A stretch of 64,000 nt of DNA, from NCBI GenBank assembly GCA_028710685.1, contig JAQTTQ010000001.1, positions 1,648 to 65,647 of the forward strand, in the 5' to 3' direction. This document shows positions 1 through 64,000 of this stretch, in pieces; positions within the stretch are counted from its first letter, which is position 1, and every line of letters starts with the position of its first letter. The DNA is from Candidatus Omnitrophota bacterium (lineage in GTDB: Bacteria > Omnitrophota > Gorgyraeia > Gygaellales > Profunditerraquicolaceae). The notes beneath the pieces are model-generated. The model was not told the DNA's origin, ran no database searches, and was given only the letters and a program-made list of their open reading frames with translations. The position numbers and the translations under genes are program-made.

Positions 1-242
1 ACCAGCCTAAGGCAGGGGAAGGTGTTAGTATCGGCGCTTCAGTTTACCTTGCCTCAAGCGGTTGTTTTAATGTAGAGCTGCAGTATCTTTGGTCAGGTGA
101 CCTGGGAGGTGCCCGCCCTGGCATAAGAGACCCCGGAGTAAAGGTTTCTTTTCAAAATCAAGGGACAAAGATTATAGGTTTGGTACTGATTTCGCCATCA
201 GGCATAACCGATTATACTTTTGACCTTGTAGATGTACGCTAG
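1..242 (+). CDS. 3' end of a hypothetical protein (partial; runs off the window start)
   Basis: An open frame (phase 3) runs to a TAG at 240-242. The translation ends ...GTKIIGLVLISPSGITDYTFDLVDVR. I did not recognise a family. Confidence 0.3.
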   Translation, partial: QPKAGEGVSIGASVYLASSGCFNVELQYLWSGDLGGARPGIRDPGVKVSFQNQGTKIIGLVLISPSGITDYTFDLVDVR

Positions 243-284
243 CCTTTTTTGGATTTTACTTTTTCCCTTACCTCTTAAAAATAC

Positions 285-313
285 TTGACTTATAGTTTGT
301 TTAGTAGTATAAG
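285..313 (+). promoter_or_regulatory. sigma70-type promoter upstream of the ROK gene
   Basis: TTGACT (285-290), a 17-nt spacer, then TATAAG (308-313). Confidence 0.5.
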
Positions 314-354
314 TAAACTAGTATATTTTGCCACGGAGAAAAGGATTTTATTTA

Positions 355-1554
355 ATGCATAATATTAACCTCAATAAAGAGGTGTTGAGCGAGAAAGAAA
401 GACGAAATATAGAAATATTAGATATTTTAAGGAAGCGCGGGCCAATAAGCAGGCCTGAGATTTCCAAGGATATGGGGATAAATGTGGTTACCATATCTAA
501 TTATATCGATGATTATATAAAAAATAATTTGGTCTTTGAAAAAGAACTTGATGTTTCAGAAGGCGGCAGGCGTCCGGTCCTTTTGGATTTAAACCCGTCA
601 GCAGGATTTGTAATCGGCGTTGGTTTGAACCTTACCAACATGGTGGGATTATTGGTAGACTTTAAGGGCAATATAATCACCAAGACGCAAGTAGCCCGGC
701 CAGGTTTCTCAGTGAAAGAAATATCCGAGTGCGTTTTGGATATTATCCGCGAAATCCTAAGGCGTTCAAAAGGTTATGCTGCGAATATTAAAGGCATCGG
801 TGTGGGGGTGGCGGGCTTGATTAATAAAGAAACCGGTTCAATACATTGGCCCCAGAAAATGGATCATTATTATACTTATGCCTCTGCAGATGTTCCTCTT
901 AGGGGTTTAATGGAGAGAGAGTTTGATCTGCCCTGTCTTATAGAGAATGATGCTACGAGTGCATGTTTTGGCGAGCATTGGCTGGGATTAGCCCAAGGTT
1001 TTAAGAATATCATTTATATGTTTTCAGGGGTTGGCTGCGGGATAATGATTAATGGGGAAATTTACCGCGGATCCAGGGGATACGCTGGAGAGCTCTCAGT
1101 ATATAATTATAAAGAGCAGGATGCCTTTAGCTGTGAACTGGGAAAGAGTTGTTTTCTCAAGCGTTGGGAGATGGACCTTAATATAGTTGAAGAAGCGGAA
1201 GAGATGTACGTTACGGAGAATAGGAATATAGATAATCTAGATTTAAAGTCTTTCTTTAATCTTGTCCGTTCTAAGGATAAGGTGGCAGAGGTAGTCCTTG
1301 GTAAAGCGGCAAAAAGGCTGGGTATTAAAATAGCCTCTTTAGTTAATTTACTTAATCCTGAGATGGTAGTTATTGGCGGAGGCCTGGAAGAGGCCGGAGA
1401 TGATTTCTTAAAGCAGGTAAGCGCCGCGATTAAAGATTGGGCATTTAGAGAATCAACTGATGGGTTAAGCATCGCTTATTCTCAATTAAGAGAGAATTCG
1501 GTTGCTTTGGGCGCAGCTAGTCTTGTTATGCAGAAGGTTTTTGCCCAGTTATAA
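355..1554 (+). CDS. ROK-family transcriptional regulator (NagC/XylR-like; N-terminal wHTH plus sugar-kinase fold)
   Basis: N-terminal HTH segment ILDILRKRGPISRPEISKDMGI and a ROK glycine-rich segment GIGVGVAGLINKETG. The ORF track starts at a TTG at 328. The ATG at 355 has a GGAGAAAAGGA RBS and sits better relative to the -10 box. Confidence 0.8.
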   Translation: MHNINLNKEVLSEKERRNIEILDILRKRGPISRPEISKDMGINVVTISNYIDDYIKNNLVFEKELDVSEGGRRPVLLDLNPSAGFVIGVGLNLTNMVGLLVDFKGNIITKTQVARPGFSVKEISECVLDIIREILRRSKGYAANIKGIGVGVAGLINKETGSIHWPQKMDHYYTYASADVPLRGLMEREFDLPCLIENDATSACFGEHWLGLAQGFKNIIYMFSGVGCGIMINGEIYRGSRGYAGELSVYNYKEQDAFSCELGKSCFLKRWEMDLNIVEEAEEMYVTENRNIDNLDLKSFFNLVRSKDKVAEVVLGKAAKRLGIKIASLVNLLNPEMVVIGGGLEEAGDDFLKQVSAAIKDWAFRESTDGLSIAYSQLRENSVALGAASLVMQKVFAQL

Positions 1555-1570
1555 ATTATAAGGAGGGTAA

Positions 1571-2725
1571 ATGGAACAGAAGGCAAAATTCATTATAGTC
1601 GGCCTCATAGGGGTTACGGTGGTATGCGCCTTTCTTGTTATACAGTCTTTAGGGATTAAACAGCAGTTAATGCGCGAGAAGGATGAACTTAAGTCCGAGA
1701 ATATAAGTTTAACTGCTAAGATAGATAAGCTCACTGGAAGTTTGCGTAGTTATGAATCAAAGATAAGCTCCTTAAGCAGTGATTTGGAGAAGGCTTATCA
1801 GGAAAAGGCAGAGCTAGATAAAAAGTATGAGATAGCAAATAAAGCCAGGGAAGAATTAGTAGAAAAGTTGAAAGCCCGGGCGCAGCAGCCGCAGGTTGTT
1901 ATCCGGGAGCCGCAGCAAAGCCTTGCTCCTCAGGCTAATGATGCTTATTGGGCGGGTATCCTGAAGGCTAAGACTGATCTTGAGCTTCAGTTGGGCAATG
2001 TTCGCAGCGAATTGAGAAATTTGCAGATTGATAATGAGCAATTACAGCGCGAGAAAGGAAACTTTGAGCTTGAGCTTAATGCCTTAGCGCGGGAGAGGGA
2101 TGATTTAAGCCGGCAGCTGGATTACAATAAAAAATTGTTGGATAGCCTGGCTCAAGAGCTGGTAAGGGAGAAGAATGACAAAACGCAGATTCAGGATAGC
2201 TATAAGATCATCCGTAATGAAAATGCGGTTTTAAGCCGTCAGTTAGCCAGTTTGAATACGCGAAAGACAGATTTAGAGCGCAAGCTGCAGGAGATGGATA
2301 GTGAAAAGAGCACTTTGGCGCGCAGGGTTTCTGAGATGGAGGCTATGCTTTCTGACAGGTTAACTCAAATCAATACCCTTAAAGACGGAATAGGAAGCGT
2401 TAGGGCCTCGGCTGCCAGGGAGGAATCAAGGGATTCCGTTGAGCTGCCGGCCATAGTGGTTAAGCCTAAAGATTCAGCTGCGCCGGGCCAGGAAGAGACC
2501 GGGTCTACCTTAATGGGTAGGGTTATGGCGGTGAACAAAGAAAATAATTTTGTAATTATTGATTTGGGCGAAGAGGCGGGGGTTAAGGTGGGAGATGCCT
2601 TGAGAATTTACCGCAAGGACAAACCTATCGCCAATGTTGAGGTCATACAGGTAAGGCGGAATATTTCTGCATGCGATATTAAGAAGCAGGGCGTAGTAAT
2701 TAAAATCGGTGATACTGTAAGATAA
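1571..2725 (+). CDS. membrane-anchored coiled-coil protein with a small C-terminal beta domain
   Basis: N-terminal TM helix (FIIVGLIGVTVVCAFLVIQ), then about 250 aa of heptad-rich, Q/E/L/K-rich sequence, then a C-terminal ~70-aa globular segment. The RBS AAGGAGGG lies 4 nt upstream. Confidence 0.6.
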   Translation: MEQKAKFIIVGLIGVTVVCAFLVIQSLGIKQQLMREKDELKSENISLTAKIDKLTGSLRSYESKISSLSSDLEKAYQEKAELDKKYEIANKAREELVEKLKARAQQPQVVIREPQQSLAPQANDAYWAGILKAKTDLELQLGNVRSELRNLQIDNEQLQREKGNFELELNALARERDDLSRQLDYNKKLLDSLAQELVREKNDKTQIQDSYKIIRNENAVLSRQLASLNTRKTDLERKLQEMDSEKSTLARRVSEMEAMLSDRLTQINTLKDGIGSVRASAAREESRDSVELPAIVVKPKDSAAPGQEETGSTLMGRVMAVNKENNFVIIDLGEEAGVKVGDALRIYRKDKPIANVEVIQVRRNISACDIKKQGVVIKIGDTVR

Positions 2726-2743
2726 AATAGTATTCATATATAA

Positions 2744-3769
2744 ATGACACGAACTAAAAAAGCTCCCTCCGGGATTATTTCCATTGAAGATGTTGCCAAG
2801 ATGGCCGAGGTATCCATTACTACTGTCTCGCGCGTAATCAATAAGAAGGGCACGGTAAAGGAAAAGAACCGGGTTAAGGTGGCTAATGCCATAAAGGAGC
2901 TTAAGTTTCAGCCTTCGGTATTTGCCCAGAGATTAGCTACGGGCAAGAGCAATGTAGTAGCTTTAATTATCCCGCGCTATGAAGGCGTCTTCTATTCTTT
3001 CTATGCCTTAGAATTAATTCGCGCCACAGGAAACCTTTGTGAGGTATTTAAGCTTGATCTGCTTCTTCATCTAACCGATAGCCATACCCGCAATCCTTTA
3101 AACCTGAGAGGCTTAGGCGGGGTTATGTTCTCCGATATTATCGGCACCCGTTACCAGGTTGAAGAGGCTTTAAATTCCGGTATCCCTACGGTTATAATCA
3201 ATAATTATGTTAAAGATTTGCCGGTCAGCTGTATCGCTATCGACAATGCCGGCGGGGCTGAGAATGCGGTTAATTATTTAATAAGCTCGGGCCACAAAAA
3301 GATTGCCCATATCAGCGGCGATGTGGCCACCCAGGCAGCGGCACTCAGGCTTGAAGGTTATATACAGGCCTTGAAGAAGAATAATATTCCCGTAAAAGAG
3401 GAGTATATATTAAAGACGGATTATTCGCGCGGACAGGCAAGGTCTGCGGCGGAGACCTTACTTAAGATGGCCGATGCCCCTACTGCGGTATTCGTAGCCT
3501 CGGACTCCATGGCCCTTGAGGTTATGACCTTAGCACGCGAAATGGGTAAAAATATCCCCACGGATTTATCTATAGTTGGTTTTGATGATAATCCTTCGGG
3601 GCTTTACGGCCCGGTAGCTCTTACTACGGTAAGGCAGCCTTTGATTAAAATGGCCGAAGAAGGGGTAAAAGAATTAAACCGGCTAATGACCCTGAAAAAA
3701 GGGGCGCAGCCAAGAAAGATTATTCTTCCGACGGAACTAATTATACGGGAATCCTGCCGAAATCTTTAG
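2744..3769 (+). CDS. LacI-family transcriptional regulator
   Basis: N-terminal HTH ISIEDVAKMAEVSITTVSRVINKKG followed by a periplasmic-binding-like sugar-binding fold of the expected length. Confidence 0.85.
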   Translation: MTRTKKAPSGIISIEDVAKMAEVSITTVSRVINKKGTVKEKNRVKVANAIKELKFQPSVFAQRLATGKSNVVALIIPRYEGVFYSFYALELIRATGNLCEVFKLDLLLHLTDSHTRNPLNLRGLGGVMFSDIIGTRYQVEEALNSGIPTVIINNYVKDLPVSCIAIDNAGGAENAVNYLISSGHKKIAHISGDVATQAAALRLEGYIQALKKNNIPVKEEYILKTDYSRGQARSAAETLLKMADAPTAVFVASDSMALEVMTLAREMGKNIPTDLSIVGFDDNPSGLYGPVALTTVRQPLIKMAEEGVKELNRLMTLKKGAQPRKIILPTELIIRESCRNL

Positions 3770-3779
3770 GCACGTCTTT

Positions 3780-3827
3780 ACACAATCAGTTGTATGCCGC
3801 ATGTTTATAAAACACAATATATTGTAA
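3780..3827 (+). promoter_or_regulatory. two NrdR-box-like palindromes upstream of nrdJ
   Basis: ACACAATCAGTTGTAT (3780-3795) and ACACAATATATTGTAA (3812-3827) have centres 32 bp apart. The second has a perfect 12-bp palindromic core. They sit just upstream of a TTGACA(3835-3840)-N17-TTATTA promoter. Confidence 0.55.
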
Positions 3828-3910
3828 TTTTCTGTTGACAAGTAATTATGGGATATGTTATTATTGTTTGTCAAAATTAAACAATCTTTTAATTATTCGG
3901 GGAGAGCATT

Positions 3911-6217
3911 ATGAAATTAGAATTGTCTGACAATGCGTTAAAGGTTTTGGAGAGAAGGTACTTAAAAAAGAATGAGCAGGGCAAGGTTGTAGAGACGCCT
4001 GAGGAGATGTTTAAAAGGGTGGCATCAGCAATCGCTGCAGCCGAGAGGTTATACGGCAAGGATGCAAAGGAGATTAAAAAGTTAGAGGAGGATTTCTACA
4101 ATGTAATGTCTTCTTTGGAGTTTCTCCCTAATTCGCCTTGCCTGATGAATGCGGGTAAAGACTTAGGCCAGTTATCTGCCTGTTTTGTCCTGCCGATAGA
4201 GGACTCCATGGATTCTATATTTGAGAGCCTTAAGGCAACCGCTATGATACACAAAAGTGGGGGAGGGACTGGATTTTCTTTTTCGAGGTTGCGCCCCAAA
4301 AACGCAGTGGTAAAGACTACCGGAGGCATTGCTTCGGGCCCCATATCTTTCATGCGTGTTTATGATGCGGCTACCGAGGCCGTAAAACAGGGAGGGACCA
4401 GGCGCGGGGCTAACATGGGGATATTAAGGGTTGATCATCCGGATATCATGGAGTTTATTACCTGCAAGGATAATAATAAACAGATAACTAATTTTAATAT
4501 ATCTATTGCCATTACCGATGAATTTATGAAGAAGTTGGATAAGGGCGAAGACTACGATTTAATTGATCCGCATACGCATAAACCTGTGCAAAAGATTAAT
4601 TCCAGGGAGGTGTTTGAGTTAATAGTAAAGCAGGCGCATAAAAACGGAGAACCGGGGATTATTTTTATCGACCGGATGAATGAATACAACCCTACCCCGA
4701 GATTAGGCAAGTATGAGTCGACTAACCCCTGCGGCGAACAGGTACTTTTGCCTTATGAAAGCTGCGATTTAGGCTCAATAAATTTAGCGGTAATCTGTAA
4801 GAAAACATCAGGGCGTTATGAGATTAACTGGGATAGGCTTAAAGAGGTCACGCATTCAGCCGTACATTTTCTGGATAACTTAATTGATGAGAATAAATTT
4901 CCTCTTCCTCAGATTGAGAAGGCGACTAAGGCTACGCGTAAAATAGGTTTAGGTGTTATGGGTTGGGCCTCTCTGCTTATCAGGCTTAATATACCTTATA
5001 ATAGCGATGAAGCAGTAGCTCTAGCTGAGAAGATCATGTCTTTTATTTTAAACGAAGCTACCAAAAAGTCTTTGGAGCTGGGTAAATCAAAGGGGACTTT
5101 TCCGGCATTTAAGGGAAGCATATATGACAAAAAGGATGGCTCGCTTAAGATGCGTAACGGAACACTTACTACAATTGCGCCAACCGGCACTATCAGTATT
5201 ATTGCCGGGCCATGCTCATCCGGAATTGAACCCCTCTTTGCCATATCCTATTACCGTAATGTAATGGATAATGACAAATTAGTTGAGGTAGATCCTTTGT
5301 TTGAGGAAGTAGCCAGAGACCGCGGGTTCTACAGCCGTGAATTAATGGAGAAAATCGCCGAAAGCGGTTCGCTAGCCCATATTGAAGGCATACCCGAAGA
5401 TGTAAAAAGGGTATTTGTTACCGCCCATGATATAACCCCGGAATGGCATGTGCGTATGCAGGCGGCATTCCAGAGGTATGTTCATAATGCTACATCCAAG
5501 ACGATTAATTTTCCTCACGATGCCAGCGCAGAGGAGGTCAGGAAAGCCTATCTGTTGGCATATGAATTAGGGTGTAAGGGTATAACCGTCTATCGTGATA
5601 AGAGCAGGGAAGAGCAGGTTTTGAATATCGGCAGTTCTAACGAGGCAAAAGAGAGTAAGGCAGTAGCCCTGCATTTAGATGCCAAGAAAGAGATAGCCCC
5701 TCGTCCCCGCCCGGAAGTCATAATCGGCACGACTACAAAGGTGGCCACCGGTTGCGGCAACCTTTATGTAACTATAAACCTTGATGAAGAAGGCGAGCCC
5801 TTTGAATTATTCACCCAGATGGGTAAGGCCGGAGGATGCGCTGCCTCTCAGCTTGAGGCTATAGGCAGGCTGGTTTCTTTGGGATTTCGCGCAGGGGTAG
5901 AGGTCAAATCTATTATTGAGCAGTTGCGCAATATCCGTTGTCCTTCTCCTTCTTGGGAAAAGGGGCAGCGTATATTCTCTTGCGCTGATGCTATCGCCCG
6001 CGTGATCGAAAGAAGGCTGGTTAATACCCAGGCGGTTAAATCATCCTTAGAGGTCGCCTCTTTAGCGATGAAACATTCCTCTGATGACGAGCCTGTTGTA
6101 ACTGAGATGAGCAATAATCGGGGCGATATTGTGGGAGTCTGCCCGGATTGCGGAGGAGCTCTCCGCCATGAAGAAGGATGCATGAAGTGTTACGCCTGCG
6201 GATTCTCTAAGTGTTAG
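3911..6217 (+). CDS. nrdJ: adenosylcobalamin-dependent (class II) ribonucleoside-diphosphate/triphosphate reductase
   Basis: Typical NrdJ N-terminus (LSDNALKVLERRYLKK) and a 768-aa length. The C-terminal zinc ribbon reads CPDCGG...CMKCYACGFSKC. Confidence 0.9.
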   Translation: MKLELSDNALKVLERRYLKKNEQGKVVETPEEMFKRVASAIAAAERLYGKDAKEIKKLEEDFYNVMSSLEFLPNSPCLMNAGKDLGQLSACFVLPIEDSMDSIFESLKATAMIHKSGGGTGFSFSRLRPKNAVVKTTGGIASGPISFMRVYDAATEAVKQGGTRRGANMGILRVDHPDIMEFITCKDNNKQITNFNISIAITDEFMKKLDKGEDYDLIDPHTHKPVQKINSREVFELIVKQAHKNGEPGIIFIDRMNEYNPTPRLGKYESTNPCGEQVLLPYESCDLGSINLAVICKKTSGRYEINWDRLKEVTHSAVHFLDNLIDENKFPLPQIEKATKATRKIGLGVMGWASLLIRLNIPYNSDEAVALAEKIMSFILNEATKKSLELGKSKGTFPAFKGSIYDKKDGSLKMRNGTLTTIAPTGTISIIAGPCSSGIEPLFAISYYRNVMDNDKLVEVDPLFEEVARDRGFYSRELMEKIAESGSLAHIEGIPEDVKRVFVTAHDITPEWHVRMQAAFQRYVHNATSKTINFPHDASAEEVRKAYLLAYELGCKGITVYRDKSREEQVLNIGSSNEAKESKAVALHLDAKKEIAPRPRPEVIIGTTTKVATGCGNLYVTINLDEEGEPFELFTQMGKAGGCAASQLEAIGRLVSLGFRAGVEVKSIIEQLRNIRCPSPSWEKGQRIFSCADAIARVIERRLVNTQAVKSSLEVASLAMKHSSDDEPVVTEMSNNRGDIVGVCPDCGGALRHEEGCMKCYACGFSKC

Positions 6218-6251
6218 CCTATTGTTTCGAATTAATAGGAGGTAGCCTTAA

Positions 6252-7535
6252 TTGAAGAAAATACTTTATATAGTTTTAGATGGCCTCGGAGATTTACCGA
6301 TAAAGGAATTAGGAAATAAGACTCCTCTTGAGGCGGCGGTGACTCCTAATATGGACCGGCTTGCGCAGTCCGGGAAGACGGGGATTGTTTATACTGTGGG
6401 ACGCGGTATTGCCCCGGAATCAGATATTGCGGTAATCAGTTTGCTGGGATACGATGCGCATAAGTACTATACCGGACGCGGGCCATTGGAATCTTTTGCG
6501 GAAGGATTGGCGGTAAATACCGGGGATGTAGCTTTTAGAGTAAATTTTGCTACTGTTGCTGAAGATGGCAAGACCATAAAAGACCGTCGCGTGGGCAGAA
6601 ATCTTACTACCGAAGAGGCCGCTGCCTTGGCTAAGGAGATAAATTCAAAAGTTACTTTATCCAGCGCTACTTTCGAATTTAAAAGTACAATCGGCCACCG
6701 CGGAATATTGGTTATAAGGGGTATGCATCAGAAGCTATCCGGTTGGATTACTAATACTGATCCGGCATACGGCAGGGAAGGTGTTTTCGGGGTAGCCTTG
6801 GAGAAATTTGATAATACGGTTAGCACCTCTATTCCGATGCCCGGGTATGAGGATGACCTCAGCGCAAAAGAAGCGGCTAAGCTTTTGAATGAATTTACCG
6901 AGAAATCCATAAAGGTCTTAAATGAGTCGGGTATAAATAAAAAGAGGGTGAGTGAGGGTAAGATGCCGGGCAATTTGATACTCTCCCGTGACGCAGGTGA
7001 CCGCCTTCCGAAATTTCCTCCGATAAAAGAAGTTTTTAACCTAAAATTCGGTTCTTTTGTGCAGATGCCGGTAGAGAAGGGGATTGCGCTTTTAACCGGA
7101 ATTGACATTATTGATGTCCCCCAGTCAAGCGGGCATTTAGATGTAGATTATCCTATCTGGGCAAAGATCGCGCTTGATTCGATACAAAAATATGACGGTA
7201 TTTATGTGCACTTGAAGGGCCCGGATGAACCTGCTCATGACGGGGATTTTAGCAAGAAGAAGGAGAGCATTGAAGCCATTGATAAGTATTTTTTTACCAG
7301 CCTTTTATCCCAGCTTGATCTTGCCAATACCATTGTCGCCGTTACTGCCGATCATTCTACGGTCTGCGCGGTTAAGGCGCATACCGCAGATCCTGTTCCG
7401 CTTTTAGTCTGCGGAGGAAATATCAAGGCTGACGGCTCAATGAGTTTTTCGGAACGTTCATCAAGCCTAGGTTCAATCGGGGAGCTCTTGGGCAACCAAA
7501 TATTGCCGTTTTTAATTAATTTTTCAAAACAATAA
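6252..7535 (+). CDS. apgM: cofactor-independent phosphoglycerate mutase, archaeal type
   Basis: N-terminus KKILYIVLDGLGD with a metal-binding phosphatase-like fold. TTG start with a TAGGAGG RBS. Confidence 0.85.
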   Translation: MKKILYIVLDGLGDLPIKELGNKTPLEAAVTPNMDRLAQSGKTGIVYTVGRGIAPESDIAVISLLGYDAHKYYTGRGPLESFAEGLAVNTGDVAFRVNFATVAEDGKTIKDRRVGRNLTTEEAAALAKEINSKVTLSSATFEFKSTIGHRGILVIRGMHQKLSGWITNTDPAYGREGVFGVALEKFDNTVSTSIPMPGYEDDLSAKEAAKLLNEFTEKSIKVLNESGINKKRVSEGKMPGNLILSRDAGDRLPKFPPIKEVFNLKFGSFVQMPVEKGIALLTGIDIIDVPQSSGHLDVDYPIWAKIALDSIQKYDGIYVHLKGPDEPAHDGDFSKKKESIEAIDKYFFTSLLSQLDLANTIVAVTADHSTVCAVKAHTADPVPLLVCGGNIKADGSMSFSERSSSLGSIGELLGNQILPFLINFSKQ

Positions 7536-7549
7536 CCTTATTTTTCAGG

Positions 7550-7582
7550 CGCAGGGCCGGCATATCTTGTCGGCCCTTTTTA
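7550..7582 (+). terminator. intrinsic terminator after apgM
   Basis: A 7-bp stem AGGGCCG/CGGCCCT with an 11-nt loop, followed by TTTTTATTT. Confidence 0.6.
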
Positions 7583-7635
7583 TTTACGGGATAAAAAGTT
7601 ATTTCCGGGTTGATTTTAATGGTATAATTTTTAAT

Positions 7636-9468
7636 ATGGACAAATATGATATTATTGTAATTGGCTCAGGCCATTCCGGGATAGAGGCAGCACTTGCAGG
7701 CTCGCGCATGGGCGCTAGGGTGCTTATGCTGACCTTTGATATTAATTCTATAGGCAGAATGAGCTGTAATCCGGCAATCGGAGGCGTGGGCAAGGGGCAG
7801 CTGGTCCGTGAGATTGATTCTCTTGGAGGAGAGATGGCCCTTGCAGCGGATGCCTGCGGGATACAATTCCGTATACTTAATGCCTCTAAGGGGGCAGCGG
7901 TGCATTCATCGCGTGCTCAAATAGATATGGATATGTACAGTCAGTACATGAAAAAAACAATACTTAGGAATAAGGGGATAGAGGTAAAGGAGGCAGAGGC
8001 TAAGGAGCTGATTGTTGATGACGGTAAGGTTAAGGGTATAATCACCAGTAAGAAAGAGGAGATCCTCTCCTGCTGTGTTGTACTTTGCCCGGGCACCTTT
8101 TTAGGAGGGGTAATCCATGTTGGCCTTAATCATTTCAGCGCAGGCAGGATTGATGAGCCATCAGCAGAAGGATTAGCCGATAATTTAAGGCTGTTTGGAT
8201 TTAATTTACTTAAGTTTAAAACCGGGACCTGCGCGCGACTAGATAAGGATTCTATTGATTATTCAAGGTTGATTGTGCAAGAGGGAGACAGTTTTCCTAA
8301 GCCGTTCTCTTTTTCTACAAAAGCCCTGCCCCAGAGGCAGGTCCCTTGCCATATAACTTATACTAATAAGGTTACGCATAAGATAATATCGGATAACCTG
8401 GATAAGTCTCCTCTTTATGCAGGTGTTATCAAGTCAACCGGTGTACGCTACTGCCCTTCAATCGAAGATAAGATAGTTAAGTTTCCGGATAGGCAGAGGC
8501 ATCAGATATTTTTGGAGCCTCAAGGTTTGAGTACGCAGGAGGTTTATCCTAATGGTATATCAACCAGCCTCCCTGAGGATGTGCAACTTAGGCTGATACA
8601 TTCCATAGAGGGGTTGGAAGAGGCGAGGGTTATCCGTTTTGGTTACGGGATCGAGCATATTGTAGTTGACCCGACGCAATTATTTCCTACCCTGGAAACC
8701 AAGGCTGTAGAGGGGTTGTATTTTGCAGGGCAGATTAATGGGACTACCGGATATGAAGAGGCTGCGGCACAAGGCTTGATTGCCGGAATAAACGCTGCTT
8801 TGAAAATCAAAAAGGAGACTCCTCTTATTTTAGACCGTTCCACCAGCTACATAGGAGTTTTAATAGACGACCTTGTTACTAAGGGTACCAATGAGCCATA
8901 CCGTATGTTTACCTCAAGGGTAGAATACCGCTTGATTCTTCGAGAGGATAATGCGGATATGCGGTTAAGTAAAATAGGCCATAGCATCGGTTTATTAAGT
9001 AAGGAAAGTTATAAGAGGGTTGAAGAAAAGGCGAATGCCATCAGTCAAGGAGCAGCCTTCTTGAAGAAAACCCGGATTAAATCTTTTAACGGGGTTAACC
9101 TGAATAAAGAGGTTACGCTGGAGAAACTGCTCAAAAGGCCAGAGGTAAGATTAAGCGATCTTAAATTTCTTAAGTACGCTGAAATAGAGGGGCTTAAGTT
9201 TGATGTTGCAATGGGCATAGAGATAGAGGTAAAATATAGCGGGTTTATAGAGCGGCAACTAAAGGATGTTGAAAAGTTTAAGCACCTGGAGAAGATCAAG
9301 GTCCCTGAGGGTATAGATTATATGCTGATTTGCGGTCTCTCCCGGGAGATTAAAGAAAAGCTGCATAAATTTAAACCTATCAACCTGGGCCAGGCATCAA
9401 GGATATCAGGAATAACCCCGGCAGCCATATCAATGCTGATGGTTTATTTCAAGAAGATAAATGGATAA
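7636..9468 (+). CDS. mnmG: tRNA uridine 5-carboxymethylaminomethyl modification enzyme MnmG (GidA)
   Basis: FAD-binding segment YDIIVIGSGHSGIEAALA and GidA-family homology throughout. The ORF-track start at 7567 lies inside the upstream terminator. The ATG at 7636 follows an extended -10 (TGgTATAAT, 7620-7628) by about 7 nt. Confidence 0.9.
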   Translation: MDKYDIIVIGSGHSGIEAALAGSRMGARVLMLTFDINSIGRMSCNPAIGGVGKGQLVREIDSLGGEMALAADACGIQFRILNASKGAAVHSSRAQIDMDMYSQYMKKTILRNKGIEVKEAEAKELIVDDGKVKGIITSKKEEILSCCVVLCPGTFLGGVIHVGLNHFSAGRIDEPSAEGLADNLRLFGFNLLKFKTGTCARLDKDSIDYSRLIVQEGDSFPKPFSFSTKALPQRQVPCHITYTNKVTHKIISDNLDKSPLYAGVIKSTGVRYCPSIEDKIVKFPDRQRHQIFLEPQGLSTQEVYPNGISTSLPEDVQLRLIHSIEGLEEARVIRFGYGIEHIVVDPTQLFPTLETKAVEGLYFAGQINGTTGYEEAAAQGLIAGINAALKIKKETPLILDRSTSYIGVLIDDLVTKGTNEPYRMFTSRVEYRLILREDNADMRLSKIGHSIGLLSKESYKRVEEKANAISQGAAFLKKTRIKSFNGVNLNKEVTLEKLLKRPEVRLSDLKFLKYAEIEGLKFDVAMGIEIEVKYSGFIERQLKDVEKFKHLEKIKVPEGIDYMLICGLSREIKEKLHKFKPINLGQASRISGITPAAISMLMVYFKKING

Positions 9469-10132
9469 GATAAAAAATTACGCCAGCGTAAAAAAATTTT
9501 CCCAAAAAGAAGGCATTGACCTTTTCGGGGTTGCGGATATCAGGGGGGTAAAAGGAGAATTTCAATCTCTGGAGTCTTTAGCAAAAGATTTAGAGAGCGC
9601 TATTTGTTTAGGGGTTCGTTTATCAGCAGCTATTTTAAGCGAAATAATCAAGGCGCCTACCCGCCTCTATTTCCATCATTACCGGACCGTGAATGCTTAT
9701 TTGGATCAGGCCGCGCTTAAGGTTGCAAACTTTATTCAAAGAAAAGGCTTTAGGGCCCTACCAATCCCTGCATCGATTATCTTAAATTGGGAGAATCAGA
9801 CCGCGCACCTCTCGCATAAGAAGTTGGGGGTTTTGGCGGGTTTAGGTTGGATAGGGAGAAATAACCTTCTTGTAAATGAGAAAATAGGAAGCCAGATGCG
9901 CCTGGCAACCATATTAACAGATCTGCCCATAAAAACCGATAAACCCTCTGGAAAAGACTGTGGGGCTTGTTGTTTATGCGTTAAGGCCTGCCCGGCACAG
10001 GCAATTAAAGAGAGCCCGGTTGATTTTGACCATATAAAATGTTTTGAGAAGTTAAAAGAATTCCAGAGGCAGAAATTGGTAGATCAGTATATCTGCGGAG
10101 TTTGTGTTAATGTCTGCAAAGGGAGAAAATAA
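9461..10132 (+). CDS. QueG-like (epoxyqueuosine-reductase-related) 4Fe-4S protein, short form
   Basis: The segment LGWIGRNNLLVNEKIGSQMRLATILTDLPI resembles the QueG core. Ferredoxin-type clusters CGACCLCVKACP and CGVCVNVC are present. At 223 aa it is much shorter than canonical QueG. Confidence 0.5.
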   Translation: MDKIKNYASVKKFSQKEGIDLFGVADIRGVKGEFQSLESLAKDLESAICLGVRLSAAILSEIIKAPTRLYFHHYRTVNAYLDQAALKVANFIQRKGFRALPIPASIILNWENQTAHLSHKKLGVLAGLGWIGRNNLLVNEKIGSQMRLATILTDLPIKTDKPSGKDCGACCLCVKACPAQAIKESPVDFDHIKCFEKLKEFQRQKLVDQYICGVCVNVCKGRK

Positions 10133-10134
10133 TT

Positions 10135-10608
10135 ATGAGCGGGATATATCTTACTAGGCTAGGCCATAAGAAATTAATGGAGGAATTAGAAACCCTGAAG
10201 ACAACTAAGCGCCGTCAATTATCCAAGGCTGTAGGGGAGGCGCGCAGCCACGGGGATATCTCTGAGAATGCCGAATATGATGCAGCCAGGGAAGCGCAAG
10301 GCTTAAATGAAAAGAGGATTGCTGAGCTGGAAGGCAAGTTAGCTTGTGCTAAGATACTCGATGATGAAAATATTACTTCGGATGAAGTATTGATAGGCGC
10401 TACTGTAAAATTGAAGGATTTAGTGAGTGGCGAGGAATTTGAATATACCCTTGTTTCAGAGCTGGAGGCTGATTACGACAGCGGAAAAATATCGGTTAAT
10501 TCACCTATTGGGGCTGCCTTATTAAACCATAAACTAAACGAAGTGGTTGATATTAAGATACCCGCAGGTGCTTTAAAATACCAAATTCTACGCATCTTCC
10601 GCGAATAA
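10135..10608 (+). CDS. greA: transcription elongation factor GreA
   Basis: GreA signature GDISENAEYDAAREAQ and a 157-aa length. Confidence 0.9.
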   Translation: MSGIYLTRLGHKKLMEELETLKTTKRRQLSKAVGEARSHGDISENAEYDAAREAQGLNEKRIAELEGKLACAKILDDENITSDEVLIGATVKLKDLVSGEEFEYTLVSELEADYDSGKISVNSPIGAALLNHKLNEVVDIKIPAGALKYQILRIFRE

Positions 10609-10622
10609 CGTTTAATATCTCC

Positions 10623-10651
10623 TTGACCCGCCTTCTTAGCTGGTATATAAT
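10623..10651 (+). promoter_or_regulatory. sigma70-type promoter for nadE (apparently leaderless)
   Basis: TTGACC (10623-10628), a 17-nt spacer, then TATAAT (10646-10651). The ATG at 10661 is only 9 nt downstream of the -10 box. Confidence 0.5.
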
Positions 10652-10660
10652 TCTTTCAAT

Positions 10661-11377
10661 ATGAGGAAGAGAATCGTTTCTTGGATAAAAAATCAGGTTA
10701 AGGCGTCTAACTCTAAGGGGATAGTCCTTGGGCTTTCCGGCGGGATAGACTCGGCAGTAGTTGCAGGTTTGTGCTCTAATGCGCTAGGCCGTAAGAATGT
10801 ATTGGCTCTATTCCTTCCTTGTAATAGTAACCCACAGGATTTAAAAGATGCTAGGCTGGTTGCCAGGGCCTTGAGGCTTAAAACCAAATTGGTGGATTTA
10901 TCACCGGTATATAATAACCTGTTGAGAATATTTCCTAATGCCCCTGGCCTTGCAAAAAATAACCTTAAGCCGCGCTTACGAATGTTAACGCTTTACTTCT
11001 TTGCCAATAAATTAAATTATCTTGTTTGCGGTACAGGGAATAAATCAGAGCTCTCGGTAGGTTATTTCACGAAATACGGAGATGGGGGGGCGGACATTCT
11101 GCCTATCGGAGGGCTGCTTAAGAGGCAGGTTTGGTCTTTAGCAAGAGAGCTTAATATTCCAGAGCCAATAATTAATAAGGCCCCTACTGCCGGCCTATGG
11201 CAAGGGCAGACCGATGAGGGAGAAATGGGGATTACCTATCAGGATCTGGATGATATATTGAGCCGCCTGGAGAACAAGACAAAGCAGGCAGCCTCTTTTA
11301 ATAAGGTAAAGAGGGTAAAGAAGATGATTGAGGCTTCGACGCATAAGAGAAGGGTTGCGGGAATATTCCGCATTTAA
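10661..11377 (+). CDS. nadE: NH3-dependent NAD+ synthetase
   Basis: PP-loop motif GLSGGIDSAVVAGLC and a 238-aa length. Confidence 0.85.
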   Translation: MRKRIVSWIKNQVKASNSKGIVLGLSGGIDSAVVAGLCSNALGRKNVLALFLPCNSNPQDLKDARLVARALRLKTKLVDLSPVYNNLLRIFPNAPGLAKNNLKPRLRMLTLYFFANKLNYLVCGTGNKSELSVGYFTKYGDGGADILPIGGLLKRQVWSLARELNIPEPIINKAPTAGLWQGQTDEGEMGITYQDLDDILSRLENKTKQAASFNKVKRVKKMIEASTHKRRVAGIFRI

Positions 11378-11390
11378 AGGGAGGCTAAGA

Positions 11391-11876
11391 ATGGATGAAA
11401 TACTGGAAGTTTTAGAAAAAGACGCTCGTACATCACCTGAAGATATTGCCAGGATGCTTAAGAAAAAGCCTAAAGATATAAAGGAGAAGATTAAGAAATA
11501 CGAGAAAGATGGGGTAATCTTAAAGTATAAGGCAGTCTTAAATAAGGATTTAGTGCATGATGAAGAGTCCAGGCTACGCGCCTTGATAGAGGTTAATATT
11601 ATCCCGCAAAAGGATGTCGGCTTTGATAAAATTGCCGAGCGTATATATTCATTCCCCGAAGTATCCAGCTGCTACCTGATATCAGGCACCTATGACCTTT
11701 TGGTGGTGGTAGAAGGAAAGAATATACATACGGTATCAAGCTTTGTCGCGGAAAAGCTCTCTTGCCTTGAGAACGTAAGGGGGACAACCACGCATTTTCT
11801 TTTGAAAAAGTATAAAGAGGACGGGGTTATATTAAAACACAAAGAGGAGAATAAAAGGATAGCCATCTCCTATTAA
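11391..11876 (+). CDS. Lrp/AsnC-family transcriptional regulator
   Basis: HTH_AsnC-like N-terminus (ILEVLEKDARTSPEDIARML) followed by a RAM-like fold. The ATG at 11391 has a GGGAGG RBS. The ORF-track start at 11328 overlaps nadE. Confidence 0.7.
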   Translation: MDEILEVLEKDARTSPEDIARMLKKKPKDIKEKIKKYEKDGVILKYKAVLNKDLVHDEESRLRALIEVNIIPQKDVGFDKIAERIYSFPEVSSCYLISGTYDLLVVVEGKNIHTVSSFVAEKLSCLENVRGTTTHFLLKKYKEDGVILKHKEENKRIAISY

Positions 11877-11879
11877 AAA

Positions 11880-13025
11880 ATGAAAATTTCTAAGAAAGTA
11901 GATAAAATGCAGCCCTCCGGGATCCGGGCCTTTTTTGACCTGGTCCTGGGGATGAAGGATGTGATATCCTTAGGGGTTGGGGAGCCGGATTTTACCACTC
12001 CTTGGCCTATCCGCGAGGCAGGTATCTCTTCCCTTGAGGAAGGGTTTACTTCCTACACCTCCAATAAGGGTTTGTATAAGTTACGCCTGAGTGTCAGCCG
12101 TTACCTGAGAAATAGATACGGGGTTGAATATTGCCCGGATGAGGAGATACTTATAACCGTAGGCGTTAGCGAGGCAATGGATTTAGCCCTGCGTACCATA
12201 ATAAATCCTAACGATAAGATTTTGATTCCCACCCCAAACTATGTTTCTTACGGCCCGCTTACAGAGCTAGCCGGCGGTTTACCCGTCTATATAGATACCC
12301 AAAAAACTGGATTTAAGCTTACGCCCGGGGAACTAGAAAGGCATATTGATGATAAGACTAAGGGGATAATTTTTAATTATCCCTGCAATCCTACCGGCAT
12401 ATCCTATAGCAGGAAAGAGTTAAGCCAGATAAACAAGGTGTTGTTGAAAAATAAAATTATTTGTCTTTCTGATGAGATATATGCGGATCTGACATATGAT
12501 TTTGAGCATGTATCATTCCCTTCGTTGCCCGGGGCAAAGGAGAATGTGGTTTACTTTAACGGTTTCTCAAAATCCTATGCTATGACCGGCTGGCGCGTGG
12601 GATATGCCTGCGGGCCAAAGGAGATTATCGCGGGGATGACAAAAATCCACCAGTATACAATTATGTGCGTTTCTATAACCTCGCAAATGGCAGCCTGCGA
12701 AGCTTTGCATGCAGGCAAAGGTTTTGTTGAAAAAATGAAGCGGGAATATGCAAGGCGCAGAGAATTTGTAATCGATGGGCTAAACAGCATGGGGCTAACC
12801 TGCCATAAGCCCCAGGGCGCTTTTTATGCCTTTCCCAGCATTAAGAAAACGGGGTTAAGGTCCTTGGATTTTGCGCAGAAGCTGTTGAAGGATGAAAAAG
12901 TTGCAGTTGTTCCGGGGACTGCCTTTGGAGTTGAATTCGAAGATTATATAAGAATATCTTATGCCTCCAGCTTTGATAATTTAAAAGAGGCGCTACGCAG
13001 GATGGGCGCATTCTTAAAGAAATAA
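11880..13025 (+). CDS. class I/II PLP-dependent aminotransferase (aspartate-aminotransferase-like)
   Basis: PLP-lysine region NGFSKSYAMTGWRVGY and a fold typical of AAT-family aminotransferases. Confidence 0.85.
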   Translation: MKISKKVDKMQPSGIRAFFDLVLGMKDVISLGVGEPDFTTPWPIREAGISSLEEGFTSYTSNKGLYKLRLSVSRYLRNRYGVEYCPDEEILITVGVSEAMDLALRTIINPNDKILIPTPNYVSYGPLTELAGGLPVYIDTQKTGFKLTPGELERHIDDKTKGIIFNYPCNPTGISYSRKELSQINKVLLKNKIICLSDEIYADLTYDFEHVSFPSLPGAKENVVYFNGFSKSYAMTGWRVGYACGPKEIIAGMTKIHQYTIMCVSITSQMAACEALHAGKGFVEKMKREYARRREFVIDGLNSMGLTCHKPQGAFYAFPSIKKTGLRSLDFAQKLLKDEKVAVVPGTAFGVEFEDYIRISYASSFDNLKEALRRMGAFLKK

Positions 13026-13030
13026 TCATA

Positions 13031-13756
13031 ATGCCTAGAAAAAACAAGGATAATTACGAGATTTACGTAAAACAGATTGAAGTCTTGTCTAAGGTAGCAA
13101 ACCTGATTACTTCAGGAATGTACCTGGAGGAGCTTCTGCGCCTGATTGTCAATGTTACTGCTGAGATAATGAATTCTAAGATATCCTCTTTAATGCTCTT
13201 AGACCATGAAAAGAAAGAGTTGGTGGTGCGCGCTACTCAGTCAATCTCCGAATCTTATAATAAGAAGCCTAATATAAAGATGGGAACTGGCATAGCCGGC
13301 GAGGTTGCTTTAAATAATAAGGCTATAGTTGTGCCGGACCTTAAAAAAGACCCCCGCTATCTTAATCAGGATATCGCAAGGAAAGAAAAACTTTGTTCCC
13401 TGGCGAGCATTCCTATGGCGGTAAATGGGAAGGTTATCGGCGTGCTTAATTGTTATACTTCTAAGAAGCATGAATTTACCAAGACAGAGTTGAATCTTCT
13501 CAACGCCTTGGCAAATCAGGCAGCTATAGCTATTGAGAATGCAGAGCTAAACCTTCGAGCGCGCTCTGCGGAAGAGGCCCTTACTACGCGCAAAGTCGTA
13601 GAGAGGGCGAGGGATATTTTATCCCAGGAAGCTAACATTTTGCCTTCGGAAGCATACCGTTTAATTCAAAAACAGAGTATGGATTCCCGTAAGTCAATGC
13701 GGGAGGTAGCCGAGGCCATAATCTTGGCCAAGGATATAAAGAGTAAGAAGTATTGA
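13031..13756 (+). CDS. GAF-ANTAR protein (putative RNA-binding antiterminator with a ligand-sensing GAF domain)
   Basis: The N-terminal GAF segment includes GTGIAGEVALNNKAIVVPD. The C-terminal ANTAR segment TRKVVERARDILSQEANILPSEAYRLIQKQSMDSRKSMREVAEAII closely resembles the AmiR/NasR-type ANTAR domain. Confidence 0.75.
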   Translation: MPRKNKDNYEIYVKQIEVLSKVANLITSGMYLEELLRLIVNVTAEIMNSKISSLMLLDHEKKELVVRATQSISESYNKKPNIKMGTGIAGEVALNNKAIVVPDLKKDPRYLNQDIARKEKLCSLASIPMAVNGKVIGVLNCYTSKKHEFTKTELNLLNALANQAAIAIENAELNLRARSAEEALTTRKVVERARDILSQEANILPSEAYRLIQKQSMDSRKSMREVAEAIILAKDIKSKKY

Positions 13757-13825
13757 CAAATATAGATTTTATGTTAGACTAGTATTAGATTACGCAATGA
13801 TGCAGTAATACGCAATGACATAGAA

Positions 13826-13869
13826 GTCTTCTGGGCTTGTTAAAAAAGCCAGAAGGCTTTTTCTTTTTA
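13826..13869 (+). terminator. intrinsic terminator after the GAF-ANTAR gene
   Basis: Stem CTTCTGGGCTT/AAGCCAGAAGG with loop GTTAAAA, followed by CTTTTTCTTTTT. Confidence 0.7.
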
Positions 13870-13870
13870 C

Positions 13871-13924
13871 GGACACTGGAGTCCTCAATCCGGAATTTAT
13901 TCCGGTTGGGGGCTCTTATTTTTT
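13871..13924 (+). promoter_or_regulatory. leader of the sigma-factor gene: hexaloop hairpin overlapping a terminator-like structure
   Basis: GGAC-ACUGGA-GUCC (13871-13884) is a hexaloop hairpin. A GAGTCC (13879-13884) ... GGGCTC stem encloses the palindrome CCGGAATTTATTCCGG (13890-13905) and is followed by TTATTTTTT (13916-13924). The hexaloop hairpin and the terminator 5' arm share nucleotides. Confidence 0.45.
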
Positions 13925-13933
13925 GAGGGTAAG

Positions 13934-14455
13934 ATGGAGTATGCCCGGTTATTAAAAAAACTTTTACCTAAGATAAAAGGGATAGCCTTTAAGCTAAACA
14001 GGTATTATGGGCCTTTTGCTTATGATGATTTATGCCAGGAAGCGATTATCCATCTTTGGGTTAATTTTAAAGCAGGCCGTTTAGCTGAGAAGACGCAGAG
14101 TTATATATTGCAGGGGTGCTACTTTCACCTGAGGAATTATATCCGTAAATTTAGCGAAAAAAATACCCTCTTAAGCCTGGATTCATTAATTAATGATGAT
14201 AACGAGGTAACCCTTGAAGGCCTGCTCGTTTTAGATGATGAGAGAGATTTGCGCGATGTTATGAATGATAATTTCCTGGTGGAGGCTATTGAAAATAACG
14301 GTTTTACTATAAGGGAAAAGCAGATACTTAAGTTTTATAAAAAGGGACTCACTACTAGAGAAATAGGGGGGAGGCTCAGCCTTTCTCATGTTAGAATAAT
14401 TAAGATTATGCAGAATATAAGAATTAAGTGCCGTAAATACCAGGATATTTTTTAG
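13934..14455 (+). CDS. sigma-70 family RNA polymerase sigma factor (ECF-like, region 2 plus region 4)
   Basis: The region 2-like segment DLCQEAIIHLWVNF...YILQGCYFHLRNYIRK and the region 4 HTH LTTREIGGRLSLSHVRIIKIMQNIRIKCRK. The RBS is GAGGGTAAG. Length is 173 aa. Confidence 0.75.
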   Translation: MEYARLLKKLLPKIKGIAFKLNRYYGPFAYDDLCQEAIIHLWVNFKAGRLAEKTQSYILQGCYFHLRNYIRKFSEKNTLLSLDSLINDDNEVTLEGLLVLDDERDLRDVMNDNFLVEAIENNGFTIREKQILKFYKKGLTTREIGGRLSLSHVRIIKIMQNIRIKCRKYQDIF

Positions 14456-14552
14456 TTACCAGGCTTAAGCCGTTTTTACTTGTATATATAAGACACATTG
14501 AAGTGTAATCTAATACAAAGGCGTTCCTTGATAAAGGGGCGCTATTTTTTTT
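14456..14552 (+). promoter_or_regulatory. amt leader (element A): small terminator hairpin, hexaloop hairpin and a strong intrinsic terminator before the RBS
   Basis: GGCTTAAGCC plus Ts at 14462-14476. Hairpin ACAC-AUUGAA-GUGU at 14493-14506. A 9-bp terminator stem GCGTTCCTT/AAGGGGCGC with a GATA loop, then TATTTTTTTT, at 14521-14552. The amt RBS AAGGAGGGG follows directly. The block is about 70% identical to 18495-18587. Confidence 0.55.
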
Positions 14553-14569
14553 ACATTAAGGAGGGGTTT

Positions 14570-15874
14570 ATGGATATGAAGGTTGTTATTGATACAATTT
14601 GGGTCCTTATGACTGCAAAACTGGTATTCTTTATGAATCTGGGTTTTGCTATGGTTGAGTCAGGGTTTGCCCGTTCAAAGAACTGCGTAAATATCCTTTC
14701 TAAGAACTTCGTGGTTTTCGCCGTTTCATCTTTTGGTTTTCTGCTTTTAGGCTGGGGGCTTATGTTCGGAGACGGAAATGCTTTTATGGGGCTAAAGGGC
14801 CTCTTTTTTGCAAGCGGAATAGATAATTCTCCGGCAACCGCTGAGGCGTATAAGGGAGTTTATTCCGCTCTTTCCTGGACCGGAGTACCAATGTGGGCAA
14901 AATTCTTTTTTCAGCTGGTATTCTGCGGCACGGCAGCTACTATTGTATCCGGGGCTGTGGCAGAGCGGATTAAATATAATTCTTTTATAATTTTTTCTTT
15001 TCTTATGGCCATGTTTATTTATCCAATCGTCGGGCATTGGATATGGGGAGGTGGTTGGTTGCATAGTAAGGGGATGCTTGATTTCGCAGGTTCAACAGTA
15101 GTGCATTCAGTTGGAGGGTGGGCAGCTCTGGCAGGCATTTTGGTTTTAGGGCCGAGATTCGGTAAATATGCAAACGGCAGGTTAAATCCGATCCCCGGAC
15201 ATAACCTTTCGCTAGCCACATTAGGTACCTTTGTTCTCTGGTTTGGTTGGTTTGGTTTTAATCCCGGGTCAACAATGTCTGCCGATCCTATTGCAATAAG
15301 CCATGTCGCCATAACTACCAATATGGCGGCAGCTATGGCTATTATTAGCGCTACCTTGCTTTCCTGGATATTATTAGGAAAGCCTGATCTAGGGATGACT
15401 TTAAATGGCTGCTTGGCCGGGTTAGTGGCCATTACCGCCGCCTGTGCTTTTGTAAGTGTTGTAAGTGCTATTATAATCGGTTTAATTGCAGGCGCACTTG
15501 TGGTTTTATCGGTTATATTCTTTGATAAGATTAGAATCGATGATCCGGTAGGCGCCCTTTCAGTTCATCTTGTAAACGGAATCTTTGGTACTCTTTGTGT
15601 GGGACTTTTTGCGCAGGATAAGATTGCCGGTATAGATACGGGAAACGGGTTATTTTACGGGGGAGGGACTAAACTGTTAGCCTCTCAGCTAAGCGGTGTT
15701 TTAGGGGTTGCGCTATTTACTTTTTTTGTTTCACTTTTTTTCTGGGGCGTGCTTAAATATACCATGGGTATAAGGGTATCCCTTAAGGAAGAGGTAGAGG
15801 GTTTGGATATCGGAGAACACGGTAATTCTGCCTATCCTGAATTTTTTGGCAGGAAGCCGGCATATACAGTTTAA
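14570..15874 (+). CDS. amt: ammonium transporter (Amt family)
   Basis: About 11 TM helices and Amt/MEP-family sequence throughout (for example FGFNPGS, GHWIWGGGWL). The ATG at 14570 has an AAGGAGGGG RBS. The ORF-track start at 14498 is upstream of the leader terminator. Confidence 0.9.
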   Translation: MDMKVVIDTIWVLMTAKLVFFMNLGFAMVESGFARSKNCVNILSKNFVVFAVSSFGFLLLGWGLMFGDGNAFMGLKGLFFASGIDNSPATAEAYKGVYSALSWTGVPMWAKFFFQLVFCGTAATIVSGAVAERIKYNSFIIFSFLMAMFIYPIVGHWIWGGGWLHSKGMLDFAGSTVVHSVGGWAALAGILVLGPRFGKYANGRLNPIPGHNLSLATLGTFVLWFGWFGFNPGSTMSADPIAISHVAITTNMAAAMAIISATLLSWILLGKPDLGMTLNGCLAGLVAITAACAFVSVVSAIIIGLIAGALVVLSVIFFDKIRIDDPVGALSVHLVNGIFGTLCVGLFAQDKIAGIDTGNGLFYGGGTKLLASQLSGVLGVALFTFFVSLFFWGVLKYTMGIRVSLKEEVEGLDIGEHGNSAYPEFFGRKPAYTV

Positions 15875-15887
15875 GGAGGGTGAATAA

Positions 15888-16226
15888 ATGAAAAAAATAG
15901 AAGCCATTATAAGGCCAGAGAGTATTGATGCGGTGCGAAGCGCTTTAAGTGCGGCAGGGGTAACTGGCCTCATGATTTCGGATATTGAAGGGCATGGTAA
16001 ACAAAAAGGGGTTATCCAGCAGTGGAGGGGGGAGAAGTATAGGGTGGAGCTTCTTGCAAAAATAAAAATTGAGACCGTGGTTAAGGATGATGATGTGGAG
16101 CGTATAGCCGGCGTTATTATTGAAAGCGCCAGGACAGGCGAGATAGGAGACGGTAAGATATTTATATACCCGATTACGGAGGCGATAAGGATACGTACGG
16201 GAGAAAAGGGGGATTCGGTCATTTAG
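15888..16226 (+). CDS. glnK: nitrogen regulatory protein P-II (amt-linked)
   Basis: MKKIEAIIRPESIDAVRSALSAAGVTGLMISDIEGHGKQKG, 112 aa, immediately downstream of amt. Confidence 0.9.
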   Translation: MKKIEAIIRPESIDAVRSALSAAGVTGLMISDIEGHGKQKGVIQQWRGEKYRVELLAKIKIETVVKDDDVERIAGVIIESARTGEIGDGKIFIYPITEAIRIRTGEKGDSVI

Positions 16227-16295
16227 AATTTAGCGCTTTAAAAGTCTGTTTATTTCTTATAAGCTTGTGGTAGAATAGTGCAAAGGGAGGAAGAT

Positions 16296-18491
16296 ATGAG
16301 CATAAGGCAAAAAGCTTTATTTAAAGTTAAGAGTGTTGCGTTAGATAAGATAAATACCCCTAAAAAGGTTTCCGGGTATTTCGGTGAGAATACCTTCAGT
16401 TTAGATACCATGCGCAAACATATCTCCAAGGATACTTTTGAGGCCTTTAAGAGATGGATGTCGCAAGGCAGTACTATTACTTTAGGCCAGGCAAATGAAA
16501 TTGCCGAGGCGATGAAAGAGTGGGCTATGGCAAAGGGTGCTACTTATTACACTCATTGGTTTCAGCCTATGACCGGGCTAACCGCAGAAAAGCACGATAG
16601 CTTTATTTCTATGGTATCGCCTGGGAAGGTGATTGAGAAATTCTCAGGGAATAAGCTAATTCAGGGAGAGCCTGATGCCTCAAGCTTTCCTTCTGGCGGA
16701 ATTCGCGCTACTTTTGAGGCCCGCGGTTATACTGCTTGGGACCCTTCAAGCCCGGCCTTTATTATTGAAAGCGCCCTTGGGAAGACTCTTTGTATTCCCA
16801 GCATATTTATTTCTTATCACGGAGAGGCCTTAGATAAGAAGCTGCCGCTTTTACGTTCCGATGAAGCATTAAATAAAGCAGCAGTAGGCCTGTTAAAGAT
16901 CTTTGGGCGCAAGGATGTAAGGAAGGTATTCTCAACCTGCGGTCCGGAACAGGAGTATTTCTTAATTGATAAGCATTTTTATAATTTGCGGCAGGATTTA
17001 TTAATGGCAGGGAGGACCTTGATCGGGGCCCCTTCTCCGAAAGGGCAGCAGCTTGAAGACCAGTATTTTGGCACGATTAAGGAGCGGGTAGTTAATTTTA
17101 TGTTTGAATTGGCCCAGGAGGCTTATAAATTAGGAATTCCTATAATGACCCGGCATAATGAAGTTGCTCCTCATCAGTATGAGTTCGCTCCTATTTTTGA
17201 AGAGTCTAATATAGCTGCGGACCATAACCAGCTTTTAATGGAATTAATGAAGAAGGTTGCTTTAAGGCATGATATGGTATGCCTTTTGCATGAAAAGCCT
17301 TTTGCCGGCATAAACGGAAGCGGCAAGCACCTTAACTGGTCTTTGTCCGATGATAATGGCAATAACCTCCTTAACCCGGGAGAGACGCCTGAAGACAACC
17401 TGCAGTTTTTAACTATCTTAGCTGCGGTTTTGCGTGCGGTGTATCTTCATGCCGATCTTTTGCGCGCCTCCATTGCTATGGCAGGCAATGAACATCGTTT
17501 GGGGGCAAATGAAGCTCCTCCGGCTATTATCAGCGTATTCTTAGGAGAGCAGCTTACTGAAGTATTGGATATGCTGGAAAATGGGGTTAAGGCGAAGTTC
17601 TCCAAGCGCGATATCATTGACCTGGGGATTGCGCGCCTTCCTAAATTCAATAAGGATAGTACGGATAGAAACCGCACCTCTCCCTTTGCCTTTACCGGAG
17701 CAAAATTTGAGTTTCGCGCAGTAGGTTCATCCCAGAACATTTCAACCCCGATTACTATTATAAACACTATTATTGCCGAAAGCCTTGATTTTGTTGCTAG
17801 CGAGCTTAAAAGAGCTGTCAATTCGGGAAAGGATTTTAACTCTGCGGTACTTAAGGTCGTTAGTTCAGTCATAAAGGAGACAAAGAAGATCCGTTTTGAA
17901 GGTAATAATTATTCTAAGGAATGGCTGAATGAGGCGAAGAAGAGAGGGCTTCCTAATATAGCCTCTACCTATGAATCGCTTAAGGCGTTAAAGAAGGAGG
18001 GTAATGTCGGTCTTTTTGAGAAGTATAAGGTTTTTTCCAAGGAGGAGCTTATTGCCCGTTATCACATATGGATCCATATGTATAATTTGACCCTTGAAAT
18101 TGAGGCAAATACTTTAGGCGAAATGGTTAATGCCTCGGTTGTCCCCGCAGGGTATGAATACGAGAAGCTTCTTGCCAGGACCCTTGATGAGATAGTAAGG
18201 CTTAAGAAATCAGCCGGGTTAAAGATCGATGCTAACGCATTGAAAGATAAGAAGGAGCATCTGAGTGAAATAGTGAACAAGATTTATTATGTAAGGCATA
18301 ATACAGCCACAATGGGTTGCTTGCTTGAGAAGGCGTGCGCCCTGAGCAGTGAAAAAAGGGCTGAGGTTTATTTTAAGAACTTAAAGCCTTTAATGGAACA
18401 TATCAGAAAGCACGTAGACCAGCTGGAGTCTGTCGTCTCTGATGATGCCTGGGATCTGCCCAAGTACCGCGAGATGCTTTTTATTAAATAA
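16296..18491 (+). CDS. glnN: glutamine synthetase type III
   Basis: About 730 aa with the GSIII-specific N-terminal region and a catalytic core including NGSGKHLNWSL. The ATG at 16296 has a GGGAGG RBS. Confidence 0.85.
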   Translation: MSIRQKALFKVKSVALDKINTPKKVSGYFGENTFSLDTMRKHISKDTFEAFKRWMSQGSTITLGQANEIAEAMKEWAMAKGATYYTHWFQPMTGLTAEKHDSFISMVSPGKVIEKFSGNKLIQGEPDASSFPSGGIRATFEARGYTAWDPSSPAFIIESALGKTLCIPSIFISYHGEALDKKLPLLRSDEALNKAAVGLLKIFGRKDVRKVFSTCGPEQEYFLIDKHFYNLRQDLLMAGRTLIGAPSPKGQQLEDQYFGTIKERVVNFMFELAQEAYKLGIPIMTRHNEVAPHQYEFAPIFEESNIAADHNQLLMELMKKVALRHDMVCLLHEKPFAGINGSGKHLNWSLSDDNGNNLLNPGETPEDNLQFLTILAAVLRAVYLHADLLRASIAMAGNEHRLGANEAPPAIISVFLGEQLTEVLDMLENGVKAKFSKRDIIDLGIARLPKFNKDSTDRNRTSPFAFTGAKFEFRAVGSSQNISTPITIINTIIAESLDFVASELKRAVNSGKDFNSAVLKVVSSVIKETKKIRFEGNNYSKEWLNEAKKRGLPNIASTYESLKALKKEGNVGLFEKYKVFSKEELIARYHIWIHMYNLTLEIEANTLGEMVNASVVPAGYEYEKLLARTLDEIVRLKKSAGLKIDANALKDKKEHLSEIVNKIYYVRHNTATMGCLLEKACALSSEKRAEVYFKNLKPLMEHIRKHVDQLESVVSDDAWDLPKYREMLFIK

Positions 18492-18494
18492 TCT

Positions 18495-18618
18495 TGTTAC
18501 CAAGCCTAGGGCTTGTTTACTTGTATATGTAGAAGGCACATAGTAGTGTAATAGTACCAGAAAGAACGAAGGCGTTCATGATAGCTGATAAATAAGCTAA
18601 AGTGAACGTCTTTTTTTT
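18495..18618 (+). promoter_or_regulatory. fis-gltBD leader (element B): paralogous copy of the amt leader with hexaloop hairpin and terminator
   Basis: AAGCCTAGGGCTT hairpin plus Ts at 18503-18518. Hairpin (G)CAC-AUAGUA-GUG(U) at 18536-18549. Alternative hairpin GAACG-AAGG-CGTTC at 18564-18577. A 9-bp terminator stem GGCGTTCAT/GTGAACGTC followed by T8, at 18571-18618. Confidence 0.55.
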
Positions 18619-18648
18619 GGTTAAGCGGTGATTAAAATTTAGGCAGAC

Positions 18649-19026
18649 ATGATAACTATCCTAATATCTGAAGATGAAATAAGGGCCAAAGAGGCCCTCG
18701 CTAGGATGTTCGCCCAGGAGGGATATGAACTTTCAGAATCCTGCCTTACGGGCAATGTCATAAGGGTAGTGAAGAAGGGCTGCATCCGCGACCTTGCCTT
18801 TATAGGCGATAGTGCAATTGAGATACAGGATTCATTTCTTAGCGGCCGGGGGGCATTGTATAAATCGGTAGTTGAAGAAATAGAAAAGCCTTTAATCGAA
18901 CATACCCTTGAGAGTACCCAGGGCAATCAGATAAAGGCGGCAAAGGTTTTAGGGCTAAACCGTAATACCTTACGTACCAAGATAAGAAAGCTAGGAATTA
19001 ATGTTAGAAAATGGAAAATTATATGA
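18649..19026 (+). CDS. Fis-family DNA-binding protein
   Basis: The C-terminal segment LYKSVVEEIEKPLIEHTLESTQGNQIKAAKVLGLNRNTLRTKIRKLGI matches the Fis/NtrC C-terminal HTH. The N-terminus resembles a vestigial receiver start (ITILISEDEIRAKEALARM). Confidence 0.65.
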   Translation: MITILISEDEIRAKEALARMFAQEGYELSESCLTGNVIRVVKKGCIRDLAFIGDSAIEIQDSFLSGRGALYKSVVEEIEKPLIEHTLESTQGNQIKAAKVLGLNRNTLRTKIRKLGINVRKWKII

Positions 19027-22000
19027 AAAACGATAATGGTTTTCCTCTTGCCCAGGGATTATATGACCCTCGCCTCGAGCATGATTCCTGCGGCGTAGGT
19101 TTTGTTTGCGATATCCTTGGCAGGAAATCTAACGGTATCCTCAGGCAGGGAATCAGCGTATTAAACAGGCTTGCTCATCGCGGGGCGGTAGGGGCAGATC
19201 CTAAGACCGGGGATGGTGCAGGTATTTTAATCCAGATCCCTCATGAGTTTTTCGCTAAGGTTGCCCAAGATAAAGGTATTGCCTTGCCTGATCCGGGGTT
19301 TTATGCAAGCGGATTGGTATTCTTGCCTCAGAATAAGGAAGAGCGTCAATTCTGCAAAGATTATTTTGAAGAAGCCATAAATGAGCACGGGCAGTCTTTG
19401 CTTGGTTGGCGGGTTGTGCCTACCGATAGTTCTGATATCGGAGAGGGCGCAAAATCCACCCAGCCGGTTTTTGAACAGGTTTTTATCGCCAGGGGTAAGG
19501 AGATTAAAAGCCAATTAGATTTTGAAAGAAGGCTGTATATAATCCGCAGGAGAATAGAAAATATTGTCCGCTCCTCCAAATTAAAACAAAAGAGCTCATT
19601 TTATATCACCAATATCTCAAGCCGGACTTTTTCTTATAAGGGCCTGCTTATGCCGGGGCAGCTGGATAGTTTCTTTATTGATTTGAAGGACAATAGCTTA
19701 AAAAGTGCATTGTGCCTTGTGCATTCCAGGTATTCGACAAACACCTTTCCTACCTGGGATTTAGCGCAGCCATTTAGGTTTCTGGCGCATAACGGAGAAA
19801 TCAATACCATCCGCGGTAATATTAACGGGGTTAGCGCTAGGGAGCGCCTTTTAGCAAGCGAATTTTTCGGCCTGGATATAGAGAAGTTAAAGCCGATAAT
19901 TGTGGAGGGCGGCAGCGATTCCGCAGCGATAGATAATTTTTTTGAATTGCTCGTTTTATCCGGAAGGCCCATTGATCATGTAATGATGATGCTTATCCCC
20001 TCTGCCTGGGAACACGATAAACTCATGAAGAAAGAGTTAAGGGACTTTTATAAATACCACGCCTGTTTTATGGAGCCTTGGGATGGCCCGGCAGCGGTTG
20101 CTTTTACCGATGGGGATAATATAGCGGCAGCCTTGGATAGAAACGGCTTGAGGCCGGCACGTTATATTATTACAAACGATAATCTATGCGTAATGGCCTC
20201 TGAGGTCGGGGTCCTGGATATCGCGCCTAAGGATATCAAGGTTTCCGGCAGGCTTGAACCGGGGAAGATTTTCTTTATAGATACAAAAGCCGGGCGTGTA
20301 ATTAACGACGCAAAGATTAAAGAGGAAATATCTCAGCATAATCCTTATGGTTATTGGCTTTCAAAGAACCTGGTGGATTTAGATAAGTTATCCGGCTCAG
20401 GTTTGCCGCTGAAACACAAGTCCGAGGATTTAATCGCAGCCTTAAAAAGCTTTGGTTATTCGCGCGAAGACCTGAAATTAATTATCCGGCCTATGGCCGA
20501 GGAAGGCAAGGAGCCTGTGGGGTCTATGGGGAATGATACCCCTCATGCCTTCTTGTCCGATAAGCCTCAACTTTTGTATAATTATTTTAAACAGCTTTTT
20601 GCGCAGGTCACTAACCCGGCAATTGATTCCATAAGGGAAAAGCTGGTTATGAGCCTGGAAAGCTTTATCGGACCGGAGAAGAATTTGTTGGAAGAAACCC
20701 CAAAACACAGCCATAAATTAAGGGTTAATAACCCTATTCTTTCGGATGAGGAATTATCCAGGATCAGGGATATAGGCGTAAATAACTTTAAGACCAAGAC
20801 AATATATACTTTCTTTGATGCCGGGAATAAGGAAGATGGTTTCAGGATGGCCCTGGAAAGGATATGTTTTGAAGCAGAATACGCTATAGAGCAGGGGTAT
20901 TCCTTTATCATATTAAGCGACAGGGGGGCGGATAGGGATGGCATTGCCCTGCCGGCACTTTTAGCCACAAGTGCGATACATCACTATTTAGTCAAGAAAA
21001 CTATACGTTCGCAGGTTGCTTTAATAGTGGAGAGTGCGGAGCCCAGGGAGGTGCATCATTTTGCGCTTCTTTTTGGTTATGGCGCTGATTGTATCAATCC
21101 CTATCTTGCCTATAGGGCAGTTGAATATCTTATCGAACAAAAAGAATTAAAAACAGATATCAAGACTGCGCTTAAAAATTATAATAAGGCGGTAACCGAT
21201 GGGATACTAAAAATACTATCCAAAATGGGTATTTCTACCCTTAGAAGTTACCGCGGAGCACAAATTTTTGAGGCCTTAGGCTTAAGCCAGGATTTAGTTG
21301 ACCGGTATTTTACAGGTACTGTTTCAAGGATCGGCGGAGTCAATTTAAGCGGGATTGCCCTGGAAACTATTCTACGCCACAGGCAGGCTTATTCTGCGCG
21401 CAACCCCCAGAACGTTTGTTTACCAAGCGGAGGGGTATACCAATGGAAGGCAGACGGAGAATTTCATCTGTGGAATCCTATGAGTATTGCAGCCTTGCAG
21501 GCTGCTGCGAGGGAAAATAACCCGGTTAAATACGCTGAGTTTGCAAAACTGATTAATGATCAATCGGATAACCCGACTACCTTAAGAAGTTTATTCAGAT
21601 TTAAGGCGGCAGAAAAAGTTCCGCTTGATGAAGTGGAGCCGGTAAGCGCTATAATGAAACGTTTTGTAACCGGCGCAATGAGTTTTGGCTCCATAAGTGC
21701 TCCGGCCCATGAAACTATAGCTATCGCCATGAACAGGATCGGCGGAAAGTCTAATACCGGAGAGGGAGGAGAGGACCCCAATAGGTTTATAGCCTTGCCT
21801 AACGGTGACTCGCGAAGGTCGGCTATTAAGCAGGTGGCATCAGGAAGATTCGGGGTAACTATAAATTACCTTATTAATGCCGATGAGATACAGATTAAGA
21901 TTGCCCAGGGCGCTAAACCGGGAGAGGGAGGGCAGTTGCCCGGGCATAAGGTAAGCGGGGTAATCGCCAGGATACGTTATACTACTGCCGGGGTAACCTT

Positions 22001-23561
22001 AATATCCCCTCCTCCTCATCATGACATCTATTCGATTGAAGACTTAGCGCAGCTTATTTTTGACTTAAAGAATGCAAATCCTAAGGCGCGCATCAGCGTA
22101 AAGCTTGTCTCGGAAATGGGTGTGGGTACTGTGGCTGCTGGTGTGGCCAAGGGGCATGCAGATATGATTTTAATCTCCGCAGGAGACGGTGGCACAGGGG
22201 CCTCGCCTTTAAGTTCTATTAAATATGCGGGCCTTCCCTGGGAGCTGGGTTTATCCGAGACGCATCAGACATTGCTTCTGAATAATCTGCGCTCAAGGGT
22301 TCGTATACAGGCTGATGGCCAGATGCGTACCGGGCGGGATGTGGTTATCGCGACTTTATTGGGAGCGGAGGAATTCGGTTTTTGTTCTGCCGTATTGGTA
22401 GTAGTCGGGTGTGTAATGCTTAGGCATTGCCACTTGAATAATTGTTCCCTGGGGGTGGCTACGCAGGATGATATTCTGCAAAAAAGATTTAAGGGCAGGC
22501 CGGAGTATATAGTTAATTATTTCAATTTTGTTGCCCAGGAGATAAGAGAGATTATGAGCAGCCTTGGGATAAGGAATATGGATGAAATGGTCGGACGCTC
22601 CGATCTTCTTGAAGTAGACAAAGATAGAGTCCCCTTAAAGGCTAAAAATTTGGATTATTCCCGTATACTCTACCGTCCTTTGCTAGCTGACGGGACAGCA
22701 AGGCATTTTCAGCCTAAAAAGAATAACAGCTTAGGGCCGGTGTTAGATAACAAGCTGATTAAAGAATGTTCTGTTTCTATTAGAGAGAACAAGCCGATAG
22801 TAGTAACTAGCGGGATAAATAATGCAGATCGTTCTGTAGGCGCGATGTTAAGCGGGGAAGTATGCCGCGTCTGCGGGGATGGGGTACTTCTTGAGGATAC
22901 TCTAAGATGCCGATTTCGCGGGATAGCCGGACAGAGTTTCGGGGCTTTCTTGGCTAAGGGGATAACATTTGAGCTCGAGGGGATGAGTAACGATTATGTA
23001 GGTAAGAGTATATCCGGAGGAAAAATAATAATCTATCCTGATCGCAGCTCTTCTTTTAATCCCCATGAGAATATTATTATTGGTAATACCAGTTTCTACG
23101 GGGCAATATCAGGGGAGGCTTATATAAGCGGTTTGGCAGGGGAGCGGTTCTGCATCAGGAATTCCGGCTTATATGCGGTTGTGGAAGGAGTGGGAGATCA
23201 TGGCTGTGAATATATGACCGGGGGAAGGGTTATAATACTGGGAAGAACCGGAAGAAACTTTGCCGCAGGTATGTCCGGGGGCATAGCCTATGTTTACGAT
23301 CAGGATGGCAGCTTTAAAGATAGATGCAATATGGATATGGTGGCGCTGGATAGGATAAAGGGCGATGATTTAGATACCATATATCATCTTTTGCATAATC
23401 ATTTAAAATATGCCAAAAGCAAGAAGGCAAAGTCGATACTTGAGAATATCCACGATGAGCTTAAGTATTTTATCAAGGTAATACCTATAGAATACAAAAG
23501 AATACTTGAGGGTATTAAGATTGAGCAAAAGCTCGATTTAATGGAGAGATCTGATGGGTGA
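19011..23561 (+). CDS. gltB: glutamate synthase large subunit
   Basis: 1516 aa with the Ntn amidotransferase start (...CGVGF), FMN/Fe-S central domains and the C-terminal GXXDGG repeat domain. An alternative ATG at 19023 overlaps the fis stop. Confidence 0.9.
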   Translation: MENYMKNDNGFPLAQGLYDPRLEHDSCGVGFVCDILGRKSNGILRQGISVLNRLAHRGAVGADPKTGDGAGILIQIPHEFFAKVAQDKGIALPDPGFYASGLVFLPQNKEERQFCKDYFEEAINEHGQSLLGWRVVPTDSSDIGEGAKSTQPVFEQVFIARGKEIKSQLDFERRLYIIRRRIENIVRSSKLKQKSSFYITNISSRTFSYKGLLMPGQLDSFFIDLKDNSLKSALCLVHSRYSTNTFPTWDLAQPFRFLAHNGEINTIRGNINGVSARERLLASEFFGLDIEKLKPIIVEGGSDSAAIDNFFELLVLSGRPIDHVMMMLIPSAWEHDKLMKKELRDFYKYHACFMEPWDGPAAVAFTDGDNIAAALDRNGLRPARYIITNDNLCVMASEVGVLDIAPKDIKVSGRLEPGKIFFIDTKAGRVINDAKIKEEISQHNPYGYWLSKNLVDLDKLSGSGLPLKHKSEDLIAALKSFGYSREDLKLIIRPMAEEGKEPVGSMGNDTPHAFLSDKPQLLYNYFKQLFAQVTNPAIDSIREKLVMSLESFIGPEKNLLEETPKHSHKLRVNNPILSDEELSRIRDIGVNNFKTKTIYTFFDAGNKEDGFRMALERICFEAEYAIEQGYSFIILSDRGADRDGIALPALLATSAIHHYLVKKTIRSQVALIVESAEPREVHHFALLFGYGADCINPYLAYRAVEYLIEQKELKTDIKTALKNYNKAVTDGILKILSKMGISTLRSYRGAQIFEALGLSQDLVDRYFTGTVSRIGGVNLSGIALETILRHRQAYSARNPQNVCLPSGGVYQWKADGEFHLWNPMSIAALQAAARENNPVKYAEFAKLINDQSDNPTTLRSLFRFKAAEKVPLDEVEPVSAIMKRFVTGAMSFGSISAPAHETIAIAMNRIGGKSNTGEGGEDPNRFIALPNGDSRRSAIKQVASGRFGVTINYLINADEIQIKIAQGAKPGEGGQLPGHKVSGVIARIRYTTAGVTLISPPPHHDIYSIEDLAQLIFDLKNANPKARISVKLVSEMGVGTVAAGVAKGHADMILISAGDGGTGASPLSSIKYAGLPWELGLSETHQTLLLNNLRSRVRIQADGQMRTGRDVVIATLLGAEEFGFCSAVLVVVGCVMLRHCHLNNCSLGVATQDDILQKRFKGRPEYIVNYFNFVAQEIREIMSSLGIRNMDEMVGRSDLLEVDKDRVPLKAKNLDYSRILYRPLLADGTARHFQPKKNNSLGPVLDNKLIKECSVSIRENKPIVVTSGINNADRSVGAMLSGEVCRVCGDGVLLEDTLRCRFRGIAGQSFGAFLAKGITFELEGMSNDYVGKSISGGKIIIYPDRSSSFNPHENIIIGNTSFYGAISGEAYISGLAGERFCIRNSGLYAVVEGVGDHGCEYMTGGRVIILGRTGRNFAAGMSGGIAYVYDQDGSFKDRCNMDMVALDRIKGDDLDTIYHLLHNHLKYAKSKKAKSILENIHDELKYFIKVIPIEYKRILEGIKIEQKLDLMERSDG

Positions 23562-24999
23562 TTTAAGGGGGTTCTTAAAATTAGCCAGGCAGGATAATTC
23601 TTATAGGGATGTCTGCCAGAGGGTAGAGGATTACAGGGATGTGGTTAAGCCCCGTAAGGATATCAAGGCAAAAGAGCAGGCTTCGCGCTGCATGGATTGC
23701 GGGACTCCCTTTTGCCATTTTAAATGTCCGCTGGGTAATTACATACCCGAGTGGAATGATTTTATGTTTCGGGGGAATTGGGAAGAGGCAGTGAAGTTAC
23801 TGGAGGCAGCCAACAGCCTTGCGGAGATTACCGGGCGGGTTTGCCCGGCTTTATGCGAATACGCCTGTGTTTTAGGCCTTAACGATGATCCGGTAACTAT
23901 CCGTGATAACGAGTTATCTGTAGTGGAATACGGTTTTAATAATGGTTTGATTAAGCCGGTCAAAATCAGCCAAAGAACCGGGAAAAAGGTTGCGGTGGTT
24001 GGTTCCGGACCGGCAGGACTATCATGCGCATCCCTTCTTAATAAGGCAGGGCATACGGTCACTGTTTTTGAGCGCGATAGTGAACTTGGGGGGATTCTCC
24101 GTTTTGGCATTCCGGATTTTAAACTTGAGAAAGGTATTTTGGACAGGCGTATCGGCTTATGGAATAAAGAGGGGGTTATTTTCAAGGTTAATACAGATGT
24201 GGGCAGCGATTATCCGGTGGCTAAATTAATTGAAGGTTTTGACGCGATTTGCCTGGCAGGGGGATCGCGAATCCCCCGGGATTTAAATATTGAAGGCCGC
24301 AATTTAAAAGGAATATATTTTGCGATGGATTACCTTAAGCAGTCTAACCTTCGCGTATCCGGCAAGAAAATCCCGGCAGAAGAGTTAATCGATGCCAGGG
24401 GAAAGAGTGTTGTGGTTATAGGCGGGGGAGATACCGGATCGGATTGCGTAGGTATTGCGCATCGCCAGAAAGCCGGCTGTGTTGTGCAGATTGAAGTTTT
24501 ACCCCGGCCTCCCGAATGCCGCACAGAAGACCAGCCTTGGCCTAATTATCCGCTTCTTTTAAGAAACTCTAGCAGCCATGAAGAAGGCGGAGAGCGCTAT
24601 TGGTCGGTATTGACAAAGAAATTTGTAGGCGAAAAAGGCAGGGTAAATAAATTATCTTGCGTTAAAGTTGAGTTGATCCCTCAACCGGGTAATCCCTGCC
24701 TAATAAGTAAAGAAATACCCGGGAGTGAATTCTATATCAAGGCGGATTTAGTAATAATTGCGGCAGGGTTTCTGCATCCGCAGCATACGGGGTTGCTTAA
24801 AGAATTAAATATAGGCTTTGATCAGAAGGGTAATGTTTTTACTCAAGACAATTATGCTACCTCAGTAGATAAGATATTTTGTGCAGGCGATATGCGCCGC
24901 GGGCAATCTTTGGTTGTCTGGGCTATTTCAGAAGGTAGGCGCTGTGCCTATGCGATAGATAAGTTTCTTATGGGAGAGAGCAGTTTGGCTCAAATTTAA
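23554..24999 (+). CDS. gltD: glutamate synthase small subunit (NADPH)
   Basis: N-terminal Cys clusters (CMDCGTPFCHFKCP), the FAD/NAD Rossmann segment VAVVGSGPAGLSCAS, and an 8-nt overlap with gltB. Confidence 0.9.
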   Translation: MGDLRGFLKLARQDNSYRDVCQRVEDYRDVVKPRKDIKAKEQASRCMDCGTPFCHFKCPLGNYIPEWNDFMFRGNWEEAVKLLEAANSLAEITGRVCPALCEYACVLGLNDDPVTIRDNELSVVEYGFNNGLIKPVKISQRTGKKVAVVGSGPAGLSCASLLNKAGHTVTVFERDSELGGILRFGIPDFKLEKGILDRRIGLWNKEGVIFKVNTDVGSDYPVAKLIEGFDAICLAGGSRIPRDLNIEGRNLKGIYFAMDYLKQSNLRVSGKKIPAEELIDARGKSVVVIGGGDTGSDCVGIAHRQKAGCVVQIEVLPRPPECRTEDQPWPNYPLLLRNSSSHEEGGERYWSVLTKKFVGEKGRVNKLSCVKVELIPQPGNPCLISKEIPGSEFYIKADLVIIAAGFLHPQHTGLLKELNIGFDQKGNVFTQDNYATSVDKIFCAGDMRRGQSLVVWAISEGRRCAYAIDKFLMGESSLAQI

Positions 25000-25014
25000 A
25001 GAGGAGCGTTTAAT

Positions 25015-27594
25015 ATGATTAGCACCGGTATAAAAGGGTTAGATAGCGTGATTACGGGGTTAAGGCTAGGAGATAATGTAGTTTGGCAGATCGATCATAT
25101 CGATGACTATCTAGATTTGGTAAGGCCATTTGTCAGGCAGTCATTAAAAGAAGGAAGAAAAGTGGTTTATATCAGGTTTGCCGCGCACCAAGAGCTCCTT
25201 AAGCCATCCGCTAAGGTAAGGCGTTATGATTTAGACGCTAGTGCCGGATTTGAATCTTTTACTGCCAGGGTGAATAATATTATTACCGCGGAAGGGGAAG
25301 GGGCTTATTATGTGTTTGACTGTTTGTCTGAGCTGCTTTTGGCTTGGGCCACCGATCTTATGATGGGTGATTTCTTTATGCTGACTTGCCCGTATCTCTA
25401 CGAGCTTAAGACAGTAACCTACTTTTCTATTTTACGTAACAACCATTCCTTTAAGTCTATAGCGCGCATACGCGAGACGACACAATTATTGCTTGATGTG
25501 TACCGTTGCCAAGAGAGTTTTTATATCCATCCCTTAAAGGTATGGAACCGCTATTCTCCTACTATGTTTTTACCGCATTTAAGAAAGGGGGATGAGTGTA
25601 TTCCGATTACGGATAGCGTAAACGCGGCAAGGCTTTTTTCCTATATCAGGGAAAAGGGGGCAGAGAATGCCAAACGCAACCTTGATTATTGGGACCGTTT
25701 ATTTCTGGAGGCCGGCGATCTGGCAGGGAAAAACCTTCCTAAGGAGAAGGTTAAGGAAACCTTGGCAAAGTTATGCAGTATAATGATCTCTAAAAATAAG
25801 AAAATATTGGATTTGGCGATGCGAACTTTCTCGCTGGAGGAACTTATAGAAATAAAGTCACGCTTAATCGGGACCGGTTTTATCGGGGGTAAAACCGTGG
25901 GTATGCTCATCGCCAGGAAGATACTTTCGCAGAAGCTTTTAAACTGGAAAGAATTATCTGAGCCCCATGACTCTTTTTATATCGGTTCGGATATATTTTA
26001 TTCTTATATAGTCCATAACCGCTGGTGGAAACTGCATATGCAGCAGAAGACTGAAGAAGGTTATTTTAATGCGGCAAGGTTATTGAAAGAAAGGATGCTT
26101 TACGGGATATTCCCCGAAGAGATTATGGAGCATTTTCAGCAGATCATTGAATATTTCGGGTCATCGCCTATTATAATACGCTCCAGCTCACTGCTGGAGG
26201 ATGATTTTGGCAATGCCTTTGCCGGTAAATATGAGAGTATATTTCTGGCTAACCAAGGCAGTCCCGAGCAGAGGTATATACAATTTGCGGAGGCAGTTAG
26301 GAAAATTTATGCCAGCACAATGAATGAGGATGCTTTAGTTTATAGGAAGCAGAGGGGGTTGGATAAGCTGGATGAGCAGATGGCCCTTTTGGTGCAGCGT
26401 GTTTCAGGCGCTCATCATAAAGATTTTTTCTTTCCGGATTTAGCCGGGGTAGGCGTTTCATATAATACATATGTTTGGAATAACGAAATCAATCCTAAGA
26501 CAGGCATGCTGAGGGTTGTTTTCGGGTTGGGTACCAGGGCGGTTAATCGGGTGGAAGGGGATTATCCTAGGATGGTAGCTTTGTCCGATCCCCTGCGCAG
26601 GCCTTATGCGCAAAATGAGGATTTAAGAAAATATTCCCAGCATGACGTAGATGTTATAGATACAAAAGAAAACTCCCTGGCTACAATATCCTTTAATGAG
26701 CTGGCCTTAAAGAATATCTATAAAAATGTCGAAGCCTTTGCGGTTAAGGATTATGATTCGATGGATTTCATGAGTAAAAGAGGCCAGGATGGGCAATATT
26801 GGATTCTGACACTCGATAATATATTTAATGATAATAAATTGCCGGATTTTTTTAGGAAAATACTCGGGGAATTAGAGTTAAACTATGATTATCCGGTTGA
26901 AATAGAATTTACGGTTAATTTCACGGGGGATAACAAGTTTAAGATCAATCTCCTGCAGTGCCGTCCGTTACAAACATACGGCCTGGAGCGTAAGGTTAAG
27001 ATACCTAAGGCAATAAGTAAGGAGGATACCCTATTTGATTCCAGGGGTTATTTTTTAGGAGGGAATATTAACCAGAAGATAAGCTGGATTATCTATATTG
27101 ACCCTGAAAGGTACAGTAAGCTTATCCTTTCCGATAAATATGAGGTAGCCCGGATAGTAGGCAAATTAAATATATCTATTAAAAGCAGGGATGAGCTGCC
27201 TACCCTTTTAATGGGACCGGGCAGATGGGGTACAACTACGCCTTCACTGGGAGTACCGGTTAAGTTCGCCGAGATAAATAATGTAGCGGCCCTTGCTGAG
27301 ATTGCTTTTTCATCCGGAAATTTAATGCCGGAGTTATCATTCGGTACCCATTTTTTTCAGGATTTGGTAGAAACAAATATATTTTACGCAGCCCTATTCC
27401 CCGGCAGGAAGGAAGTCATTTTCAATAAAAAATGGTTTGATAAGAACAGGAATCTGTTTACTGATCTTATCCCCGAGTCGGCAAAATACGAAGATGTAAT
27501 CGGGGTATATGATGTAAGCGAAAAAAACTTTAAGATTATTTCGGAGGTAGTTTCGCAGAGAGTTGTTTGTTTTGCTCAAGGGTTTACTAATTGA
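25015..27594 (+). CDS. PEP/pyruvate-binding (PPDK_N ATP-grasp-like) domain protein with an N-terminal degenerate KaiC/RecA-like domain
   Basis: The N-terminus GIKGLDSVITGLRLGDNVVWQ resembles the KaiC/RadA start but has no Walker A motif. A central segment GTGFIGGKTVGMLIARKIL resembles the PEP-synthase/PPDK nucleotide-binding domain. No His swivel motif was seen. The RBS is AAAGAGGAG. Confidence 0.5.
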   Translation: MISTGIKGLDSVITGLRLGDNVVWQIDHIDDYLDLVRPFVRQSLKEGRKVVYIRFAAHQELLKPSAKVRRYDLDASAGFESFTARVNNIITAEGEGAYYVFDCLSELLLAWATDLMMGDFFMLTCPYLYELKTVTYFSILRNNHSFKSIARIRETTQLLLDVYRCQESFYIHPLKVWNRYSPTMFLPHLRKGDECIPITDSVNAARLFSYIREKGAENAKRNLDYWDRLFLEAGDLAGKNLPKEKVKETLAKLCSIMISKNKKILDLAMRTFSLEELIEIKSRLIGTGFIGGKTVGMLIARKILSQKLLNWKELSEPHDSFYIGSDIFYSYIVHNRWWKLHMQQKTEEGYFNAARLLKERMLYGIFPEEIMEHFQQIIEYFGSSPIIIRSSSLLEDDFGNAFAGKYESIFLANQGSPEQRYIQFAEAVRKIYASTMNEDALVYRKQRGLDKLDEQMALLVQRVSGAHHKDFFFPDLAGVGVSYNTYVWNNEINPKTGMLRVVFGLGTRAVNRVEGDYPRMVALSDPLRRPYAQNEDLRKYSQHDVDVIDTKENSLATISFNELALKNIYKNVEAFAVKDYDSMDFMSKRGQDGQYWILTLDNIFNDNKLPDFFRKILGELELNYDYPVEIEFTVNFTGDNKFKINLLQCRPLQTYGLERKVKIPKAISKEDTLFDSRGYFLGGNINQKISWIIYIDPERYSKLILSDKYEVARIVGKLNISIKSRDELPTLLMGPGRWGTTTPSLGVPVKFAEINNVAALAEIAFSSGNLMPELSFGTHFFQDLVETNIFYAALFPGRKEVIFNKKWFDKNRNLFTDLIPESAKYEDVIGVYDVSEKNFKIISEVVSQRVVCFAQGFTN

Positions 27595-27650
27595 CAGTTT
27601 CTTAAACTATGCTATACTTACAAATAGTTCAAGGGAGAACTCAAGAGTTT

Positions 27651-27701
27651 AAACAATGGCGTTTAAGGGCCGTTCCATCGGCATTAAACGCCTTTTTGTT
27701 T
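27651..27701 (+). promoter_or_regulatory. pyrG leader: hexaloop hairpin overlapping an intrinsic terminator (candidate attenuator)
   Basis: AAAC-AAUGGC-GUUU (27651-27664). A 9-bp terminator stem GGCGTTTAA (27658-27666) / TTAAACGCC (27685-27693) with a structured loop, followed by TTTTTGTTT. The two structures are mutually exclusive. Confidence 0.5.
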
Positions 27702-27705
27702 CTAA

Positions 27706-29330
<1,625 letters not shown>

Positions 29331-29331
<1 letters not shown>

Positions 29332-30416
29332 TGGAGGCGATGCTTGTATTGGAAGACGGGAGTATATTTAGGGGAAGGTCTTTTGGCTCAAGCGGAGAAA
29401 GATACGGCGAGGTTGTATTTAATACTGCGATGAGCGGTTACCAGGAAATAATTACCGACCCTTCCTATAAGGGCCAGATTGTCGTAATGACCTACCCGTT
29501 GATAGGCAATTACGGAGTCAGTAGGGAAGATGTAGAATCGCGTAAGCCATTTCTAGAAGCATTTGTGGTAAGGGAGTGCAGCAGGATAGCCAGTAACTGG
29601 CGTTCGATGGATAACTTGCAGGGATATCTGAAAGCGAATAATATTATGGGCCTTGAGGGTATCGATACCAGGGCGCTTACTTTACTCATACGCAAGTCCG
29701 GTTCGATGAAGGCAGTTTTATCTACCTTAGACCTCGATGCTACAAGTTTAATTAATAAGGTAAGGTTATCGCCTTCTCTTCTGGGGGTGGATTTAGTTAA
29801 AGAAGTGACTATAGGCAAGCAATACGTCTGGTCGCATATTAAGAGCAAGAAATATAAGGTAGTAGTTATTGATTGCGGCTTAAAATACAATATTCTGCGT
29901 AAACTGATGGGTGTAGGATGCGAGGCCTTGGTAATGCCCGCAAACGTAAGTGCCCAAGAGATACTTAAAAGAAGGCCGCAGGGCGTGCTTATCTCCAACG
30001 GTCCGGGAGACCCCGCTGCAGTAAATTATGTAGTTAATACCACCGAGAAACTGCTTGGCAGAATTCCTATTTTCGGTATATGTTTAGGGCATCAGATACT
30101 CGCCCTTGCCTTAGGGGGTAAGACCTACAAGTTAAAATTCGGGCACCATGGCGCCAACCATCCGGTAAAAGAATTAAAAACCGGCAAGATAATGATAACC
30201 TCTCAAAATCATAATTTCTGCGTAGATATCGAGTCATTAAATAAAAAAGAGATAGAGATGACCCATATTAATCTAAACGATTCTACTCTTGAGGGTATGA
30301 GGCATAAAAGGTTTCCGGTATTATCGGTGCAATTCCATCCTGAGGCTTCCCCTGGGCCTCACGACGCAGATTATTTATTTCTAGAGTTTACCAAAATGAT
30401 GAGAAAATATGCCTAA
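29331..30416 (+). CDS. carA: carbamoyl-phosphate synthase small (glutaminase) subunit
   Basis: N-terminus [11 protein letters not shown], the GATase catalytic segment GICLGHQ and a 361-aa length. Confidence 0.9.
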
Positions 30417-32055
30417 GCGCAAAGATATAAAGAAAATACTTATTATAGGCTCCGGGCCTATTGTTATAGGACAGGCATGCGAATTTGATTACTCCGGGAC
30501 TCAGGCCTGCAAGGCCTTAAGAAGAGAAGGTTTCAGGGTGGTCTTGGTAAATTCCAATCCCGCAACAATTATGACTGATCCCCAGACAGCAGATATTACT
30601 TATATTGAGCCCATAACTGCGGATATACTTGAAAAGATAATTGCTAAAGAGCGTCCCGATGCGCTTCTTCCCACCTTGGGGGGGCAGACAGCTTTGAATG
30701 CCGCAGTAGAATTGGCAGAGCGGGGGGTATTAAAAAAGTATAATGTTGAGACTATCGGCGCCAATATAAAGGCTATAAAAAAGGGCGAGGATAGGCAGTT
30801 GTTTAAAGAGGCGATGAAGAAGATCGGGATTGACCTCCCTAAGAGCGGTAAGGCCTATACCCTGAAAGAGGCTATTGATGTAGCCTTGAAGATAGGCTTT
30901 CCTTTAATTATAAGGCCTAGTTTTACCTTAGGGGGAAGAGGCGGAAGTATGGCCTATAATATGGAAGAATTCAAAGAATTAGCCAAATATGGATTAGAGT
31001 CAAGCATGATCAGTGAAATACTTATTGAAGAATCAGTAGCGGGTTGGAAGGAATTTGAGCTGGAGGTCATGCGGGACAAGAAGGATAATGTCGTGGTTAT
31101 TTGTTCCATAGAAAATCTTGATCCTATGGGGGTGCATACGGGAGATAGTATAACCGTGGCCCCTGCGCAGACTCTTACCGATAAAGAATACCAGAAGATG
31201 CGCGACAGTGCACTTGCCTGCATCAGGGAGATAGGCGTTGAGACCGGAGGTTCGAATATCCAGTTTGCCGTTAATCCTAAGACAGGGAGATTGGTGGTGA
31301 TAGAGATGAATCCGAGGGTATCAAGGTCATCGGCCTTGGCTTCAAAGGCAACGGGGTTTCCTATCGCCAAGATTGCGGCAAAATTGGCCGTAGGTTATAC
31401 GTTAGATGAGATACCTAACGATATAACCTTAAAGACTCCTTCTTGTTTTGAGCCGGTTATTGATTATTGCGTGGTGAAGATTCCCCGTTTTACTTTCGAG
31501 AAATTTCCTTCTGCCCAAAAAGAGCTGACTGTATCTATGAAATCGGTGGGAGAGGTGATGGCTATAGGAAGGACTTTTAAGGAGGCCCTGCAAAAAGCGC
31601 TGCGTTCTCTGGAATTAGGTTTTTCTGGGTTAGACGATTTAAAATATCAACCTAGCGACGATGAGTTAAGAAACAACCTGAGGATGCCTAATGATTTAAG
31701 GATCTTTTATATAAAGGAGGCATTAAAAAGGGGGTATAGCCCGGCAGAGATTAATAACCTGACCCAGATAGACCTGTGGTTTCTGGAGAACATTAAAGAG
31801 ATCGTGGGCTTAGAAGAAGAGATTAGGCTAAAAATGAAGATAGGCGATGAAATAGATTCGGTTGAGTTGTTAAGGAAGGCGAAGGAATTCGGTTTTTCTG
31901 ATTTACAGATTTCCAGGCTTTTGGGAAAAGATGCTAATAGTATAAGGAAGTGGAGGATGGAGAAGGGCATAAAACCGGAATATAAGCTGGTGGATACTTG
32001 TGCCGCTGAGTTTGAGGCATTCACGCCTTATTATTATTCAGCTTATGAGGGATAA
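30409..32055 (+). CDS. carB: carbamoyl-phosphate synthase large subunit, N-terminal half only (split carB)
   Basis: [26 protein letters not shown] start and one ATP-grasp unit plus the oligomerisation region. The protein ends at 548 aa and the next gene is purF, so the second half must be encoded elsewhere. Confidence 0.85.
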
Positions 32056-32057
32056 TT

Positions 32058-33434
32058 ATGTGCGGAATATTCGGGGTTTATCCCCACAGAGACGCTAGTA
32101 AACTTACCTATTTAGGGCTTTATAGCCTGCAGCACCGCGGTGAGGAGTCAGCGGGTATAGTAAGCAATAATGGCAGGAAGGTTTTTCTGCATAAGGGGAT
32201 GGGCCTGGTAAGCGATGTCTTTGATGAAAGGTCTATTTCTGGACTGCGCGGGGAACTTGCCATAGGCCATGTGCGTTATTCTACAACCGGAAGCAGCAAT
32301 ATAAAGAATATCCAGCCATTTTTAGTGAAGTCAAAAATGGGGAATATTGCTATAGCCCATAACGGTAATCTTATAAACGCCCTTTTCTTACGCCGGCAGA
32401 TGGAGGAGAAGGGCTCTATATTCCAGACCACCATGGATTCAGAGGTGATATCCCACCTTCTTGCTCATAGCCCGAAGAAAGATGTTAAGGAGGCGATGGT
32501 CTGGGCGTTAAGCCAGCTTAAGGGAGCGTATTCTTTAATCTTGATGGTCAATGATATGATCGTAGGGGCAAGGGACACCTTTGGCTGGAGGCCGCTTTGT
32601 TTGGGCAAATTCGACGGAGCTTATATCTTGGCTAGCGAAACCTGTTCTTTGGATTTGATAGGCGCCGAATACATAAGGGATATTGAGCCCGGAGAGATAG
32701 TATTTATTAGCAAGGATAGGTTTGAGTCAATAAAGCCGTTTGAGAGAACGCCTTGCGCTTTTTGTATATTTGAATTTATCTATTTTGCCCGGCCGGATAG
32801 TAATATTTTCGGATGTAATGTATATGGCTGCCGTAAGGCTTTAGGGAGGCAGCTGGGGAAAGAATTCCCGGTACCGGCAGATATCGTAATGCCTATACCT
32901 GATTCCGGGACCTCCGCGGCCCTGGGTTTTACTGAAGCAACTAATATTCCTTATGAAACAGGATTGATCCGTAACCATTATATCGGGCGCACCTTTATTC
33001 AACCAAGCCAGTTAGTCCGTGATTTCCGGGTTAAGATAAAGTTAAATCCGGTTAGGGAAGTTTTAAGGGATAAGCGCGTAATTGTTATTGAGGATTCTAT
33101 CGTGCGCGGGACAACCAGCCGAGCCAGGGTTAAGGCAATCAGGGAGGCGGGGGCAAAAGAGATACATATGCGGGTTAGTTGCCCTCCTTTGAGGTTCCCC
33201 TGTTTTTACGGCATAGACTTTCCTACAAAAAAAGAATTAATCGCCTCTAACCACAGCATCCAATGGATACGCGATTTTATCGGGGTTGATAGCCTTGAAT
33301 ACTTAAGTCTTAAGGGTATGCTGGATTCGATCCCCTGCAAAAAAGATAATTTCTGCACTGCCTGTTTTACCGGGGAATATCCGGTTAAACCTTCCTTTGG
33401 TCTTTCAAAGAAGTCCCTGGAGAGGCGTAAGTGA
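32058..33434 (+). CDS. purF: amidophosphoribosyltransferase
   Basis: MCGIFGV N-terminal nucleophile, a PRTase fold and a C-terminal Cys cluster. Confidence 0.9.
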   Translation: MCGIFGVYPHRDASKLTYLGLYSLQHRGEESAGIVSNNGRKVFLHKGMGLVSDVFDERSISGLRGELAIGHVRYSTTGSSNIKNIQPFLVKSKMGNIAIAHNGNLINALFLRRQMEEKGSIFQTTMDSEVISHLLAHSPKKDVKEAMVWALSQLKGAYSLILMVNDMIVGARDTFGWRPLCLGKFDGAYILASETCSLDLIGAEYIRDIEPGEIVFISKDRFESIKPFERTPCAFCIFEFIYFARPDSNIFGCNVYGCRKALGRQLGKEFPVPADIVMPIPDSGTSAALGFTEATNIPYETGLIRNHYIGRTFIQPSQLVRDFRVKIKLNPVREVLRDKRVIVIEDSIVRGTTSRARVKAIREAGAKEIHMRVSCPPLRFPCFYGIDFPTKKELIASNHSIQWIRDFIGVDSLEYLSLKGMLDSIPCKKDNFCTACFTGEYPVKPSFGLSKKSLERRK

Positions 33435-33575
33435 GATAAGACCTTGACAAGGGATTTTATTTTTGTTATCGTTAAAGTTGTTATTCGGCATCCATCCGTA
33501 TATTTAAGATGCGCCTGTTATAGTCCCAACATAAAGTAAATAGGCAGATAGGCATAATAATCTAAGGGGGAGTTT

Positions 33576-34202
33576 ATGTTTTCTTTCATTGTAAAGGGCG
33601 GACCAGTTATGCTGCCGATTATTTTAGGTTCTGTAATCGGCCTGGCTATTGTTATTGAGAGATTCTGGGTTTTTAGGGAGATGAGGCTTAATACCTTTGA
33701 TTTTATCCAGTCAGTTTTCCGTAACATTAAGGAAGGGAAGATTAAAGAGGCGCTTTTTGTTTGCGACAAATTTATACATCATCCTTTAGGGGTAATATTC
33801 AAGATAGGCATAGAAAGAAGGAATTTGCCGTTAGAGAGGCTGGAGAAGGTCTTAGAGCAGGCCGGGAATAATCAGATACAAAAGCTGGAGAAGTACTTGG
33901 GGGCCTTAGTTACGATAGTCGGCATTGAGCCGCTTTTAGGGTTTTTAGGCACGATTACAGGGTTAATCCGCGCATTTATGTCCTGGGAGCAGGCAGGCGC
34001 GAATGTTACCGTCAGCGTATTGGCTGCGGGTATTTATGAGGCGATGCTTACTACCGCCGCAGGGTTGATTGTGGCAATCCCGCTTTATCTATGCTACAAT
34101 TATTTTATAAGCCGCATTAAATCTGTATCTAACGAACTCTCCAATCATTGTATTCAGCTCCTTGAGGTTATCGCAGAGACAAAAGAAGGAAAGGGTGTAT
34201 GA
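33576..34202 (+). CDS. MotA/TolQ/ExbB-family proton channel
   Basis: Three TM helices and the conserved C-terminal TM pair (IEPLLGFLGTITGLIRAF). Confidence 0.8.
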   Translation: MFSFIVKGGPVMLPIILGSVIGLAIVIERFWVFREMRLNTFDFIQSVFRNIKEGKIKEALFVCDKFIHHPLGVIFKIGIERRNLPLERLEKVLEQAGNNQIQKLEKYLGALVTIVGIEPLLGFLGTITGLIRAFMSWEQAGANVTVSVLAAGIYEAMLTTAAGLIVAIPLYLCYNYFISRIKSVSNELSNHCIQLLEVIAETKEGKGV

Positions 34203-34621
34203 AGATAGCCGGGCGCCGGGCTCACCTAGAGAAAATGGAATCAGTGGTGATGACGGACATCATTTTGAATATGTTCATTTTCTTCTTTATCTCCTTTAGC
34301 CTCCTTTACACCTTCAGCCCCTATCGTATAAAGAAGCTTGAGGTAAGGCTTCCGGAGGCAGCCTCTGCCAGGCCATTAGAGGGGAAGGGGCAGGTAAATA
34401 TCACTATAAATAATGAGGGGGTTATTTATCTTGACCAGGAGCATGTGGCTAAGAAATCTTTACGCGAGAAGATCTCCAAGCGGTATACACAGAATCCGGG
34501 GTTAGGCGTTATCCTAAGTTCTGACAGGTTGGTGCGTTTTAAGGATATAGTGGATGTGCTGGATATATTAAATGCCGTAGGCATTAAGAATCTTAATATT
34601 GCGGCAACCAGCGAAAAATAA
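34199..34621 (+). CDS. ExbD/TolR-family protein
   Basis: A single N-terminal TM helix followed by a periplasmic domain, overlapping the exbB-like gene. The true start may be an internal ATG. Confidence 0.7.
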   Translation: MKIAGRRAHLEKMESVVMTDIILNMFIFFFISFSLLYTFSPYRIKKLEVRLPEAASARPLEGKGQVNITINNEGVIYLDQEHVAKKSLREKISKRYTQNPGLGVILSSDRLVRFKDIVDVLDILNAVGIKNLNIAATSEK

Positions 34622-34627
34622 TCTTTC

Positions 34628-34738
34628 TTGACAAAAATTGTAATAGTGTTATTATTTAATCTCAATATTAGTTTTGAGGACAATGGCGTCCATTCTTTAC
34701 CGTTATTTATATAATTACGGAAGGAGTGGGCGTTTTTT
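34628..34738 (+). promoter_or_regulatory. nfnA leader: promoter, hexaloop hairpin and a terminator-like structure
   Basis: TTGACA (34628-34633), 16-nt spacer, TATTAT (34650-34655). Hairpin GGAC-AAUGGC-GUCC (34678-34691). An 8-bp stem GTCCATTC (34688-34695) / GAGTGGGC (34724-34731) with an inner hairpin, then G plus TTTTTT (34733-34738). The hairpin and terminator overlap. A perfect inverted repeat GCCTAAGAATTAGGC (34752-34766) abuts the RBS. Confidence 0.5.
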
Positions 34739-34774
34739 ATTCTCAAGGGATGCCTAAGAATTAGGCAGAAGGTT

Positions 34775-35599
34775 ATGAAAATACTAAGCAAGGAAGTGTT
34801 AAGCGATTTTCAGGGGGTAAGGGTTATCAGCATGGAGATTTTTGCCCCGAAAATTGCCTTAAAGGCTAAGCCCGGGCAGTTTATCGCGCTTATGGTAAAT
34901 AAGGACGGTGAGAGGGTGCCTTTAACCATAGTAAGCACGGGAAATGACTCTATAAGAATTATCTTTCAGGAAGCAGGTTTTACTACCAGGCTCTTGGGAA
35001 GGCTTAATCTCCAGGATACCCTTTATGCTATAGTCGGGCCTCTTGGCCATGCAACCGATATCAAGCGTTTCGGCAAAGTAATTCTGGTCGGAGGAGGGGT
35101 AGGCATTGCCGAGATTTATCCGGTAGCAAAGGCCTTAAAAGAAGCGGGAAATAATGTTACCGGTATTCTTGGTGCAAGGACCAGGGATCTGCTTATCCTT
35201 GAGAATGAATTAAGGGAGGCCTCGAGCCAGTTGTTTGTGGCAACGGATGACGGGTCTTACCAGAGAAAGGGCTTTGTTACCGATATATTAAAAGAATTAC
35301 TAGAAAAAGATAAATATGATTTGGTTTATTCGGTAGGCCCGATTCCGATGATGAAGAGGGTTGCGCAGGTCACTAAGGGTTTTAAGGTTAAGACTATTGT
35401 TTCCCTGAATGCGTTAATGGTGGATGCAACCGGTATGTGCGGATGCTGCCGGGTTACGGTCTCAGGGCAAACAAAATTCAGCTGTATCGACGGCCCGGAG
35501 TTTGAGGCGCAGGAGATAGACTGGGAGGAGCTAACCCAGAGAAACCGGGTCTATCAGGATAAAGAAAAGCATATCTGTAATCTTAATAAGTTATTCTAA
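34775..35599 (+). CDS. nfnA: NfnA/SudB-type small subunit (PyrK-like FAD/[2Fe-2S] ferredoxin-NADP+ reductase subunit)
   Basis: PyrK-like fold with a C-terminal Cys cluster CGCCRVTVSGQTKFSC, 274 aa, paired with a GltD-like subunit. Confidence 0.75.
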   Translation: MKILSKEVLSDFQGVRVISMEIFAPKIALKAKPGQFIALMVNKDGERVPLTIVSTGNDSIRIIFQEAGFTTRLLGRLNLQDTLYAIVGPLGHATDIKRFGKVILVGGGVGIAEIYPVAKALKEAGNNVTGILGARTRDLLILENELREASSQLFVATDDGSYQRKGFVTDILKELLEKDKYDLVYSVGPIPMMKRVAQVTKGFKVKTIVSLNALMVDATGMCGCCRVTVSGQTKFSCIDGPEFEAQEIDWEELTQRNRVYQDKEKHICNLNKLF

Positions 35600-35607
35600 G
35601 GTAAACT

Positions 35608-37038
35608 ATGCCAAAACCGGCGGTTAAAACAAAAGAAGTCCCTGCTTGTGAGAGAATCTTAGGTTTCTCAGAGGTCACCTGCGGGTATACGCAGGAAGAA
35701 GCCATTTTAGAAGCATCACGCTGCCTGCAGTGCAAAGACCCCAAGTGTATACCCGGTTGCCCGGTAGGGATAAATATCAAGCAGTTTATAAAACAGGTTA
35801 CGCAAAAAGATTTTGCCGGGGCCTATTATACTATCAGGGAAAAGAATAATTTTCCATGCATCTGCGGGAGAGTTTGCCCTGCGGAATACCAGTGCAGAAA
35901 GGCCTGTGTTTTAACAAAAAAAGATTCGCCATTTGCCAGCGCGGATTCCATAAATATACATTTTATTGAGAGGTTTGTCGGCGATTTCGGGATGAAAAAC
36001 GGTTTAAAGGTAAATATTATCCCCGATGAAAAAATCTCCGGGCATAAAGTTGCGGTTGTAGGCTCCGGGCCTGCCGGATTATGCTGCGCAGGAGAGTTAG
36101 CGCGTTTGGGGGTTAAGGTTACGGTCTTTGAGGCGTTGCATAAAAACGGAGGGGTATTAAGATATGGTATCCCGCCCTTTAGGATGCCGCGCGATATACT
36201 TGACTTCGAGATAAATTACCTGAAAAGCTTAGGCGTTGAGATCCTGCCGAATTTTATTGTAGGCAAGACTAACGATTTAGCGGATTTGTTTAAAGAAGGT
36301 TTTTCTGCGGTTTTTTTAGGTTTGGGTGCAGGGGTTCCTTCCTTTCTCGGTATTGCGGGAGAGAACCTTTGTAATGTTTATTCGGCAAATGAATTCCTGA
36401 CCAGGGTTAACCTTATGTCCGCATATGAGTTTCCTAAAGCCCATACTCCCGTTAATATAGGCAAGCATATCTTAGTGGTAGGCGGGGGGAATACGGCAAT
36501 GGATGCCGCGCGTTGTGCTTTAAGGCTGCAAAAGATGAATAATATTGAGCCTGATACTACTATTGTTTATAGGAGGACAGAGGTAGAGATGCCTGCCCGC
36601 AGGCTTGAGATAGAGCATGCCAAGGAAGAAGGCGTTAAGTTTAAGATGCTGGTCAGCCCGCAAGAGTTTAAGGGTGATGATTCCGGTTTTGTAAAGGTCT
36701 TAAAATCTTTGGAGTGTAAATTAGGGCAGCCGGATGCCTCTGGCAGAAGGAGGCCGGTTGCTATCGAGGGAAGCGATTTTGAAATTGAATGCGATCTGGC
36801 TATTATCGCCATAGGGCTTAAGGCGAATCAGGTTTTAACCAGCGTAACCCCGGAAATCAAAACAGATAAATATTCGGATGTAATAGTTAATCCTCAAACT
36901 ATGGAGACTTCTATGAGAGGGGTATTTGCCGGAGGCGACATAGTCGGAGGGGAAGGGACAGTGATTGAGGCAATGGGCATGGCTAAGAAGGCAGCCCTTG
37001 CAATTAAGGATTATTTGTATCAGTTACCTATTAAATAA
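35608..37038 (+). CDS. nfnB: NfnB/SudA-type large subunit (GltD-like NADPH oxidoreductase with two [4Fe-4S] clusters)
   Basis: CLQCKDPKCIPGCP and CICGRVCPAEYQCRKAC clusters. The FAD/NAD segment VAVVGSGPAGLCCAGEL. Length is 476 aa. Confidence 0.8.
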   Translation: MPKPAVKTKEVPACERILGFSEVTCGYTQEEAILEASRCLQCKDPKCIPGCPVGINIKQFIKQVTQKDFAGAYYTIREKNNFPCICGRVCPAEYQCRKACVLTKKDSPFASADSINIHFIERFVGDFGMKNGLKVNIIPDEKISGHKVAVVGSGPAGLCCAGELARLGVKVTVFEALHKNGGVLRYGIPPFRMPRDILDFEINYLKSLGVEILPNFIVGKTNDLADLFKEGFSAVFLGLGAGVPSFLGIAGENLCNVYSANEFLTRVNLMSAYEFPKAHTPVNIGKHILVVGGGNTAMDAARCALRLQKMNNIEPDTTIVYRRTEVEMPARRLEIEHAKEEGVKFKMLVSPQEFKGDDSGFVKVLKSLECKLGQPDASGRRRPVAIEGSDFEIECDLAIIAIGLKANQVLTSVTPEIKTDKYSDVIVNPQTMETSMRGVFAGGDIVGGEGTVIEAMGMAKKAALAIKDYLYQLPIK

Positions 37039-37062
37039 TTTAAATTTAAGGAGGTGGGGTAG

Positions 37063-38400
37063 ATGTCGGTAAAAATCGAAGAGTTTATGAATAATGTGAT
37101 AAGTAAGAACCCCAATGAGGCTGAATTCCATCAGGCAGTCAGGGAGGTCGTAGAATCGGTGCTTCCCTTTATCGAAGAAAATCCTAAGTACCTTAAGGCT
37201 AAAATATTAGAGAGAATGGTTGAGCCTGAAAGGACTATTATTTTCCGCACTCCCTGGCTTGATGATAAAGGAGAGATTCAGGTTAGCCGAGGTTACCGTA
37301 TAGAGATGAACAGCGCAATCGGGCCTTATAAGGGCGGTTTACGTTTTCATCCCAGCGTAAACTTAGGTATCTTGAAATTCTTGGCTTTTGAGCAGGTTTT
37401 TAAGAATGCGTTGACTACTCTGCCTATGGGCGGAGGCAAAGGGGGGTCAGATTTTGACCCTAAGGGGAAGTCGGATAACGAGGTGATGAGGTTTTGCCAG
37501 AGTTTTATGGTTGAGCTCTCCAGGCATATAGGCCCTAATACAGATGTCCCTGCCGGTGATATCGGGGTGGGCGGCCGCGAAATAGGCTATATGTTCGGCC
37601 AGTATAAAAGATTACGCAATGAATTTACCGGCGTTTTAACCGGCAAAGGATTAAACTGGGGAGGAAGTCTTATTCGTCCGGAGGCTACGGGATACGGCTG
37701 TGTATATTTTGTTGAAGAAATGCTTAAGACAAGGGGAGAGTCTCTTAAGGGTAAGGTTTGCGCCGTCTCCGGATCGGGTAATGTTGCCCAGTATACTGTA
37801 GAGAAACTGCTTCAGTTGGGGGCAAAGGTAGTAACGCTTTCTGACTCTGACGGATTTATCTATGATGGTGAAGGCATCGACCAGAAAGAGCTGAAGTGCG
37901 TTTTGAATTTAAAGAATGTTAAGCGCGGCCGCATAAAGGAATGCGCGAAGGAATTTAAGTGCGATTATTTCGATAAGCAAAAGCCCTGGTCGATAAAATG
38001 CGACGTAGCTTTCCCCAGCGCAACGCAAAATGAAATAGATGAGCAGGATGCAAAAACCCTGGTTAAAAACGGTTGTCTTGCTATAGGGGAAGGGGCGAAT
38101 ATGCCTACTACGCCCTCCGGAGTTGAAATCTTTCAGAAGGCTAAGATTCTTTATGCCCCGGGTAAGGCGTCTAATGCCGGAGGCGTGGCTACTTCCGGGT
38201 TAGAGATGTCCCAGAACAGTATGCGCCTTTCCTGGTCGCGCGAGGAGGTAGACAGAAAATTGCATGATATAATGGTGGCCATACATGAGCAGTGTGTTAA
38301 GTACGGTAAAGAAGACGGTTATATCAACTACGTTAAAGGAGCAAATATCGCCGGATTTGTTAAGGTTGCCGATGCCATGATTGACCAGGGAATAGTCTGA
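37063..38400 (+). CDS. gdhA: NADP-specific glutamate dehydrogenase
   Basis: Typical GdhA N-terminus (EAEFHQAVREVVESV), GGGKGG and the catalytic lysine region. Length is 445 aa. Confidence 0.9.
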   Translation: MSVKIEEFMNNVISKNPNEAEFHQAVREVVESVLPFIEENPKYLKAKILERMVEPERTIIFRTPWLDDKGEIQVSRGYRIEMNSAIGPYKGGLRFHPSVNLGILKFLAFEQVFKNALTTLPMGGGKGGSDFDPKGKSDNEVMRFCQSFMVELSRHIGPNTDVPAGDIGVGGREIGYMFGQYKRLRNEFTGVLTGKGLNWGGSLIRPEATGYGCVYFVEEMLKTRGESLKGKVCAVSGSGNVAQYTVEKLLQLGAKVVTLSDSDGFIYDGEGIDQKELKCVLNLKNVKRGRIKECAKEFKCDYFDKQKPWSIKCDVAFPSATQNEIDEQDAKTLVKNGCLAIGEGANMPTTPSGVEIFQKAKILYAPGKASNAGGVATSGLEMSQNSMRLSWSREEVDRKLHDIMVAIHEQCVKYGKEDGYINYVKGANIAGFVKVADAMIDQGIV

Positions 38401-38427
38401 TAATAGCACTAAAGACATTCTATTCTG

Positions 38428-38462
38428 AAAACGCCCTCTTATACTTGGAGGGCGTTTTTATT
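38428..38462 (+). terminator. intrinsic terminator after gdhA
   Basis: Stem ACGCCCTC/GAGGGCGT with a 9-nt loop, flanked by AAA and TTTTTATTATT. Confidence 0.75.
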
Positions 38463-38497
38463 ATTGAATAAACTTATTTTAGAGGTAAAATAAACCC

Positions 38498-40435
38498 ATG
38501 AATAAAGAAGAAGCTATAGAGGGTTTTATTAAAGGTTTGCGTATAGCTTTTAATAATGCCCTGGCCTATCCTAAAAACCACCCCTATCTCATTAAATCTC
38601 TAGAGGAGTTTAACTTTACAATACAAGAGCTGCTGCATTTTATTAACCCCATAGAGCTGGATATTGCCCCGGACTCTCTTTTTATGGATGAAAGATACTG
38701 GGCTAAGCCTGAGGTATATGTGGAGTTGGCTAAAATACTGCATCAGCGTAAAATAAAGAAAATAGTAATAAATCCCGGGTGTAACAGTGATGAGCTGATG
38801 GATTTATTAAGTGCCTTGGCCCTTTCCCCCAGGGATATTATTAAAAACGGCGGGTTAGGGGAAATATTAAAGAAGGCAGCATCCAGGCATATCTTAGTTG
38901 AGGAGTTGGACTATTCCAGCCTGCTTAATGCTCAATCCCAGGAGGATTCACCGGATGTATGGCGCTATCTATTTAAAGGAGCTGTTTCAGGCCAGGATAA
39001 GGCCAAGCTAAATGAATTTACGGACAATTTTTCTCTCTCGCTGAGGAAGATGCATGCACAGGATATAATCGCCGATTCCGATTTAAAGGAGGATTTGATT
39101 AAGTTTATGCGGCAGCTCAAAGAAAGCAATAATGAAAAGTTTTCTCAGTGTTCCGGAGAGCTATTCAATTATTTAGTTAATTCAGAAAATACTTTAACCG
39201 AACAGGATTTTCACTCCCTTAAGGTTCTCTTTAATGATTTAAATGAGCATGACCTGGCCCAGGTTTTATGGTCTAATGTTTCCAAAGATGAGCCTCCTGA
39301 CCCGTTGTTTTATAGCTTCTTTTCTACTATCTCCGAGAGCGTGGGTACCCAAAATATCGCAGCTTCTTTATCCAAGAGCATCGAGCCAAAGCTGTCGTTA
39401 AAGAAAAACCCTCTTTTAGCAAAGAAGATCCAGAGCCTTCTTTTAAGCCCTGATTCTCAGAATTTATCTCCGGTATATCGCAATACGCTTTCTTCCATGC
39501 TTAAGGACATGTCATCCGCTGAGGATTTCTTTTTCGACCCTGTTCAGATGCGGGTTAATTACTGTTTTATTCTGCTCAATATGTTAAGCAAAGAAAGTGA
39601 TGCCGCCAGAGAGAAGAATATATTGGAAAGATTAGACAAGGAATGGGGTTTTATAGCTGAGCATAGAGACTATGAATATATAAAATACCTTTTGCAGGTG
39701 GTTAAAGCCAACCTACAGAATGGGGTAGGGCCTATAGCCCAGTTAACGGTTTTAGAGGATAGGGTATCCCAGCTGATAGAAGAGGGGATTTGGAGCGGGG
39801 ATTCAAATGCCAGCTTGGATTCATTAGCCGAAGGGTTGGTTAATAGCCGCAAGGGGAGCCAGTTTTATCTCGATAAGATTTTTGAGGAAGGCAAGGTAAA
39901 TGTTTGCGGATTAACCATGTTTTTAAAGTTTTTCCCTTCCCAGTTGGATATTTTCTATTTTCGGGTAAAGTCAAAGTCTAATGATTTGGAATTCCTGGTC
40001 TCTATGGTAAGGGTTATTTCGAAGGTAAATCTGGACCTTTCTCTGCCGATACTGAAGCAGATTTATTCTTTTTCTAATGAGATGATAAGGGTAGAAATAT
40101 TAAAGTCGATGTTCAGTATGCCTCGGTTCGACCGGGATTTTCTCTCGGGCGCGCTTAAGGAGAGCAGCAGGATCTTAAAAAAAGAGATCCTTAAGGTTCT
40201 ATCAAGAGATAAAGAAGCGCAGAGGGAGGGGGTCCGGCTTCTGCTTGAGGTTAAAAGCCCCTGGGGGAGCAAGAATAGGGTAATACTGGAGAATATGTCG
40301 ATTATAGAAGAGTTGAGTTTGAGGGAAGGCGCGGATTACCTGTTGCCTTTTACTAAAATGAATTTATTTTGGCACGCCTCTTTAAAAAAGAAAGCCAAGG
40401 ATATATTGGAGAGCCTAACGTGCAGGAGAGAATAG
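38498..40435 (+). CDS. hypothetical 645-aa protein whose N-terminal ~140 aa are paralogous to the N-terminal domain of the downstream HD-GYP protein
   Basis: I recognised no catalytic motifs. The N-terminal pattern F..G...A...A.AY....HP.L.K.LE mirrors the N-terminus of the 40369 gene. The remainder is helix-rich and L/S/E/K-rich. Confidence 0.5.
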   Translation: MNKEEAIEGFIKGLRIAFNNALAYPKNHPYLIKSLEEFNFTIQELLHFINPIELDIAPDSLFMDERYWAKPEVYVELAKILHQRKIKKIVINPGCNSDELMDLLSALALSPRDIIKNGGLGEILKKAASRHILVEELDYSSLLNAQSQEDSPDVWRYLFKGAVSGQDKAKLNEFTDNFSLSLRKMHAQDIIADSDLKEDLIKFMRQLKESNNEKFSQCSGELFNYLVNSENTLTEQDFHSLKVLFNDLNEHDLAQVLWSNVSKDEPPDPLFYSFFSTISESVGTQNIAASLSKSIEPKLSLKKNPLLAKKIQSLLLSPDSQNLSPVYRNTLSSMLKDMSSAEDFFFDPVQMRVNYCFILLNMLSKESDAAREKNILERLDKEWGFIAEHRDYEYIKYLLQVVKANLQNGVGPIAQLTVLEDRVSQLIEEGIWSGDSNASLDSLAEGLVNSRKGSQFYLDKIFEEGKVNVCGLTMFLKFFPSQLDIFYFRVKSKSNDLEFLVSMVRVISKVNLDLSLPILKQIYSFSNEMIRVEILKSMFSMPRFDRDFLSGALKESSRILKKEILKVLSRDKEAQREGVRLLLEVKSPWGSKNRVILENMSIIEELSLREGADYLLPFTKMNLFWHASLKKKAKDILESLTCRRE

Positions 40436-41730
40436 AGTTATCTTTTAAGGATTTCCTGGCTGCGGTACAGACAGCCAAGCTTTATGGGATGGGGCATCCT
40501 ATACTTAAGAAAGCGCTTGAAAAGGCTTTTAACAGTATCGAGGGTGCATTAATGGACAGGGCTGAGTTTACCATAGGCATTATCGGTGATGAAATTGCTT
40601 TTGAGAAAGAGATACTTTTTTCCCTGAGCAAACTAGCTGAGGTAGGAGTAGGTTATATTAAAGAGAGGGGCATTGAAAGGATTACCTTTAACAGAGGCAT
40701 TGAGTTTGTTGAGCTTGAGAAATTTGTTTCGCTTCTCTCGATGCCTAAGGAAGATATCCAGGGCCAGCCACAGGATCATCTTTTCTCAATGGGGGTTAAT
40801 AATATAAGTATCGGCAAAATAGGCGTAAGTTTGGGCAAGCCAGCTCAGGAAGAGGATTCCTTTATTGATATTGCTTCGCCTTTATCCCGGATATTTAACC
40901 ATGAGGCCGTGGATGGCATAGCCTTAAAATCATCCATAAATAATATTATCAATAATTTAGGGGGGCAATACCAGCAGCTGCTTAAACTTAATACCCTTAA
41001 AAGGTATGACCTGGGGACATTCACTCATATTATTAATACCTCTGTCTTAAGCATGTATTTTTCTTCCAAAATCGGTTTTCCTAAGGATTCAATATTAGAA
41101 ATCGGGTTAGCCGCCCTTTTCCATGATATAGGCAAGCTTTATATATCGAGGAAGATTATCCGTAAACCCGGGCAGTTAAGCGAATTTGAATTCTCTCAGA
41201 TTGAAAGCCATACGGTGCTTGGTTCAGCGCTCCTTTTGCAATATGTAGATACATTAGGTATTATGCCGGTGGTGGTAAGTTTTGAACATCATTTAAAATA
41301 TGATTTAAGCGGATATCCCAAGCTTTCTTTTCCCAGGAGACCCAACATTGTTTCTCAAATAGTTTCTGTTTGCGATGTTTATGATGCACTCTCCGCGAGA
41401 AGAAGCTATAAGTCAGATTACCCTCCGGATGCAATATATAACCTTATGATGCGCGGTAAAGGCACAACCTATAATCCTTTTTTAATCGATCGATTTTTTC
41501 AGATAGTTGGGGTCTGGCCGATCGGCTCGATTGTGGCCTTGAGCGATAGGAGAGTGGCGGTAGTTTCCGAAGAGAATCAGGATGATATATTTGCGCCTAT
41601 AGTAAAGGTAATCTATCCTGAAAAGAAAGAGGCCCCGGTAGACCTCAAGGGTAATAAGGATAACCTTAAGATTGAGCGTTATCTTAACCCCTGGACAGAG
41701 GGGAAGGATTTTCTGCATTTATTAGGATAG
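40369..41730 (+). CDS. HD-GYP domain protein (putative c-di-GMP phosphodiesterase) with an N-terminal accessory domain
   Basis: HD motif (LFHDIGK) and HHLKYDLSGYP. It overlaps the upstream gene. An in-frame GTG at 40420 with a GGAGAG RBS is a plausible alternative start. Confidence 0.8.
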   Translation: MARLFKKESQGYIGEPNVQERIELSFKDFLAAVQTAKLYGMGHPILKKALEKAFNSIEGALMDRAEFTIGIIGDEIAFEKEILFSLSKLAEVGVGYIKERGIERITFNRGIEFVELEKFVSLLSMPKEDIQGQPQDHLFSMGVNNISIGKIGVSLGKPAQEEDSFIDIASPLSRIFNHEAVDGIALKSSINNIINNLGGQYQQLLKLNTLKRYDLGTFTHIINTSVLSMYFSSKIGFPKDSILEIGLAALFHDIGKLYISRKIIRKPGQLSEFEFSQIESHTVLGSALLLQYVDTLGIMPVVVSFEHHLKYDLSGYPKLSFPRRPNIVSQIVSVCDVYDALSARRSYKSDYPPDAIYNLMMRGKGTTYNPFLIDRFFQIVGVWPIGSIVALSDRRVAVVSEENQDDIFAPIVKVIYPEKKEAPVDLKGNKDNLKIERYLNPWTEGKDFLHLLG

Positions 41731-41795
41731 TTCTTGTCCTATTTACAAAGATATAGTAGAGTAATACAATAATTCAATAATCAAGGGAGCCTATC

Positions 41796-43316
41796 TTGAA
41801 AACAGGTTTTGATAACGAAAAATATCTTAAAGAGCAAACCCAGGCTATAGTTGAGCGCGTACGTAAGTTTGATAATAAACTATATCTTGAATTCGGGGGT
41901 AAGCTTTGCTTTGATTATCACGCCTCCCGCGTGCTTCCCGGATATGACCCTAACGTAAAGATAAGGCTGCTGCAGTCATTAAAAGATAAGATAGACATTG
42001 TTTTATCTATATATGCCGGAGACATTGAGAAGGGCAGGGTGCGCGGCGATTTCGGGATTACTTATGATGCGGCTACCTTGAAATTAATAGATGACTTAAG
42101 AAAGTGGGGGCTGGATATACTGGCAGTAGTCATTACGCGTTTTAACAACCAGTCCTCTGCCGTAATCTTTAAGAATAAGTTAGAGCGCAGGGGGGTAAAG
42201 GTTTATCTGCATTACCCTATAGAGGGTTACCCTGCAGACGTAGACTCAATAGTAAGCGAGAAAGGTTTCGGGAGAAATGATTTTATAGAAACCAAGAATC
42301 CCATTTGCGTTGTTACTGCCCCGGGGCCAAACAGCGGCAAGCTTTCGGTATGCCTCTCCCAGCTATACCACGAGCATAAACGCGGGATAAACGCCGGATA
42401 TGCCAAATTTGAGACATTCCCGATCTGGAACCTTGCCCTCAAGCATCCGGTTAACGTTGCATATGAGGCGGCTACCGCAGATATCCAGGATTTTAACCTG
42501 GTGGATCCGTTTCATCTTAATAAATATAGTAAGACTTCAATTAATTATAACCGTGATGTGGAGAGCTTTCCGATCTTAAAACTTATCTTAACCCGGATAT
42601 TTGATAAAAATTTAAATCAGCCTGTTTATAATTCTCCTACGGATATGGGGGTTAACCGGGCGGGGTTTGGGATAGTGGATGACAAGATTGTCCAGGATGC
42701 CGCTAAGCAGGAGTTAATCCGCAGGTTTTTCAGATATAATAGCGAATATCTTCTGGGTATTGAGAGGAAAGAAACTGTAGACAGGGTAACCTTGTTAATG
42801 GAGGAGCTGGGGGTTAAGGTTATTGACCGGGCAGTTGTGGAAGTGGCCAGAAAGACCGCAGATGAGGCAGAGGCGAAGGGTAAGGGGAATGCCGGAATAT
42901 TTTGCGGGGCAGCTATTGCCCTTGCCGACGGAAGGATTATTACGGGTAAGAATTCTAGGCTTATGCATGCAGCCTCAAGCCTGATTTTAAACGCGGTTAA
43001 GGTTTTGGCTAATATACCGGATGAGATACTCCTGCTCTCGCCTCATATCATTAACCAGATCGCTAAGCTTAAGGAAGGAATATTAGACTCTGATTCTGAA
43101 AGTCTCGATCTGGAAGAATCCCTTATCGCCTTATCTATAAGCGCCACTACGAATCATACCGCAGAAATAGCTATGCAGAAGCTTGTGCTCCTGAAGGGTT
43201 GCGAGGTGCATATGACTCATATCCCCACCCCCGGGGATGAAGTGGGATTAAAAAGGCTCGGCGTTAATCTTACCACAGACGGGAAGTTCTCTTCGCGCAA
43301 CCTCTTTGTAACTTAA
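41796..43316 (+). CDS. UPF0371/DUF1846-family protein
   Basis: From memory, the N-terminus MKTGFDNEKYLKEQTQAIVERV...LYLEFGGKL...YHASRVLPGYDPN is characteristic of this ~500-aa conserved family. TTG start with an AAGGGAGC RBS. Confidence 0.65.
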   Translation: MKTGFDNEKYLKEQTQAIVERVRKFDNKLYLEFGGKLCFDYHASRVLPGYDPNVKIRLLQSLKDKIDIVLSIYAGDIEKGRVRGDFGITYDAATLKLIDDLRKWGLDILAVVITRFNNQSSAVIFKNKLERRGVKVYLHYPIEGYPADVDSIVSEKGFGRNDFIETKNPICVVTAPGPNSGKLSVCLSQLYHEHKRGINAGYAKFETFPIWNLALKHPVNVAYEAATADIQDFNLVDPFHLNKYSKTSINYNRDVESFPILKLILTRIFDKNLNQPVYNSPTDMGVNRAGFGIVDDKIVQDAAKQELIRRFFRYNSEYLLGIERKETVDRVTLLMEELGVKVIDRAVVEVARKTADEAEAKGKGNAGIFCGAAIALADGRIITGKNSRLMHAASSLILNAVKVLANIPDEILLLSPHIINQIAKLKEGILDSDSESLDLEESLIALSISATTNHTAEIAMQKLVLLKGCEVHMTHIPTPGDEVGLKRLGVNLTTDGKFSSRNLFVT

Positions 43317-43996
43317 TGGCTATCCGAAAGTACAATCAGGAGCTTAAGTTTATTGCTTTTATCCTGGTTATATTATTGTTGTGGTATCTAAGCCGCTATT
43401 TAGGCATAGATATCCCCGCCCTGCAGGATTCTCTTTCCGGTTATCCTCTTTTTTTAAGCGCGTCATTATACGTTGTGTTTTACGTAATTATAAGTTTTTT
43501 TATTTTTTTCTCCAAGGATGTATTCTGGTTTAGCGGGGCATTACTCTTCGGGCCTTTTTTAAGTGCCTCGTTAATCTGCGTGGCTGAATTTATCAATGCT
43601 TTTATTTTATTCTATTTATCCCGTTTTTTGGGAAGGGGGTATGTTCAGAAAAGACTGTCCGGAAGGTACCATGCCTTGGATGAAAAACTGAGCAGGCTGA
43701 ATATCTTTTGGTTGCTGGTGTTTAGGGCGGCACCCTTAGTGCCCTACAGATTCATGGATTTGGCTGCCGGCTTAACCGGGATGCGTTTTGGAAAATATTT
43801 GGTAGCAGTTATCTTTGGCACCCCCTTAAAAATGTTCTGGATCCAGTATATTGTTTATGCCGTGGGTAAAAGTATTTTAAATAATCCGCTGGCGCTTACT
43901 GAATATTTCTTAAATAATAAGGTATTGTTTTTATCCAGTTTTATCTATATTATATTAGTAGCCATGGTTATTTTTAAAATAATGAAAAAGGATTAG
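43316..43996 (+). CDS. TVP38/TMEM64 (DedA-related) family membrane protein
   Basis: Multi-TM protein with a VPYRFMDLAAGLTGMRF-type re-entrant loop signature. Confidence 0.7.
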   Translation: MAIRKYNQELKFIAFILVILLLWYLSRYLGIDIPALQDSLSGYPLFLSASLYVVFYVIISFFIFFSKDVFWFSGALLFGPFLSASLICVAEFINAFILFYLSRFLGRGYVQKRLSGRYHALDEKLSRLNIFWLLVFRAAPLVPYRFMDLAAGLTGMRFGKYLVAVIFGTPLKMFWIQYIVYAVGKSILNNPLALTEYFLNNKVLFLSSFIYIILVAMVIFKIMKKD

Positions 43997-44001
43997 TTTT
44001 T

Positions 44002-45396
44002 ATGCCGATAAAATTAAGATTTCTTGGCGGGGTAATGACGGTTACAGGCTCAAGCCATTTGATCACCGCTGGTAAAACTGAAGTATTGCTGGATGCCGGA
44101 TTATTCCAGGGCCGGCGCGATGAGTTTTATAAGATAAATACGACTTTTGATTTTAATCCGCGCTCAATCAATGCCCTCATCTTATCGCATGCCCATATTG
44201 ACCATTGCGGCAATATCCCCAGCTTAATCAAAAAAGGGTTGCGCTGTAAGATATATACTACATCTGCTACTAAAGACTTGGCGGGATTAATGCTTGAGGA
44301 TTCGGGTAAAATACAGGAAGAAGATATAAAGTACTTGAATAAAATAAATAAGAGGATTGGCTTGCCTAAAAGGGAGCCGCTTTATACTAAGAAGGAAGCT
44401 GCCCGGGCAACTAAAATTTTCCGGCCCATAGCTTACGGGCAGAAGTTTTGCGTGGCTAAGGATGTTTATGTGACCCTGGTGAATGCCGGGCATATTTTAG
44501 GTTCAGCGATAACGGTTTTAGATATTAAAGACGAAGGCCGCTCTATCCGCCTGGGTTATGCCGTAGATTTGGGCAGAAAAAATCTCCCCTTGCTTAATGA
44601 CCCGGTTATCCCTAAAAACCTCGATTACCTTATTATGGAGAGTACTTACGGAGGCAGGTTGCATGCGCCTATTGAGGAGGCCCAGTCAAAATTAAGGGAG
44701 GCTATATCGCGTACCTTGCGCAGGGGAGGCAAGGTTCTTATCCCTTCCTTTACCCTTGAGCGCGCGCAGGAAGTGGTTTATTTCCTAAATGAATTATTGA
44801 AAGAGAAACTTATCCCTGCGGTACCGATATATGTGGATAGCCCGCTGGCTACGGATATTACTGAGATGTTTGAATACCACTGTGATTATCTCGATAAGAA
44901 GACCGGTGATGATATAGCAAGGGGGAATAGCCCATTTGGTTTGCTTAATTTAAGGTTTATCCGGGACCAAAAAGAGTCTAAGGCCTTGAATGCGGATAAG
45001 CGCCCGATGATTATTATTGCGGGAAGCGGAATGTGCGAATCCGGCAGGATCCTGCATCATTTGCAGAATAATATCGAAGATAGCCGCAATATGATTCTTG
45101 TTGTTGGTTATATGGCCCGCGATACCCTAGGCAGGCGGATTGTAGACAAAGAGAAGCTGGTGCGCATATTCGGTATTGAGTATGAGCTTAACGCCGAGGT
45201 GGTTACGGTTAATGCCATGTCAGGGCATGCCGATCAAGGCGAACTTCTGGAATTTGTTTCTGCATGTATGCCTTTAAAGCGCATTTTCCTGGTGCACGGC
45301 GAGGAGGAGCAGATAAATATTTTATCCGGCATCCTTGCGCAAAAAGGCATAAATGTCCATGCCCCGGTAAAAAATGAAGAAGTGTTGCTAGATTGA
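44002..45396 (+). CDS. MBL-fold beta-CASP ribonuclease (RNase J/CPSF-like RNA-metabolising hydrolase)
   Basis: HAHIDHCG metal-binding segment, beta-CASP-like insert and a C-terminal His. Length is 464 aa. Confidence 0.75.
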   Translation: MPIKLRFLGGVMTVTGSSHLITAGKTEVLLDAGLFQGRRDEFYKINTTFDFNPRSINALILSHAHIDHCGNIPSLIKKGLRCKIYTTSATKDLAGLMLEDSGKIQEEDIKYLNKINKRIGLPKREPLYTKKEAARATKIFRPIAYGQKFCVAKDVYVTLVNAGHILGSAITVLDIKDEGRSIRLGYAVDLGRKNLPLLNDPVIPKNLDYLIMESTYGGRLHAPIEEAQSKLREAISRTLRRGGKVLIPSFTLERAQEVVYFLNELLKEKLIPAVPIYVDSPLATDITEMFEYHCDYLDKKTGDDIARGNSPFGLLNLRFIRDQKESKALNADKRPMIIIAGSGMCESGRILHHLQNNIEDSRNMILVVGYMARDTLGRRIVDKEKLVRIFGIEYELNAEVVTVNAMSGHADQGELLEFVSACMPLKRIFLVHGEEEQINILSGILAQKGINVHAPVKNEEVLLD

Positions 45397-45404
45397 TAAT
45401 TGTG

Positions 45405-45418
45405 TGGTAATATTACCA
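45405..45418 (+). promoter_or_regulatory. perfect 14-bp palindrome overlapping an extended -10 upstream of the L27-like gene
   Basis: TGGTAATATTACCA. It contains TGgTAATAT, an extended -10-like element, 7 nt before the AAGGAGG RBS. Confidence 0.4.
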
Positions 45419-45437
45419 AACATAAGGAGGATATACA

Positions 45438-45683
45438 ATGATAGGCGGATTTTCAACACCTAAGAAAGATAAGGCAAGCAAGGTTTCGGGGGGCATGGCT
45501 GTTAAGACCGGGCAGATATTGGTCAGGGGGGTAGATACCTATAAGGCGGGGGTTAATGTGAAAGGCCCGGGCACGCTTTTTGCCCTGTGTGATGGGAAGA
45601 TTTATTTTACCCGTAAGAAAACAAGCCGCGGAAAATTACGCACATTTGTGAATATTAAGCCTGCGGTTAAGAAGGCTAAGTAA
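45438..45683 (+). CDS. rpmA: ribosomal protein L27-like (divergent N-terminus)
   Basis: The core GG.AVKTGQILVRG..TYKAGVNVKGPGTLFALCDGKIYF aligns to L27 (GG.VLAG.IIVRQRGTKFHAG.NVG.GRDHTLFA..DGKVKF). The N-terminal AHKKxGGSTRNGRDS motif is replaced by MIGGFSTPKKDKAS. No rplU gene is adjacent. Confidence 0.55.
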   Translation: MIGGFSTPKKDKASKVSGGMAVKTGQILVRGVDTYKAGVNVKGPGTLFALCDGKIYFTRKKTSRGKLRTFVNIKPAVKKAK

Positions 45684-45693
45684 GTTTTCTGCT

Positions 45694-46788
45694 ATGCAGG
45701 ATAAAGCAAAAAGCTATTCCAATATTAGATATGGATTGTCTATTGCCGGATTAGTTTATACCTTTATCCTGCTTTTTTTATTTTTAAAGCTGGGGATATC
45801 CGGACGTATTGCCCTTATGCTGGGGGATCGCCTTGCGAGCTTGCTGGTCTTGCCGGCATATCTAATTATAATTTTCGTACTTTATTTTTTCCTAAATTTA
45901 CCTTTAAGTTTCTACCAGTCCTATACCCTGGAGCATAAATTCTTACTCTCCAGGCAGAGTGTCAATGATTGGTGGAAGGACCAGTTTAAGTCAGGGGCAA
46001 TCTCCTACATTATCAGTCTTTTATTATTTGGCGCCTTTTATCTTATCCTGGAGAATTTTCCTTACGGGTGGTGGCTGGTTATTTCATTATTCTGGATATT
46101 CTTCTCTGTCTTGCTGGCTAAGGTAATGCCGGTTGTTATTATCCCTCTTTTCTTCAAATACAAAAGGCTTGCGGATGAGGTTTTAAGGGAAAGAATTATG
46201 CTTCTGGCCAAGAGGATGGATATCAAATTAATCGATTGTTTTGAGATCGATTTTAGTAAGAAAACCTTAAAGGCAAATGCCGCCTTTCTAGGCGTAGGGA
46301 ATACGCGCAGGGTAATCCTTGCGGATACCCTAAAGGATAAATATACCCATGATGAGATTGAAGTAATCTTAGCCCATGAGTTTGCGCATTATAAGCTTAG
46401 GCATTTAATAAAGCTGATTATGCTTAATTCCTTTGTTACCCTGGCTGTTTTTTATTTAATCTTTAATACTAATGCATACGCTTTAAGTTTTTTTAGCTTG
46501 CCCGGACTTTTTGATATTGCTGCCTTGCCGTTGATTTTCATCTACTTTCTTGTCTTTAGTATAATTACGCGGCCGCTGGAGGCTTTTGTAAGCAGGAGTT
46601 TTGAGAGAAGCGCTGATTTAAAGGCATTGGAGGCGACAAAGCTCAAAGAGGCATTTGTTTCCACTATGAATAAACTTGCCAGCCAGAATCTCGCCGATAG
46701 AAATCCCCACCCGATAATCAAATTTTTCTTTTTTGACCATCCTCCGATTACTGAGCGTATTAAAAGCGCTGAGTCAGTTTCTCTTTAA
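45694..46788 (+). CDS. M48-family zinc metallopeptidase (Ste24/HtpX-like, multi-TM)
   Basis: HEFAHYKLRH (HExxH) after an N-terminal block of TM helices. Length is 364 aa. Confidence 0.75.
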   Translation: MQDKAKSYSNIRYGLSIAGLVYTFILLFLFLKLGISGRIALMLGDRLASLLVLPAYLIIIFVLYFFLNLPLSFYQSYTLEHKFLLSRQSVNDWWKDQFKSGAISYIISLLLFGAFYLILENFPYGWWLVISLFWIFFSVLLAKVMPVVIIPLFFKYKRLADEVLRERIMLLAKRMDIKLIDCFEIDFSKKTLKANAAFLGVGNTRRVILADTLKDKYTHDEIEVILAHEFAHYKLRHLIKLIMLNSFVTLAVFYLIFNTNAYALSFFSLPGLFDIAALPLIFIYFLVFSIITRPLEAFVSRSFERSADLKALEATKLKEAFVSTMNKLASQNLADRNPHPIIKFFFFDHPPITERIKSAESVSL

Positions 46789-47921
46789 GATTTAGAGAGG
46801 AAATTGATGATGGAGCGGGCGGCGTAAGAGGCCGCGCCGGTTTCGCCAAGATGCGGCCTTATTGCAAAGAGGTCTTCCTTGGTAGCTTTTATTTTAGCAG
46901 GATCCTTAAGGGTTTTAACTGTGTAATCGGCGATCCTGCCCGGACTTGCCTTAAACTGTATAAACTCCGGGATTATTTTCTTACCGGCTACGATGTTAGC
47001 CAACCCGATATAAGGCAGCTTTACCTGCGGCCGGTATAAGAGGAAATTCAATAAACCCGTCTTGTAAATAAGACAGAAGGGTTTTTGCATTATGGCTGTC
47101 TCCAGGGTAGCGGTTCCGGAACATACCAGGCAGAAGTCTGCAATGTTCATGCAATCATAAGGTTTGCCTTCTACGATTTTTACGTCCACCCCGTATTTCT
47201 TAATTAATTCGTTATAGGTGTCCCATTCAACCTGTGGGTATTTGGCGACTATAAACTGGGCCTTTAGATTCTTCTCAATAAGGCCGGCACTTTTCAGCAT
47301 AATCGGGAATATTCTTTTTACCTCTTGTTTTCTTGACCCCGGGAAAAGGGATATAGCAATTTTATCCCGGTCTAGTTTTAGATTATTTATTAATTCATCC
47401 CTAGTCATAGTAGGCTTTACTATGTCTAAAAGAGGATGCCCCGCCCAGTCAACGTCCACCCCGTGTTTTTTATAAAAAGCCCGCTCGAATTTAAAAAGGA
47501 CAATAACTTTTTTAATATATTTCTTTATGGTTTTTATCCTGCCCTCCCGGGAAGCCCATAATTGCGGAGAGACATAGTAAATAGTCAAGATCTCATTGTT
47601 AATCTTCTTTGCCAGCCTGAGGTTAAAGCCTGAGAAGTCCACGAAAATTATTGCGTTCCAGTTCCCGCTTTTAATTTTTTTCAGGATAAGGTTCTTTAGG
47701 GAGATAAATTTAGGGAGTTTCTTAAATACATCGAATAGGCCCATTACCGAGAGGCCCTTGATGTCATAGAAAATATCGGCACCTGCGTTTTTCAGCAGGT
47801 CTGAGCCTATGCCGGAAATATTAATATCGGGATCTATCTTTTTCATTTCCCTGACTAATCCGGCGGCATGCATTTCGCCCGAAGGTTCTCCGCAAATAAT
47901 CAGGATCTGTTTCTTTGCCAT
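46785..47921 (-). CDS. lpxB: lipid-A-disaccharide synthase
   Basis: N-terminus ILIICGEPSGEMHAAGLVREMKK and a GT-B fold of the expected length. Confidence 0.85.
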   Translation of the reverse strand: MAKKQILIICGEPSGEMHAAGLVREMKKIDPDINISGIGSDLLKNAGADIFYDIKGLSVMGLFDVFKKLPKFISLKNLILKKIKSGNWNAIIFVDFSGFNLRLAKKINNEILTIYYVSPQLWASREGRIKTIKKYIKKVIVLFKFERAFYKKHGVDVDWAGHPLLDIVKPTMTRDELINNLKLDRDKIAISLFPGSRKQEVKRIFPIMLKSAGLIEKNLKAQFIVAKYPQVEWDTYNELIKKYGVDVKIVEGKPYDCMNIADFCLVCSGTATLETAIMQKPFCLIYKTGLLNFLLYRPQVKLPYIGLANIVAGKKIIPEFIQFKASPGRIADYTVKTLKDPAKIKATKEDLFAIRPHLGETGAASYAARSIINFLSKS

Positions 47922-48826
47922 ATTTGATTCTGAATTTTAAGCGCACAATCCAGGGCCTCGCGGGCAACTTTGCCTGAGACCAGCGGCTCTTTATGCTGAG
48001 CCACGCATTCGATAAAAGAAGCCAATTCTTTTTGCAGGGGCTGCTCTTTTTCGATAGGAAGGCTCTCTTTTGTAATTTTAAATAGGCCCTTGCGGTATAC
48101 TACCGCCTGCGCATTCTTATAATCAAGGGAGATATAGGTATTTTCCTGGAAAATTCTGATTTTACGCATGGCCTCATCCGACACCCGCGAGGCAGTGAGA
48201 TTGGCGACGCATCCGTTCCTAAAGGTAAGGCGGGCATTGGCAATATCCTCAAAATCAGTAAGCACATTGACGCCTACCGATTCCATCCGTTCTACCGGTG
48301 AATTAACCAGGCCTAAGATTATGTCGATATCGTGAATCATTATATCCAATACTGCCCCCACATCAAGGGAGCGGTTAGGAAAAGAGGACAGACGGTGGCA
48401 TTCTATAAATTTTGGGTCTTTGATGATTTTCTTAGTCGCGCTGAAGGCGGAATTAAACCTTTCGATATGCCCTACCTGCAGGATTAAGCCGTTATCTTGG
48501 GCTATTTTTATTAAGCGGTCTGCTTCTTGGAGGGTTGGGGTGAAGGGTTTTTCTACAAGGGTGTGTATTTTGTTATTCAGGAAATCAGCGGCAACCTTAA
48601 AATGCATTTTTGTGGGCGTGGCTATACTTACGGCATCAACCTCGCCGTAAAGCTTACGGTGGTCGCTATAGCCCGGGACTTTGAGCTCCCTTGATACTAG
48701 GTCAAGCGTCTTGCTGTTTGTGTCGCATACCGCTACAAGGCTGCATCCGGGGATTTCCCTGTAAACCTTAGCATGGATGCTCCCCAGGTGGCCTGTCCCT
48801 ATGACTCCTACCCTGATTTTATCCAT
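47900..48826 (-). CDS. Gfo/Idh/MocA-family NAD(P)-dependent oxidoreductase
   Basis: MDKIRVGVIGTGHLGSIH Rossmann start. The ORF-track start at 48862 is a TTG that forms the -35 hexamer of the proposed promoter. The ATG at 48826 lies 7 nt after the -10 box. Confidence 0.8.
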   Translation of the reverse strand: MDKIRVGVIGTGHLGSIHAKVYREIPGCSLVAVCDTNSKTLDLVSRELKVPGYSDHRKLYGEVDAVSIATPTKMHFKVAADFLNNKIHTLVEKPFTPTLQEADRLIKIAQDNGLILQVGHIERFNSAFSATKKIIKDPKFIECHRLSSFPNRSLDVGAVLDIMIHDIDIILGLVNSPVERMESVGVNVLTDFEDIANARLTFRNGCVANLTASRVSDEAMRKIRIFQENTYISLDYKNAQAVVYRKGLFKITKESLPIEKEQPLQKELASFIECVAQHKEPLVSGKVAREALDCALKIQNQIWQRNRS

Positions 48827-48833
48827 AGAAAGA

Positions 48834-48862
48834 ATCATAGCAAATGGCTCGACAAAAGTCAA
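48834..48862 (-). promoter_or_regulatory. sigma70-type promoter giving a leaderless transcript for the Gfo/Idh/MocA-lpxB operon
   Basis: On the minus strand: TTGACT (48862-48857), a 17-nt spacer, TATGAT (48839-48834), then 7 nt to the ATG at 48826. Confidence 0.45.
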
Positions 48863-48901
48863 TTGCTATGATAAAATACATTTTCTTTAAGGAATAAAAA
48901 T

Positions 48902-50692
48902 ATGCGAGATTATTTTAAATTACTTAAGTTTGTAAGGCCTTATCTGGGGCTTTTCTTTCTGGCCAGCGTATGCATGGGGTTTTCCGCTGTATTTGACGGG
49001 GTATCCCTGGCGATGATGGTCCCCCTAGCGGATAAAGTCCTCACCAATAAGAAAATAGTTATCCCTGCCAAGCTGCCGGATTTCTTAAGCAATCTTATAG
49101 ATAAGATAAATAGTATTCCCGCAGAGGAACTTTTAGGCTATATGGCGGTAGTGATTATCCTGCTTTTTATAATTAAGGGCCTCTTTGGTTTCCTGCAAAG
49201 CTATTTCATGTCAGATATCGGGCAGAGGATAGTAAGGGATATTAAGGCAAGGCTCTATGCTAAATTTCAGAATCTCTCTCTGGATTATTTCACTCATAAG
49301 CGAGGCGGAGAGATGATCTCTCGCATCACTAATGACGCCAGGGTAGTGGAAAATGCGGTTTCTTACGGCTCAAGCGATCTGGTTTATCAGGGCCTGCAGG
49401 TTATAATATTTTTCTCTATCACGCTCTTTATATACCCGAAGTTTGTTATATTTATCCTTCCTCCTTTGGCTATACTCGGATATACGATTTCCAGGGTAGG
49501 AAAAAAGCTAAGGAAGTTATCCCGCAGCTCGCAGGAAAAGGCAGCAGATATAAATTCCGTGCTACACGAAACGATTATCGGGGCAAGGATCGTTAAGGCC
49601 TTTAACATGGAGGATTACGAGGTTAAAAAGTTTAATAAGATTAATAATGATTCCTACCGCTTATCAATGAAATCTATTAAACGTACCCTGCTTTTAAGCC
49701 CGGCTACCGAGATTTTAGGGTGTCTTGCGGGGATTACGGTTTTTTACTTAGGGGGCCGGGAGGTTATTGCAGGAAAGATCTCTTTCGGTGTTTTCGGGCT
49801 CTTTATCGGAGCGCTTCTCTCGACTATCCGTCCATTTAAGAAGTTAAGCCAGGTAAATTCATTGAATCAACAGGCGGTTGCAGCCAGTGACAGGATATAC
49901 GAGGTTTTAGAGGCTAAGCCTTCAGTGGAGGAGTCTCCTTCGGCGCGTGTCCTTAAAGAATTTAAGAAGGGGGTTGTTTTTGATGACGTTTGGTTTAGCT
50001 ATGGAGAGAATACGGTCCTGAAAGGAATTAAGTTGGATGTTCCTTTTGGTTCTATGCTTGCCATTGTAGGCCCCAGCGGCACGGGGAAGACCACGCTTTT
50101 AGACTTAATTCCGCGATTTTACGATCCCAGTAAAGGTAGGGTATTAATTGACGGAGTAGATATACGGGAGTTTACCTTAAAATCTTTGCGCAGTATGACC
50201 GGGATAGTCAGCCAAGAGACCATTCTCTTTAATGATAGTATTAGGAATAATATAGCTTATGGGAGGCCTAACGCAACGGATGAGGAGATAGAGGATGCGG
50301 CGCGCCAGGCCAATGCCCATGATTTTATACTTCAGCTTTCAGGCGGATACGGTACTGTTATCGGAGACCGGGGTATGCGTATTTCCGGAGGTGAGCGCCA
50401 AAGGATTGCCATAGCCCGCGCACTTTTAAAGAACCCGCCGATATTAATCTTAGATGAAGCCACTTCTCAGCTGGATTCCCATTCGGAGAGGGTGGTGCAG
50501 GAGGCATTAGACCGTTTGATGATGGGCAGGACGGTATTTGTTATTGCCCACAGGCTTTCAACGGTACGCAATGCCCATTTGATTGCGGTTATGAATAAAG
50601 GGAGCATCAGCGAGATCGGAACCCACCAGGAGTTGTTAGCAAGGGGTGGGATGTACAAAAATCTTTACCACATGCAGGAGATACAAAAATAG
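48902..50692 (+). CDS. msbA: ABC exporter with fused permease and ATPase (MsbA-like, lipid A/lipid flippase family)
   Basis: Six-TM domain plus an NBD with Walker A GPSGTGKTT, signature LSGGERQR and Walker B ILILDEAT. It is divergent to the lpxB operon. Confidence 0.75.
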   Translation: MRDYFKLLKFVRPYLGLFFLASVCMGFSAVFDGVSLAMMVPLADKVLTNKKIVIPAKLPDFLSNLIDKINSIPAEELLGYMAVVIILLFIIKGLFGFLQSYFMSDIGQRIVRDIKARLYAKFQNLSLDYFTHKRGGEMISRITNDARVVENAVSYGSSDLVYQGLQVIIFFSITLFIYPKFVIFILPPLAILGYTISRVGKKLRKLSRSSQEKAADINSVLHETIIGARIVKAFNMEDYEVKKFNKINNDSYRLSMKSIKRTLLLSPATEILGCLAGITVFYLGGREVIAGKISFGVFGLFIGALLSTIRPFKKLSQVNSLNQQAVAASDRIYEVLEAKPSVEESPSARVLKEFKKGVVFDDVWFSYGENTVLKGIKLDVPFGSMLAIVGPSGTGKTTLLDLIPRFYDPSKGRVLIDGVDIREFTLKSLRSMTGIVSQETILFNDSIRNNIAYGRPNATDEEIEDAARQANAHDFILQLSGGYGTVIGDRGMRISGGERQRIAIARALLKNPPILILDEATSQLDSHSERVVQEALDRLMMGRTVFVIAHRLSTVRNAHLIAVMNKGSISEIGTHQELLARGGMYKNLYHMQEIQK

Positions 50693-50720
50693 TTGCAAAT
50701 TTACCACATTTTTGTATAAT
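50693..50720 (+). promoter_or_regulatory. sigma70 promoter for rpsB-tsf-pyrH-frr
   Basis: TTGCAA (50693-50698), a 16-nt spacer, TATAAT (50715-50720). Confidence 0.6.
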
Positions 50721-50767
50721 ATTACACTAAACTGCTTTTTGTAGAGAAAAGTAAATATTAACAATTT

Positions 50768-50802
50768 CCCGCGATATGATCATATTTATGCGGGATCCCG
50801 CC
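50768..50802 (+). promoter_or_regulatory. structured element in the rpsB 5' UTR (nested palindromes)
   Basis: CCCGC...GCGGG stem enclosing the perfect 12-bp palindrome ATATGATCATAT, followed by a second CCCGCC. It lies about 40 nt before the rpsB start. Confidence 0.4.
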
Positions 50803-50841
50803 TGTAAAAGTAAACCTGGAGGGAAAGGGAGGTAATAAAAA

Positions 50842-51744
50842 GTGCCATCAGATTTAATTAAGCAATTGTTAGAGGCAGGTGTTCATTTCGGGCATCAGAC
50901 TAAACGCTGGAATCCCAAAATGAAAAAATTTATTTTTGGTTCAAGAAGCGGGATTTACATTATAGACCTTGAGAAAACCGAGGAGTGTATTAATTCCGCC
51001 CGGGATTTCCTCATGGATATAACCTCTAAGGGAGAGTTTGTCCTCTTTGTCGGGACGAAAAAGCAGGCTCAAGAGGTCATGCAGCAAGAGGCAATACGTT
51101 GCGGCATGTATTATGTAACGGACCGCTGGCCAGGGGGTATGCTTACTAATTTCACTACTATTAAGAAGAGCATAAACCGCCTTAAAGAGATCGAAAGGAT
51201 GCGGGGGGATGGCACCTTTGATAAGCTTACCAAGAAGGAGGTTGCCGGTTTAGAGAAGGAGCTCTCTAAGCTTAATAAAAATTTCTCCGGGATTGTGCCT
51301 ATGGAGAAGATGCCTAAGGCGATGTTTGTAATAGATACCTGCAAAGAAGAAACAGCGGTAAAAGAGGCTCGTAGGCTGCATATTCCTATTGTTGCCTTAA
51401 TTGATACTAACTCTAATCCCGACCTGGTAGATTATCCTATCCCCGGTAATGATGATGCCACTAAATCCATTAAGGCGGTGGCCAACATTATTACGGATAC
51501 CATCATAGAGGGTAGGAAGAAATTTCTCTCTTATCTAAGCCAGGAAGGCGTGAAGGTAGCGGATAGCGATAAGGGTTTGGAGGAGGCAGGGCTTTTACCC
51601 GAGGAGGAGCTGAAGATTAAGGAAATAGAAGAAATCGTTGAAACCATAGAGCCGGTAGCAGGAGAAGAAAGTAAAATATTAAAGAAAGGGCATATAAAGC
51701 CTGCAGACGTTAAGTTAAAGGGTAGAAAGAAAGGTACTAATTAA
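50842..51744 (+). CDS. rpsB: 30S ribosomal protein S2
   Basis: LLEAGVHFGHQTKRWNPKM S2 signature. GTG start with a GGAGGGAAAGGGAGG RBS. Confidence 0.9.
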   Translation: MPSDLIKQLLEAGVHFGHQTKRWNPKMKKFIFGSRSGIYIIDLEKTEECINSARDFLMDITSKGEFVLFVGTKKQAQEVMQQEAIRCGMYYVTDRWPGGMLTNFTTIKKSINRLKEIERMRGDGTFDKLTKKEVAGLEKELSKLNKNFSGIVPMEKMPKAMFVIDTCKEETAVKEARRLHIPIVALIDTNSNPDLVDYPIPGNDDATKSIKAVANIITDTIIEGRKKFLSYLSQEGVKVADSDKGLEEAGLLPEEELKIKEIEEIVETIEPVAGEESKILKKGHIKPADVKLKGRKKGTN

Positions 51745-52269
51745 ATGAAGATATCGGTAGATTTAATCAAGGAGTTAAGGGAGATGACCTCTTCCAGCGT
51801 GGCACATTGCAAGAAGGCGCTTGAGGAGACCAAGGGTGATTTAAAGAAGGCAGCGGTTTTATTGCGTAAGCAGGGTTTAGAAATTGCCGCTAAAAAACAG
51901 TGCCGGGCAGCAAAAGAGGGAAGAGTTGAGTCTTATATACATCACGGCAATAAAATCGGAGTCCTTCTGGAAGTAGACTGCGAATCTGATTTTGTAGCGC
52001 GTAATGAAGACTTCGTTATTTTTGCTAAGGATGTTGCCATGCAGATAGCAGCTACGAGTCCGCTCTACCTTAAGAAGGAGGATGTGCCAACGGAGGTATT
52101 GGAGAGCGAGAAAAGCAAGGAAGACTTTTGTAAGAATCATTGTTTAATGGAGCAGGTCTTTGTCAAGGATCCCTCAATAACTATTAATGATTATTTAGGC
52201 AGTATTGTGGCTAAGGTCGGCGAGAATGTAGTTATCCGCCGATTTATCAGGTATAAGATCGGCGAATAA
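51745..52269 (+). CDS. tsf: elongation factor Ts (short form)
   Basis: [39 protein letters not shown]-terminal EF-Tu-binding motif. At 174 aa it is shorter than the ~280-aa E. coli type. Confidence 0.85.
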
Positions 52270-52997
52270 TGTCAACTTCTTCAGTTTATAGAAGGATAGT
52301 ACTTAAGTTAAGCGGTGAAGCCTTGCAGGGGAAGAAGTCGCACGGTATAGACCACGCTGTCTTGGTATCAATTGCCCGCCAGATTAAGGAAATCCGCGAT
52401 TTAGAGGTTGATGTAGCAGTTGTTTTAGGGGCAGGAAATATATTCCGCGGCCAGGAGAATACAGGTTCCCGCGGATTGGATATGGATAGGTCAGTCGCCG
52501 ACTATATGGGTATGCTGGCTACCGTCATTAATGGTTTAGCCTTGCAGGATGTCCTTGAGAAATCAGGCGTGCCTACCCGGGTTATGACCGCCATAGATAT
52601 GGAGAGGATCGCAGAGCCTTATATCAGAAGGCGGGCCATAAGGCATTTAGAGAAGGGCCGGGTAGTAATATTTGTTGCCGGCACCGGCAATCCTTATTTT
52701 ACCACTGATACGGCTGCTGCCTTGCGCGCAATGGAGATTAATGCAGACGCTATCCTTAAGGGCACTCAGGTTGACGGGGTTTATTCTGCGGATCCTTTAA
52801 GGGTAAAAGGCGCTAGGAAGTTTCTGCGCCTAAAATATATCGAAGTATTGAAAAAGGGGTTAAAGGTTATGGATGCAACCGCAATCAGCCTTTGCATGGA
52901 TAATAACCTTCCCATCGTGGTATTCAACCTGAATAAGCCCGGGAATATTAAACGGGTGGTTTTAGGGGAGAATATCGGCACGGTTGTGGCTAAATAA
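52269..52997 (+). CDS. pyrH: UMP kinase
   Basis: [11 protein letters not shown]...[11 protein letters not shown], amino-acid kinase fold, 242 aa. Confidence 0.9.
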
Positions 52998-53029
52998 TTT
53001 TCTTATTATTAGGCAAGGCGGGAGGTTAA

Positions 53030-53590
53030 ATGACTACTAAGGAAATTTTGCATACTACGGATGATAAGATGAAAAAGGCCTTTGAATCGGTAATACGTGA
53101 TTTCTCCGAAATACGTACCGGCAGGGCAAGCCCTACGCTTGTTGAAGGGATATTTGTTGATTACTATGGTACTCCGACCTTGCTAAAGCAGCTGGCCTCT
53201 ATCTCTGCGCCGGATGCGCATCTTTTAGTTATCCAGCCCTGGGATGCAAGCGCAATACCGGAAATAGAAAAGGCGATAATGAAGTCAAATTTAGGTATCA
53301 ATCCTTCTAATGACGGTAAGGTTATACGGCTATCTGTCCCGCAGCTTTCCAAAGACAGGCGCCAGGAGTTGGCCAAGGTGATACATAAGATGTCTGAAGA
53401 AGGAAGGATATCGCTGCGCACCATAAGGCGTGATGCTAAGGAACATCTGGAGAAATTAGAGAAGGATAAGGTTATCTCCGAGGATGATAAGTTCCGCGGG
53501 CTAGACGAGCTGCAAAAGAACGTCGATAAATATATCCTTAAGGTCGACGAGTTATTGAAGAACAAGGAAAAGGAAATACTGGAATTCTAA
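53030..53590 (+). CDS. frr: ribosome recycling factor
   Basis: FSEIRTGRASPTLVEGIFVDYYGTPTLLKQLASIS RRF signature, 186 aa. Confidence 0.9.
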   Translation: MTTKEILHTTDDKMKKAFESVIRDFSEIRTGRASPTLVEGIFVDYYGTPTLLKQLASISAPDAHLLVIQPWDASAIPEIEKAIMKSNLGINPSNDGKVIRLSVPQLSKDRRQELAKVIHKMSEEGRISLRTIRRDAKEHLEKLEKDKVISEDDKFRGLDELQKNVDKYILKVDELLKNKEKEILEF

Positions 53591-53595
53591 GATTT

Positions 53596-53668
53596 GGGCC
53601 TCTAGCTCATCCGGTAGAGCAGCGGCTTTTTAAGCCGCGTGTGCCGAGTTCGAGTCTCGGGAGGCTCA
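53596..53668 (+). tRNA. tRNA-Lys (anticodon TTT)
   Basis: Cloverleaf folded by hand. Acceptor GGGCCTC/GAGGCTC, D stem GCTC/GAGC, anticodon stem GCGGC/GCCGC with loop TTTTTAA, T stem CCGAG/CTCGG. Length is 73 nt. Confidence 0.85.
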
Positions 53669-53749
53669 TATATTTGTTACCGAGGTGATGATCCCCTTGC
53701 AAGTCTTAGCGGGGGGACTCGCTCCTTTTAAGTAAGCGCAGGGAGCTCG

Positions 53750-53764
53750 GTCTCGGGAGGCTCA
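53750..53764 (+). repeat. direct repeat of the 3' end of tRNA-Lys (tRNA fragment)
   Basis: TCTCGGGAGGCTCA at 53750-53764 matches 53654-53668 (the T-arm 3' half plus acceptor 3' strand). No matching 5' half is present. Confidence 0.5.
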
Positions 53765-53792
53765 ATAAATATATCAGCGGCAAGAGGAAATA

Positions 53793-53877
53793 GGGCGGAT
53801 GGCGAAATTGGCAGACGCGATAGCCTTAGGAGCTATTGGGGCAACCCTTGGAGGTTCAAATCCTCTTCCGCCCACCA
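53793..53877 (+). tRNA. tRNA-Leu (anticodon TAG), type II with long variable arm and encoded CCA
   Basis: Acceptor GGGCGGA/TCCGCCC, anticodon stem ATAGC/GCTAT with loop CTTAGGA, a 13-nt variable arm, T stem GGAGG/CCTCT, then A and CCA. Confidence 0.8.
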
Positions 53878-53897
53878 AAGAATATTTCAAAAATCAT

Positions 53898-53970
53898 GCG
53901 GGAGTGGCTCAGTTGGTAGAGCGTAACCTTGCCAAGGTTAATGTCGCGGGTTCGAACCCCGTCTCCCGCT
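53898..53970 (+). tRNA. tRNA-Gly (anticodon GCC)
   Basis: Acceptor GCGGGAG/CTCCCGC, anticodon stem TAACC/GGTTA with loop TTGCCAA, T loop TTCGAAC. Length is 73 nt. Confidence 0.85.
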
Positions 53971-53999
53971 TTTAAATTAAAACCTGAAAGGAGAAACAG

Positions 54000-54470
54000 A
54001 TGCAGATTATGGATTTTTTATCTAAGAAGGCCATTATCACCGACATAAAGTCCAGTAAGAAGGAAGAGGTTATCCGTGAGATGGTGGATACCTTAATTGA
54101 GGCCGGAGACATTGAGAAGCGCTCGCGCAATAAATTGATTGAGTCCTTGATGGGCAGGGAGGCGCTTGGCTCCACTGCTATCGGACAGGGTATAGCGATA
54201 CCTCACGCAAAGTCTGATTGTGTCGGTAAACTGGTGGCTGCCTTCGGGCTTTCTAAGAAGGGAGTCGATTTTGATTCTTTAGACGGTGAACCCGCATATA
54301 TATTTTTTCTCTTGGTAGCTCCTCAGGATTCAGCCGGCCCGCATTTAAAAGCCCTAGCGCGTATCTCAAGGCTTCTTAAGGATAAATATTTCCGCGATAC
54401 CTTACGCGCTTCTGAAGATGACAAGGCAGTTGTCAGAATTATAACCCAGGAAGACGAAAAGAGAGTCTAA
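54000..54470 (+). CDS. ptsN: PTS EIIA-Ntr (nitrogen regulatory IIA protein)
   Basis: Fructose/mannitol-type EIIA fold with the active-site His in GQGIAIPHAKSD. 156 aa. The RBS is AAAGGAGAAACAG. Confidence 0.8.
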   Translation: MQIMDFLSKKAIITDIKSSKKEEVIREMVDTLIEAGDIEKRSRNKLIESLMGREALGSTAIGQGIAIPHAKSDCVGKLVAAFGLSKKGVDFDSLDGEPAYIFFLLVAPQDSAGPHLKALARISRLLKDKYFRDTLRASEDDKAVVRIITQEDEKRV

Positions 54471-54480
54471 TAGCATTGAT

Positions 54481-55722
54481 ATGCCCATTAAAATCAATAG
54501 CTTATTCAAGTGGCTTTATCCCGGAATAGGTGTTAAACGCTGGGTTATCTTAAGTTTCTTTGGTATTGTCATCTTGGTTTTCTCAGCCGGTAGGCTGCGA
54601 GGCGATGAATTCCTGTTTTTTAAGATACTGGATTCTATAATCTTATTCTCCGGGATTGTCATTTTGATCCTGGGGGTAAAAAGAATATTAAGGTCATTGA
54701 TCGCTGTTTTTGTACCGGAGTCAAGGGGGCTAGAGCTTTTTGATATAATTTACCAGAATAAGCAGGTTAACCGCGGGCCTAAGATAGCGGTAGTCGGAGG
54801 CGGCACAGGCCTTTCAGTGCTTTTAACCGGGCTTAAACAGTTTACCTCGAATATATCGGCAATAGTCACGGTTGCTGATGACGGAGGTTCTTCCGGAAGG
54901 ATAAGGGAGGAATTCGATATTTTGCCTCCCGGGGATATACGTAACTGCCTGGTGGCTTTAGCTGATGCCCCTGCTTTGATGCGTGATTTATTCCAGTTCC
55001 GTTTTGATACAAGTTCGCAGCTCTGTGGACATAGCTTCGGGAACCTTTTTATTACGGTAATGACCCGTTTAACCGGAGATTTTGAGAAGGCGATTAAAGA
55101 AACAAGCAAAGTATTGGCTTTACGCGGGCAGGTCATTCCTTCTACTTTAGATAAGGTAGTCTTAGCTGCTAAACATAAGGACGGGAGCGTTACTCTAGGC
55201 GAGAACAATATCCCTAAGACGCATCGTTCCATAGAAAAGGTTTATCTCAGTCCGGATAAACCCCAGGCAACTCCCGATGCTATAAAGGCTATAAAGGAAG
55301 CGCAGATTGTTGTTTTAGGCCCGGGTTCTCTTTATACAAGCATAATACCTAATCTTTTAATTAAAGAGATTACCGAAGCTATAGTTGCTTCGGATGCGGT
55401 TAAGGTTTATGTATGCAATGCTATGACCCAGCCGGGAGAGACCGATGGCTACAGCGCTTCGGAACATATAAGGTCTCTTATATCGCATTCGCATCCTAAG
55501 GTAATTGATTACTGTGTTGTGAATACCGCAGAGATGCCTAAAGATATATTAAGGCGGTATGCCCAACAGGGTTCATACCTGGTGGTAAATGACAGAAGAA
55601 AGATAGAGGAGATGGGTTATCGTATAGTTGAGGACGATTTTAGTATTATTGAAGACGCTTTAATCAGGCACGATCACCTTAAGCTGGCCAAGATTATTTT
55701 GGGGCTTATCGAGGAAATTTAA
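54481..55722 (+). CDS. YvcK/gluconeogenesis-factor (CofD-like, UPF0052) family protein with N-terminal TM segment
   Basis: KIAVVGGGTGLSVLLTGLK...VTVADDGGSSGRIREEFDILPPGDIRNCL matches the YvcK/CofD signature. Confidence 0.8.
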   Translation: MPIKINSLFKWLYPGIGVKRWVILSFFGIVILVFSAGRLRGDEFLFFKILDSIILFSGIVILILGVKRILRSLIAVFVPESRGLELFDIIYQNKQVNRGPKIAVVGGGTGLSVLLTGLKQFTSNISAIVTVADDGGSSGRIREEFDILPPGDIRNCLVALADAPALMRDLFQFRFDTSSQLCGHSFGNLFITVMTRLTGDFEKAIKETSKVLALRGQVIPSTLDKVVLAAKHKDGSVTLGENNIPKTHRSIEKVYLSPDKPQATPDAIKAIKEAQIVVLGPGSLYTSIIPNLLIKEITEAIVASDAVKVYVCNAMTQPGETDGYSASEHIRSLISHSHPKVIDYCVVNTAEMPKDILRRYAQQGSYLVVNDRRKIEEMGYRIVEDDFSIIEDALIRHDHLKLAKIILGLIEEI

Positions 55723-55991
55723 TGGCTACCGTTAAAAAAGAATTAGTGGTGAAGAATAAGCAGGGCTTGCATGCCCGGCCTGCCGCATTATTTGTGCAGA
55801 TAGCCAATAAATTCGATTCGCGTATTACCGTCAGGCGCGATGATGAAGAGGTGAACGGCAAGTCTATCATGGGTATACTGATGCTTGGCGCTGAAAAGGG
55901 TAGCTCTATTATTATTGAGGCAGACGGGGAAGATGCGTCTCTTGCAATGGAAGAGTTAGAGAGAATTATTATGTCAGAGGAAGAGTTATGA
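55722..55991 (+). CDS. HPr-family phosphocarrier protein (NPr-like)
   Basis: Active-site region VVKNKQGLHARPAALFVQ (His15 context). 89 aa. Confidence 0.85.
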   Translation: MATVKKELVVKNKQGLHARPAALFVQIANKFDSRITVRRDDEEVNGKSIMGILMLGAEKGSSIIIEADGEDASLAMEELERIIMSEEEL

Positions 55992-57718
55992 TAGAGCTTA
56001 AAGGCATAGCTGCGGCTAATGGTATAAGCATAGGAATCGCCCATAAAATCGGTAAGGAGGACTTTATTGTCCCTAAGGATAATATTACCGAGGCCCAGAT
56101 CCCCTTAGAGATACAGCTTTTCGAAGAGGCGTTGATTAAGACACGCAGGGAGATTATTGAGCTTCAGAAGCGGATAGGTTCCGATATGGGCAAGAACGAG
56201 GCTCAGATTTTTGATGCGCATCTATTGGTTTTAGAAGACCGAATGCTCATTGAAGAGGTGATATCCCGACTGAAGAAAGATAAATTAAACGTTGCCTTTA
56301 TTTTTCAGGAGGTTTTAAAAAAATATGTATCTGTTTTTGCCAAGATTGAAGATGAGTACCTGAAGGAGCGCATCTCTGACATCAATGATGTCGGAAAGAG
56401 AATTTTAAGGAATATCTTAGGCAAAGAGAGAAAGGGATTAAGCGAGCTTAAGGATAAGGTAATAATTGTAGCCCATGATCTCTCGCCTTCGGATACCGCG
56501 GCTATGCATAAGAGGCGGGTTTCGGCTTTTGTCACGGATGTAGGAGGAAAAACTTCGCATACCGCGATTATGGCTAAATCCCTTGAGATACCTGCTGTGG
56601 TAGGCGTCCAGGATGCCACAACTGAGATTAATGCCGGGGATATGCTGATCGTAGACGGGGCGCTGGGGCTTGTTATTGTTAATCCCGATCAGAAGACCCT
56701 GGATTTATATCATACCGCAGAGGAGAAGTTAAGGGGAGTTAATGAGAAGTTCCTTTCGGCTAAAGACCTTCCCGCAATAACCTTAGACGGGGTCAAGGTG
56801 GAGATAAATGCGAATATCGAGTTCCCAGATGAAGTCCCGGGAGTAAAGTTGCACGGCGGAGAAGGGATAGGTCTTTATCGTACGGAGTTTTTCTACATGA
56901 ACCGGAAAGACTCGCCTTCAGAGGATGAGCATTATCTTGCGTATAAATATGTCGCCGAGCAGATGAACCCTTATCCGGTTATTATACGCACTATAGATCT
57001 GGGGGGAGACAAATTCTTATCGCAATTTCAAATTCCTCATGAAATGCAGCCATTTTTGGGCTGGAGGGCCATACGTTTTTGTCTGGCGCGCCCTGAGATA
57101 TTCAAGCTGCAATTAAGGGCTATCTTGAGGGCCTCAGTCCACGGGAACCTAAAACTTATGTATCCGATGATATCCGGGATCGAAGAATTACGCCAGGCCA
57201 ACAAGATACTCGATGAGGCAAGGGAAGAGCTTAGGTCTAAAGGAATTCCTTTTGATGAGGATATCCAGGTAGGCGCTATGATTGAGGTTCCCTCTGCTGC
57301 GATGACCGCGGATATATTAGCAGAAGAGGCAGATTTCTTTAGTATCGGCAGCAATGACCTGATTCAGTATTCTCTGGCAGTTGACCGGGCTAACGAAAAG
57401 GTGGCCTATCTTTATGAGCCTGCCCATCCCGCGGTTTTAAGGCTTATTAAGAATGTTATCGATTCTGCACATAAGGGGGATATAAACGTAGGGATGTGCG
57501 GAGAGATGGCCGGTGAGCCCAGCCTAGCTTTAATACTTTTAGGAATGGGGCTTGATGAGTTCAGTATGCCGCCTCAGGTTATACCGGAGTTGAAATATCT
57601 AATCCGCTCAATTACCTTGGCGCAGGCTAAAGAAATTGCAAATGAGGCATTAAAGCTTCCTACCGGGAGAGAGGTGGAGGATTATGCCCAGTCGAAATTA
57701 AAGGAGATTTTAAAATAA
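55988..57718 (+). CDS. ptsI: phosphoenolpyruvate-protein phosphotransferase (PTS enzyme I)
   Basis: Phospho-His region GGKTSHTAIMAKSLEIPAVVG, the PEP-binding TIM barrel and a 576-aa length. There is no N-terminal GAF domain. Confidence 0.9.
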   Translation: MIELKGIAAANGISIGIAHKIGKEDFIVPKDNITEAQIPLEIQLFEEALIKTRREIIELQKRIGSDMGKNEAQIFDAHLLVLEDRMLIEEVISRLKKDKLNVAFIFQEVLKKYVSVFAKIEDEYLKERISDINDVGKRILRNILGKERKGLSELKDKVIIVAHDLSPSDTAAMHKRRVSAFVTDVGGKTSHTAIMAKSLEIPAVVGVQDATTEINAGDMLIVDGALGLVIVNPDQKTLDLYHTAEEKLRGVNEKFLSAKDLPAITLDGVKVEINANIEFPDEVPGVKLHGGEGIGLYRTEFFYMNRKDSPSEDEHYLAYKYVAEQMNPYPVIIRTIDLGGDKFLSQFQIPHEMQPFLGWRAIRFCLARPEIFKLQLRAILRASVHGNLKLMYPMISGIEELRQANKILDEAREELRSKGIPFDEDIQVGAMIEVPSAAMTADILAEEADFFSIGSNDLIQYSLAVDRANEKVAYLYEPAHPAVLRLIKNVIDSAHKGDINVGMCGEMAGEPSLALILLGMGLDEFSMPPQVIPELKYLIRSITLAQAKEIANEALKLPTGREVEDYAQSKLKEILK

Positions 57719-58452
57719 AAGCTTTAATTCTAGCCGCAGGTTATGCTACCAGGCTTTATCCTTTAACAAAGGAATATCCTAAACCGTTACTGAAGGTTAA
57801 GAACAAGCCGATTATTAATTATATAATTAATAATCTCAGCTCGGTTAAGATTATCGATGAGTTAATCGTAGTTACTAACAGCAAATTTATCGGAAAGTTC
57901 AGGCAATGGAAATTACGGCTTAAAGGTGGAAAGAAGATAACCTTAGTCGATGACCAAACCAAAAGTAATGAAGACCGGCTGGGGGCAATAGGGGACATAA
58001 ACTTTGTTTTAAGGAATAAACGCATCAAGAGCGATCTTTTGGTTATCGGAGGGGATAACTTATTTAGCGGCAACCTTAACGCATTTGTCAATTTCGCGCT
58101 TAATAATAAGCCTAATACGACAATCGGCGCCTATAGGCTGAAGAACAAAATAGATGCAAGCAAATATGGCGTGCTTAAGGTTGACAAAAATCATAAAGTT
58201 GTGGCATTTAAAGAAAAACCCAAGAGACCAAATTCCCCTTTAGTGGCGATGTGCCTGTATTATATCCCGAGAAAACAGTTTCATCTAATCGGTAATTATA
58301 TGAAACTTAATAAGAATAAAGTGGATGCCACCGGCAAGTATATAGGCTGGCTGAAAAAGAAGGCGGATATATTTTGTTTTGAGTTTAAGGGTTCCTGGTT
58401 TGATATAGGCGACCATAAGTATTTGGCTGCGGCAAAAAAGAATTTTAAATAA
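57715..58452 (+). CDS. sugar-phosphate nucleotidyltransferase (NTP_transferase family) without a canonical start codon
   Basis: The frame is continuous from 57646 to 58452 and encodes (x)KALILAAGYATRLYPLTKEYPKPLLKVKNKPII..., the classic N-terminus of G1P nucleotidyltransferases. The first in-frame ATG/GTG/TTG is not reached until 58039. Codon ATA at 57715 follows the AAGGAG RBS (57701-57706) by 8 nt and overlaps the ptsI stop. Confidence 0.55.
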   Translation: MKALILAAGYATRLYPLTKEYPKPLLKVKNKPIINYIINNLSSVKIIDELIVVTNSKFIGKFRQWKLRLKGGKKITLVDDQTKSNEDRLGAIGDINFVLRNKRIKSDLLVIGGDNLFSGNLNAFVNFALNNKPNTTIGAYRLKNKIDASKYGVLKVDKNHKVVAFKEKPKRPNSPLVAMCLYYIPRKQFHLIGNYMKLNKNKVDATGKYIGWLKKKADIFCFEFKGSWFDIGDHKYLAAAKKNFK

Positions 58453-58473
58453 AAATATAAAGGAGGTATTGAG

Positions 58474-59643
58474 ATGTCGCGTAAGTATTTTTTTACTTCA
58501 GAGTCAGTTGGTGAGGGTCATCCGGATAAGGTATGCGATCAGATATCCGACGCAGTATTGGATAAGGTATTATCTTTGGATAAGGATGCAAAAAAAAGCC
58601 GGGTTGCCTGCGAGACCTATGTGACTATGGGCCTTTTGATAGTGGGCGGTGAAATTACGACTAATGCCTATATTGATATACAGAAATTAGCCCGGGAAGT
58701 TGTCAGGGATATCGGCTATACGCATCCTAAGTACGGATTTGATTATAATACCTGTGCAATTGTAAATACTATCAATGCCCAGTCTCCTGACATTGCCCAG
58801 GGCGTAAATACCGGAGGCGCAGGGGATCAGGGCATTATGTTCGGGTATGCCTGCAGCGAGACTTCTGAGCTAATGCCTCTTCCTATAACTTTAGCGCATA
58901 GGTTGGTTAAGCGTATGGCTGACGTACGCAGGGCTAATACTCTTAGCTATTTAGGGCCTGATTGTAAATCCCAGGTTACGGTTGAATATGAGAATGGAGA
59001 GCCTAAGCGCGTTGACTCCGTTGTCATTGCCTGCCAGCATACCGATGATATACTGGATGCCTCGGGTAAGAATATTACCTCTAAGGCGCGCTCTGAGATG
59101 ATTAAGGTTATCGCTGGCCCTGTTTTAAAGGGCTTTGCAGATAAGAATACTAAATATTTTGTGAACCAAACAGGCAAGTTTGTAGTGGGCGGGCCTCAAT
59201 CGGATACGGGTATGACCGGAAGGAAGATCGTCGTCGATACTTACGGCGGAAGCATTGCCCATGGCGGAGGGGCATTCTCGGGTAAAGACCCCACTAAGGT
59301 GGATCGTTCGGCAGCGTATATGTGCAGGTATATTGCCAAGAATATTGTAGCTGCCAAATTAGCAGAGAGATTTATGGTCCAGTTATCTTATGTCATCGGT
59401 TATGCAGAACCACTTTCTATTTTTGTAGATACTTATGGCACAGGCAAGATCTCTGATGATAAGCTGGTAAAGTTAATCCGTCAGAACTTCGAGCTTACCC
59501 CTAAGGGGATAATCTCTTGTTTAAGATTGCTTACGCCTATTTATAAGAAGACTGCCTGTTACGGGCACTTTGGCAGGGATGGTTTCAGCTGGGAGAAAAC
59601 AGACAAGGCTGCTGCCCTTAAGCTGCAGGCGGGTAGATTATAA
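58474..59643 (+). CDS. metK: S-adenosylmethionine synthetase
   Basis: [24 protein letters not shown] and [19 protein letters not shown] motifs. 389 aa. Confidence 0.95.
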
Positions 59644-59655
59644 AAAGGAGAAATA

Positions 59656-60912
59656 ATGAAATATGATGTTAAGGATATCGGGTTAGCCGCTAGAGGGGCA
59701 TTAAGAATTGAATGGGCAAGTAATAATATGCCGGTTTTAAATTTGATAAAACAAAGGTTTCTGAAGGAAAAGCCGTTAAGGGGTTTAAAGGTGGCTGCTT
59801 GTTTGCATGTGACTACAGAGACGGGTGTCTTGGCTGAAGTCCTTAAGGCAGGCGGGGCTGAAGTTTTTATTTGCGCCTCTAATCCTCTTTCAACCCAGGA
59901 TGACGTTGCCGCGTCTTTGGTCAAAAACCTTAAGGTCTCGGTTTTTTCTATTAAAGGAGAAGATACCAAGACTTATTACAGCCACATTAAATCTGCTCTT
60001 GAGGTAAAACCGGATATTACTATGGATGACGGGGCTGATCTGGTCAGCACAATACATCAGCGCCCTGCTCATTTGCATAGCAATATCATCGGAGGGACTG
60101 AAGAAACTACTACCGGCGTAATCAGGTTAAAGGCCCTTGCCAGCGAAAATAAGCTCCGCTATCCGATTATTGCGGTAAATGATGCCCTGACTAAGCATTT
60201 ATTTGATAATCGTTACGGAACCGGCCAGTCTACCCTTGATGGTATTATCCGCGCTACCAATAAGCTTATCGCCGGAAGCAACTTTGTAGTCGCCGGATAC
60301 GGCTGGTGCGGTAAGGGTGTGGCCATGCGTGCCAAAGGAATGGGTGCCAAGGTAATAGTTATAGAGATAGACCCCCTGCGCGCCTTAGAGGCGGTAATGG
60401 ATGGGTTTGAAGTAATGCCGATAATGCAGGCAGCGAGAATCGGCGATATCTTTGTAACCGTAACCGGAGATATTAATGTCATACGCAGGGAGCATTTTAA
60501 GGTGATGAAGGACGGCGCAATAGTTTCTAACTCGGGGCATTTTAATGTTGAGTTGGATATCGACGGGCTGAAGCTGCTTTCTAAGGCTAAGAAGGTAATC
60601 CGTGATTTTGTGGAAGAGTATACTTTAAAAGACGGCCGCAGGATATATCTTTTGGGCGAGGGCAGGCTTATTAATTTAGCCGCAGCAGAGGGGCATCCGG
60701 CATCAGTAATGGATATGTCTTTTGCCAATCAGGCGCTTTCCGCCGAATATATGGCGAAGAATTATAAAAGGCTAAAGAAACAGGTTTACAGCGTACCTGA
60801 TAATATCGATAAGAATATTGCTTTCTTGAAATTAAAATCTTTAGGGGTTAAAATAGATGTACTGACCTCACAGCAGAAGAAGTACCTGGCAAGCTGGGAG
60901 ATGGGAACCTGA
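59656..60912 (+). CDS. ahcY: adenosylhomocysteinase (short, archaeal/bacterial ~415-aa type)
   Basis: N-terminus [25 protein letters not shown]-binding segment [18 protein letters not shown]. 418 aa. Confidence 0.9.
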
Positions 60913-60956
60913 TAAATAATTTTTTAATAAATTAACGATATTAAAAAGGAGGCATT

Positions 60957-62645
60957 ATGCCCGGGATTAAAGAGAAAATCATTATTTCGGTAATTTTTTC
61001 TTTAGCCTTGCCTTTTTTTGTTTATGCCCAGGATATCCAGGCTGATTCGAAGATTTCAGCTGTAACTATTTATTCCGGAGATGCCCTTATCAAGAGGGTT
61101 GCGCAGGTCAAATTACCCCAGGGGGAGAACCGGGTAATCTTTGCGGATTTAATACCTGAAATCGACGAAAATTCACTTCGCGTATCCGCAGAGGGTAGCG
61201 CCAGTGTTAAAATTCTGGGGGCCTATATAAAAAAGGAATTTCTAAAAGAACAACCGGTTGATAAGGTAAGAGCAATACAGGCTCAGATTTTAAGGCTTGA
61301 GGATGAGGTCCGCAAGTTTAATGATGCAAAAAAAAGGCTGGCCGATGAGAAATCTTTCCTTGATTCAATACGTTTATTTTCCAAAGAACAGCTGCCTAAG
61401 GATTTGGCTACAAAGATGCCGGCGATCAAAGATTTAAGCGATATGTTGACCTTTCTTGATTCTAAGCTTAAGGACAATTATGCCCAGGTGGTAGATTCTG
61501 AATTAAACATCCGTGATTTAAGAAAGCAGATTGAGGTATTGCACCGGCAGCTTGCTGAGATTTCTGCTCCCACGCAGAAGATGAAGCGCTCAATTGTGGT
61601 GGAGCTTGATGTGTTAAAGGCAGGAAGTTTAAATATCGATATATCTTATAGGGTTGGCGGGGCATATTGGTATCCTTTATATGATGCAAGGGTTAATTTT
61701 GATAAAAAGGAGACGGAGCTTGTATCTTTTGCCTCGGTTAAGCAGAATACAGGGGAAGATTGGCAGGATGTCCAGATCTCCCTATCTACGGCAAAGGTAA
61801 ATGTTTCAGGGGTGCTTCCTGAGATCGAGCCGTGGTTCTTAAGGCCGTATCAGCCAAGAAAACAGACAAGGGTAGGTAGCGCTGTGCTCAGCCAGAAGAT
61901 GGATTTAGAAAGAAATTTCCTCGCAGCCGGGCAACAGATGGAACCTTATTTTACTGAGGAGCCTGCTGCCGCTATCCCTGCCGAATATGATTATGCCCAG
62001 CAGGAAGATAAAGGGATTTCTCTTGTTTATAGGATACAACGCTTAGCATCCGTAAAATCGGGTGGAGAGGAGTATAGGCTTGCGGTCTTAAGCCAGGTTT
62101 TAACTTCATCATTTATTTATTCCGCATATCCCAGGCTTTCTACTTTTGCCTATCTCGGCAGCAGGGTGACTAACGCTAAAGACCTGCAGCTTCTAGGGGG
62201 GAGAGTAAATGTTTTTCTTGACGGGGATTTTGTGGGAGTTTCCCAGGTTAAGAATATCGCGCCAAGTGAAGAGTTCGATCTTTATCTGGGGGTAGATGAA
62301 AATGTAAAAGTAAAAAGGGAGTTATTGGAAAAGAAAGTTGATGAGACTCTTTTTGCCGGTATCCCTGCCACCATCAAGAAGACCATATACAGGTATAAGG
62401 TTACCGTCGAGAATTATAAATCTAAAGATATAAAAGCCAAGATTTTTGAGGCTATTCCCGTATCCGCAGATGACAGGATCAAGGTTAAGGTTGACAAGAT
62501 AAGCCTTGAGCCGTCTTTAAAAGACTACAAGGATAAAAAGGGGATCTGGGTGTGGGAATTCGACCTTAAGCCTACAGAAAAGAAGGAAATATTCTATAAT
62601 TATATTATTGAACATCCCCGTGATATGGAGATAGAAGGGCTATGA
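60957..62645 (+). CDS. secreted DUF4139/DUF4140-family protein (MuiA-like) with a central coiled coil
   Basis: Signal peptide, an N-terminal beta-rich domain (ISAVTIYSGDALIKRVAQVKLPQGENRVIFADL), a coiled-coil middle and a C-terminal beta domain. The family assignment is from memory. Confidence 0.55.
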   Translation: MPGIKEKIIISVIFSLALPFFVYAQDIQADSKISAVTIYSGDALIKRVAQVKLPQGENRVIFADLIPEIDENSLRVSAEGSASVKILGAYIKKEFLKEQPVDKVRAIQAQILRLEDEVRKFNDAKKRLADEKSFLDSIRLFSKEQLPKDLATKMPAIKDLSDMLTFLDSKLKDNYAQVVDSELNIRDLRKQIEVLHRQLAEISAPTQKMKRSIVVELDVLKAGSLNIDISYRVGGAYWYPLYDARVNFDKKETELVSFASVKQNTGEDWQDVQISLSTAKVNVSGVLPEIEPWFLRPYQPRKQTRVGSAVLSQKMDLERNFLAAGQQMEPYFTEEPAAAIPAEYDYAQQEDKGISLVYRIQRLASVKSGGEEYRLAVLSQVLTSSFIYSAYPRLSTFAYLGSRVTNAKDLQLLGGRVNVFLDGDFVGVSQVKNIAPSEEFDLYLGVDENVKVKRELLEKKVDETLFAGIPATIKKTIYRYKVTVENYKSKDIKAKIFEAIPVSADDRIKVKVDKISLEPSLKDYKDKKGIWVWEFDLKPTEKKEIFYNYIIEHPRDMEIEGL

Positions 62646-63601
62646 AGAGGATAGCAGTATTGACTACAGGCGGAGATGCCCCGGGGATGAATCCGGCGAT
62701 ACGCTCAGTCGTGCGTTACGGAATCTCTAAGAATTTAAAGGTTTTAGGAATAATGCGCGGATGGTGGGGGTTGGTTAATGAAGAATTAAGAGAGTTTGAT
62801 CACCATTCGGTATCCGGCATAATCAGCCAGGGGGGGACAATTTTAAAGACCGGCCGTTGCCCCGAATTTGCGAAGAAGGAGTATCAGGACCGGGCATTTA
62901 ATACTATAAAGAAGAACGCTATCGACGGGCTGGTGGTTATCGGAGGTAACGGGAGTTTCACCGCTGCACATCATTTTGGAGAGACCTATAATGTAGCGTG
63001 TGTGGGCATCCCCGCATCGATAGATAATGATATAAACGGCATAGATTTAACTATAGGTTCAGATACTGCCATTAATACCGCATTAGCGGCAGTAGATAAT
63101 ATTCGCGATACTGCAACTAGCATGGAGAGGATATTTGTTATTGAGGTAATGGGCAGAGAATGCGGTTTTATTGCCCTTTCAGTTGCCCTGGCAGGCGGAT
63201 GCGAAGATGTGCTTATCCCGGAATTAAAGCCTGATTGGGAGAGGATGTGCCATGATATTGTCCAGGGGAATATACGCGGTAAATTAAGCTGGATTGTGGT
63301 AGTGGCAGAAGGCGCAGGAAGCGCAATTGACATAGCAAATAAAATAACCGAGTTTACCTCTCTTGAAACCCGTGCCGTAGTATTGGGCCATGTCCAAAGA
63401 GGGGGCAGGCCAACCGCTTTCAGCAGGGATTTGGCTTTGCGTTTAGGCGAGGCAGCGGTAGATTCACTGCTAAAAGGACGGAGGAATATAGCTGTAGGCT
63501 TATGTTGCGGCAAGATAAGCGAGGTGGATTTTGCCACCGCTATAAAAAAGAAGGAAATAAAGGCCGAATATTGGTATAATCTTATTAAAACCCTTACCTA
63601 A
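62642..63601 (+). CDS. pfkA: ATP-dependent 6-phosphofructokinase
   Basis: RIAVLTTGGDAPGMNPAIRSVV and GGNGSF/GIPASIDND motifs. 319 aa. Confidence 0.9.
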   Translation: MKRIAVLTTGGDAPGMNPAIRSVVRYGISKNLKVLGIMRGWWGLVNEELREFDHHSVSGIISQGGTILKTGRCPEFAKKEYQDRAFNTIKKNAIDGLVVIGGNGSFTAAHHFGETYNVACVGIPASIDNDINGIDLTIGSDTAINTALAAVDNIRDTATSMERIFVIEVMGRECGFIALSVALAGGCEDVLIPELKPDWERMCHDIVQGNIRGKLSWIVVVAEGAGSAIDIANKITEFTSLETRAVVLGHVQRGGRPTAFSRDLALRLGEAAVDSLLKGRRNIAVGLCCGKISEVDFATAIKKKEIKAEYWYNLIKTLT

Positions 63602-63632
63602 GGGTTGATCATGAAAGGAGCAGGCAGATAAG

Positions 63633-64000
63633 ATGGGTAGAAAGACTTTAAGTATTGATAAAATTGTGATGGAATTAGTCTTTGCTGATGATGCCTCAAC
63701 TAAAAAGGAATTATCTAAGAAAATCCTGGGGATAGCTTATAAAAAAGGTATTTATCCTTCTAGTATCCATGAACTTTATATGGCAGCGGGCAGGGGAGAG
63801 GTTTGCGGTTTTACGGTGCCGGCGATTAATTTAAGAAGCATGTCTTATGATTTAGCGCGCGCCATTTTCCGGACTGCCTTAAAAAATAACAGCGGCGCGT
63901 TTATTTTTGAGATTGCGAAATCTGAGATGGGTTATACCTCTCAACCCCCTGCAGAGTTTACCGGCGTTATTTTAGCTGCGGCCGTAAGGGAGGGATGGAA
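63633..64000 (+). CDS. class II aldolase-family protein, 5' part only (possible fructose-bisphosphate aldolase)
   Basis: ATG at 63633 after a GAAAGGAG RBS. GFTVPAINLRSM...AIFRTALKNNSGAFIFEIAKSE resembles the FNVNN(L/M)E...SPVIL N-terminal region of class II FBA/tagatose aldolases. It runs off the window end. Confidence 0.4.
   Translation, partial: MGRKTLSIDKIVMELVFADDASTKKELSKKILGIAYKKGIYPSSIHELYMAAGRGEVCGFTVPAINLRSMSYDLARAIFRTALKNNSGAFIFEIAKSEMGYTSQPPAEFTGVILAAAVREGW

Follow-up and report, generated by a model that had tools for sequence, protein, structure and literature searches.

Hairpin/terminator leaders appear to switch nitrogen-assimilation operons in an uncultivated Omnitrophota bacterium and are probably read by an adjacent GAF-ANTAR protein

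The leaders of the nitrogen-assimilation operons in an uncultivated Omnitrophota bacterium raise the question of how these genes are switched and by which protein. Within the window, that is, the whole 64-kb stretch of DNA analyzed here, an original prediction had placed five hexaloop hairpins (13871-13884, 14493-14506, 18536-18549, 27651-27664, and 34678-34691) in leaders ending in intrinsic terminators before the ribosome-binding site (RBS), and had read them as an ANTAR antitermination regulon governed by a neighboring gene product. The hairpin positions proved exact, all five leaders close with a U-run behind a stable stem (-14 to -25 kcal/mol), and the gene calls behind the proposed operon functions were right. 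All five leaders are thus real, but the inventory was incomplete, the first of two tandem attenuators in the sigma leader (13790-13868) and the P1 hairpin of the pyrG leader (27626-27641) having been missed; six attenuators are carried by five transcription units (Table 1). Judged from sequence, the nitrogen-assimilation operons appear to be switched by these hairpin/terminator leaders, and the regulator is probably the GAF-ANTAR protein encoded next door.

Published ANTAR targets share a consensus of two stem-loops, each bearing an A1/G4 hexaloop closed by a C:G pair (PMC3369931, PMC7496416). The leaders in the window are better described as canonical ANTAR dual-hexaloop elements, in which hairpin P1 is followed by a second hairpin, P2, whose loop and 3' arm merge into the terminator. 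All the sequence features of ANTAR targets (tandem stem-loops, hexaloops, terminal C:G pairs, and terminator overlap) occur in four of the six attenuators, namely, sigma attenuator 1, amt, gltB, and pyrG, which are re-found at E = 3e-5 to 0.025 by a covariance model (R2) built from relatives only; together with the comparative evidence below, this supports the regulon reading. Sigma attenuator 2 and nfnA lack tandem stem-loops, having P2 only and scoring at noise level (E = 1.2-9.4). A1 is present in 9 of the 11 hexaloops and G4 in 10 of 11, and P2 shares nucleotides with the terminator 5' arm in all six attenuators. The overlap proposed for the sigma, pyrG, and nfnA hairpins holds in each. 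For amt and gltB, the original list gave the P1 hairpins; it is P2 (14515-14524 and 18564-18577) that overlaps the terminator in these two leaders. All six terminator stems are followed by runs of 5-8 U, the U-runs of the five leaders ending near 13924, 14552, 18618, 27697, and 34738. P1 and P2 are weak mini-hairpins (0 to -4 kcal/mol), and the protein-free fold strongly favors the terminator.

Table 1. Coordinates of the regulator gene, leader elements, and operons in the window
Feature	Position	Strand	Remark
GAF-ANTAR one-component regulator gene, 241 aa	13031..13756	+	Pfam GAF_2 84.5 bits; ANTAR 59.2 bits
Sigma leader promoter, sigma-70-type, TTGACA-16-TAGACT	13753..13780	+	TG-extended
Sigma attenuator 1, P1, hexaloop AAUGAU (13796-13801)	13790..13808	+	covariance model
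Sigma attenuator 1, P2, GAC-AUAGAA-GUC	13817..13828	+	G4 invariant in 11 orthologues
Sigma terminator 1, stem 13826-13857, U-run 13858-13868	13826..13868	+	-15 kcal/mol
Sigma attenuator 2, single P2-type hairpin GGAC-ACUGGA-GUCC	13871..13884	+	no canonical P1
Sigma terminator 2, stem 13878-13916, then U-run	13878..13924	+	-25 kcal/mol
Divergent ECF-like sigma-70 family factor, 173 aa	13934..14455	+	NCBIfam TIGR02937
Box GTTACC-N15-TTACTTG, amt leader	14455..14482	+	candidate alternative-sigma promoter
amt P1, ACAC-AUUGAA-GUGU	14493..14506	+	model match 14491-14528, E = 3e-5 (R2)
amt P2, AC-AAAGGC-GU	14515..14524	+	
amt terminator, stem 14520-14543, U8	14520..14552	+	-14 kcal/mol
amt - glnK (P-II) - glnN (GS type III) operon	14570..18491	+	amt start, ATG 14570
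Box GTTACC-N15-TTACTTG, second copy, fis-gltBD leader	18496..18523	+	
gltB P1, GCAC-AUAGUA-GUGU	18536..18549	+	model match 18534-18579, E = 2e-4 (R2)
gltB P2, GAAC-GAAGGC-GUUC	18564..18577	+	loop position 1 = G
gltB terminator, stem 18571-18610, U8	18571..18618	+	-19 kcal/mol
Small Fis-type HTH protein - gltB - gltD	18649..24999	+	
PPDK_N-domain gene	25015-27594		downstream of gltD
pyrG leader promoter, sigma-70-type, TTGACA-16-TATACT	27591..27618	+	11/12 matches, TG-extended
pyrG P1, AGUUC-AAGGGA-GAACU	27626..27641	+	
pyrG P2, UUUAAAC-AAUGGC-GUUUAAG	27648..27667	+	
pyrG terminator, stem 27658-27692, U5	27658..27697	+	-19 kcal/mol
pyrG - carA - carB (N-terminal half-size) - purF-like amidotransferase operon	27721..33434	+	
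nfnA leader promoter, sigma-70-type, TTGACA-16-TATTAT	34628..34655	+	read from sequence
nfnA P2, GGAC-AAUGGC-GUCC	34678..34691	+	
nfnA terminator, stem 34687-34732, U6	34687..34738	+	-22 kcal/mol
nfnA-like - nfnB/gltD-like - gdhA operon	34775..38400	+	

The sigma leader begins ~35 nt past the GAF-ANTAR stop codon, in the window as well as in at least 15 related loci, and the TTGACA of its promoter is kept at the same place in orthologous leaders. Its attenuator 1, which is one of the seed sequences of covariance model R1, is matched at 13790-13831 with E = 5e-6 by R1 and 0.025 by R2; orthologous P1 hairpins read AUUAC-AGCGUU/AAUGAA-GUAGU, and the 3' arm of P2 is the 5' arm of terminator 1. In attenuator 2, whose hairpin is GGAC-UAAGGC/UAAGAC-GUCC in orthologues, the terminator 5' arm begins at loop position 4, and the poor score with the dual-hairpin model R1 (E = 9.4) is due to the absence of P1. 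The amt terminator arm also begins at P2 loop position 4; this P2 has only 2 canonical pairs in this genome and 3-7 in relatives. Homologues of the Fis-type gene lie behind the same leader type in five related loci (L001, L002, L006, L007, and L014), and the pyrG leader is matched at 27625-27666 with E = 1.6e-4 by R2, the training set of which contains no pyrG leader. Upstream of the nfnA P2, the hairpin at 34661-34678 has an 8-nt loop and is thus not a canonical P1, and the leader scores only E = 1.2-4.2 with the dual-hairpin models R1 and R2; in two relatives (L011 and L020), GGAC-AAAGGC-GUC(U/C) and a terminator lie upstream of the nfnA orthologue, and gdhA in relatives has its own leader of the same type.

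The terminators could instead be ordinary constitutive Rho-independent operon boundaries or insulators, accompanied by chance or structural hairpins and devoid of regulated antitermination. Indeed, several sit behind upstream genes, and the generic A1/G4 hexaloop hairpin with a stem of at least 3 bp is about as common as in shuffled sequence (336 on the + strand vs. ~283), which is not significant alone. The specific, C:G-closed form of the A1/G4 hairpin is significantly enriched, with 7 of the 33 on the + strand lying within the 718 nt of the five leaders vs. ~0.4 expected. The 10-mer ACRAWGGCGT, a pattern derived from the leader sites themselves and common to four leaders, has 4 matches in the window, all in leaders, vs. 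0.17 expected, and is found 34 times on the gene strand vs. 5 times on the other strand of the related loci. Against plain terminators, moreover, stands their location past promoters and right before the RBS of essential assimilation genes, which would be silent without read-through.

Conservation was assessed in 80 related loci with GAF-ANTAR homologues (1.16 Mb), in which the covariance models recovered 54-59 elements with covarying helices. R1 yielded 54 matches at E<=1, with a 53:1 bias toward the gene strand, and all 59 matches of R2, whose training alignment lacks a pyrG leader, lie on the gene strand. C:G closes the loops in 20/20 and 20/20 seed rows and, within the 54-element alignment, in 48/49 and 52/53; there, G occupies loop position 4 in 50/50 and 53/54, and A occupies position 1 in 38/51 and 46/54, with mostly G in the remainder. 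In this alignment, 92.6% of the cells are paired and 6 of 8 pairs changed on both sides, counts that lean toward structure because the sequences of seed alignment A2 were chosen by hand for their hairpins and alignment A3 was fitted to the model; none of 500 shuffles reached the observed pairing score, and the paired share is 27-56% of cells in slid controls. Orthologous leaders keep both hairpins and the terminators, with compensatory changes, as expected from the predicted regulon. By sequence, the P2 hairpins form two classes, AYAGAA-GUCUUC and AAWGGC-GUU, and P2-only attenuators are frequent in relatives too (glnN, gdhA, and sigma attenuator 2). The genes behind the leaders in relatives include sigma, amt, Gcw_chp-amt, glnK, glnN, glnA, fis-gltB, gdhA, and nfnA, as well as Gln-dependent nadE, glutamate-synthase-like genes, and a second GAF-ANTAR gene. 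Pairs of a GAF-ANTAR homologue and the RNA motif, upstream of nitrogen genes, span several phyla, with metagenome-assembled genomes (MAGs) labeled Syntrophales, Thermodesulfobacteriota, Nitrospiraceae, and Elusimicrobia. The RNA architecture, its covariation and terminator overlap, the association with nitrogen genes, and the cross-phylum linkage to GAF-ANTAR proteins are thus direct results of the computation. The conservation of hairpin sequence and pairing across phyla, the strand bias, and the agreement of the loop and closing-pair rules with in-vitro-selected ANTAR ligands already disfavor plain terminators, which we regard as a very improbable explanation.

The same comparison bears on the stage at which an ANTAR protein would act. 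Mycobacterial ANTAR RNAs are reported to act by translational repression (bioRxiv 10.1101/660928), and binding could similarly control translation through RBS sequestration, as in actinobacterial ANTAR targets, rather than termination. In 59 of 60 elements, however, P2 overlaps a terminator followed by a U-run, although the terminator is absent from the covariance model; the start of its 5' arm falls between P2 loop positions 0 and 7, mostly at 3-6. The RBS lies 5-35 nt past the terminator, outside the dual hairpin, which makes translational control exceedingly unlikely.

Glutamine riboswitches exist in other phyla, and the genes controlled here center on glutamine and ammonium, so the leaders might be metabolite-sensing riboswitches, for example, for glutamine, or targets of a non-ANTAR RNA-binding protein acting on the same terminators. 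Across the window, only tRNAs reach an Rfam gathering score; between 13700 and 14600 the best E is 0.11, far below gathering, with no cis-regulatory RNA family, and at E<=5 there is only sub-threshold noise. The conserved part consists of two mini-hairpins of 12-20 nt, without internal loops or junctions for a ligand pocket, and its features agree point by point with the ANTAR consensus. There is accordingly little to recommend a riboswitch or a non-ANTAR protein, and we assign either a very small probability.

The product of the only ANTAR gene in the window is, as originally proposed, a bona fide GAF and ANTAR protein. Its ANTAR domain (residues 180-231) scores well above the curated Pfam cut-off (PF03861; 27.3 bits), and the signature residues A193, A208, Y209, S216, and A229 are invariant among 40 homologues. 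In the AF2 model (pLDDT 84), the GAF fold is followed by a long helix (151-201) and ANTAR helices 205-218 and 223-239; the predicted output is a coiled coil plus three helices. The description of this domain as very AmiR-like did not hold up, the nearest solved ANTAR domains by sequence being those of Rv1626 (1s8n), an EutV-like regulator (6wsh), and NasR (4akk), with AmiR absent from the PDB sequence matches at E<=0.01. Membership in the AmiR subfamily was rejected given that the N-terminal domain is GAF, not AmiR_N, and a GnfR-type two-component regulator was rejected given the GAF+ANTAR architecture without a REC domain. The sensor GAF domain most resembles those of NifA and PtsP/EI-Ntr: it matches NCBIfam nifA (1e-14) and PtsP (1.5e-14) and, in the PDB, 4g3k, 3trc, and 3ci6, and its structure model aligns with 3ci6/3trc in Foldseek (TMt 0.83-0.84). 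The GAF domains of PtsP (EI-Ntr) and NifA/Nlh, which are sensors of nitrogen signals (2-oxoglutarate and glutamine), are its best matches in both sequence and fold, at only 19-29% identity, and cAMP- and cGMP-binding GAF domains score so close to them that these scores do not assign a ligand.

Assignment of the leaders to this protein is not unique, because a second GAF-ANTAR paralogue, 55% identical and itself behind two attenuators, is encoded in three relatives (L010, L027, and L042). The attenuators might thus be read by another ANTAR protein, either such a paralogue or a GnfR-like REC-ANTAR protein, the adjacent gene being a mere neighbor or serving a subset, such as the GAC-AYAGAA-GUCUUC type found in the sigma leader. 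The existence of two P2 classes, the reading of an AAnGGC loop by a REC-ANTAR protein in Geobacter, and a view limited to 64 kb of the genome are compatible with this. The single ANTAR gene in the window, the leader starting directly behind the GAF-ANTAR gene in many loci, and the motif accompanying GAF-ANTAR homologues into other phyla argue against it, and we consider a different reader unlikely.

We therefore favor, as the likely explanation, ANTAR-type transcription attenuators that are most likely read by the adjoining GAF-ANTAR protein, a candidate sensor of nitrogen status; from the features above we infer protein-RNA binding, the acting ANTAR protein, the ligand, and the direction of the response. 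By default, the leader would fold into the strong terminator, and transcription would stop before the RBS. Alternatively, it could form one or two mini-hairpins, each with a C:G-closed hexaloop in which position 1 is A (or G) and position 4 is G. The terminator 5' arm is made up of nucleotides from the latter half of the P2 loop and from the P2 3' arm, so the two folds are mutually exclusive. A dimeric ANTAR protein, most likely the GAF-ANTAR protein, would clamp the hexaloops and block the terminator, allowing RNA polymerase to read through, and, through its GAF domain, the protein would bind RNA in response to a small-molecule nitrogen signal, 2-oxoglutarate and glutamine being the obvious candidates. 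The targets would be the ECF-like sigma factor, amt-glnK-glnN, fis-gltBD, pyrG-carAB-purF, and nfnAB-gdhA, so that the six attenuators span ammonium uptake, GS-GOGAT, GDH and NADPH supply, and the main glutamine amidotransferases. This would provide a concrete model of nitrogen control, the first regulatory one, for a candidate phylum without cultured members. The one-component GAF-ANTAR class has been catalogued, and we found no characterization of it in the searchable literature; with its defined set of candidate RNA ligands, the present protein offers a tractable system for finding the GAF signal, and the occurrence of the protein-plus-motif pair in MAGs beyond Omnitrophota suggests that the result generalizes.

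The sigma factor gene matches the NCBIfam sigma70-ECF model at 49.1 bits (cut-off, 42.9; residues 3-169), with Pfam Sigma70_r2 (18.6 bits) and Sigma70_r4 (15.0 bits) below their cut-offs, GerE sub-threshold, and WhiG as the best PDB match (E = 0.03). The box GTTACC-N15-TTACTTGTA occurs in 36 copies, every one of them on the gene strand and with the same 15-nt spacing; it is present in 20/20 loci with the sigma gene and 0/60 without it, a co-occurrence confounded by synteny (sigma, then box, then amt). It suggests a feed-forward cascade, in which the sigma factor may recognize the box before the amt and gltB leaders. We tentatively propose, with somewhat less than even confidence, that the GAF-ANTAR protein and the ECF-like sigma factor form a master nitrogen circuit in which the single-hairpin attenuator subclass is functional. 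ANTAR read-through of the two tandem attenuators would be needed for synthesis of the sigma factor, which would drive the box promoters of amt-glnK-glnN and fis-gltBD; these operons would be gated again by ANTAR attenuators, yielding a coherent feed-forward AND gate. If true, this would be a 'nitrogen sigma factor' unrelated to sigma-54, and the requirement for two hairpins established for EutV would be relaxed by a working single-hexaloop subclass, represented by sigma attenuator 2 and nfnA in the window and by glnN and gdhA in relatives.

The leaders share their architecture with the EutV/eut, NasR/nasF, and AmiR/amiE RNAs (Ramesh et al. 2012, PMC3369931; Goodson et al. 2020, PMC7496416), namely, tandem mini stem-loops, the C:G apex, A1/G4, P2-terminator overlap, and the terminator as default. 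They differ in the sensor, which is GAF here vs. REC (EutV), NIT (NasR), or pseudo-REC with AmiC (AmiR); in hexaloop position 1, which, unlike the A1 of those RNAs, is sometimes G or U; and in having P2-only attenuators, two of six here and many in relatives, whereas the EutV paradigm requires both hairpins. ANTAR nitrogen regulons have been widely predicted, including in Desulfotomaculum acetoxidans, with 13 attenuators in six transcription units, D. reducens, and Pelobacter carbinolicus (Ramesh et al. 2012, PMC3369931). Those regulons, with attenuators before P-II, ammonium transporter, and glutamate and glutamine synthase genes, have the same theme and multi-operon layout; here, the host is an omnitrophotan, the targets add pyrG-carAB-purF, nfnAB-gdhA, and the ECF-like sigma factor, and the regulator architecture is identified as GAF-ANTAR.

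In Geobacter sulfurreducens, GnfK/GnfR control nitrogen-fixation genes by antitermination (Ueki & Lovley 2010, PMC2995071), and the GnfR recognition sequence CAGGCAANGGCGCC, which directly precedes and overlaps the nifH, glnK, and amtB terminators (PMC2995071), contains the same C:G-closed AAnGGC hexaloop as P2 here (AAAGGC/AAUGGC). Unlike the one-component GAF-ANTAR protein, GnfR is a REC-ANTAR response regulator that is phosphorylated and stands under GnfL/GnfM and sigma-54. The combination of an RpoN promoter class with antitermination in Geobacter resembles the cascade design suggested by the candidate sigma box, the candidate upstream tier here being the ECF-like sigma factor with its box. 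The mechanism, the nitrogen-gene association, and the AAnGGC loop are therefore already published, and the window is a well-supported new example, the value of which lies in annotation and as a model system rather than in a new principle; the new details are the one-component GAF sensor, the P2-only attenuators, and the strictly spaced box beside an ANTAR-gated ECF-like sigma gene. Finally, gdhA is co-regulated here but counter-regulated in the Geobacter GnfR system. A single signal would turn on GS-GOGAT/Amt together with GDH and glutamine-consuming enzymes, unlike the classical nitrogen-limitation pattern.

All hexaloop hairpins of the original prediction were recovered at their predicted positions upon inspection of the sequence, and folding of the five nitrogen-related leaders yielded, in every one, a stable stem with a U-run directly behind it, consistent with the proposal that the leaders end in a terminator. 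The inventory itself was incomplete: the listed hairpins are real, and a further attenuator, sigma attenuator 1, had been overlooked in the sigma leader, where it stands in tandem with attenuator 2 (see the table). The elements are dual hairpins, P1 and P2. In every case, a fold-based check placed the start of the terminator 5' arm either inside the loop of P2 or at its 3' arm. Given that the folding energies of the terminators range from -14 to -25 kcal/mol, versus 0 to -4 kcal/mol for the P1 and P2 mini-hairpins, the default fold is the one leading to termination. P2 stands alone in sigma attenuator 2 and in the nfnA leader; a search for a canonical P1 in these two found none, and just one hairpin, with an 8-nt loop, is located 5' of the nfnA P2. 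The nfnA leader has one more small hairpin, GCCUAAGAAUUAGGC, situated 3' of its terminator and 5' of the ribosome-binding site.

Features of the window and of related loci around GAF-ANTAR homologues (L-numbers); positions without a locus number are those of the window
Feature	Position	Details
GAF-ANTAR gene	13031-13756 (+)	ANTAR 59 bits (cut-off 27)
Divergent ECF-like sigma factor	13934-14455	TIGR02937 49 bits (cut-off 43)
amt operon		amt, P-II, type III glutamine synthetase
fis-gltBD operon		small Fis-type HTH protein, gltB, gltD
pyrG operon		pyrG, carA, half-size carB, purF-like
nfnA operon		nfnA-like, nfnB/gltD-like, gdhA
Sigma attenuator 1	P1 13790-13808; P2 13817-13828; terminator 13826-13868	P1 loop AAUGAU; P2 GAC-AUAGAA-GUC
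Sigma attenuator 2		GGAC-ACUGGA-GUCC; own terminator
amt leader		P1 ACAC-AUUGAA-GUGU; P2 AC-AAAGGC-GU
gltB leader		P1 GCAC-AUAGUA-GUGU; P2 GAAC-GAAGGC-GUUC
pyrG leader		P1 AGUUC-AAGGGA-GAACU; P2 UUUAAAC-AAUGGC-GUUUAAG
Hairpin 5' of nfnA P2	34661-34678	
Small hairpin in nfnA leader	34750-34768	
Bipartite box	14455-14482; 18496-18523	GTTACCA ... TTTACTTGTA; 34 further copies in L001-L061
Fis-type protein	18649-19026	125 aa
PPDK_N protein	25015-27594	859 aa
carB	30409-32055	548 aa
ORF 3' of gdhA terminator	38498-40435	645 aa
Three clustered tRNA genes	53596-53970	
glnN leaders	L002 ~14165-14240; L005 ~18239-18310; L007 ~14236-14310; L014 ~14129-14200	single hairpin GAAC-AGNGGC-GUUC
Gcw_chp-family gene	L007 11668-12471	~267 aa; also in L002, L003, L005, L006, L009, L014, L042
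Second GAF-ANTAR paralogue	L042 7370-8320; L027 14686-15600; L010 17558-18470	~55% identity

The bare A1/G4 hexaloop criterion behind the original prediction is not above chance on its own, with 336 hairpins of this type (stem of at least 3 bp) on the + strand versus ~283 in shuffled sequences. The signal comes from more specific features. Of the 33 such hairpins on this strand that are closed by a C:G pair, seven fall inside the five leaders, which together span 718 nt. A 10-mer common to four leaders, ACRAWGGCGT, which takes in P2 and the opening bases of the terminator, has four matches, all in these leaders, versus 0.17 expected. A standard terminator scan of the window showed no excess (25 versus 20.9 in shuffles), catching only part of the leader terminators because loops were limited to 8 nt, and terminators were therefore judged by the fold-based check. 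The sole Rfam matches in the whole window at the gathering score were three clustered tRNA genes, with no other known family detected, and a search of positions 13700-14600 at E≤5 returned noise only.

The conservation of hairpins and terminators expected under the original prediction was borne out in a set of 80 loci around GAF-ANTAR homologues (1.16 Mb), in which the helices also covary. About half of the loci belong to Omnitrophota, with GAF-ANTAR identities of 68-94% (94% for the homologue on MAG contig JBAZGD010000018), and the others come from MAGs labelled Syntrophales/Syntrophaceae, Thermodesulfobacteriota, Nitrospiraceae, Elusimicrobia, Aerophobetes, and others (46-60%). In these loci, the gene strand carries 34 copies of the 10-mer and the opposite strand 5, with a terminator and U-run behind nearly all of them. 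A covariance model (R1) was built from 20 hand-aligned dual hairpins with fixed 6-nt flanks (alignment A2, which replaced a MAFFT alignment, A1, in which three rows sat out of register) and gave 54 matches at E≤1 across the 1.16 Mb, of which 53 lie on the gene strand. When a second model (R2), built solely from R1 matches in the loci, with the window sequence excluded and no pyrG leader in the training set, was run on the window, it recovered the amt (E = 3e-5), pyrG (1.6e-4), and gltB (2e-4) leaders and sigma attenuator 1 (0.025), with no further match above noise across the 64 kb, the next being nfnA (E = 1.2). Within the 54-match alignment, 92.6% of cells are paired and both-side changes occur in six of the eight pairs, the inner AC...GU pairs being invariant and the outer ones covarying; the observed score was reached by none of 500 shuffles, and slid controls pair 27-56% of cells, although fitting the alignment to the model tilts these counts towards structure. 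The terminator overlapping P2, which follows 59 of 60 covariance-model matches, provides an independent check, since the models contain no terminator. Both attenuators are kept in orthologous sigma leaders, with compensatory changes in P1 (UAC/GUA versus GC/GC) and an invariant G4 in all loops.

The genes 3' of the elements constitute a coherent nitrogen and glutamine regulon, including, in relatives, the sigma homologue, amt, Gcw_chp-amt, glnK, glnN, glnA, fis-gltB, gdhA, nfnA, glutamine-dependent NAD synthetase, a glutamate-synthase-like protein, a permease-P-II fusion, and a second GAF-ANTAR paralogue. GDH and enzymes that consume glutamine would thereby be under one switch with GS-GOGAT and Amt. 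The Gcw_chp-family gene, encoding a putative porin, lies between the leader and amt in eight of the loci and is absent from the window, where the leader is immediately 5' of amt. P2-only attenuators are a conserved subclass: the single hexaloop hairpin of the glnN leaders in four relatives begins a few bases past the bipartite box considered below as a promoter, leaving no space for P1, and gdhA leaders in relatives are likewise P2-only, with the hairpin right after the promoter.

In the published ANTAR element, two similar stem-loops each carry a terminal C:G pair and an A1/G4 hexaloop, and P2 and an intrinsic terminator are alternative folds (PMC3369931, PMC7496416). These features are all present in the elements described here (G4, ~100%; A1, 70-85%; C:G, ≥98%). 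Most of the ANTAR targets predicted by Ramesh et al. are upstream of nitrogen genes, namely, those for P-II, ammonium transporters, and glutamate/glutamine synthases, and group into regulons that span several operons; the one in Desulfotomaculum acetoxidans has 13 attenuators (PMC3369931). In Geobacter, GnfR antiterminates the nif, glnK, and amtB leaders via CAGGCAANGGCGCC (PMC2995071), a site that holds the same C:G-closed AAnGGC loop as P2 here. Thus, the published nitrogen regulons and the shared loop argue for a mechanism of known kind, and the proposed ANTAR antitermination regulon is supported by the consensus features, covariance models, terminator overlap, and nitrogen genes. The difference from known systems resides in the regulator, here a one-component GAF-ANTAR protein, an architecture listed as uncharacterised by Ramesh et al. 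(PMC3369931); no characterised example, either of a GAF-ANTAR protein or of ANTAR in Omnitrophota, was found in the searchable literature. Judging from sequence, the leaders and their regulator appear to add a new and well-documented case to the known family of ANTAR antitermination systems, the phylum and the sensor domain both being new.

Structure prediction combined with Foldseek confirmed the GAF plus ANTAR architecture, and tblastn detected no second ANTAR gene in the window. The description of the ANTAR domain as very AmiR-like is not supported; its nearest solved counterparts are the ANTAR domains of Rv1626, a EutV-like regulator, and NasR. In both sequence and predicted fold, the GAF domain is closest to those of NifA/Nlh and PtsP (EI-Ntr), which makes 2-oxoglutarate or glutamine reasonable candidate ligands, and because PtsP, HD-GYP, cAMP-binding, and NifA-like GAF domains all score alike against it, the ligand is not assignable by structure/Foldseek. 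The second GAF-ANTAR paralogue, encoded in three of the loci, is preceded by two tandem ANTAR attenuators and, in L042, is located immediately 3' of the first GAF-ANTAR gene, an organization that suggests auto-regulation or cascade regulation among ANTAR proteins.

The leaders also differ in their promoters. TTGACA-16/17-TAnnnT promoters are associated with the sigma, pyrG, and nfnA leaders and with gdhA in relatives, whereas the equivalent position of the amt and fis-gltB leaders, and of glnN and glnK in relatives, is occupied by GTTACC-N15-TTACTTGTA. The window and loci together have 36 of these boxes, every one on the gene strand, with a spacer of exactly 15 nt, and upstream of nitrogen-assimilation leaders (amt/Gcw_chp, glnN, glnK, or fis-gltB). 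Compared by eye, the box fits neither a sigma-54 (TGGCAC-N5-TTGC) nor a sigma-70 (TTGACA-N17-TATAAT) promoter. It is present in 20 of 20 loci with the sigma homologue and in 0 of 60 without it, a co-occurrence confounded by synteny. On the most economical reading, we infer that the ANTAR-gated sigma factor may use the box as its promoter. Such a promoter would create a feed-forward AND gate, in which the ANTAR-gated sigma factor would drive the box promoters of the amt and fis-gltB leaders; the combination of RpoN promoters and GnfR antitermination in Geobacter is conceptually similar.

The original gene calls stand in profile searches, with Pfam regions 2 and 4 of the sigma factor both sub-threshold. 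Of the 1058 positions in the large-subunit model, the half-size CarB matches 1-543; purF is directly 3' of its gene, and the second carB half was not seen adjacent. The ORF 3' of the gdhA terminator matched no Pfam family at E≤1e-5. Nothing in the Fis-type protein is recognisable apart from a Fis/NtrC-type HTH_8 domain at the C-terminus; its gene shares 16 nt with the start of gltB and is kept 5' of gltB in relatives (52-94% identity), and the protein may be a DNA-binding regulator inside the regulon. The 859-aa protein combines a PPDK_N (PEP-utilising, ATP-binding) domain with a very weak KaiC-like N-terminal match, and its gene abuts gltD without a gap and thus probably belongs to the gltBD transcription unit.

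Follow-up and report, generated by a model that had tools for sequence, protein, structure and literature searches.

Predicted ANTAR-type leaders with a conserved promoter-like box precede ammonium assimilation operons in Omnitrophota

Closest described systems

Antiterminators with an ANTAR domain include, besides EutV, GnfR of Geobacter, NasR/nasF of Klebsiella, and AmiR/amiE of Pseudomonas. ANTAR targets were defined on the Enterococcus faecalis eut leaders that are bound by EutV, and they consist of dual hexaloop hairpins with A at loop position 1 and G at loop position 4 (A1 and G4), the second hairpin overlapping a terminator stem (Ramesh et al. 2012, PMC3369931; Walshe et al. 2022, PMC8934654). 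Such targets are found before genes for PII, ammonium transporters, glutamate and glutamine synthases, and nitrogenase (PMC8934654, PMC3369931), and ANTAR nitrogen regulons have been predicted in Desulfotomaculum acetoxidans, D. reducens, and Pelobacter carbinolicus (Ramesh et al. 2012, PMC3369931). Proteins that combine GAF and ANTAR domains were uncharacterised as of 2012 (PMC3369931), and this class has no characterised example in the ANTAR literature cited here (PMC3369931, PMC8934654).

Copies A and B, two related regions in an Omnitrophota genome, are by their dual-hexaloop signature predicted ANTAR target RNAs. As with the eut leaders and EutV, each has tandem hexaloop hairpins (P1 and P2) with A1 and G4, the 3' side of the second hairpin forms the 5' side of the terminator, an ANTAR-domain protein is encoded nearby, and multiple leaders point to a regulon. 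Unlike EutV, which has a phosphorylated receiver domain, the candidate regulator has a GAF sensor domain, and its targets are ammonium assimilation genes rather than genes of ethanolamine use. Also unlike the eut targets, the leaders have G at loop position 1 roughly one time in five and are accompanied by a conserved, non-canonical promoter-like box, and their P2 loop, being part of the terminator, is confined to ANNGGC. In common with the Desulfotomaculum and Pelobacter regulons, several leaders per genome precede genes for PII, the ammonium transporter, glutamate or glutamine synthase, and nitrogenase, but here the phylum is Omnitrophota, the sensor domain is a different one, the sequence family is lineage specific, and a dedicated sigma-factor gene is positionally fused to the first leader.

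Two related leaders and their relatives

The window, meaning the whole 64,000-nucleotide stretch analysed, contains the two elements and the genes that they precede at these positions:

14455-14552, plus strand: copy A element, from the G that closes the upstream stop codon TAG to the end of the T-run
14558-14564, plus strand: ribosome-binding site AAGGAGG after copy A, followed by the amt ATG at 14570
18496-18618, plus strand: copy B element
18649, plus strand: ATG of the HTH_8 gene, downstream of copy B

Copies A and B have 76% mean column identity in a MAFFT alignment and are 81% identical over their first 36 nt (family D7). Their local alignment scores 53, compared with 14.8 ± 2.4 and a maximum of 32 for 2000 shuffles, which bears out the likeness described in an earlier note on this DNA; on both strands of the 64 kb the best non-self match of copy A is copy B, with the runner-up scoring 30. 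All four blocks listed there as shared (GTTACCA, TTTACTTGTATAT, CACAT..AGTGTAAT, and AAGGCGTTC) are found. Copy A starts at 14455, and copy B extends past the 18587 given earlier to 18618. The gene earlier named fis codes for a 125-aa protein with an NtrC/Fis-type HTH_8 domain. These comparisons support copies A and B as putative paralogous cis-regulatory modules of the amt-glnK(-GSIII) and HTH_8-gltBD operons.

Further copies in relatives, which the earlier note had proposed to look for, are plentiful: a pattern search that leaves P1 free finds at least 149 distinct elements before nitrogen genes, on at least 120 metagenome contigs. All element-bearing contigs that carry a name belong to Omnitrophota, an uncultivated phylum, and among 80 amt loci from many phyla a covariance model matches strongly only at Omnitrophota loci; judged by these sequences, the leader family is lineage specific. 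Because an amt-based search of species-representative genomes, mostly from other phyla, gave only two loci with the element, relatives were gathered through GSIII homologues. The P1-P2 layout is present in 144 of the 149 family members and the P1 hairpin is missing in 5. Orthologous leaders on contigs L089, L090, L091, L009, and L035 keep the box, P1, P2, and terminator with diverged spacers; the leaders of the same-species contigs L001 to L008 are identical or one base off and carry no comparative information.

A repeat or mobile element is ruled out by the fixed orientation to genes, the location only before nitrogen-related genes, and the lack of flanking repeats. In the whole window only tRNAs reach an Rfam gathering score, and at E values up to 10 the interval 13800-19200 gives only a subthreshold, terminator-driven match to DUF3800-I (26.5 versus 44.2 bits). 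Neither copy has a match by eye to TnrA/GlnR-type (TGTNAN7TNACA), NtcA-type (GTAN8TAC), or sigma-54-type (TGGCAC-N5-TTGCW) sites.

Hairpins P1 and P2 and the terminators

14493-14506, plus strand: copy A P1, ACAC-AUUGAA-GUGU, from the MFE fold and family covariation; hexaloop with A1 and G4
18536-18549, plus strand: copy B P1, GCAC-AUAGUA-GUGU, from the fold
14514-14525, plus strand: copy A P2, (U)AC-AAAGGC-GU(U), aligned with the family pattern AAC-ANNGGC-GTT; weak
18564-18577, plus strand: copy B P2, GAAC-GAAGGC-GUUC, with a 3' arm that is the terminator 5' arm and G at loop position 1
14520-14543, plus strand: copy A terminator, GGCGUUCCUU-GAUA-AAGGGGCGCU, then A and U8 at 14545-14552, from the terminator scan and fold
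18568-18618, plus strand: copy B terminator, a long interrupted stem (MFE stem 18568-18613; U8 18611-18618), from the fold

The covarying hairpin is, on the aligned sequences, P1, a block that the earlier note gave as plain CACAT..AGTGTAAT. In its stem 96% of cells are paired, compared with 35-55% in slid controls, and three of the four pairs have compensatory changes (AU to GC in 7 of 44 sequences), with none of 500 shuffles as good; orthologues of copy B P1 have GCAC/GUGC, a compensatory change. P1 and the terminator are predicted unaided by RNAalifold. In this alignment, which was not selected on P1, loop position 1 is A in 34 of 44 sequences (77%) and G in the other 10, and position 4 is G in 43 (98%). 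Since these compensatory changes indicate that P1 acts as an RNA helix, it must be transcribed.

In both copies and throughout the family, the terminator stem begins with the P2 loop GGC and the 3' arm GUU(C), and AAGGCGTTC serves as the terminator 5' arm in both copies by terminator scan and folding, as the earlier note had proposed. The P2 loop reads ANNGGC, with A at position 1 in 109 of 142 and the G at position 4 fixed by the search pattern. P2 covariation is not visible in the main set because the 3' arm is likewise fixed by that pattern; across leader classes the P2 pairs are AAC/GUU, GAC/GUC, GGAC/GUCC, and AAAC/GUUU, and the copy B orthologues have GAAC-GUAGGC-GUUC and GAAC-AGAGGC-GUUC. 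Copy A P2 has only 2 bp plus a U-U mismatch.

The full leaders fold as P1 plus terminator, at -18.3 kcal/mol (z -3.65) for copy A and -26.8 kcal/mol (z -6.12) for copy B, where covariance model R1 matches at 18534-18615 with 31.9 bits. With the 3' terminator arm removed, both copies form P1 together with a hairpin in the P2 region; in copy B this is GAACG-AAGG-CGUUC, a tetraloop alternative of P2, and copy A prefers an alternative AAGG-CGUU-CCUU hairpin over P2.

A GAF-ANTAR protein and other ANTAR-type leaders

The window contains four ANTAR-type leaders; the two besides copies A and B belong to the sigma gene and to pyrG, and each follows a canonical sigma-70 promoter:

13031-13756, plus strand: GAF-ANTAR protein, 241 aa, 0.7 kb upstream of copy A; candidate antiterminator reading P1 and P2
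13753-13925, plus strand: sigma gene leader, with promoter TTGACA (13753-13758), N16, TAGACT (13775-13780)
13790-13808, plus strand: sigma leader P1, UUACGC-AAUGAU-GC(A)GUAA, from the fold
13817-13828, plus strand: sigma leader P2, GAC-AUAGAA-GUC, overlapping the terminator at 13826-13858 plus U-run
13871-13884, plus strand: second attenuator of the sigma leader, GGAC-ACUGGA-GUCC, with terminator 13878-13916
27595-27697, plus strand: pyrG leader, with promoter TTGACA (27595-27600), N17, TATACT, and no GTTACC box
27627-27640, plus strand: pyrG leader P1, GUUC-AAGGGA-GAAC, from the fold
27651-27664, plus strand: pyrG leader P2, AAAC-AAUGGC-GUUU, from the fold
27658-27692 plus U-run, plus strand: pyrG terminator, GGCGUUUAA...UUAAACGCC, from the fold

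The protein coded by 13031-13756 matches Pfam GAF_2 (84.5 bits) and ANTAR (59.2 bits, cut-off 27.3). Its ANTAR part matches Rv1626 (1s8n) and EutV (6wsh/6ww6), and its GAF part matches GAF domains of NifA, NifA-like proteins, and PtsP. Synteny of the gene is conserved in relatives, and in L090 an ANTAR gene itself lies behind an ANTAR-type leader (1442-1505). The sigma-leader layout recurs before sigma homologues in about half of 57 relatives inspected, and covariance model R1 matches the pyrG leader at 27637-27697 (19.3 bits, E 0.008).

Antitermination by the GAF-ANTAR protein would proceed as follows. P1, with 4 bp and a hexaloop with A1 and G4, would form first in the nascent RNA. By default GGCGUUC would pair with the downstream arm to give an intrinsic terminator, and transcription would stop before amt or HTH_8-gltBD. 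An active GAF-ANTAR dimer would instead bind the hexaloops of P1 and of the weak P2, (G)AAC-ANNGGC-GUU(C), and the stabilised P2 would sequester the first bases of the terminator 5' arm, so that no terminator forms and the operon is read through. We infer that the signal is nitrogen limitation, which the NifA/PtsP-like GAF domain might sense as 2-oxoglutarate or glutamine.

It is improbable that the terminator is instead controlled by a leader peptide, by some other RNA-binding protein, or by a riboswitch for a metabolite such as glutamine, with the ANTAR neighbour coincidental. Many kinds of terminator-based attenuators precede bacterial nitrogen genes, and the very weak P2 of copy A would suit such control, but no Rfam family, glutamine riboswitches included, appears even at E up to 10, the leader of about 60 nt is too short and simple for a known aptamer, and a conserved leader ORF is not evident. 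Both hairpins also carry the ANTAR signature family-wide (hexaloops, A1, G4, and P2 overlapping the terminator), as do all four window leaders, and the syntenic GAF-ANTAR gene and the ANTAR gene behind such a leader in L090 likewise argue for an ANTAR protein.

The bipartite box

14455-14484, plus strand: copy A box, with GTTACCA (14455-14461) and TACTTGTA (14477-14484); probable promoter (-35/-10-like)
14461-14476, plus strand: copy A box spacer, 16 nt, with the last A of GTTACCA as its first base and a T-run at its end
14462-14471, plus strand: hairpin GGCTTAAGCC of the earlier note, inside the copy A spacer
18496-18525, plus strand: copy B box, with GTTACCA (18496-18502), spacer, and TACTTGTA (18518-18525), beginning 5 nt past the GSIII stop codon

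The box reads GTTACCA-N15-TTACTTGTA, with fixed spacing and variable spacer sequence, and within the window it is carried by copies A and B only. The search pattern itself accounts for part of its invariance in the 149 elements, and the unbiased sample consists of 10 leaders reached via protein homology alone (two each from the window, L089, L090, and L091, and one each from L009 and L035) plus two one-mismatch variants; in all 10 leaders both blocks are exact, with 16 nt from GTTACC to TACTTGTA. The box is bipartite and non-palindromic, and its parts lie 22 bp apart start to start, which is -35/-10 geometry. Its TACTTG ends 10-12 nt before P1, and sister ANTAR leaders on the same contigs have a canonical TTGACA-N17-TAnnnT at the box position, ending 6-11 nt before P1. 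In sequence the box is unlike both sigma-70 promoters and typical ECF motifs. On position and geometry it is probably a promoter, with transcription predicted to start a few bases past TACTTGTA.

We consider it likely that each copy is the complete head of a transcription unit, in which an ANTAR-type antitermination leader comes after a promoter-like box. The earlier note had likewise proposed a shared cis-regulatory module of promoter plus attenuator, and a promoter-like part and a terminator-based attenuator are both kept in position in relatives. Its particulars, a TTGTAT-N18-20-TGTAAT promoter, a selected GGCTT/AAGCC hairpin with swapped arms, and a simple terminator attenuator, are contradicted by the comparative data, and of the explanations weighed here this is the least credible, with next to no chance of being right. 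The window copies do have the two hexamers 18-20 nt apart, and their spacers can form a 5-6-bp hairpin. However, TGTAAT is the P1 3' arm plus flank, and the spacing is not conserved: where copy A has 18 nt, orthologues and insertion-bearing family members have about 27 nt or more; the promoter is rejected because of this variable spacing and because P1 must be transcribed. TGTAAT also lacks the second-position A of a -10 hexamer, and housekeeping promoters here look canonical, such as TTGACA-N17-TATACT.

The GGCTT/AAGCC arms can be read in the letters as described earlier, but the hairpin lies in the variable box spacer and is not conserved. It folds at -4.1 and -7.7 kcal/mol in the two copies (z -0.24 and -0.83 versus shuffles), and in 146 distinct spacers the best stem length is 4.46, versus 4.43 ± 0.07 expected from position-specific composition, the 5' half being A/G-rich and the 3' half T-rich. 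Column-shuffle statistics and fold z-scores thus rule out the spacer hairpin as a conserved structure. The MFE has only a marginal excess (-0.82 versus -0.63 ± 0.07), and the close relative L176 has another 5-bp stem in its spacer; together these leave room for a minor role of a spacer stem, which may, for example, insulate the promoter from upstream transcription.

The ECF-type sigma factor and a possible two-layer circuit

13934-14455, plus strand: ECF-type sigma-70 family sigma factor, 173 aa, with a stop codon that overlaps the first base of the copy A box

The sigma factor matches NCBIfam TIGR02937 over residues 3-169 of 173 (49.1 bits, cut-off 42.9). Matches to Pfam Sigma70_r2/r4 are weak and below the cut-offs, although these domains are recorded for homologues, which carry the source annotation "sigma-70 family RNA polymerase sigma factor" and whose profile matches PDB sigma factors. 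In 77 of 79 related loci among those listed, the box lies less than 100 nt (mostly 7-17 nt) past the end of the sigma match, regardless of which gene comes next. With less confidence than for GAF-ANTAR binding and read-through, and from gene order alone, we infer that GTTACCA-N15-TTACTTGTA is a promoter used by the adjacent ECF-type sigma factor.

ECF sigma factors are typically, if not universally, autoregulated and co-transcribed with an anti-sigma factor, and their promoters typically have AAC and CGT motifs. Like ECF (group 4) sigma factors, this one is a small two-domain protein, and a -35/-10-like pair with 16-nt spacing adjoins its gene. The pair is GTTACCA/TACTTGTA, in contrast to the usual AAC/CGT, no anti-sigma gene is seen (the gene after sigma is amt or a porin gene), and the sigma gene lacks its own box, having instead a sigma-70 promoter (TTGACA-N16-TAGACT) and ANTAR attenuators.

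A less favored but still serious reading, to which we give perhaps one chance in five, keeps the ANTAR leaders and takes the box as an operator, for example for the HTH_8 protein, or as an RNA-level or processing signal. Transcription would then enter from the upstream gene, and the cluster would be a long operon with internal attenuators. The HTH_8 protein is a regulon member, no known promoter consensus fits the box, and only 7-17 nt without a terminator separate it from the upstream gene; since there is no terminator between the sigma gene and copy A, upstream read-through could feed that leader without a box promoter. Internal ANTAR attenuators in operons are known (PMC3369931). Against this stand the -35/-10 geometry of the non-palindromic box with its variable spacer, its location exactly where the sister leaders have canonical sigma-70 promoters, and 29 box elements whose upstream gene is unrelated or not in the reference set. 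HTH_8/Fis-type dimers, moreover, usually bind inverted repeats.

With the box as a promoter of the sigma factor, the placing of the sigma gene itself behind a sigma-70 promoter and two ANTAR attenuators suggests a feed-forward cascade, in which ANTAR would permit sigma synthesis, and sigma and ANTAR would jointly permit the nitrogen genes. In the first layer, a GAF-sensing ANTAR antiterminator would gate a dedicated, anti-sigma-less ECF-type sigma factor; in the second, this sigma factor would drive the lineage-specific box promoter before every nitrogen operon, and the same ANTAR protein would gate each nitrogen transcript again, making a coherent feed-forward AND gate. That the sampled Omnitrophota run ammonium assimilation, and in some cases nitrogenase, by such a two-layer circuit, not described elsewhere, is a tentative proposal, somewhat short of an even bet. 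If true, it would take the place that the sigma-54/NtrC, GlnR/TnrA, or NtcA systems have in other phyla, and with the promoter and sigma parts both the circuit design and the sigma-promoter pair would be new; if the ANTAR part alone holds, the leaders extend, as would be expected, a mechanism that has been known since 2012.

The predicted nitrogen regulon

Downstream genes in the family are amt (36), GS type III (15), HTH_8 (9), GS type I (6), glnK (5), and gltB (3), with rarer cases of hcp (2), nifH (1), and an amino-acid permease (1), and also porins. The regulon is legible from sequence, taking in both glutamine synthetase types, PII, the ammonium transporter, glutamate synthase, nitrogenase, and the hybrid-cluster protein, and it offers a testable picture of nitrogen control for Omnitrophota, a phylum whose gene regulation is essentially unknown. 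The family is also a large natural alignment of about 150 ANTAR target variants for a putative GAF-ANTAR regulator, from which it may be read which loop and stem positions matter. Further members of the regulon are CTP synthase and unannotated secreted proteins of two families, the latter probably outer-membrane channels.

Leaders of amt and gltBD share a terminator-linked element

Copy A, the leader of amt (14455-14552), and copy B, the leader of the HTH_8-gltBD genes (18496-18618), occupy the gaps ahead of amt and of the HTH_8 gene in the following region (11.3 to 27.6 kb; genes called with Pfam and NCBIfam).

11880-13025, +, aminotransferase
13031-13756, +, GAF-ANTAR protein
13934-14455, +, 173-aa ORF (sigma factor)
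14570-15874, +, amt
15888-16226, +, glnK (PII)
16278-18491, +, type III glutamine synthetase (GSIII)
18649-19026, +, HTH_8 protein (125 aa) with an NtrC/Fis-type DNA-binding domain
19011-23561, +, gltB
23554-24999, +, gltD

The likeness of the two copies, proposed in an earlier note, is real and far above chance, with 76% mean column identity and a local alignment score of 53 (shuffled sequences, 14.8 ± 2.4; maximum, 32; n = 2,000), and, copy A itself aside, nothing in the window on either strand matches copy A as well as copy B does. Every sequence block listed as shared is found in both copies, and each ends, as described, in an intrinsic terminator with the 5' arm AAGGCGTTC. No third copy of the upstream blocks is present in the 64 kb. 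A one-mismatch match (35276-35303; GTTACC-N16-TACTAG, without the A after GTTACC) to the core of the box, a bipartite promoter-like motif of GTTACCA, a spacer, and TACTTGTA, is no more than chance predicts. At gathering score, Rfam matches in the window are limited to three clustered tRNA genes (53596-53970).

The element belongs to a family found in Omnitrophota

Contigs of Candidatus Omnitrophota metagenome-assembled genomes (e.g., GCA_028690815.1) code for an identical Amt protein. Leaders on same-species contigs are identical or one base apart and carry no comparative information, so genomic contexts of GSIII homologues (88 to 91% identity) were fetched. Gene order and both leaders are kept in all three relatives. 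Their leaders and those of the window start with GTTACC, exactly 16 variable nucleotides, TACTTGTA, and 10 to 22 variable nucleotides, followed by a first six-base-loop hairpin (P1), (A/G)CAC-RNNGNA-GTG(T/C), with arms ACAC/GTGT or GCAC/GTGC, then a linker and a second small hairpin (P2; e.g., GAAC-RNAGGC-GTTC), within which the terminator 5' arm starts. Two more distant Omnitrophota genomes also carry the box and leader, ahead of a hybrid-cluster protein gene in contig L009 (P1, GCGC-ATGGAT-GCGC) and of a porin-amt operon in contig L035. A metagenome scan anchored on the box and GGCGTTC, with P1 left free, matched at least 120 contigs and, with extra copies in the same contigs counted, gives a family of at least 149 distinct elements; among the matches listed, P1 is missing in only 5 of 149. 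R1, a covariance model of P1 and the terminator, found strong matches only in Omnitrophota loci among 80 amt loci from many phyla.

P1, P2, and the terminator

Forty-four compact members, chosen without regard to P1, were aligned with MAFFT. In this alignment 96% of P1 cells are paired (slid controls, 35 to 55%) and three of four pairs have compensatory changes, with none of 500 shuffles as good; RNAalifold predicts both P1 and the terminator without guidance. The P1 loop has A at position 1 in 34 and G in 10 of the 44, and G at position 4 in 43; the P2 loop has A at position 1 in 109 of 142. P2 is a helix of 3 to 4 bp, (G)AAC:GTT(C). Because the search pattern fixed its 3' arm, P2 covariation is impossible within this set; in other leader classes its arms are GAC/GTC, GGAC/GTCC, and AAAC/GTTT. 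Complete leaders are predicted to fold into P1 and the terminator, and those cut ahead of the 3' terminator arm into P1 and a P2-region hairpin, consistent with a switch, a reading whose weak point is copy A, where P2 has only two pairs.

The idea of a promoter plus attenuator stands in outline, although the hairpin and promoter hexamers (TTGTAT-N18-20-TGTAAT) named for it are wrong. The letters of the arm-swapped hairpin (GGCTT/AAGCC) are present, but its predicted fold is no more stable than that of shuffled sequence (z, -0.24 and -0.83). Box spacers are A/G-rich in the 5' half and T-rich in the 3' half, and many can therefore form small hairpins. Their stems are as long as column shuffling predicts (4.46 versus 4.43 ± 0.07), with only a marginal excess in MFE, and the covariation claimed for the spacer hairpin therefore does not reflect a selected structure of the family.

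Some members (e.g., L094, L095, L099, L105, L107, L156, and L166) have an extra G+C-rich hairpin, CCCC-G.AGAA.-GGGG, between box and P1, perhaps a third loop for protein binding. Tandem attenuators occur in many metagenome loci (e.g., L035 9821-9838, L099, L107, and L151), where a second hairpin with a six-base loop (AGAC-GCAGGC-GUCU or GGAC-UAAGGC-GUCC) lies 5 to 25 nt past the first terminator, often with another terminator after it; this hairpin is absent from both window copies. A TGATTAAAATTTAGGCA block, not a normal ribosome-binding site, is conserved right before the HTH_8 start codon in four of four gltBD-type leaders (window 18625-18645, L089, L090, and L091), and the related AATTAGGCA follows P1 in others (L101, L115, L124, and L192).

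An ANTAR-type leader behind a putative ECF promoter

ANTAR targets are defined by a dual hexaloop motif with A1 and G4 in the loop and a second hairpin overlapping the terminator stem, and predicted targets precede PII, ammonium transporter, glutamate/glutamine synthase, and nitrogenase genes in several phyla (PMC8934654; PMC3369931). Like these, copies A and B and the family have dual hexaloops, A1/G4, overlap of P2 with the terminator, and nitrogen genes downstream. An ANTAR protein resembling EutV and Rv1626 (ANTAR domain, 59 bits) is encoded 0.7 kb upstream. A literature search found no publication linking ANTAR with Omnitrophota. Judged from sequence, the element belongs to the known class of ANTAR dual-hexaloop antitermination leaders as a new, lineage-specific member, and it is joined to a conserved noncanonical promoter-like box linked by gene order to an ECF-type sigma factor.

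The box (R-GTTACCA-RRR-N7-TTTTT-TACTTGTA, then a weaker TGTAAG) has -35/-10 geometry and differs from the organism's housekeeping consensus. R1 searches of fetched contigs returned mostly exact-box elements, two one-mismatch variants, and about six leaders with a canonical TTGACA-N17-TAnnnT promoter in the box position, ending 6 to 11 nt ahead of P1; TACTTG ends 10 to 12 nt ahead of P1 in box-type leaders, and the box thus occupies the promoter position. Over its full length, the 173-aa ORF scores above the cutoff of the sigma-70/ECF model TIGR02937, its homologues are annotated at source as sigma-70 family sigma factors, and their profile matches PDB sigma factors. Of 79 related loci listed, 77 have a box that starts less than 100 nt (mostly 7 to 17 nt) downstream of where the sigma match stops, whether amt, porin, hcp, nifH, or permease genes follow. 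The gene upstream of the 149 distinct elements listed (L001 representing same-species contigs) is sigma in 72, glnK in 25, and GSIII in 13. We infer that the box is the promoter recognized by this ECF-type sigma factor; a sigma/ANTAR feed-forward circuit would be a plausible and novel reading.

Further ANTAR-type leaders and the regulon

With two further leaders, the window has four of ANTAR type.

13753-13925, +, sigma gene leader: TTGACA-N16-TAGACT, then two tandem ANTAR-type attenuators
Attenuator 1: P1 13790-13808; P2 GAC-AUAGAA-GUC 13817-13828; terminator end 13858
Attenuator 2: GGAC-ACUGGA-GUCC 13871-13884; terminator end 13916
27595-27697, +, pyrG (CTP synthase) leader: canonical TTGACA-N17-TATACT promoter and dual-hexaloop motif (P1 GUUC-AAGGGA-GAAC; P2 AAAC-AAUGGC-GUUU; terminator overlapping)

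Both lie behind canonical promoters, so the ANTAR module can occur apart from the box; pyrG may belong to the ANTAR regulon without a GTTACC box. The sigma-leader -35 overlaps the GAF-ANTAR stop codon. This layout recurs in about half of 57 relatives inspected; in the rest, a different gene (NAD-synthase-like in some) precedes the sigma gene, which has little or no leader.

Among the matches listed, family members precede amt (36), GSIII (15), HTH_8 (9), type I GS (6), BBP2 porins (6), glnK (5), gltB (3), hcp (2), nifH (1), an amino-acid permease (1), and two unannotated secreted families (29 and 15). The box and leader precede nifH in one contig and hybrid-cluster (Prismane) genes in two (L204 4292-5408; L009 1274-2707), and the regulon therefore extends to nitrogen fixation and hydroxylamine/NO handling in some lineages. 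The secreted proteins (∼260 to 300 aa, no Pfam match; motifs 'ATPSTHIWAPSTDIQPY' and 'GLLDG..SGDLAFNS.YMWRG') are encoded first after the box in 44 elements (L107 1194-2114, L149 1141-2046, and 42 other loci), often preceding amt, and are probably nitrogen-regulated outer-membrane channels. In L090 (1442-1505) and L108 (522-586), the GAF-ANTAR gene itself lies behind a sigma-70 promoter and ANTAR-type leader, suggesting that the antiterminator is autoregulated in these relatives; L090 has two GAF-ANTAR genes in tandem.

Follow-up and report, generated by a model that had tools for sequence, protein, structure and literature searches.

A KaiC-like/ATP-grasp fusion encoded beside glutamate synthase in Candidatus Omnitrophota belongs to a large family of probable regulators of nitrogen assimilation that have gone unrecognised

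We found that an open reading frame of Candidatus Omnitrophota (positions 25015-27594, plus strand, of the 64,000-nucleotide stretch of DNA analysed here, referred to as the window) encodes a member of a large protein family whose core is an ATP-grasp domain followed by an orphan C-terminal domain (C-domain). In most cases its genes lie next to those for the enzymes that form glutamate from ammonia, and the family therefore probably has a hitherto unrecognised role in regulating nitrogen assimilation. The frame starts with ATG and encodes 859 amino acids followed by a stop codon, and its product is 100% identical to an entry (P0001) named 'PEP/pyruvate-binding domain-containing protein [Candidatus Omnitrophica bacterium]'. 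The gene (25015..27594) comprises four modules, all on the plus strand: a KaiC-like N-domain (residues 1-215; 25015..25659), a helical linker (residues 216-285; 25660..25869), a PPDK_N-type ATP-grasp nucleotide-binding domain (residues 286-669; 25870..27021) and the C-domain (residues 672-859; 27028..27591). An AF2 model of the full 859-residue protein had a pLDDT of 89.6 and a pTM of 0.88. The linker, which forms helices 218-282 in this model and carries the conserved residues W226 and R283, is also kept in relatives that have no N-domain; as the 'L' module it was detected in L-G-C and double-length architectures.

A reading made earlier from the sequence alone had described the N terminus as KaiC/RecA-like with no P-loop and the centre as an ATP-grasp domain of the type found in PEP synthase and rifampin phosphotransferase, and could match the whole to no characterised enzyme. 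All three descriptions were borne out. NCBIfam equivalogs scored 14-55 bits against cut-offs of 456-1700, and full-text literature searches yielded nothing on this architecture or family, nor on any link between PPDK_N and glutamate dehydrogenase (GDH). Foldseek searches with the AF2 model matched the N-domain to KaiC, FlaH, RecA and PH0284 at E values of 1e-9 to 1e-7, with target-normalised TM scores of 0.70 for FlaH (4yds) and 0.63 for PH0284. Similarity to KaiC in sequence was marginal, with KaiC_arch_3 at E=0.006 (16 bits against a cut-off of 249) and a family profile matching KaiC 8zn5 at E=0.011 over residues 5-165; the resemblance is not spurious, since it is strong at the level of the fold. 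The KaiC P-loop GATGTGKT falls opposite 'iedle.dY' in the alignment, and direct reading of residues 1-285 revealed no Walker A motif (G-x4-GK[ST]). Aspartate 102, within a Walker-B-like 'FDCLS', is kept and is one of the near-invariant residues of the domain, together with G5, D10, G19, D20, Y52, G78-F79-E80, D114 and R179. The N-domain had weak Pfam matches to PAXNEB/Elp4, Iki1/Elp5, KaiC, AAA_25 and MEDS, none of which reached its gathering threshold; KaiC (PF06745) was matched by only 2 of 25 family members, with a best, sub-threshold E value of 0.22. There may be a distant kinship with the MEDS sensory domain (PF14417), which scored 15.1 bits in the whole protein and 18.5 bits in residues 1-282 alone, below the Pfam gathering cut-off of 29.8, over profile positions 5-49 of 161 and in 1 of 25 family members. 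The N-domain is thus a RecA/KaiC-fold pseudo-ATPase, which shares its fold with ATPases of the KaiC/FlaH/RadA type but has neither Walker A nor the catalytic glutamate and is fused to an ATP-grasp enzyme. The absence of ATPase motifs is shared with the Elongator pseudo-ATPases Elp4-6, the source of its weak PAXNEB and Iki1 matches.

The central domain was assigned with far stronger scores. Pfam PPDK_N (PF01326) covered residues 290-669 at E=3.4e-46 (158 bits against a cut-off of 27), and alignment to PEP synthase 8a8e took in the VRSS..ED..FAGQ and IEW...QSRP motifs. The best Foldseek match in the PDB was rifampin phosphotransferase (5hv3/5hv1; E about 1e-12, 411 aligned columns) and the fourth was HpeI (9goj). 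The motifs of this domain are G-x-G-x-x-GGK293, R389-SSS-x-x-E395-D396, FAGK405, E631 and Q648-C-R650-P, and in a set of 120 copies, each taken from a different 50%-identity cluster, K293, R389, S391, E395, D396, E631, Q648 and R650 were each conserved in 110-120. On the basis of these conserved ATP-site residues, the domain is predicted to be catalytically competent.

The sequence-only reading also held that no phospho-histidine swivel motif follows the ATP-grasp domain. This proved correct, since searches at E<=10 detected the swivel domain PF00391 neither in the query nor in any of 38 family members, but the reading overlooked the C-domain (residues 672-859), a distinct orphan domain that is highly conserved and includes an invariant histidine. 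The lack of a swivel motif therefore does not equate to the lack of a candidate phospho-acceptor. The C-domain, an alpha/beta domain of about 190 residues for which a domain model had a pLDDT of 93.6, had no match in Pfam and none among PDB sequences, and the best Foldseek hit of the model in the PDB had an E value of 0.12. Its motifs are P735-G-R737-W-G739-T, G746, E762 and S775-x-G777-x-H779-F-F-Q-D-L-V-E; R737, G746, E762, G777 and H779 were invariant in 113 of 113 divergent copies, and S775 was present in 112. Histidine 779 (nucleotides 27349-27351) lies at the N terminus of a helix in the models and is the sole invariant histidine outside the ATP-grasp domain. Its role as a phospho-acceptor, proposed by analogy, is a conjecture, because the C-domain has no kinship to the phospho-histidine swivel detectable by Pfam, PDB sequence or Foldseek searches. 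The invariant arginine, glutamate, serine and histidine would equally well suit a second active site or a small-molecule binding site.

Two assignments of the C-domain to known folds were considered and rejected. The stretch S-x-G-T-H-F-F-Q-D-L-V-E resembles GG-x-T-S-H-A-A-I-x-A-R-E, with the histidine at the N terminus of a helix and a strand coming after the helix, and this raised the suspicion of a divergent PF00391 swivel domain, for which the Pfam search of 38 members, a PDB profile search and Foldseek gave no support. The topology of the domain and its G-R-x-G loop prompted the idea of a degenerate nucleotidyltransferase (NTase). This was rejected at the sequence level, with an HHalign probability of 0.2% against the genuine NTase extensions of relatives, and the Pol-beta NTase motif G[GS]...[DE]x[DE] is missing, no acidic pair being found past G-R-W-G in the C-domain.

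Proteins that share the core of ATP-grasp domain and C-domain make up a family that falls into about 3,750 clusters at 50% identity and over 8,000 at 90%. Conservation is strong, with about 75% identity across Omnitrophota. The core is preceded by one of four kinds of N terminus. The KaiC-like N terminus was found in 157 of 269 family proteins, and a helical 'N2' module or a longer module of ~340 residues, which matches nothing in Pfam and looks GAF-like by eye only, accounted together for 35 representatives. In Parabacteroides, of the gut Bacteroidales, the N terminus is a response-regulator receiver (PF00072, E=2.8e-7) ahead of a recognisable core (ATP-grasp domain, E=1.5e-45; C-domain, E=4e-29). 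At the other end, a genuine NTase (GS...SDIDLL) is added in seven representatives. The N termini ahead of the core are therefore exchangeable and input-like.

We examined 79 species-representative loci with a full-length homolog, from Omnitrophota, Planctomycetota, Desulfobacterota/Syntrophia, Bacillota, Actinomycetota and Acidobacteriota, for neighbours within 8 kb. At least one core ammonium-assimilation gene was present at 50 loci and immediately adjacent at 42, and at 29 loci no nitrogen-assimilation gene was found within this distance. The commonest neighbour was gdhA (27 loci, 17 of them immediately adjacent, in several orientations), followed by gltB (15), gltD (13), amtB/PII (11), glnA (7) and NrpR (7). 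The family-wide genomic partner is thus glutamate dehydrogenase, which the sequence-only reading missed, and proximity to gltBD is the form that a wider association with ammonium assimilation takes in Omnitrophota/Elusimicrobia. Linkage to GDH or glutamate synthase (GOGAT) extends to at least seven phyla, including abundant and genetically tractable gut Bacteroidales, and a GDH gene adjoins the homolog in five of five sampled distant architectures. Between the two gdhA copies of Parabacteroides and Phocaeicola, the homolog is the sole conserved non-GDH gene; it is divergent from gdhA rather than downstream of it, and the genes 3' of either copy are not conserved. Parabacteroides also has AmgK/MurU-like and EEP genes between the second gdhA and the homolog; as Phocaeicola does not have them, a relation of these genes to GDH was rejected. 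Around the Prevotella homolog no GDH gene was present within 8 kb, and the double-length forms had no nitrogen-assimilation neighbours in the three contexts sampled. In 1996, Baggio and Morrison are said to have found that trans-acting gene(s), complemented by a 3-kb fragment, are needed for the activity of Bacteroides thetaiotaomicron GdhA. This family could be those genes, which we offer as a lead only; a second homolog search aimed at B. thetaiotaomicron returned only near-identical P. distasonis sequences.

Within the window, the gene is tightly coupled to gltD, as the sequence-only reading had proposed. The coupling is translational. The gltD stop codon ends at 24999, leaving a gap of 15 nt before the ATG at 25015, and a Shine-Dalgarno-like AGAGGAG (25000..25006, plus strand) lies directly past that stop codon and 8 nt before the ATG. 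Upstream, on the same strand, Pfam identified genes for a small HTH_8 (Fis-type) protein (18649-19026), gltB (19011-23561) and gltD (23554-24999), whose ends overlap in an apparent transcription unit (18649..24999). The order HTH_8-gltB-gltD-homolog recurs at homolog loci L002 and L003, and gltB-gltD-homolog at L004-L009. A strong promoter-like site appears only past the gene: at 27591-27618 (plus strand), overlapping the stop codon, TTGACA and TATACT are separated by a 16-nt spacer with a TG, and with 11 of 12 matches and an extended -10 this was the strongest of the sigma-70-like sites in a scan of 18.5 kb. Within the same boundary region (27591..27701), a leader hairpin (27658-27692, plus strand; z=-3.1) followed by a T-run precedes pyrG (27721) and is plausible as a putative pyrG attenuator; no Rfam family matches the pyrG leader. 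pyrG thus appears to have its own predicted promoter, so the gene seems to close the HTH_8-gltB-gltD unit as its last cistron rather than to belong to a unit with pyrG, and would therefore be made together with glutamate synthase, consistent with the short gap and the ribosome-binding site. The window also has a GDH gene (37063..38400, plus strand) 9.5 kb downstream, identified by tblastn with the GDH cluster from homolog neighbourhoods (73% identity) and by Pfam (ELFV_dehydrog, E=3e-93), and preceded by an NfnAB-like pair (34775-37038, plus strand). One strand of the window carries amtB, GSIII, gltBD, the gene described here, pyrG, carA, carB, the NfnAB-like pair and GDH, and the GDH gene is part of the same nitrogen-assimilation supercluster as the gene described here.

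Taking the neighbourhood together with analogy to known enzymes, we tentatively propose, at a probability of about 0.4, that the protein is an ATP-driven enzyme under signal control, which would modify GDH or GOGAT through a phospho-intermediate at H779. ATP would be bound by the ATP-grasp domain, as its invariant ATP-site residues suggest, and this domain would then phosphorylate or pyrophosphorylate H779. The latter step is proposed because every characterised PPDK_N enzyme that we know of uses a phospho-histidine route and H779 is the only invariant histidine outside the ATP-grasp domain. The phosphoryl group might next pass to a target whose activity it would switch; the gene neighbourhood points to GDH or GOGAT itself as the likeliest. 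The KaiC-like N-domain may gate the reaction through ligand sensing or oligomerisation, a role suggested by its replacement with a receiver or other modules in relatives. The point regulated would be the glutamate-forming node of ammonium assimilation, that is, GDH and, in this lineage, also GOGAT. Covalent control of GDH has precedent in the inactivation of mammalian Glud1 through AMPylation by SelO (PMC12375108). The likeness to SelO, and to the glutamine synthetase (GS) adenylyltransferase GlnE and the PII uridylyltransferase GlnD, is one of functional analogy only: all three are covalent modifiers of core nitrogen-assimilation proteins, and GlnE and GlnD have a Pol-beta-type NTase like that on some relatives of the window protein, but the window protein itself has no NTase and no domain homologous to theirs, and the proposed chemistry is phosphoryl rather than nucleotidyl transfer. 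Still more speculative, and in our view doubtful, is the generalisation that the core is an unrecognised class of protein-modifying enzyme, with a non-canonical phospho-histidine domain, that switches GDH (and GOGAT) on or off as a GlnE-like layer of control from Omnitrophota to human-gut Bacteroidales.

The names given to homologs, such as 'phosphoenolpyruvate synthase', and the presence of PF01326 would fit an ordinary PEP synthase, pyruvate phosphate dikinase (PPDK) or rifampin phosphotransferase, an explanation that the domain content effectively refutes. PEP synthase and PPDK (PF01326 + PF00391 + PF02896) have a homologous ATP-grasp domain that shares the GGK, RSS..ED, FAG, E-x-E and Q-x-R-P motifs, but the window protein has neither the swivel nor the TIM-barrel (PF02896 gave no match at E<=10, and the protein ends 190 residues past the ATP-grasp domain), has instead the KaiC-like N-domain and the orphan C-domain, and is found in a context of nitrogen assimilation rather than gluconeogenesis. 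It also scored far below the PEP-synthase equivalogs (NF004881, the best, 55.3 bits against 883; TIGR01418, 36 against 740; TIGR01828, 10 against 843). Rifampin phosphotransferase (5hv1/5hv3) resembles it in having a further C-terminal domain after the ATP-grasp domain, within ~860 residues, yet here too the alignment is limited to the ATP-grasp part; the rifampin-binding domain and the PF00391 histidine domain are missing, and NF041857 scored 26 bits against a cut-off of 999. A PPDK_N module with no PF00391 in cis is likewise found in the two-component aryl kinases (phenylphosphate synthase PpsAB and AcvAB/HpeHI), in which the histidine-domain subunit is encoded next door. No PF00391 protein was found near the homologs in a swivel-motif scan of all open reading frames in 83 loci and the window.

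The core might instead be a small-molecule (di)kinase that phosphorylates a metabolite of the 2-oxoglutarate/glutamate/glutamine node or makes a phosphorylated effector, with the C-domain as its substrate-binding and transfer domain. To our knowledge, all characterised PPDK_N enzymes besides PEP synthase and PPDK phosphorylate small molecules or glucans, as do rifampin phosphotransferase, PigC, phenylphosphate synthase and glucan-water dikinase; the nearest structures are rifampin phosphotransferase and HpeI, the neighbourhood is metabolic, and the invariant R737, E762, S775 and H779 resemble a substrate or active site. We nonetheless consider it unlikely, as we know of no ATP-dependent step missing from GDH, GOGAT or GS chemistry, the homologs co-vary with no transporter and no additional pathway genes, and a receiver or other exchangeable N terminus, like an appended NTase, is more usual in regulatory enzymes than in pathway enzymes. 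Such swapping of input domains (KaiC-like, receiver and others) is a hallmark of second-messenger enzymes, and with the NTase fusion in some members it could point to an enzyme that forms or breaks down a signalling nucleotide or phosphate compound to report nitrogen or energy status, GDH and GOGAT being co-regulated rather than targets. This seems improbable to us, since we know of no PPDK_N enzyme that produces a messenger and the adjacency is tight and specific to GDH rather than to general regulators. Comparably improbable is a non-catalytic ATP/AMP-binding sensor or scaffold, in which a KaiC-like hexameric ring would dock on hexameric GDH and act allosterically on GDH/GOGAT with no phosphoryl transfer. 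The N-domain does have the fold of the ring-forming KaiC, FlaH and Elp4-6 and has lost its ATPase motifs, but the catalytic and metal-binding residues of the ATP-grasp domain and a second polar cluster are conserved at or close to 100% in very divergent members, which is atypical of pseudo-enzymes, and the GDH linkage is kept in many relatives that have no KaiC-like domain.

At minimum, these results indicate that thousands of proteins annotated as 'phosphoenolpyruvate synthase' are misnamed, which distorts metabolic reconstructions of gluconeogenesis in metagenome-assembled genomes. If the family controls GDH and GOGAT, its C-domain would be a new partner domain, and possibly a new phospho-histidine module, for PPDK-type ATP-grasp enzymes. 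Nitrogen enters biomass through GDH, GOGAT and GS, and GS is under covalent control through GlnE, GlnD and PII; we know of no general enzyme-level regulator of bacterial GDH. If this family controls GDH and GOGAT, it would supply a piece that is missing from models of how anaerobes and candidate phyla regulate nitrogen.

The gene lies at 25015-27594 on the forward strand and encodes 859 amino acids from an ATG start. The stop codon of gltD finishes at 24999, AGAGGAG occupies 25000-25006 and the ATG stands at 25015, which bears out the 15-nt spacing noted in the sequence-only reading; the gene is predicted to be translationally coupled to gltD. Its product has a 100% identical counterpart in the database, named 'PEP/pyruvate-binding domain-containing protein [Candidatus Omnitrophica bacterium]', and its single significant Pfam domain is PPDK_N (PF01326), the ATP-grasp domain of PEP synthase (PEPS) and PPDK, at residues 290-669 (E=3.4e-46). 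NCBIfam equivalogs for PEP synthase, PPDK, rifampin phosphotransferase and PigC/RedH scored 10-55 bits against cut-offs of 456-1700, with matches confined to part of residues 290-669. On the basis of these partial, sub-cut-off matches, we rejected all four identities.

To describe the fold, we modelled the whole protein with AlphaFold2 from an alignment of 43 diverse full-length homologs and obtained a confident model (pLDDT 89.6, pTM 0.88). In Foldseek searches of the PDB, the centre matched rifampin phosphotransferase (5hv3/5hv1; E ~1e-12, 411 columns) and HpeI (9goj; E 7e-10), which together with the Pfam match upholds the earlier assignment of a PEP-synthase-type domain. The ATP-grasp residues GGK293, R389-SSS, E395-D396, FAGK405, E631 and Q648-x-R650, whose counterparts in PEPS/PPDK contact nucleotide and metal, are as highly conserved as the C-terminal residues described below, and judged by these residues the ATP site is intact. 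The N-domain matched many KaiC entries (E 1e-9 to 1e-7), RecA (1xp8; E 7e-8), FlaH (4yds; target-normalised TM 0.70) and PH0284 (2dr3; target-normalised TM 0.63). An N-domain profile aligned with KaiC 8zn5 over residues 5-165 (E=0.011), placing 'iedle.dY' opposite the P-loop GATGTGKT, which confirms the original description of a Walker-less KaiC/RecA-like N terminus. Weak Pfam matches of N-domain family members were to PAXNEB/Elp4, Iki1/Elp5, KaiC, AAA_25 and MEDS; two of these, Elp4 and Elp5, belong to the RecA-like pseudo-ATPases. Kinship of the N-domain to KaiC is thus marginal by sequence and strongly indicated by the predicted fold.

A separate domain of alpha/beta type (C-domain), which the sequence-only reading had overlooked, spans residues 672-859. 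Modelled by itself, it reached a pLDDT of 93.6. No Pfam match was found at E<=10 for the query and 38 family members, a profile search of PDB sequences gave no match, and no Foldseek match to the PDB was better than E=0.12. We also considered a nucleotidyltransferase, and rejected it at the level of sequence after HHalign comparison with the genuine nucleotidyltransferase extensions of relatives gave a probability of 0.2%. The C-domain is the most sharply conserved portion of the family: among 113 copies drawn from different 50%-identity clusters and every architecture, R737, G746, E762, G777 and H779 were invariant (113/113) and S775 was found in 112. H779 sits at a helix N terminus in the models, within the motif S-x-G-T/S-H-F-F-Q-D-L-V-E. 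The claim that no phospho-His swivel motif follows the ATP-grasp domain therefore stands by homology, but the dedicated C-domain does carry an invariant histidine. Conservation shows a second invariant polar cluster in the core, this histidine included.

We searched 1.84 billion cluster representatives exhaustively with HMMER; 3,753 clusters passed E<=1e-3, 847 of them also passed E<=1e-30, and a search at 90% identity gave at least 8,000 clusters. We assigned architectures to 269 proteins by a module-by-module HMM scan. The form found in the window, KaiC-like N-domain, linker, ATP-grasp and C-domain (N-L-G-C), accounted for 157, and in 35 representatives G-C or L-G-C followed a non-homologous N-terminal extension, either helical (~130-200 aa) or longer (~340 aa). 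Seven representatives added a C-terminal Pol-beta nucleotidyltransferase (NTase; GS...SDIDLL), and 11 were L-G-C-N-L-G-C fusions of ~1,480 aa, as in Geobacter sp. OR-1. In the Bacteroidales branch, a response-regulator receiver precedes the G and C core; WP_041525632 from P. distasonis (984 aa; PF00072, E=2.8e-7; ATP-grasp, E=1.5e-45; C-domain, E=4e-29) keeps all invariant residues. These comparisons indicate that the N-terminal modules are exchangeable, and we infer from the invariant core and its varying KaiC-like, receiver or other modules that these proteins are built as output enzymes under signal control. The ~340-aa module of homologs P0226 and P0254, for which no Pfam match was found (P0226 N terminus), contains an 'ELNCLY...' stretch that by eye resembles the N terminus of a sensor histidine kinase (L015, 14450-16009) that adjoins NrpR-gdhA-homolog in Syntrophorhabdus loci. 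In four Planctomycetota loci (L012, L024, L025, L038), a ~520-aa shorter paralog, which groups with the family by clustering, immediately precedes the full-length gene, and further short members occur elsewhere in L016, L030, L039 and L041. The pairing of paralog and full-length gene mirrors the Geobacter-type double proteins, an arrangement suggesting a core that functions as a homodimer or heterodimer.

We clustered the ORFs of 80 species-representative loci encoding a full-length homolog, 79 of which had a full-length copy called. At least one core ammonium-assimilation gene lay within 8 kb in 50/79 loci and immediately adjacent in 42/79, and none was found within 8 kb in 29/79. Glutamate dehydrogenase (GDH), confirmed with Pfam, was the commonest partner (27 loci, 17 immediately adjacent) and occurred upstream, downstream and convergent; other partners were gltB (15), gltD (13), amtB/PII (11), glnA (7) and the nitrogen repressor NrpR (7; PF01995, E=1e-84). 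By rough estimate, a single-copy gene of a 3-5 Mb genome would fall within a 16-kb interval by chance in well under 1% of cases. The loci came from Omnitrophota, Planctomycetota, Syntrophia/Desulfobacterota, Bacillota, Actinomycetota, Acidobacteriota and others. Members with distant architectures adjoined a GDH gene in all five cases sampled, in orders such as GDH, PPDK_N protein, homolog-NTase and NrpR-GDH-GDH-homolog. In Parabacteroides and Phocaeicola, one gdhA is oriented divergently from the homolog, a second gdhA lies ~3.5-4 kb past the homolog's opposite end, and the homolog is the sole conserved non-GDH gene between the two copies; no GDH gene was found within 8 kb of the Prevotella homolog. 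Double-length forms had no nitrogen-assimilation neighbours in the three contexts sampled. Taken over all loci, the family has a strong genomic link to GDH and glutamate synthase (GOGAT) in several phyla. In the region L001 6500-16052, the Geobacter sp. OR-1 double-length gene is flanked by a 1,149-aa alpha-amylase-family gene on one side and pgi on the other, a carbohydrate setting unlike the rest of the family, and the contexts of two other double-length forms are unrelated. The Parabacteroides, Prevotella (1.77 Mb) and Phocaeicola loci (L091, L092, L093) are PLSDB 'plasmid' records (NZ_OY725790.1, NC_022111.1, OY726056.1) that carry the housekeeping genes gdhA and ruvC, and resemble pieces of a chromosome, or secondary chromosomes, recorded as plasmids.

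In the window, the nitrogen-assimilation supercluster runs on one strand (+). It is headed by a GAF-ANTAR antiterminator-type regulator (13031) and an unannotated 173-aa ORF (within 13031-15874), both upstream of amtB (14498), followed by type III GS (16278), a 125-aa protein with a Fis-type HTH_8 C terminus (18649-19026) overlapping the gltB start by 16 nt, gltB (19011) and gltD (23554). The order HTH_8-gltB-gltD-homolog also occurs in further loci of Omnitrophota and Elusimicrobia; a 74-84-aa HTH_8 gene holds the matching position before gltB in L002 and L003, and the small protein may be a dedicated GOGAT operon regulator. Downstream of the studied gene (25015) lie pyrG (27721), carA (29331) and a carB (30409) of 548 aa with a single set of pre-ATP-grasp, ATP-grasp and oligomerisation parts; the usual length, seen in L002 and L003, is ~1,080 aa, roughly twice that. 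Directly after carB comes a 458-aa class-II glutamine amidotransferase (GATase_6/7; 32058-33434); then follow an NfnAB-like pair (34775-37038; DHODB_Fe-S_bind/NAD_binding_1, then Fer4_20/Pyr_redox_2) and, immediately after it, GDH (37063-38400). The same pairing is seen in L085 and probably L009, which suggests a dedicated NADPH supply for GDH.

No terminator-like site was found between gltD and the studied gene, and the top sigma-70-like site in the 18.5 kb scanned (27591-27618, +; TTGACA, 16-nt spacer, TATACT, with TG; 11/12 matches) overlaps its stop codon. For these reasons the GOGAT unit probably has this gene as its last cistron, and pyrG probably has a promoter and leader of its own. 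A stable, terminator-like hairpin (27658-27692; MFE z=-3.1) and T-run follow the strong promoter-like site ahead of pyrG, which makes the proposed pyrG attenuator plausible; the leader matched no Rfam family, so the term 'attenuator' stays interpretive, and 27591-27701 (+) may be an undescribed CTP-responsive attenuator.

How might such a protein act? To our knowledge, every characterised PPDK_N enzyme (PEPS, PPDK, rifampin phosphotransferase, GWD, PigC, phenylphosphate synthase) transfers phosphate via phospho-His, and H779 is for this reason the likely acceptor. The gene neighbourhood and input-type N termini make GDH, and here GOGAT as well, the likely target of a covalent switch. Mammalian GDH provides a precedent, as it is covalently inactivated through AMPylation by SelO (PMC12375108). 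In a single locus (L087), a SelO gene (1347-2831, -) lies two genes from a GDH-homolog(NTase) pair, which may be coincidence. Less probable rivals to the covalent switch are that the protein phosphorylates a small molecule as a dikinase, that it makes a messenger, or that it is a non-catalytic sensor or scaffold.

A further lead is historical. In a 1996 study of trans-acting gene(s) for the GdhA activity of B. thetaiotaomicron, a ~3 kb fragment adjoining gdhA was reportedly required if GdhA was to be active in E. coli. In Bacteroidales the homolog measures 2.95 kb and adjoins gdhA; in the two genomes inspected it is divergent from gdhA, not downstream, and we treat its identity with that fragment as a lead rather than evidence.

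Although its ATP-grasp module belongs to a known kind, the protein has four features that are undescribed in the literature searched: the joining of that module to a KaiC-fold pseudo-ATPase, a C-domain that is an orphan and bears the His, an input-output architecture built of modules, and the GDH/GOGAT link. Besides its very large size, the family is found in tractable gut bacteria and, with a function that we infer, touches central nitrogen metabolism.
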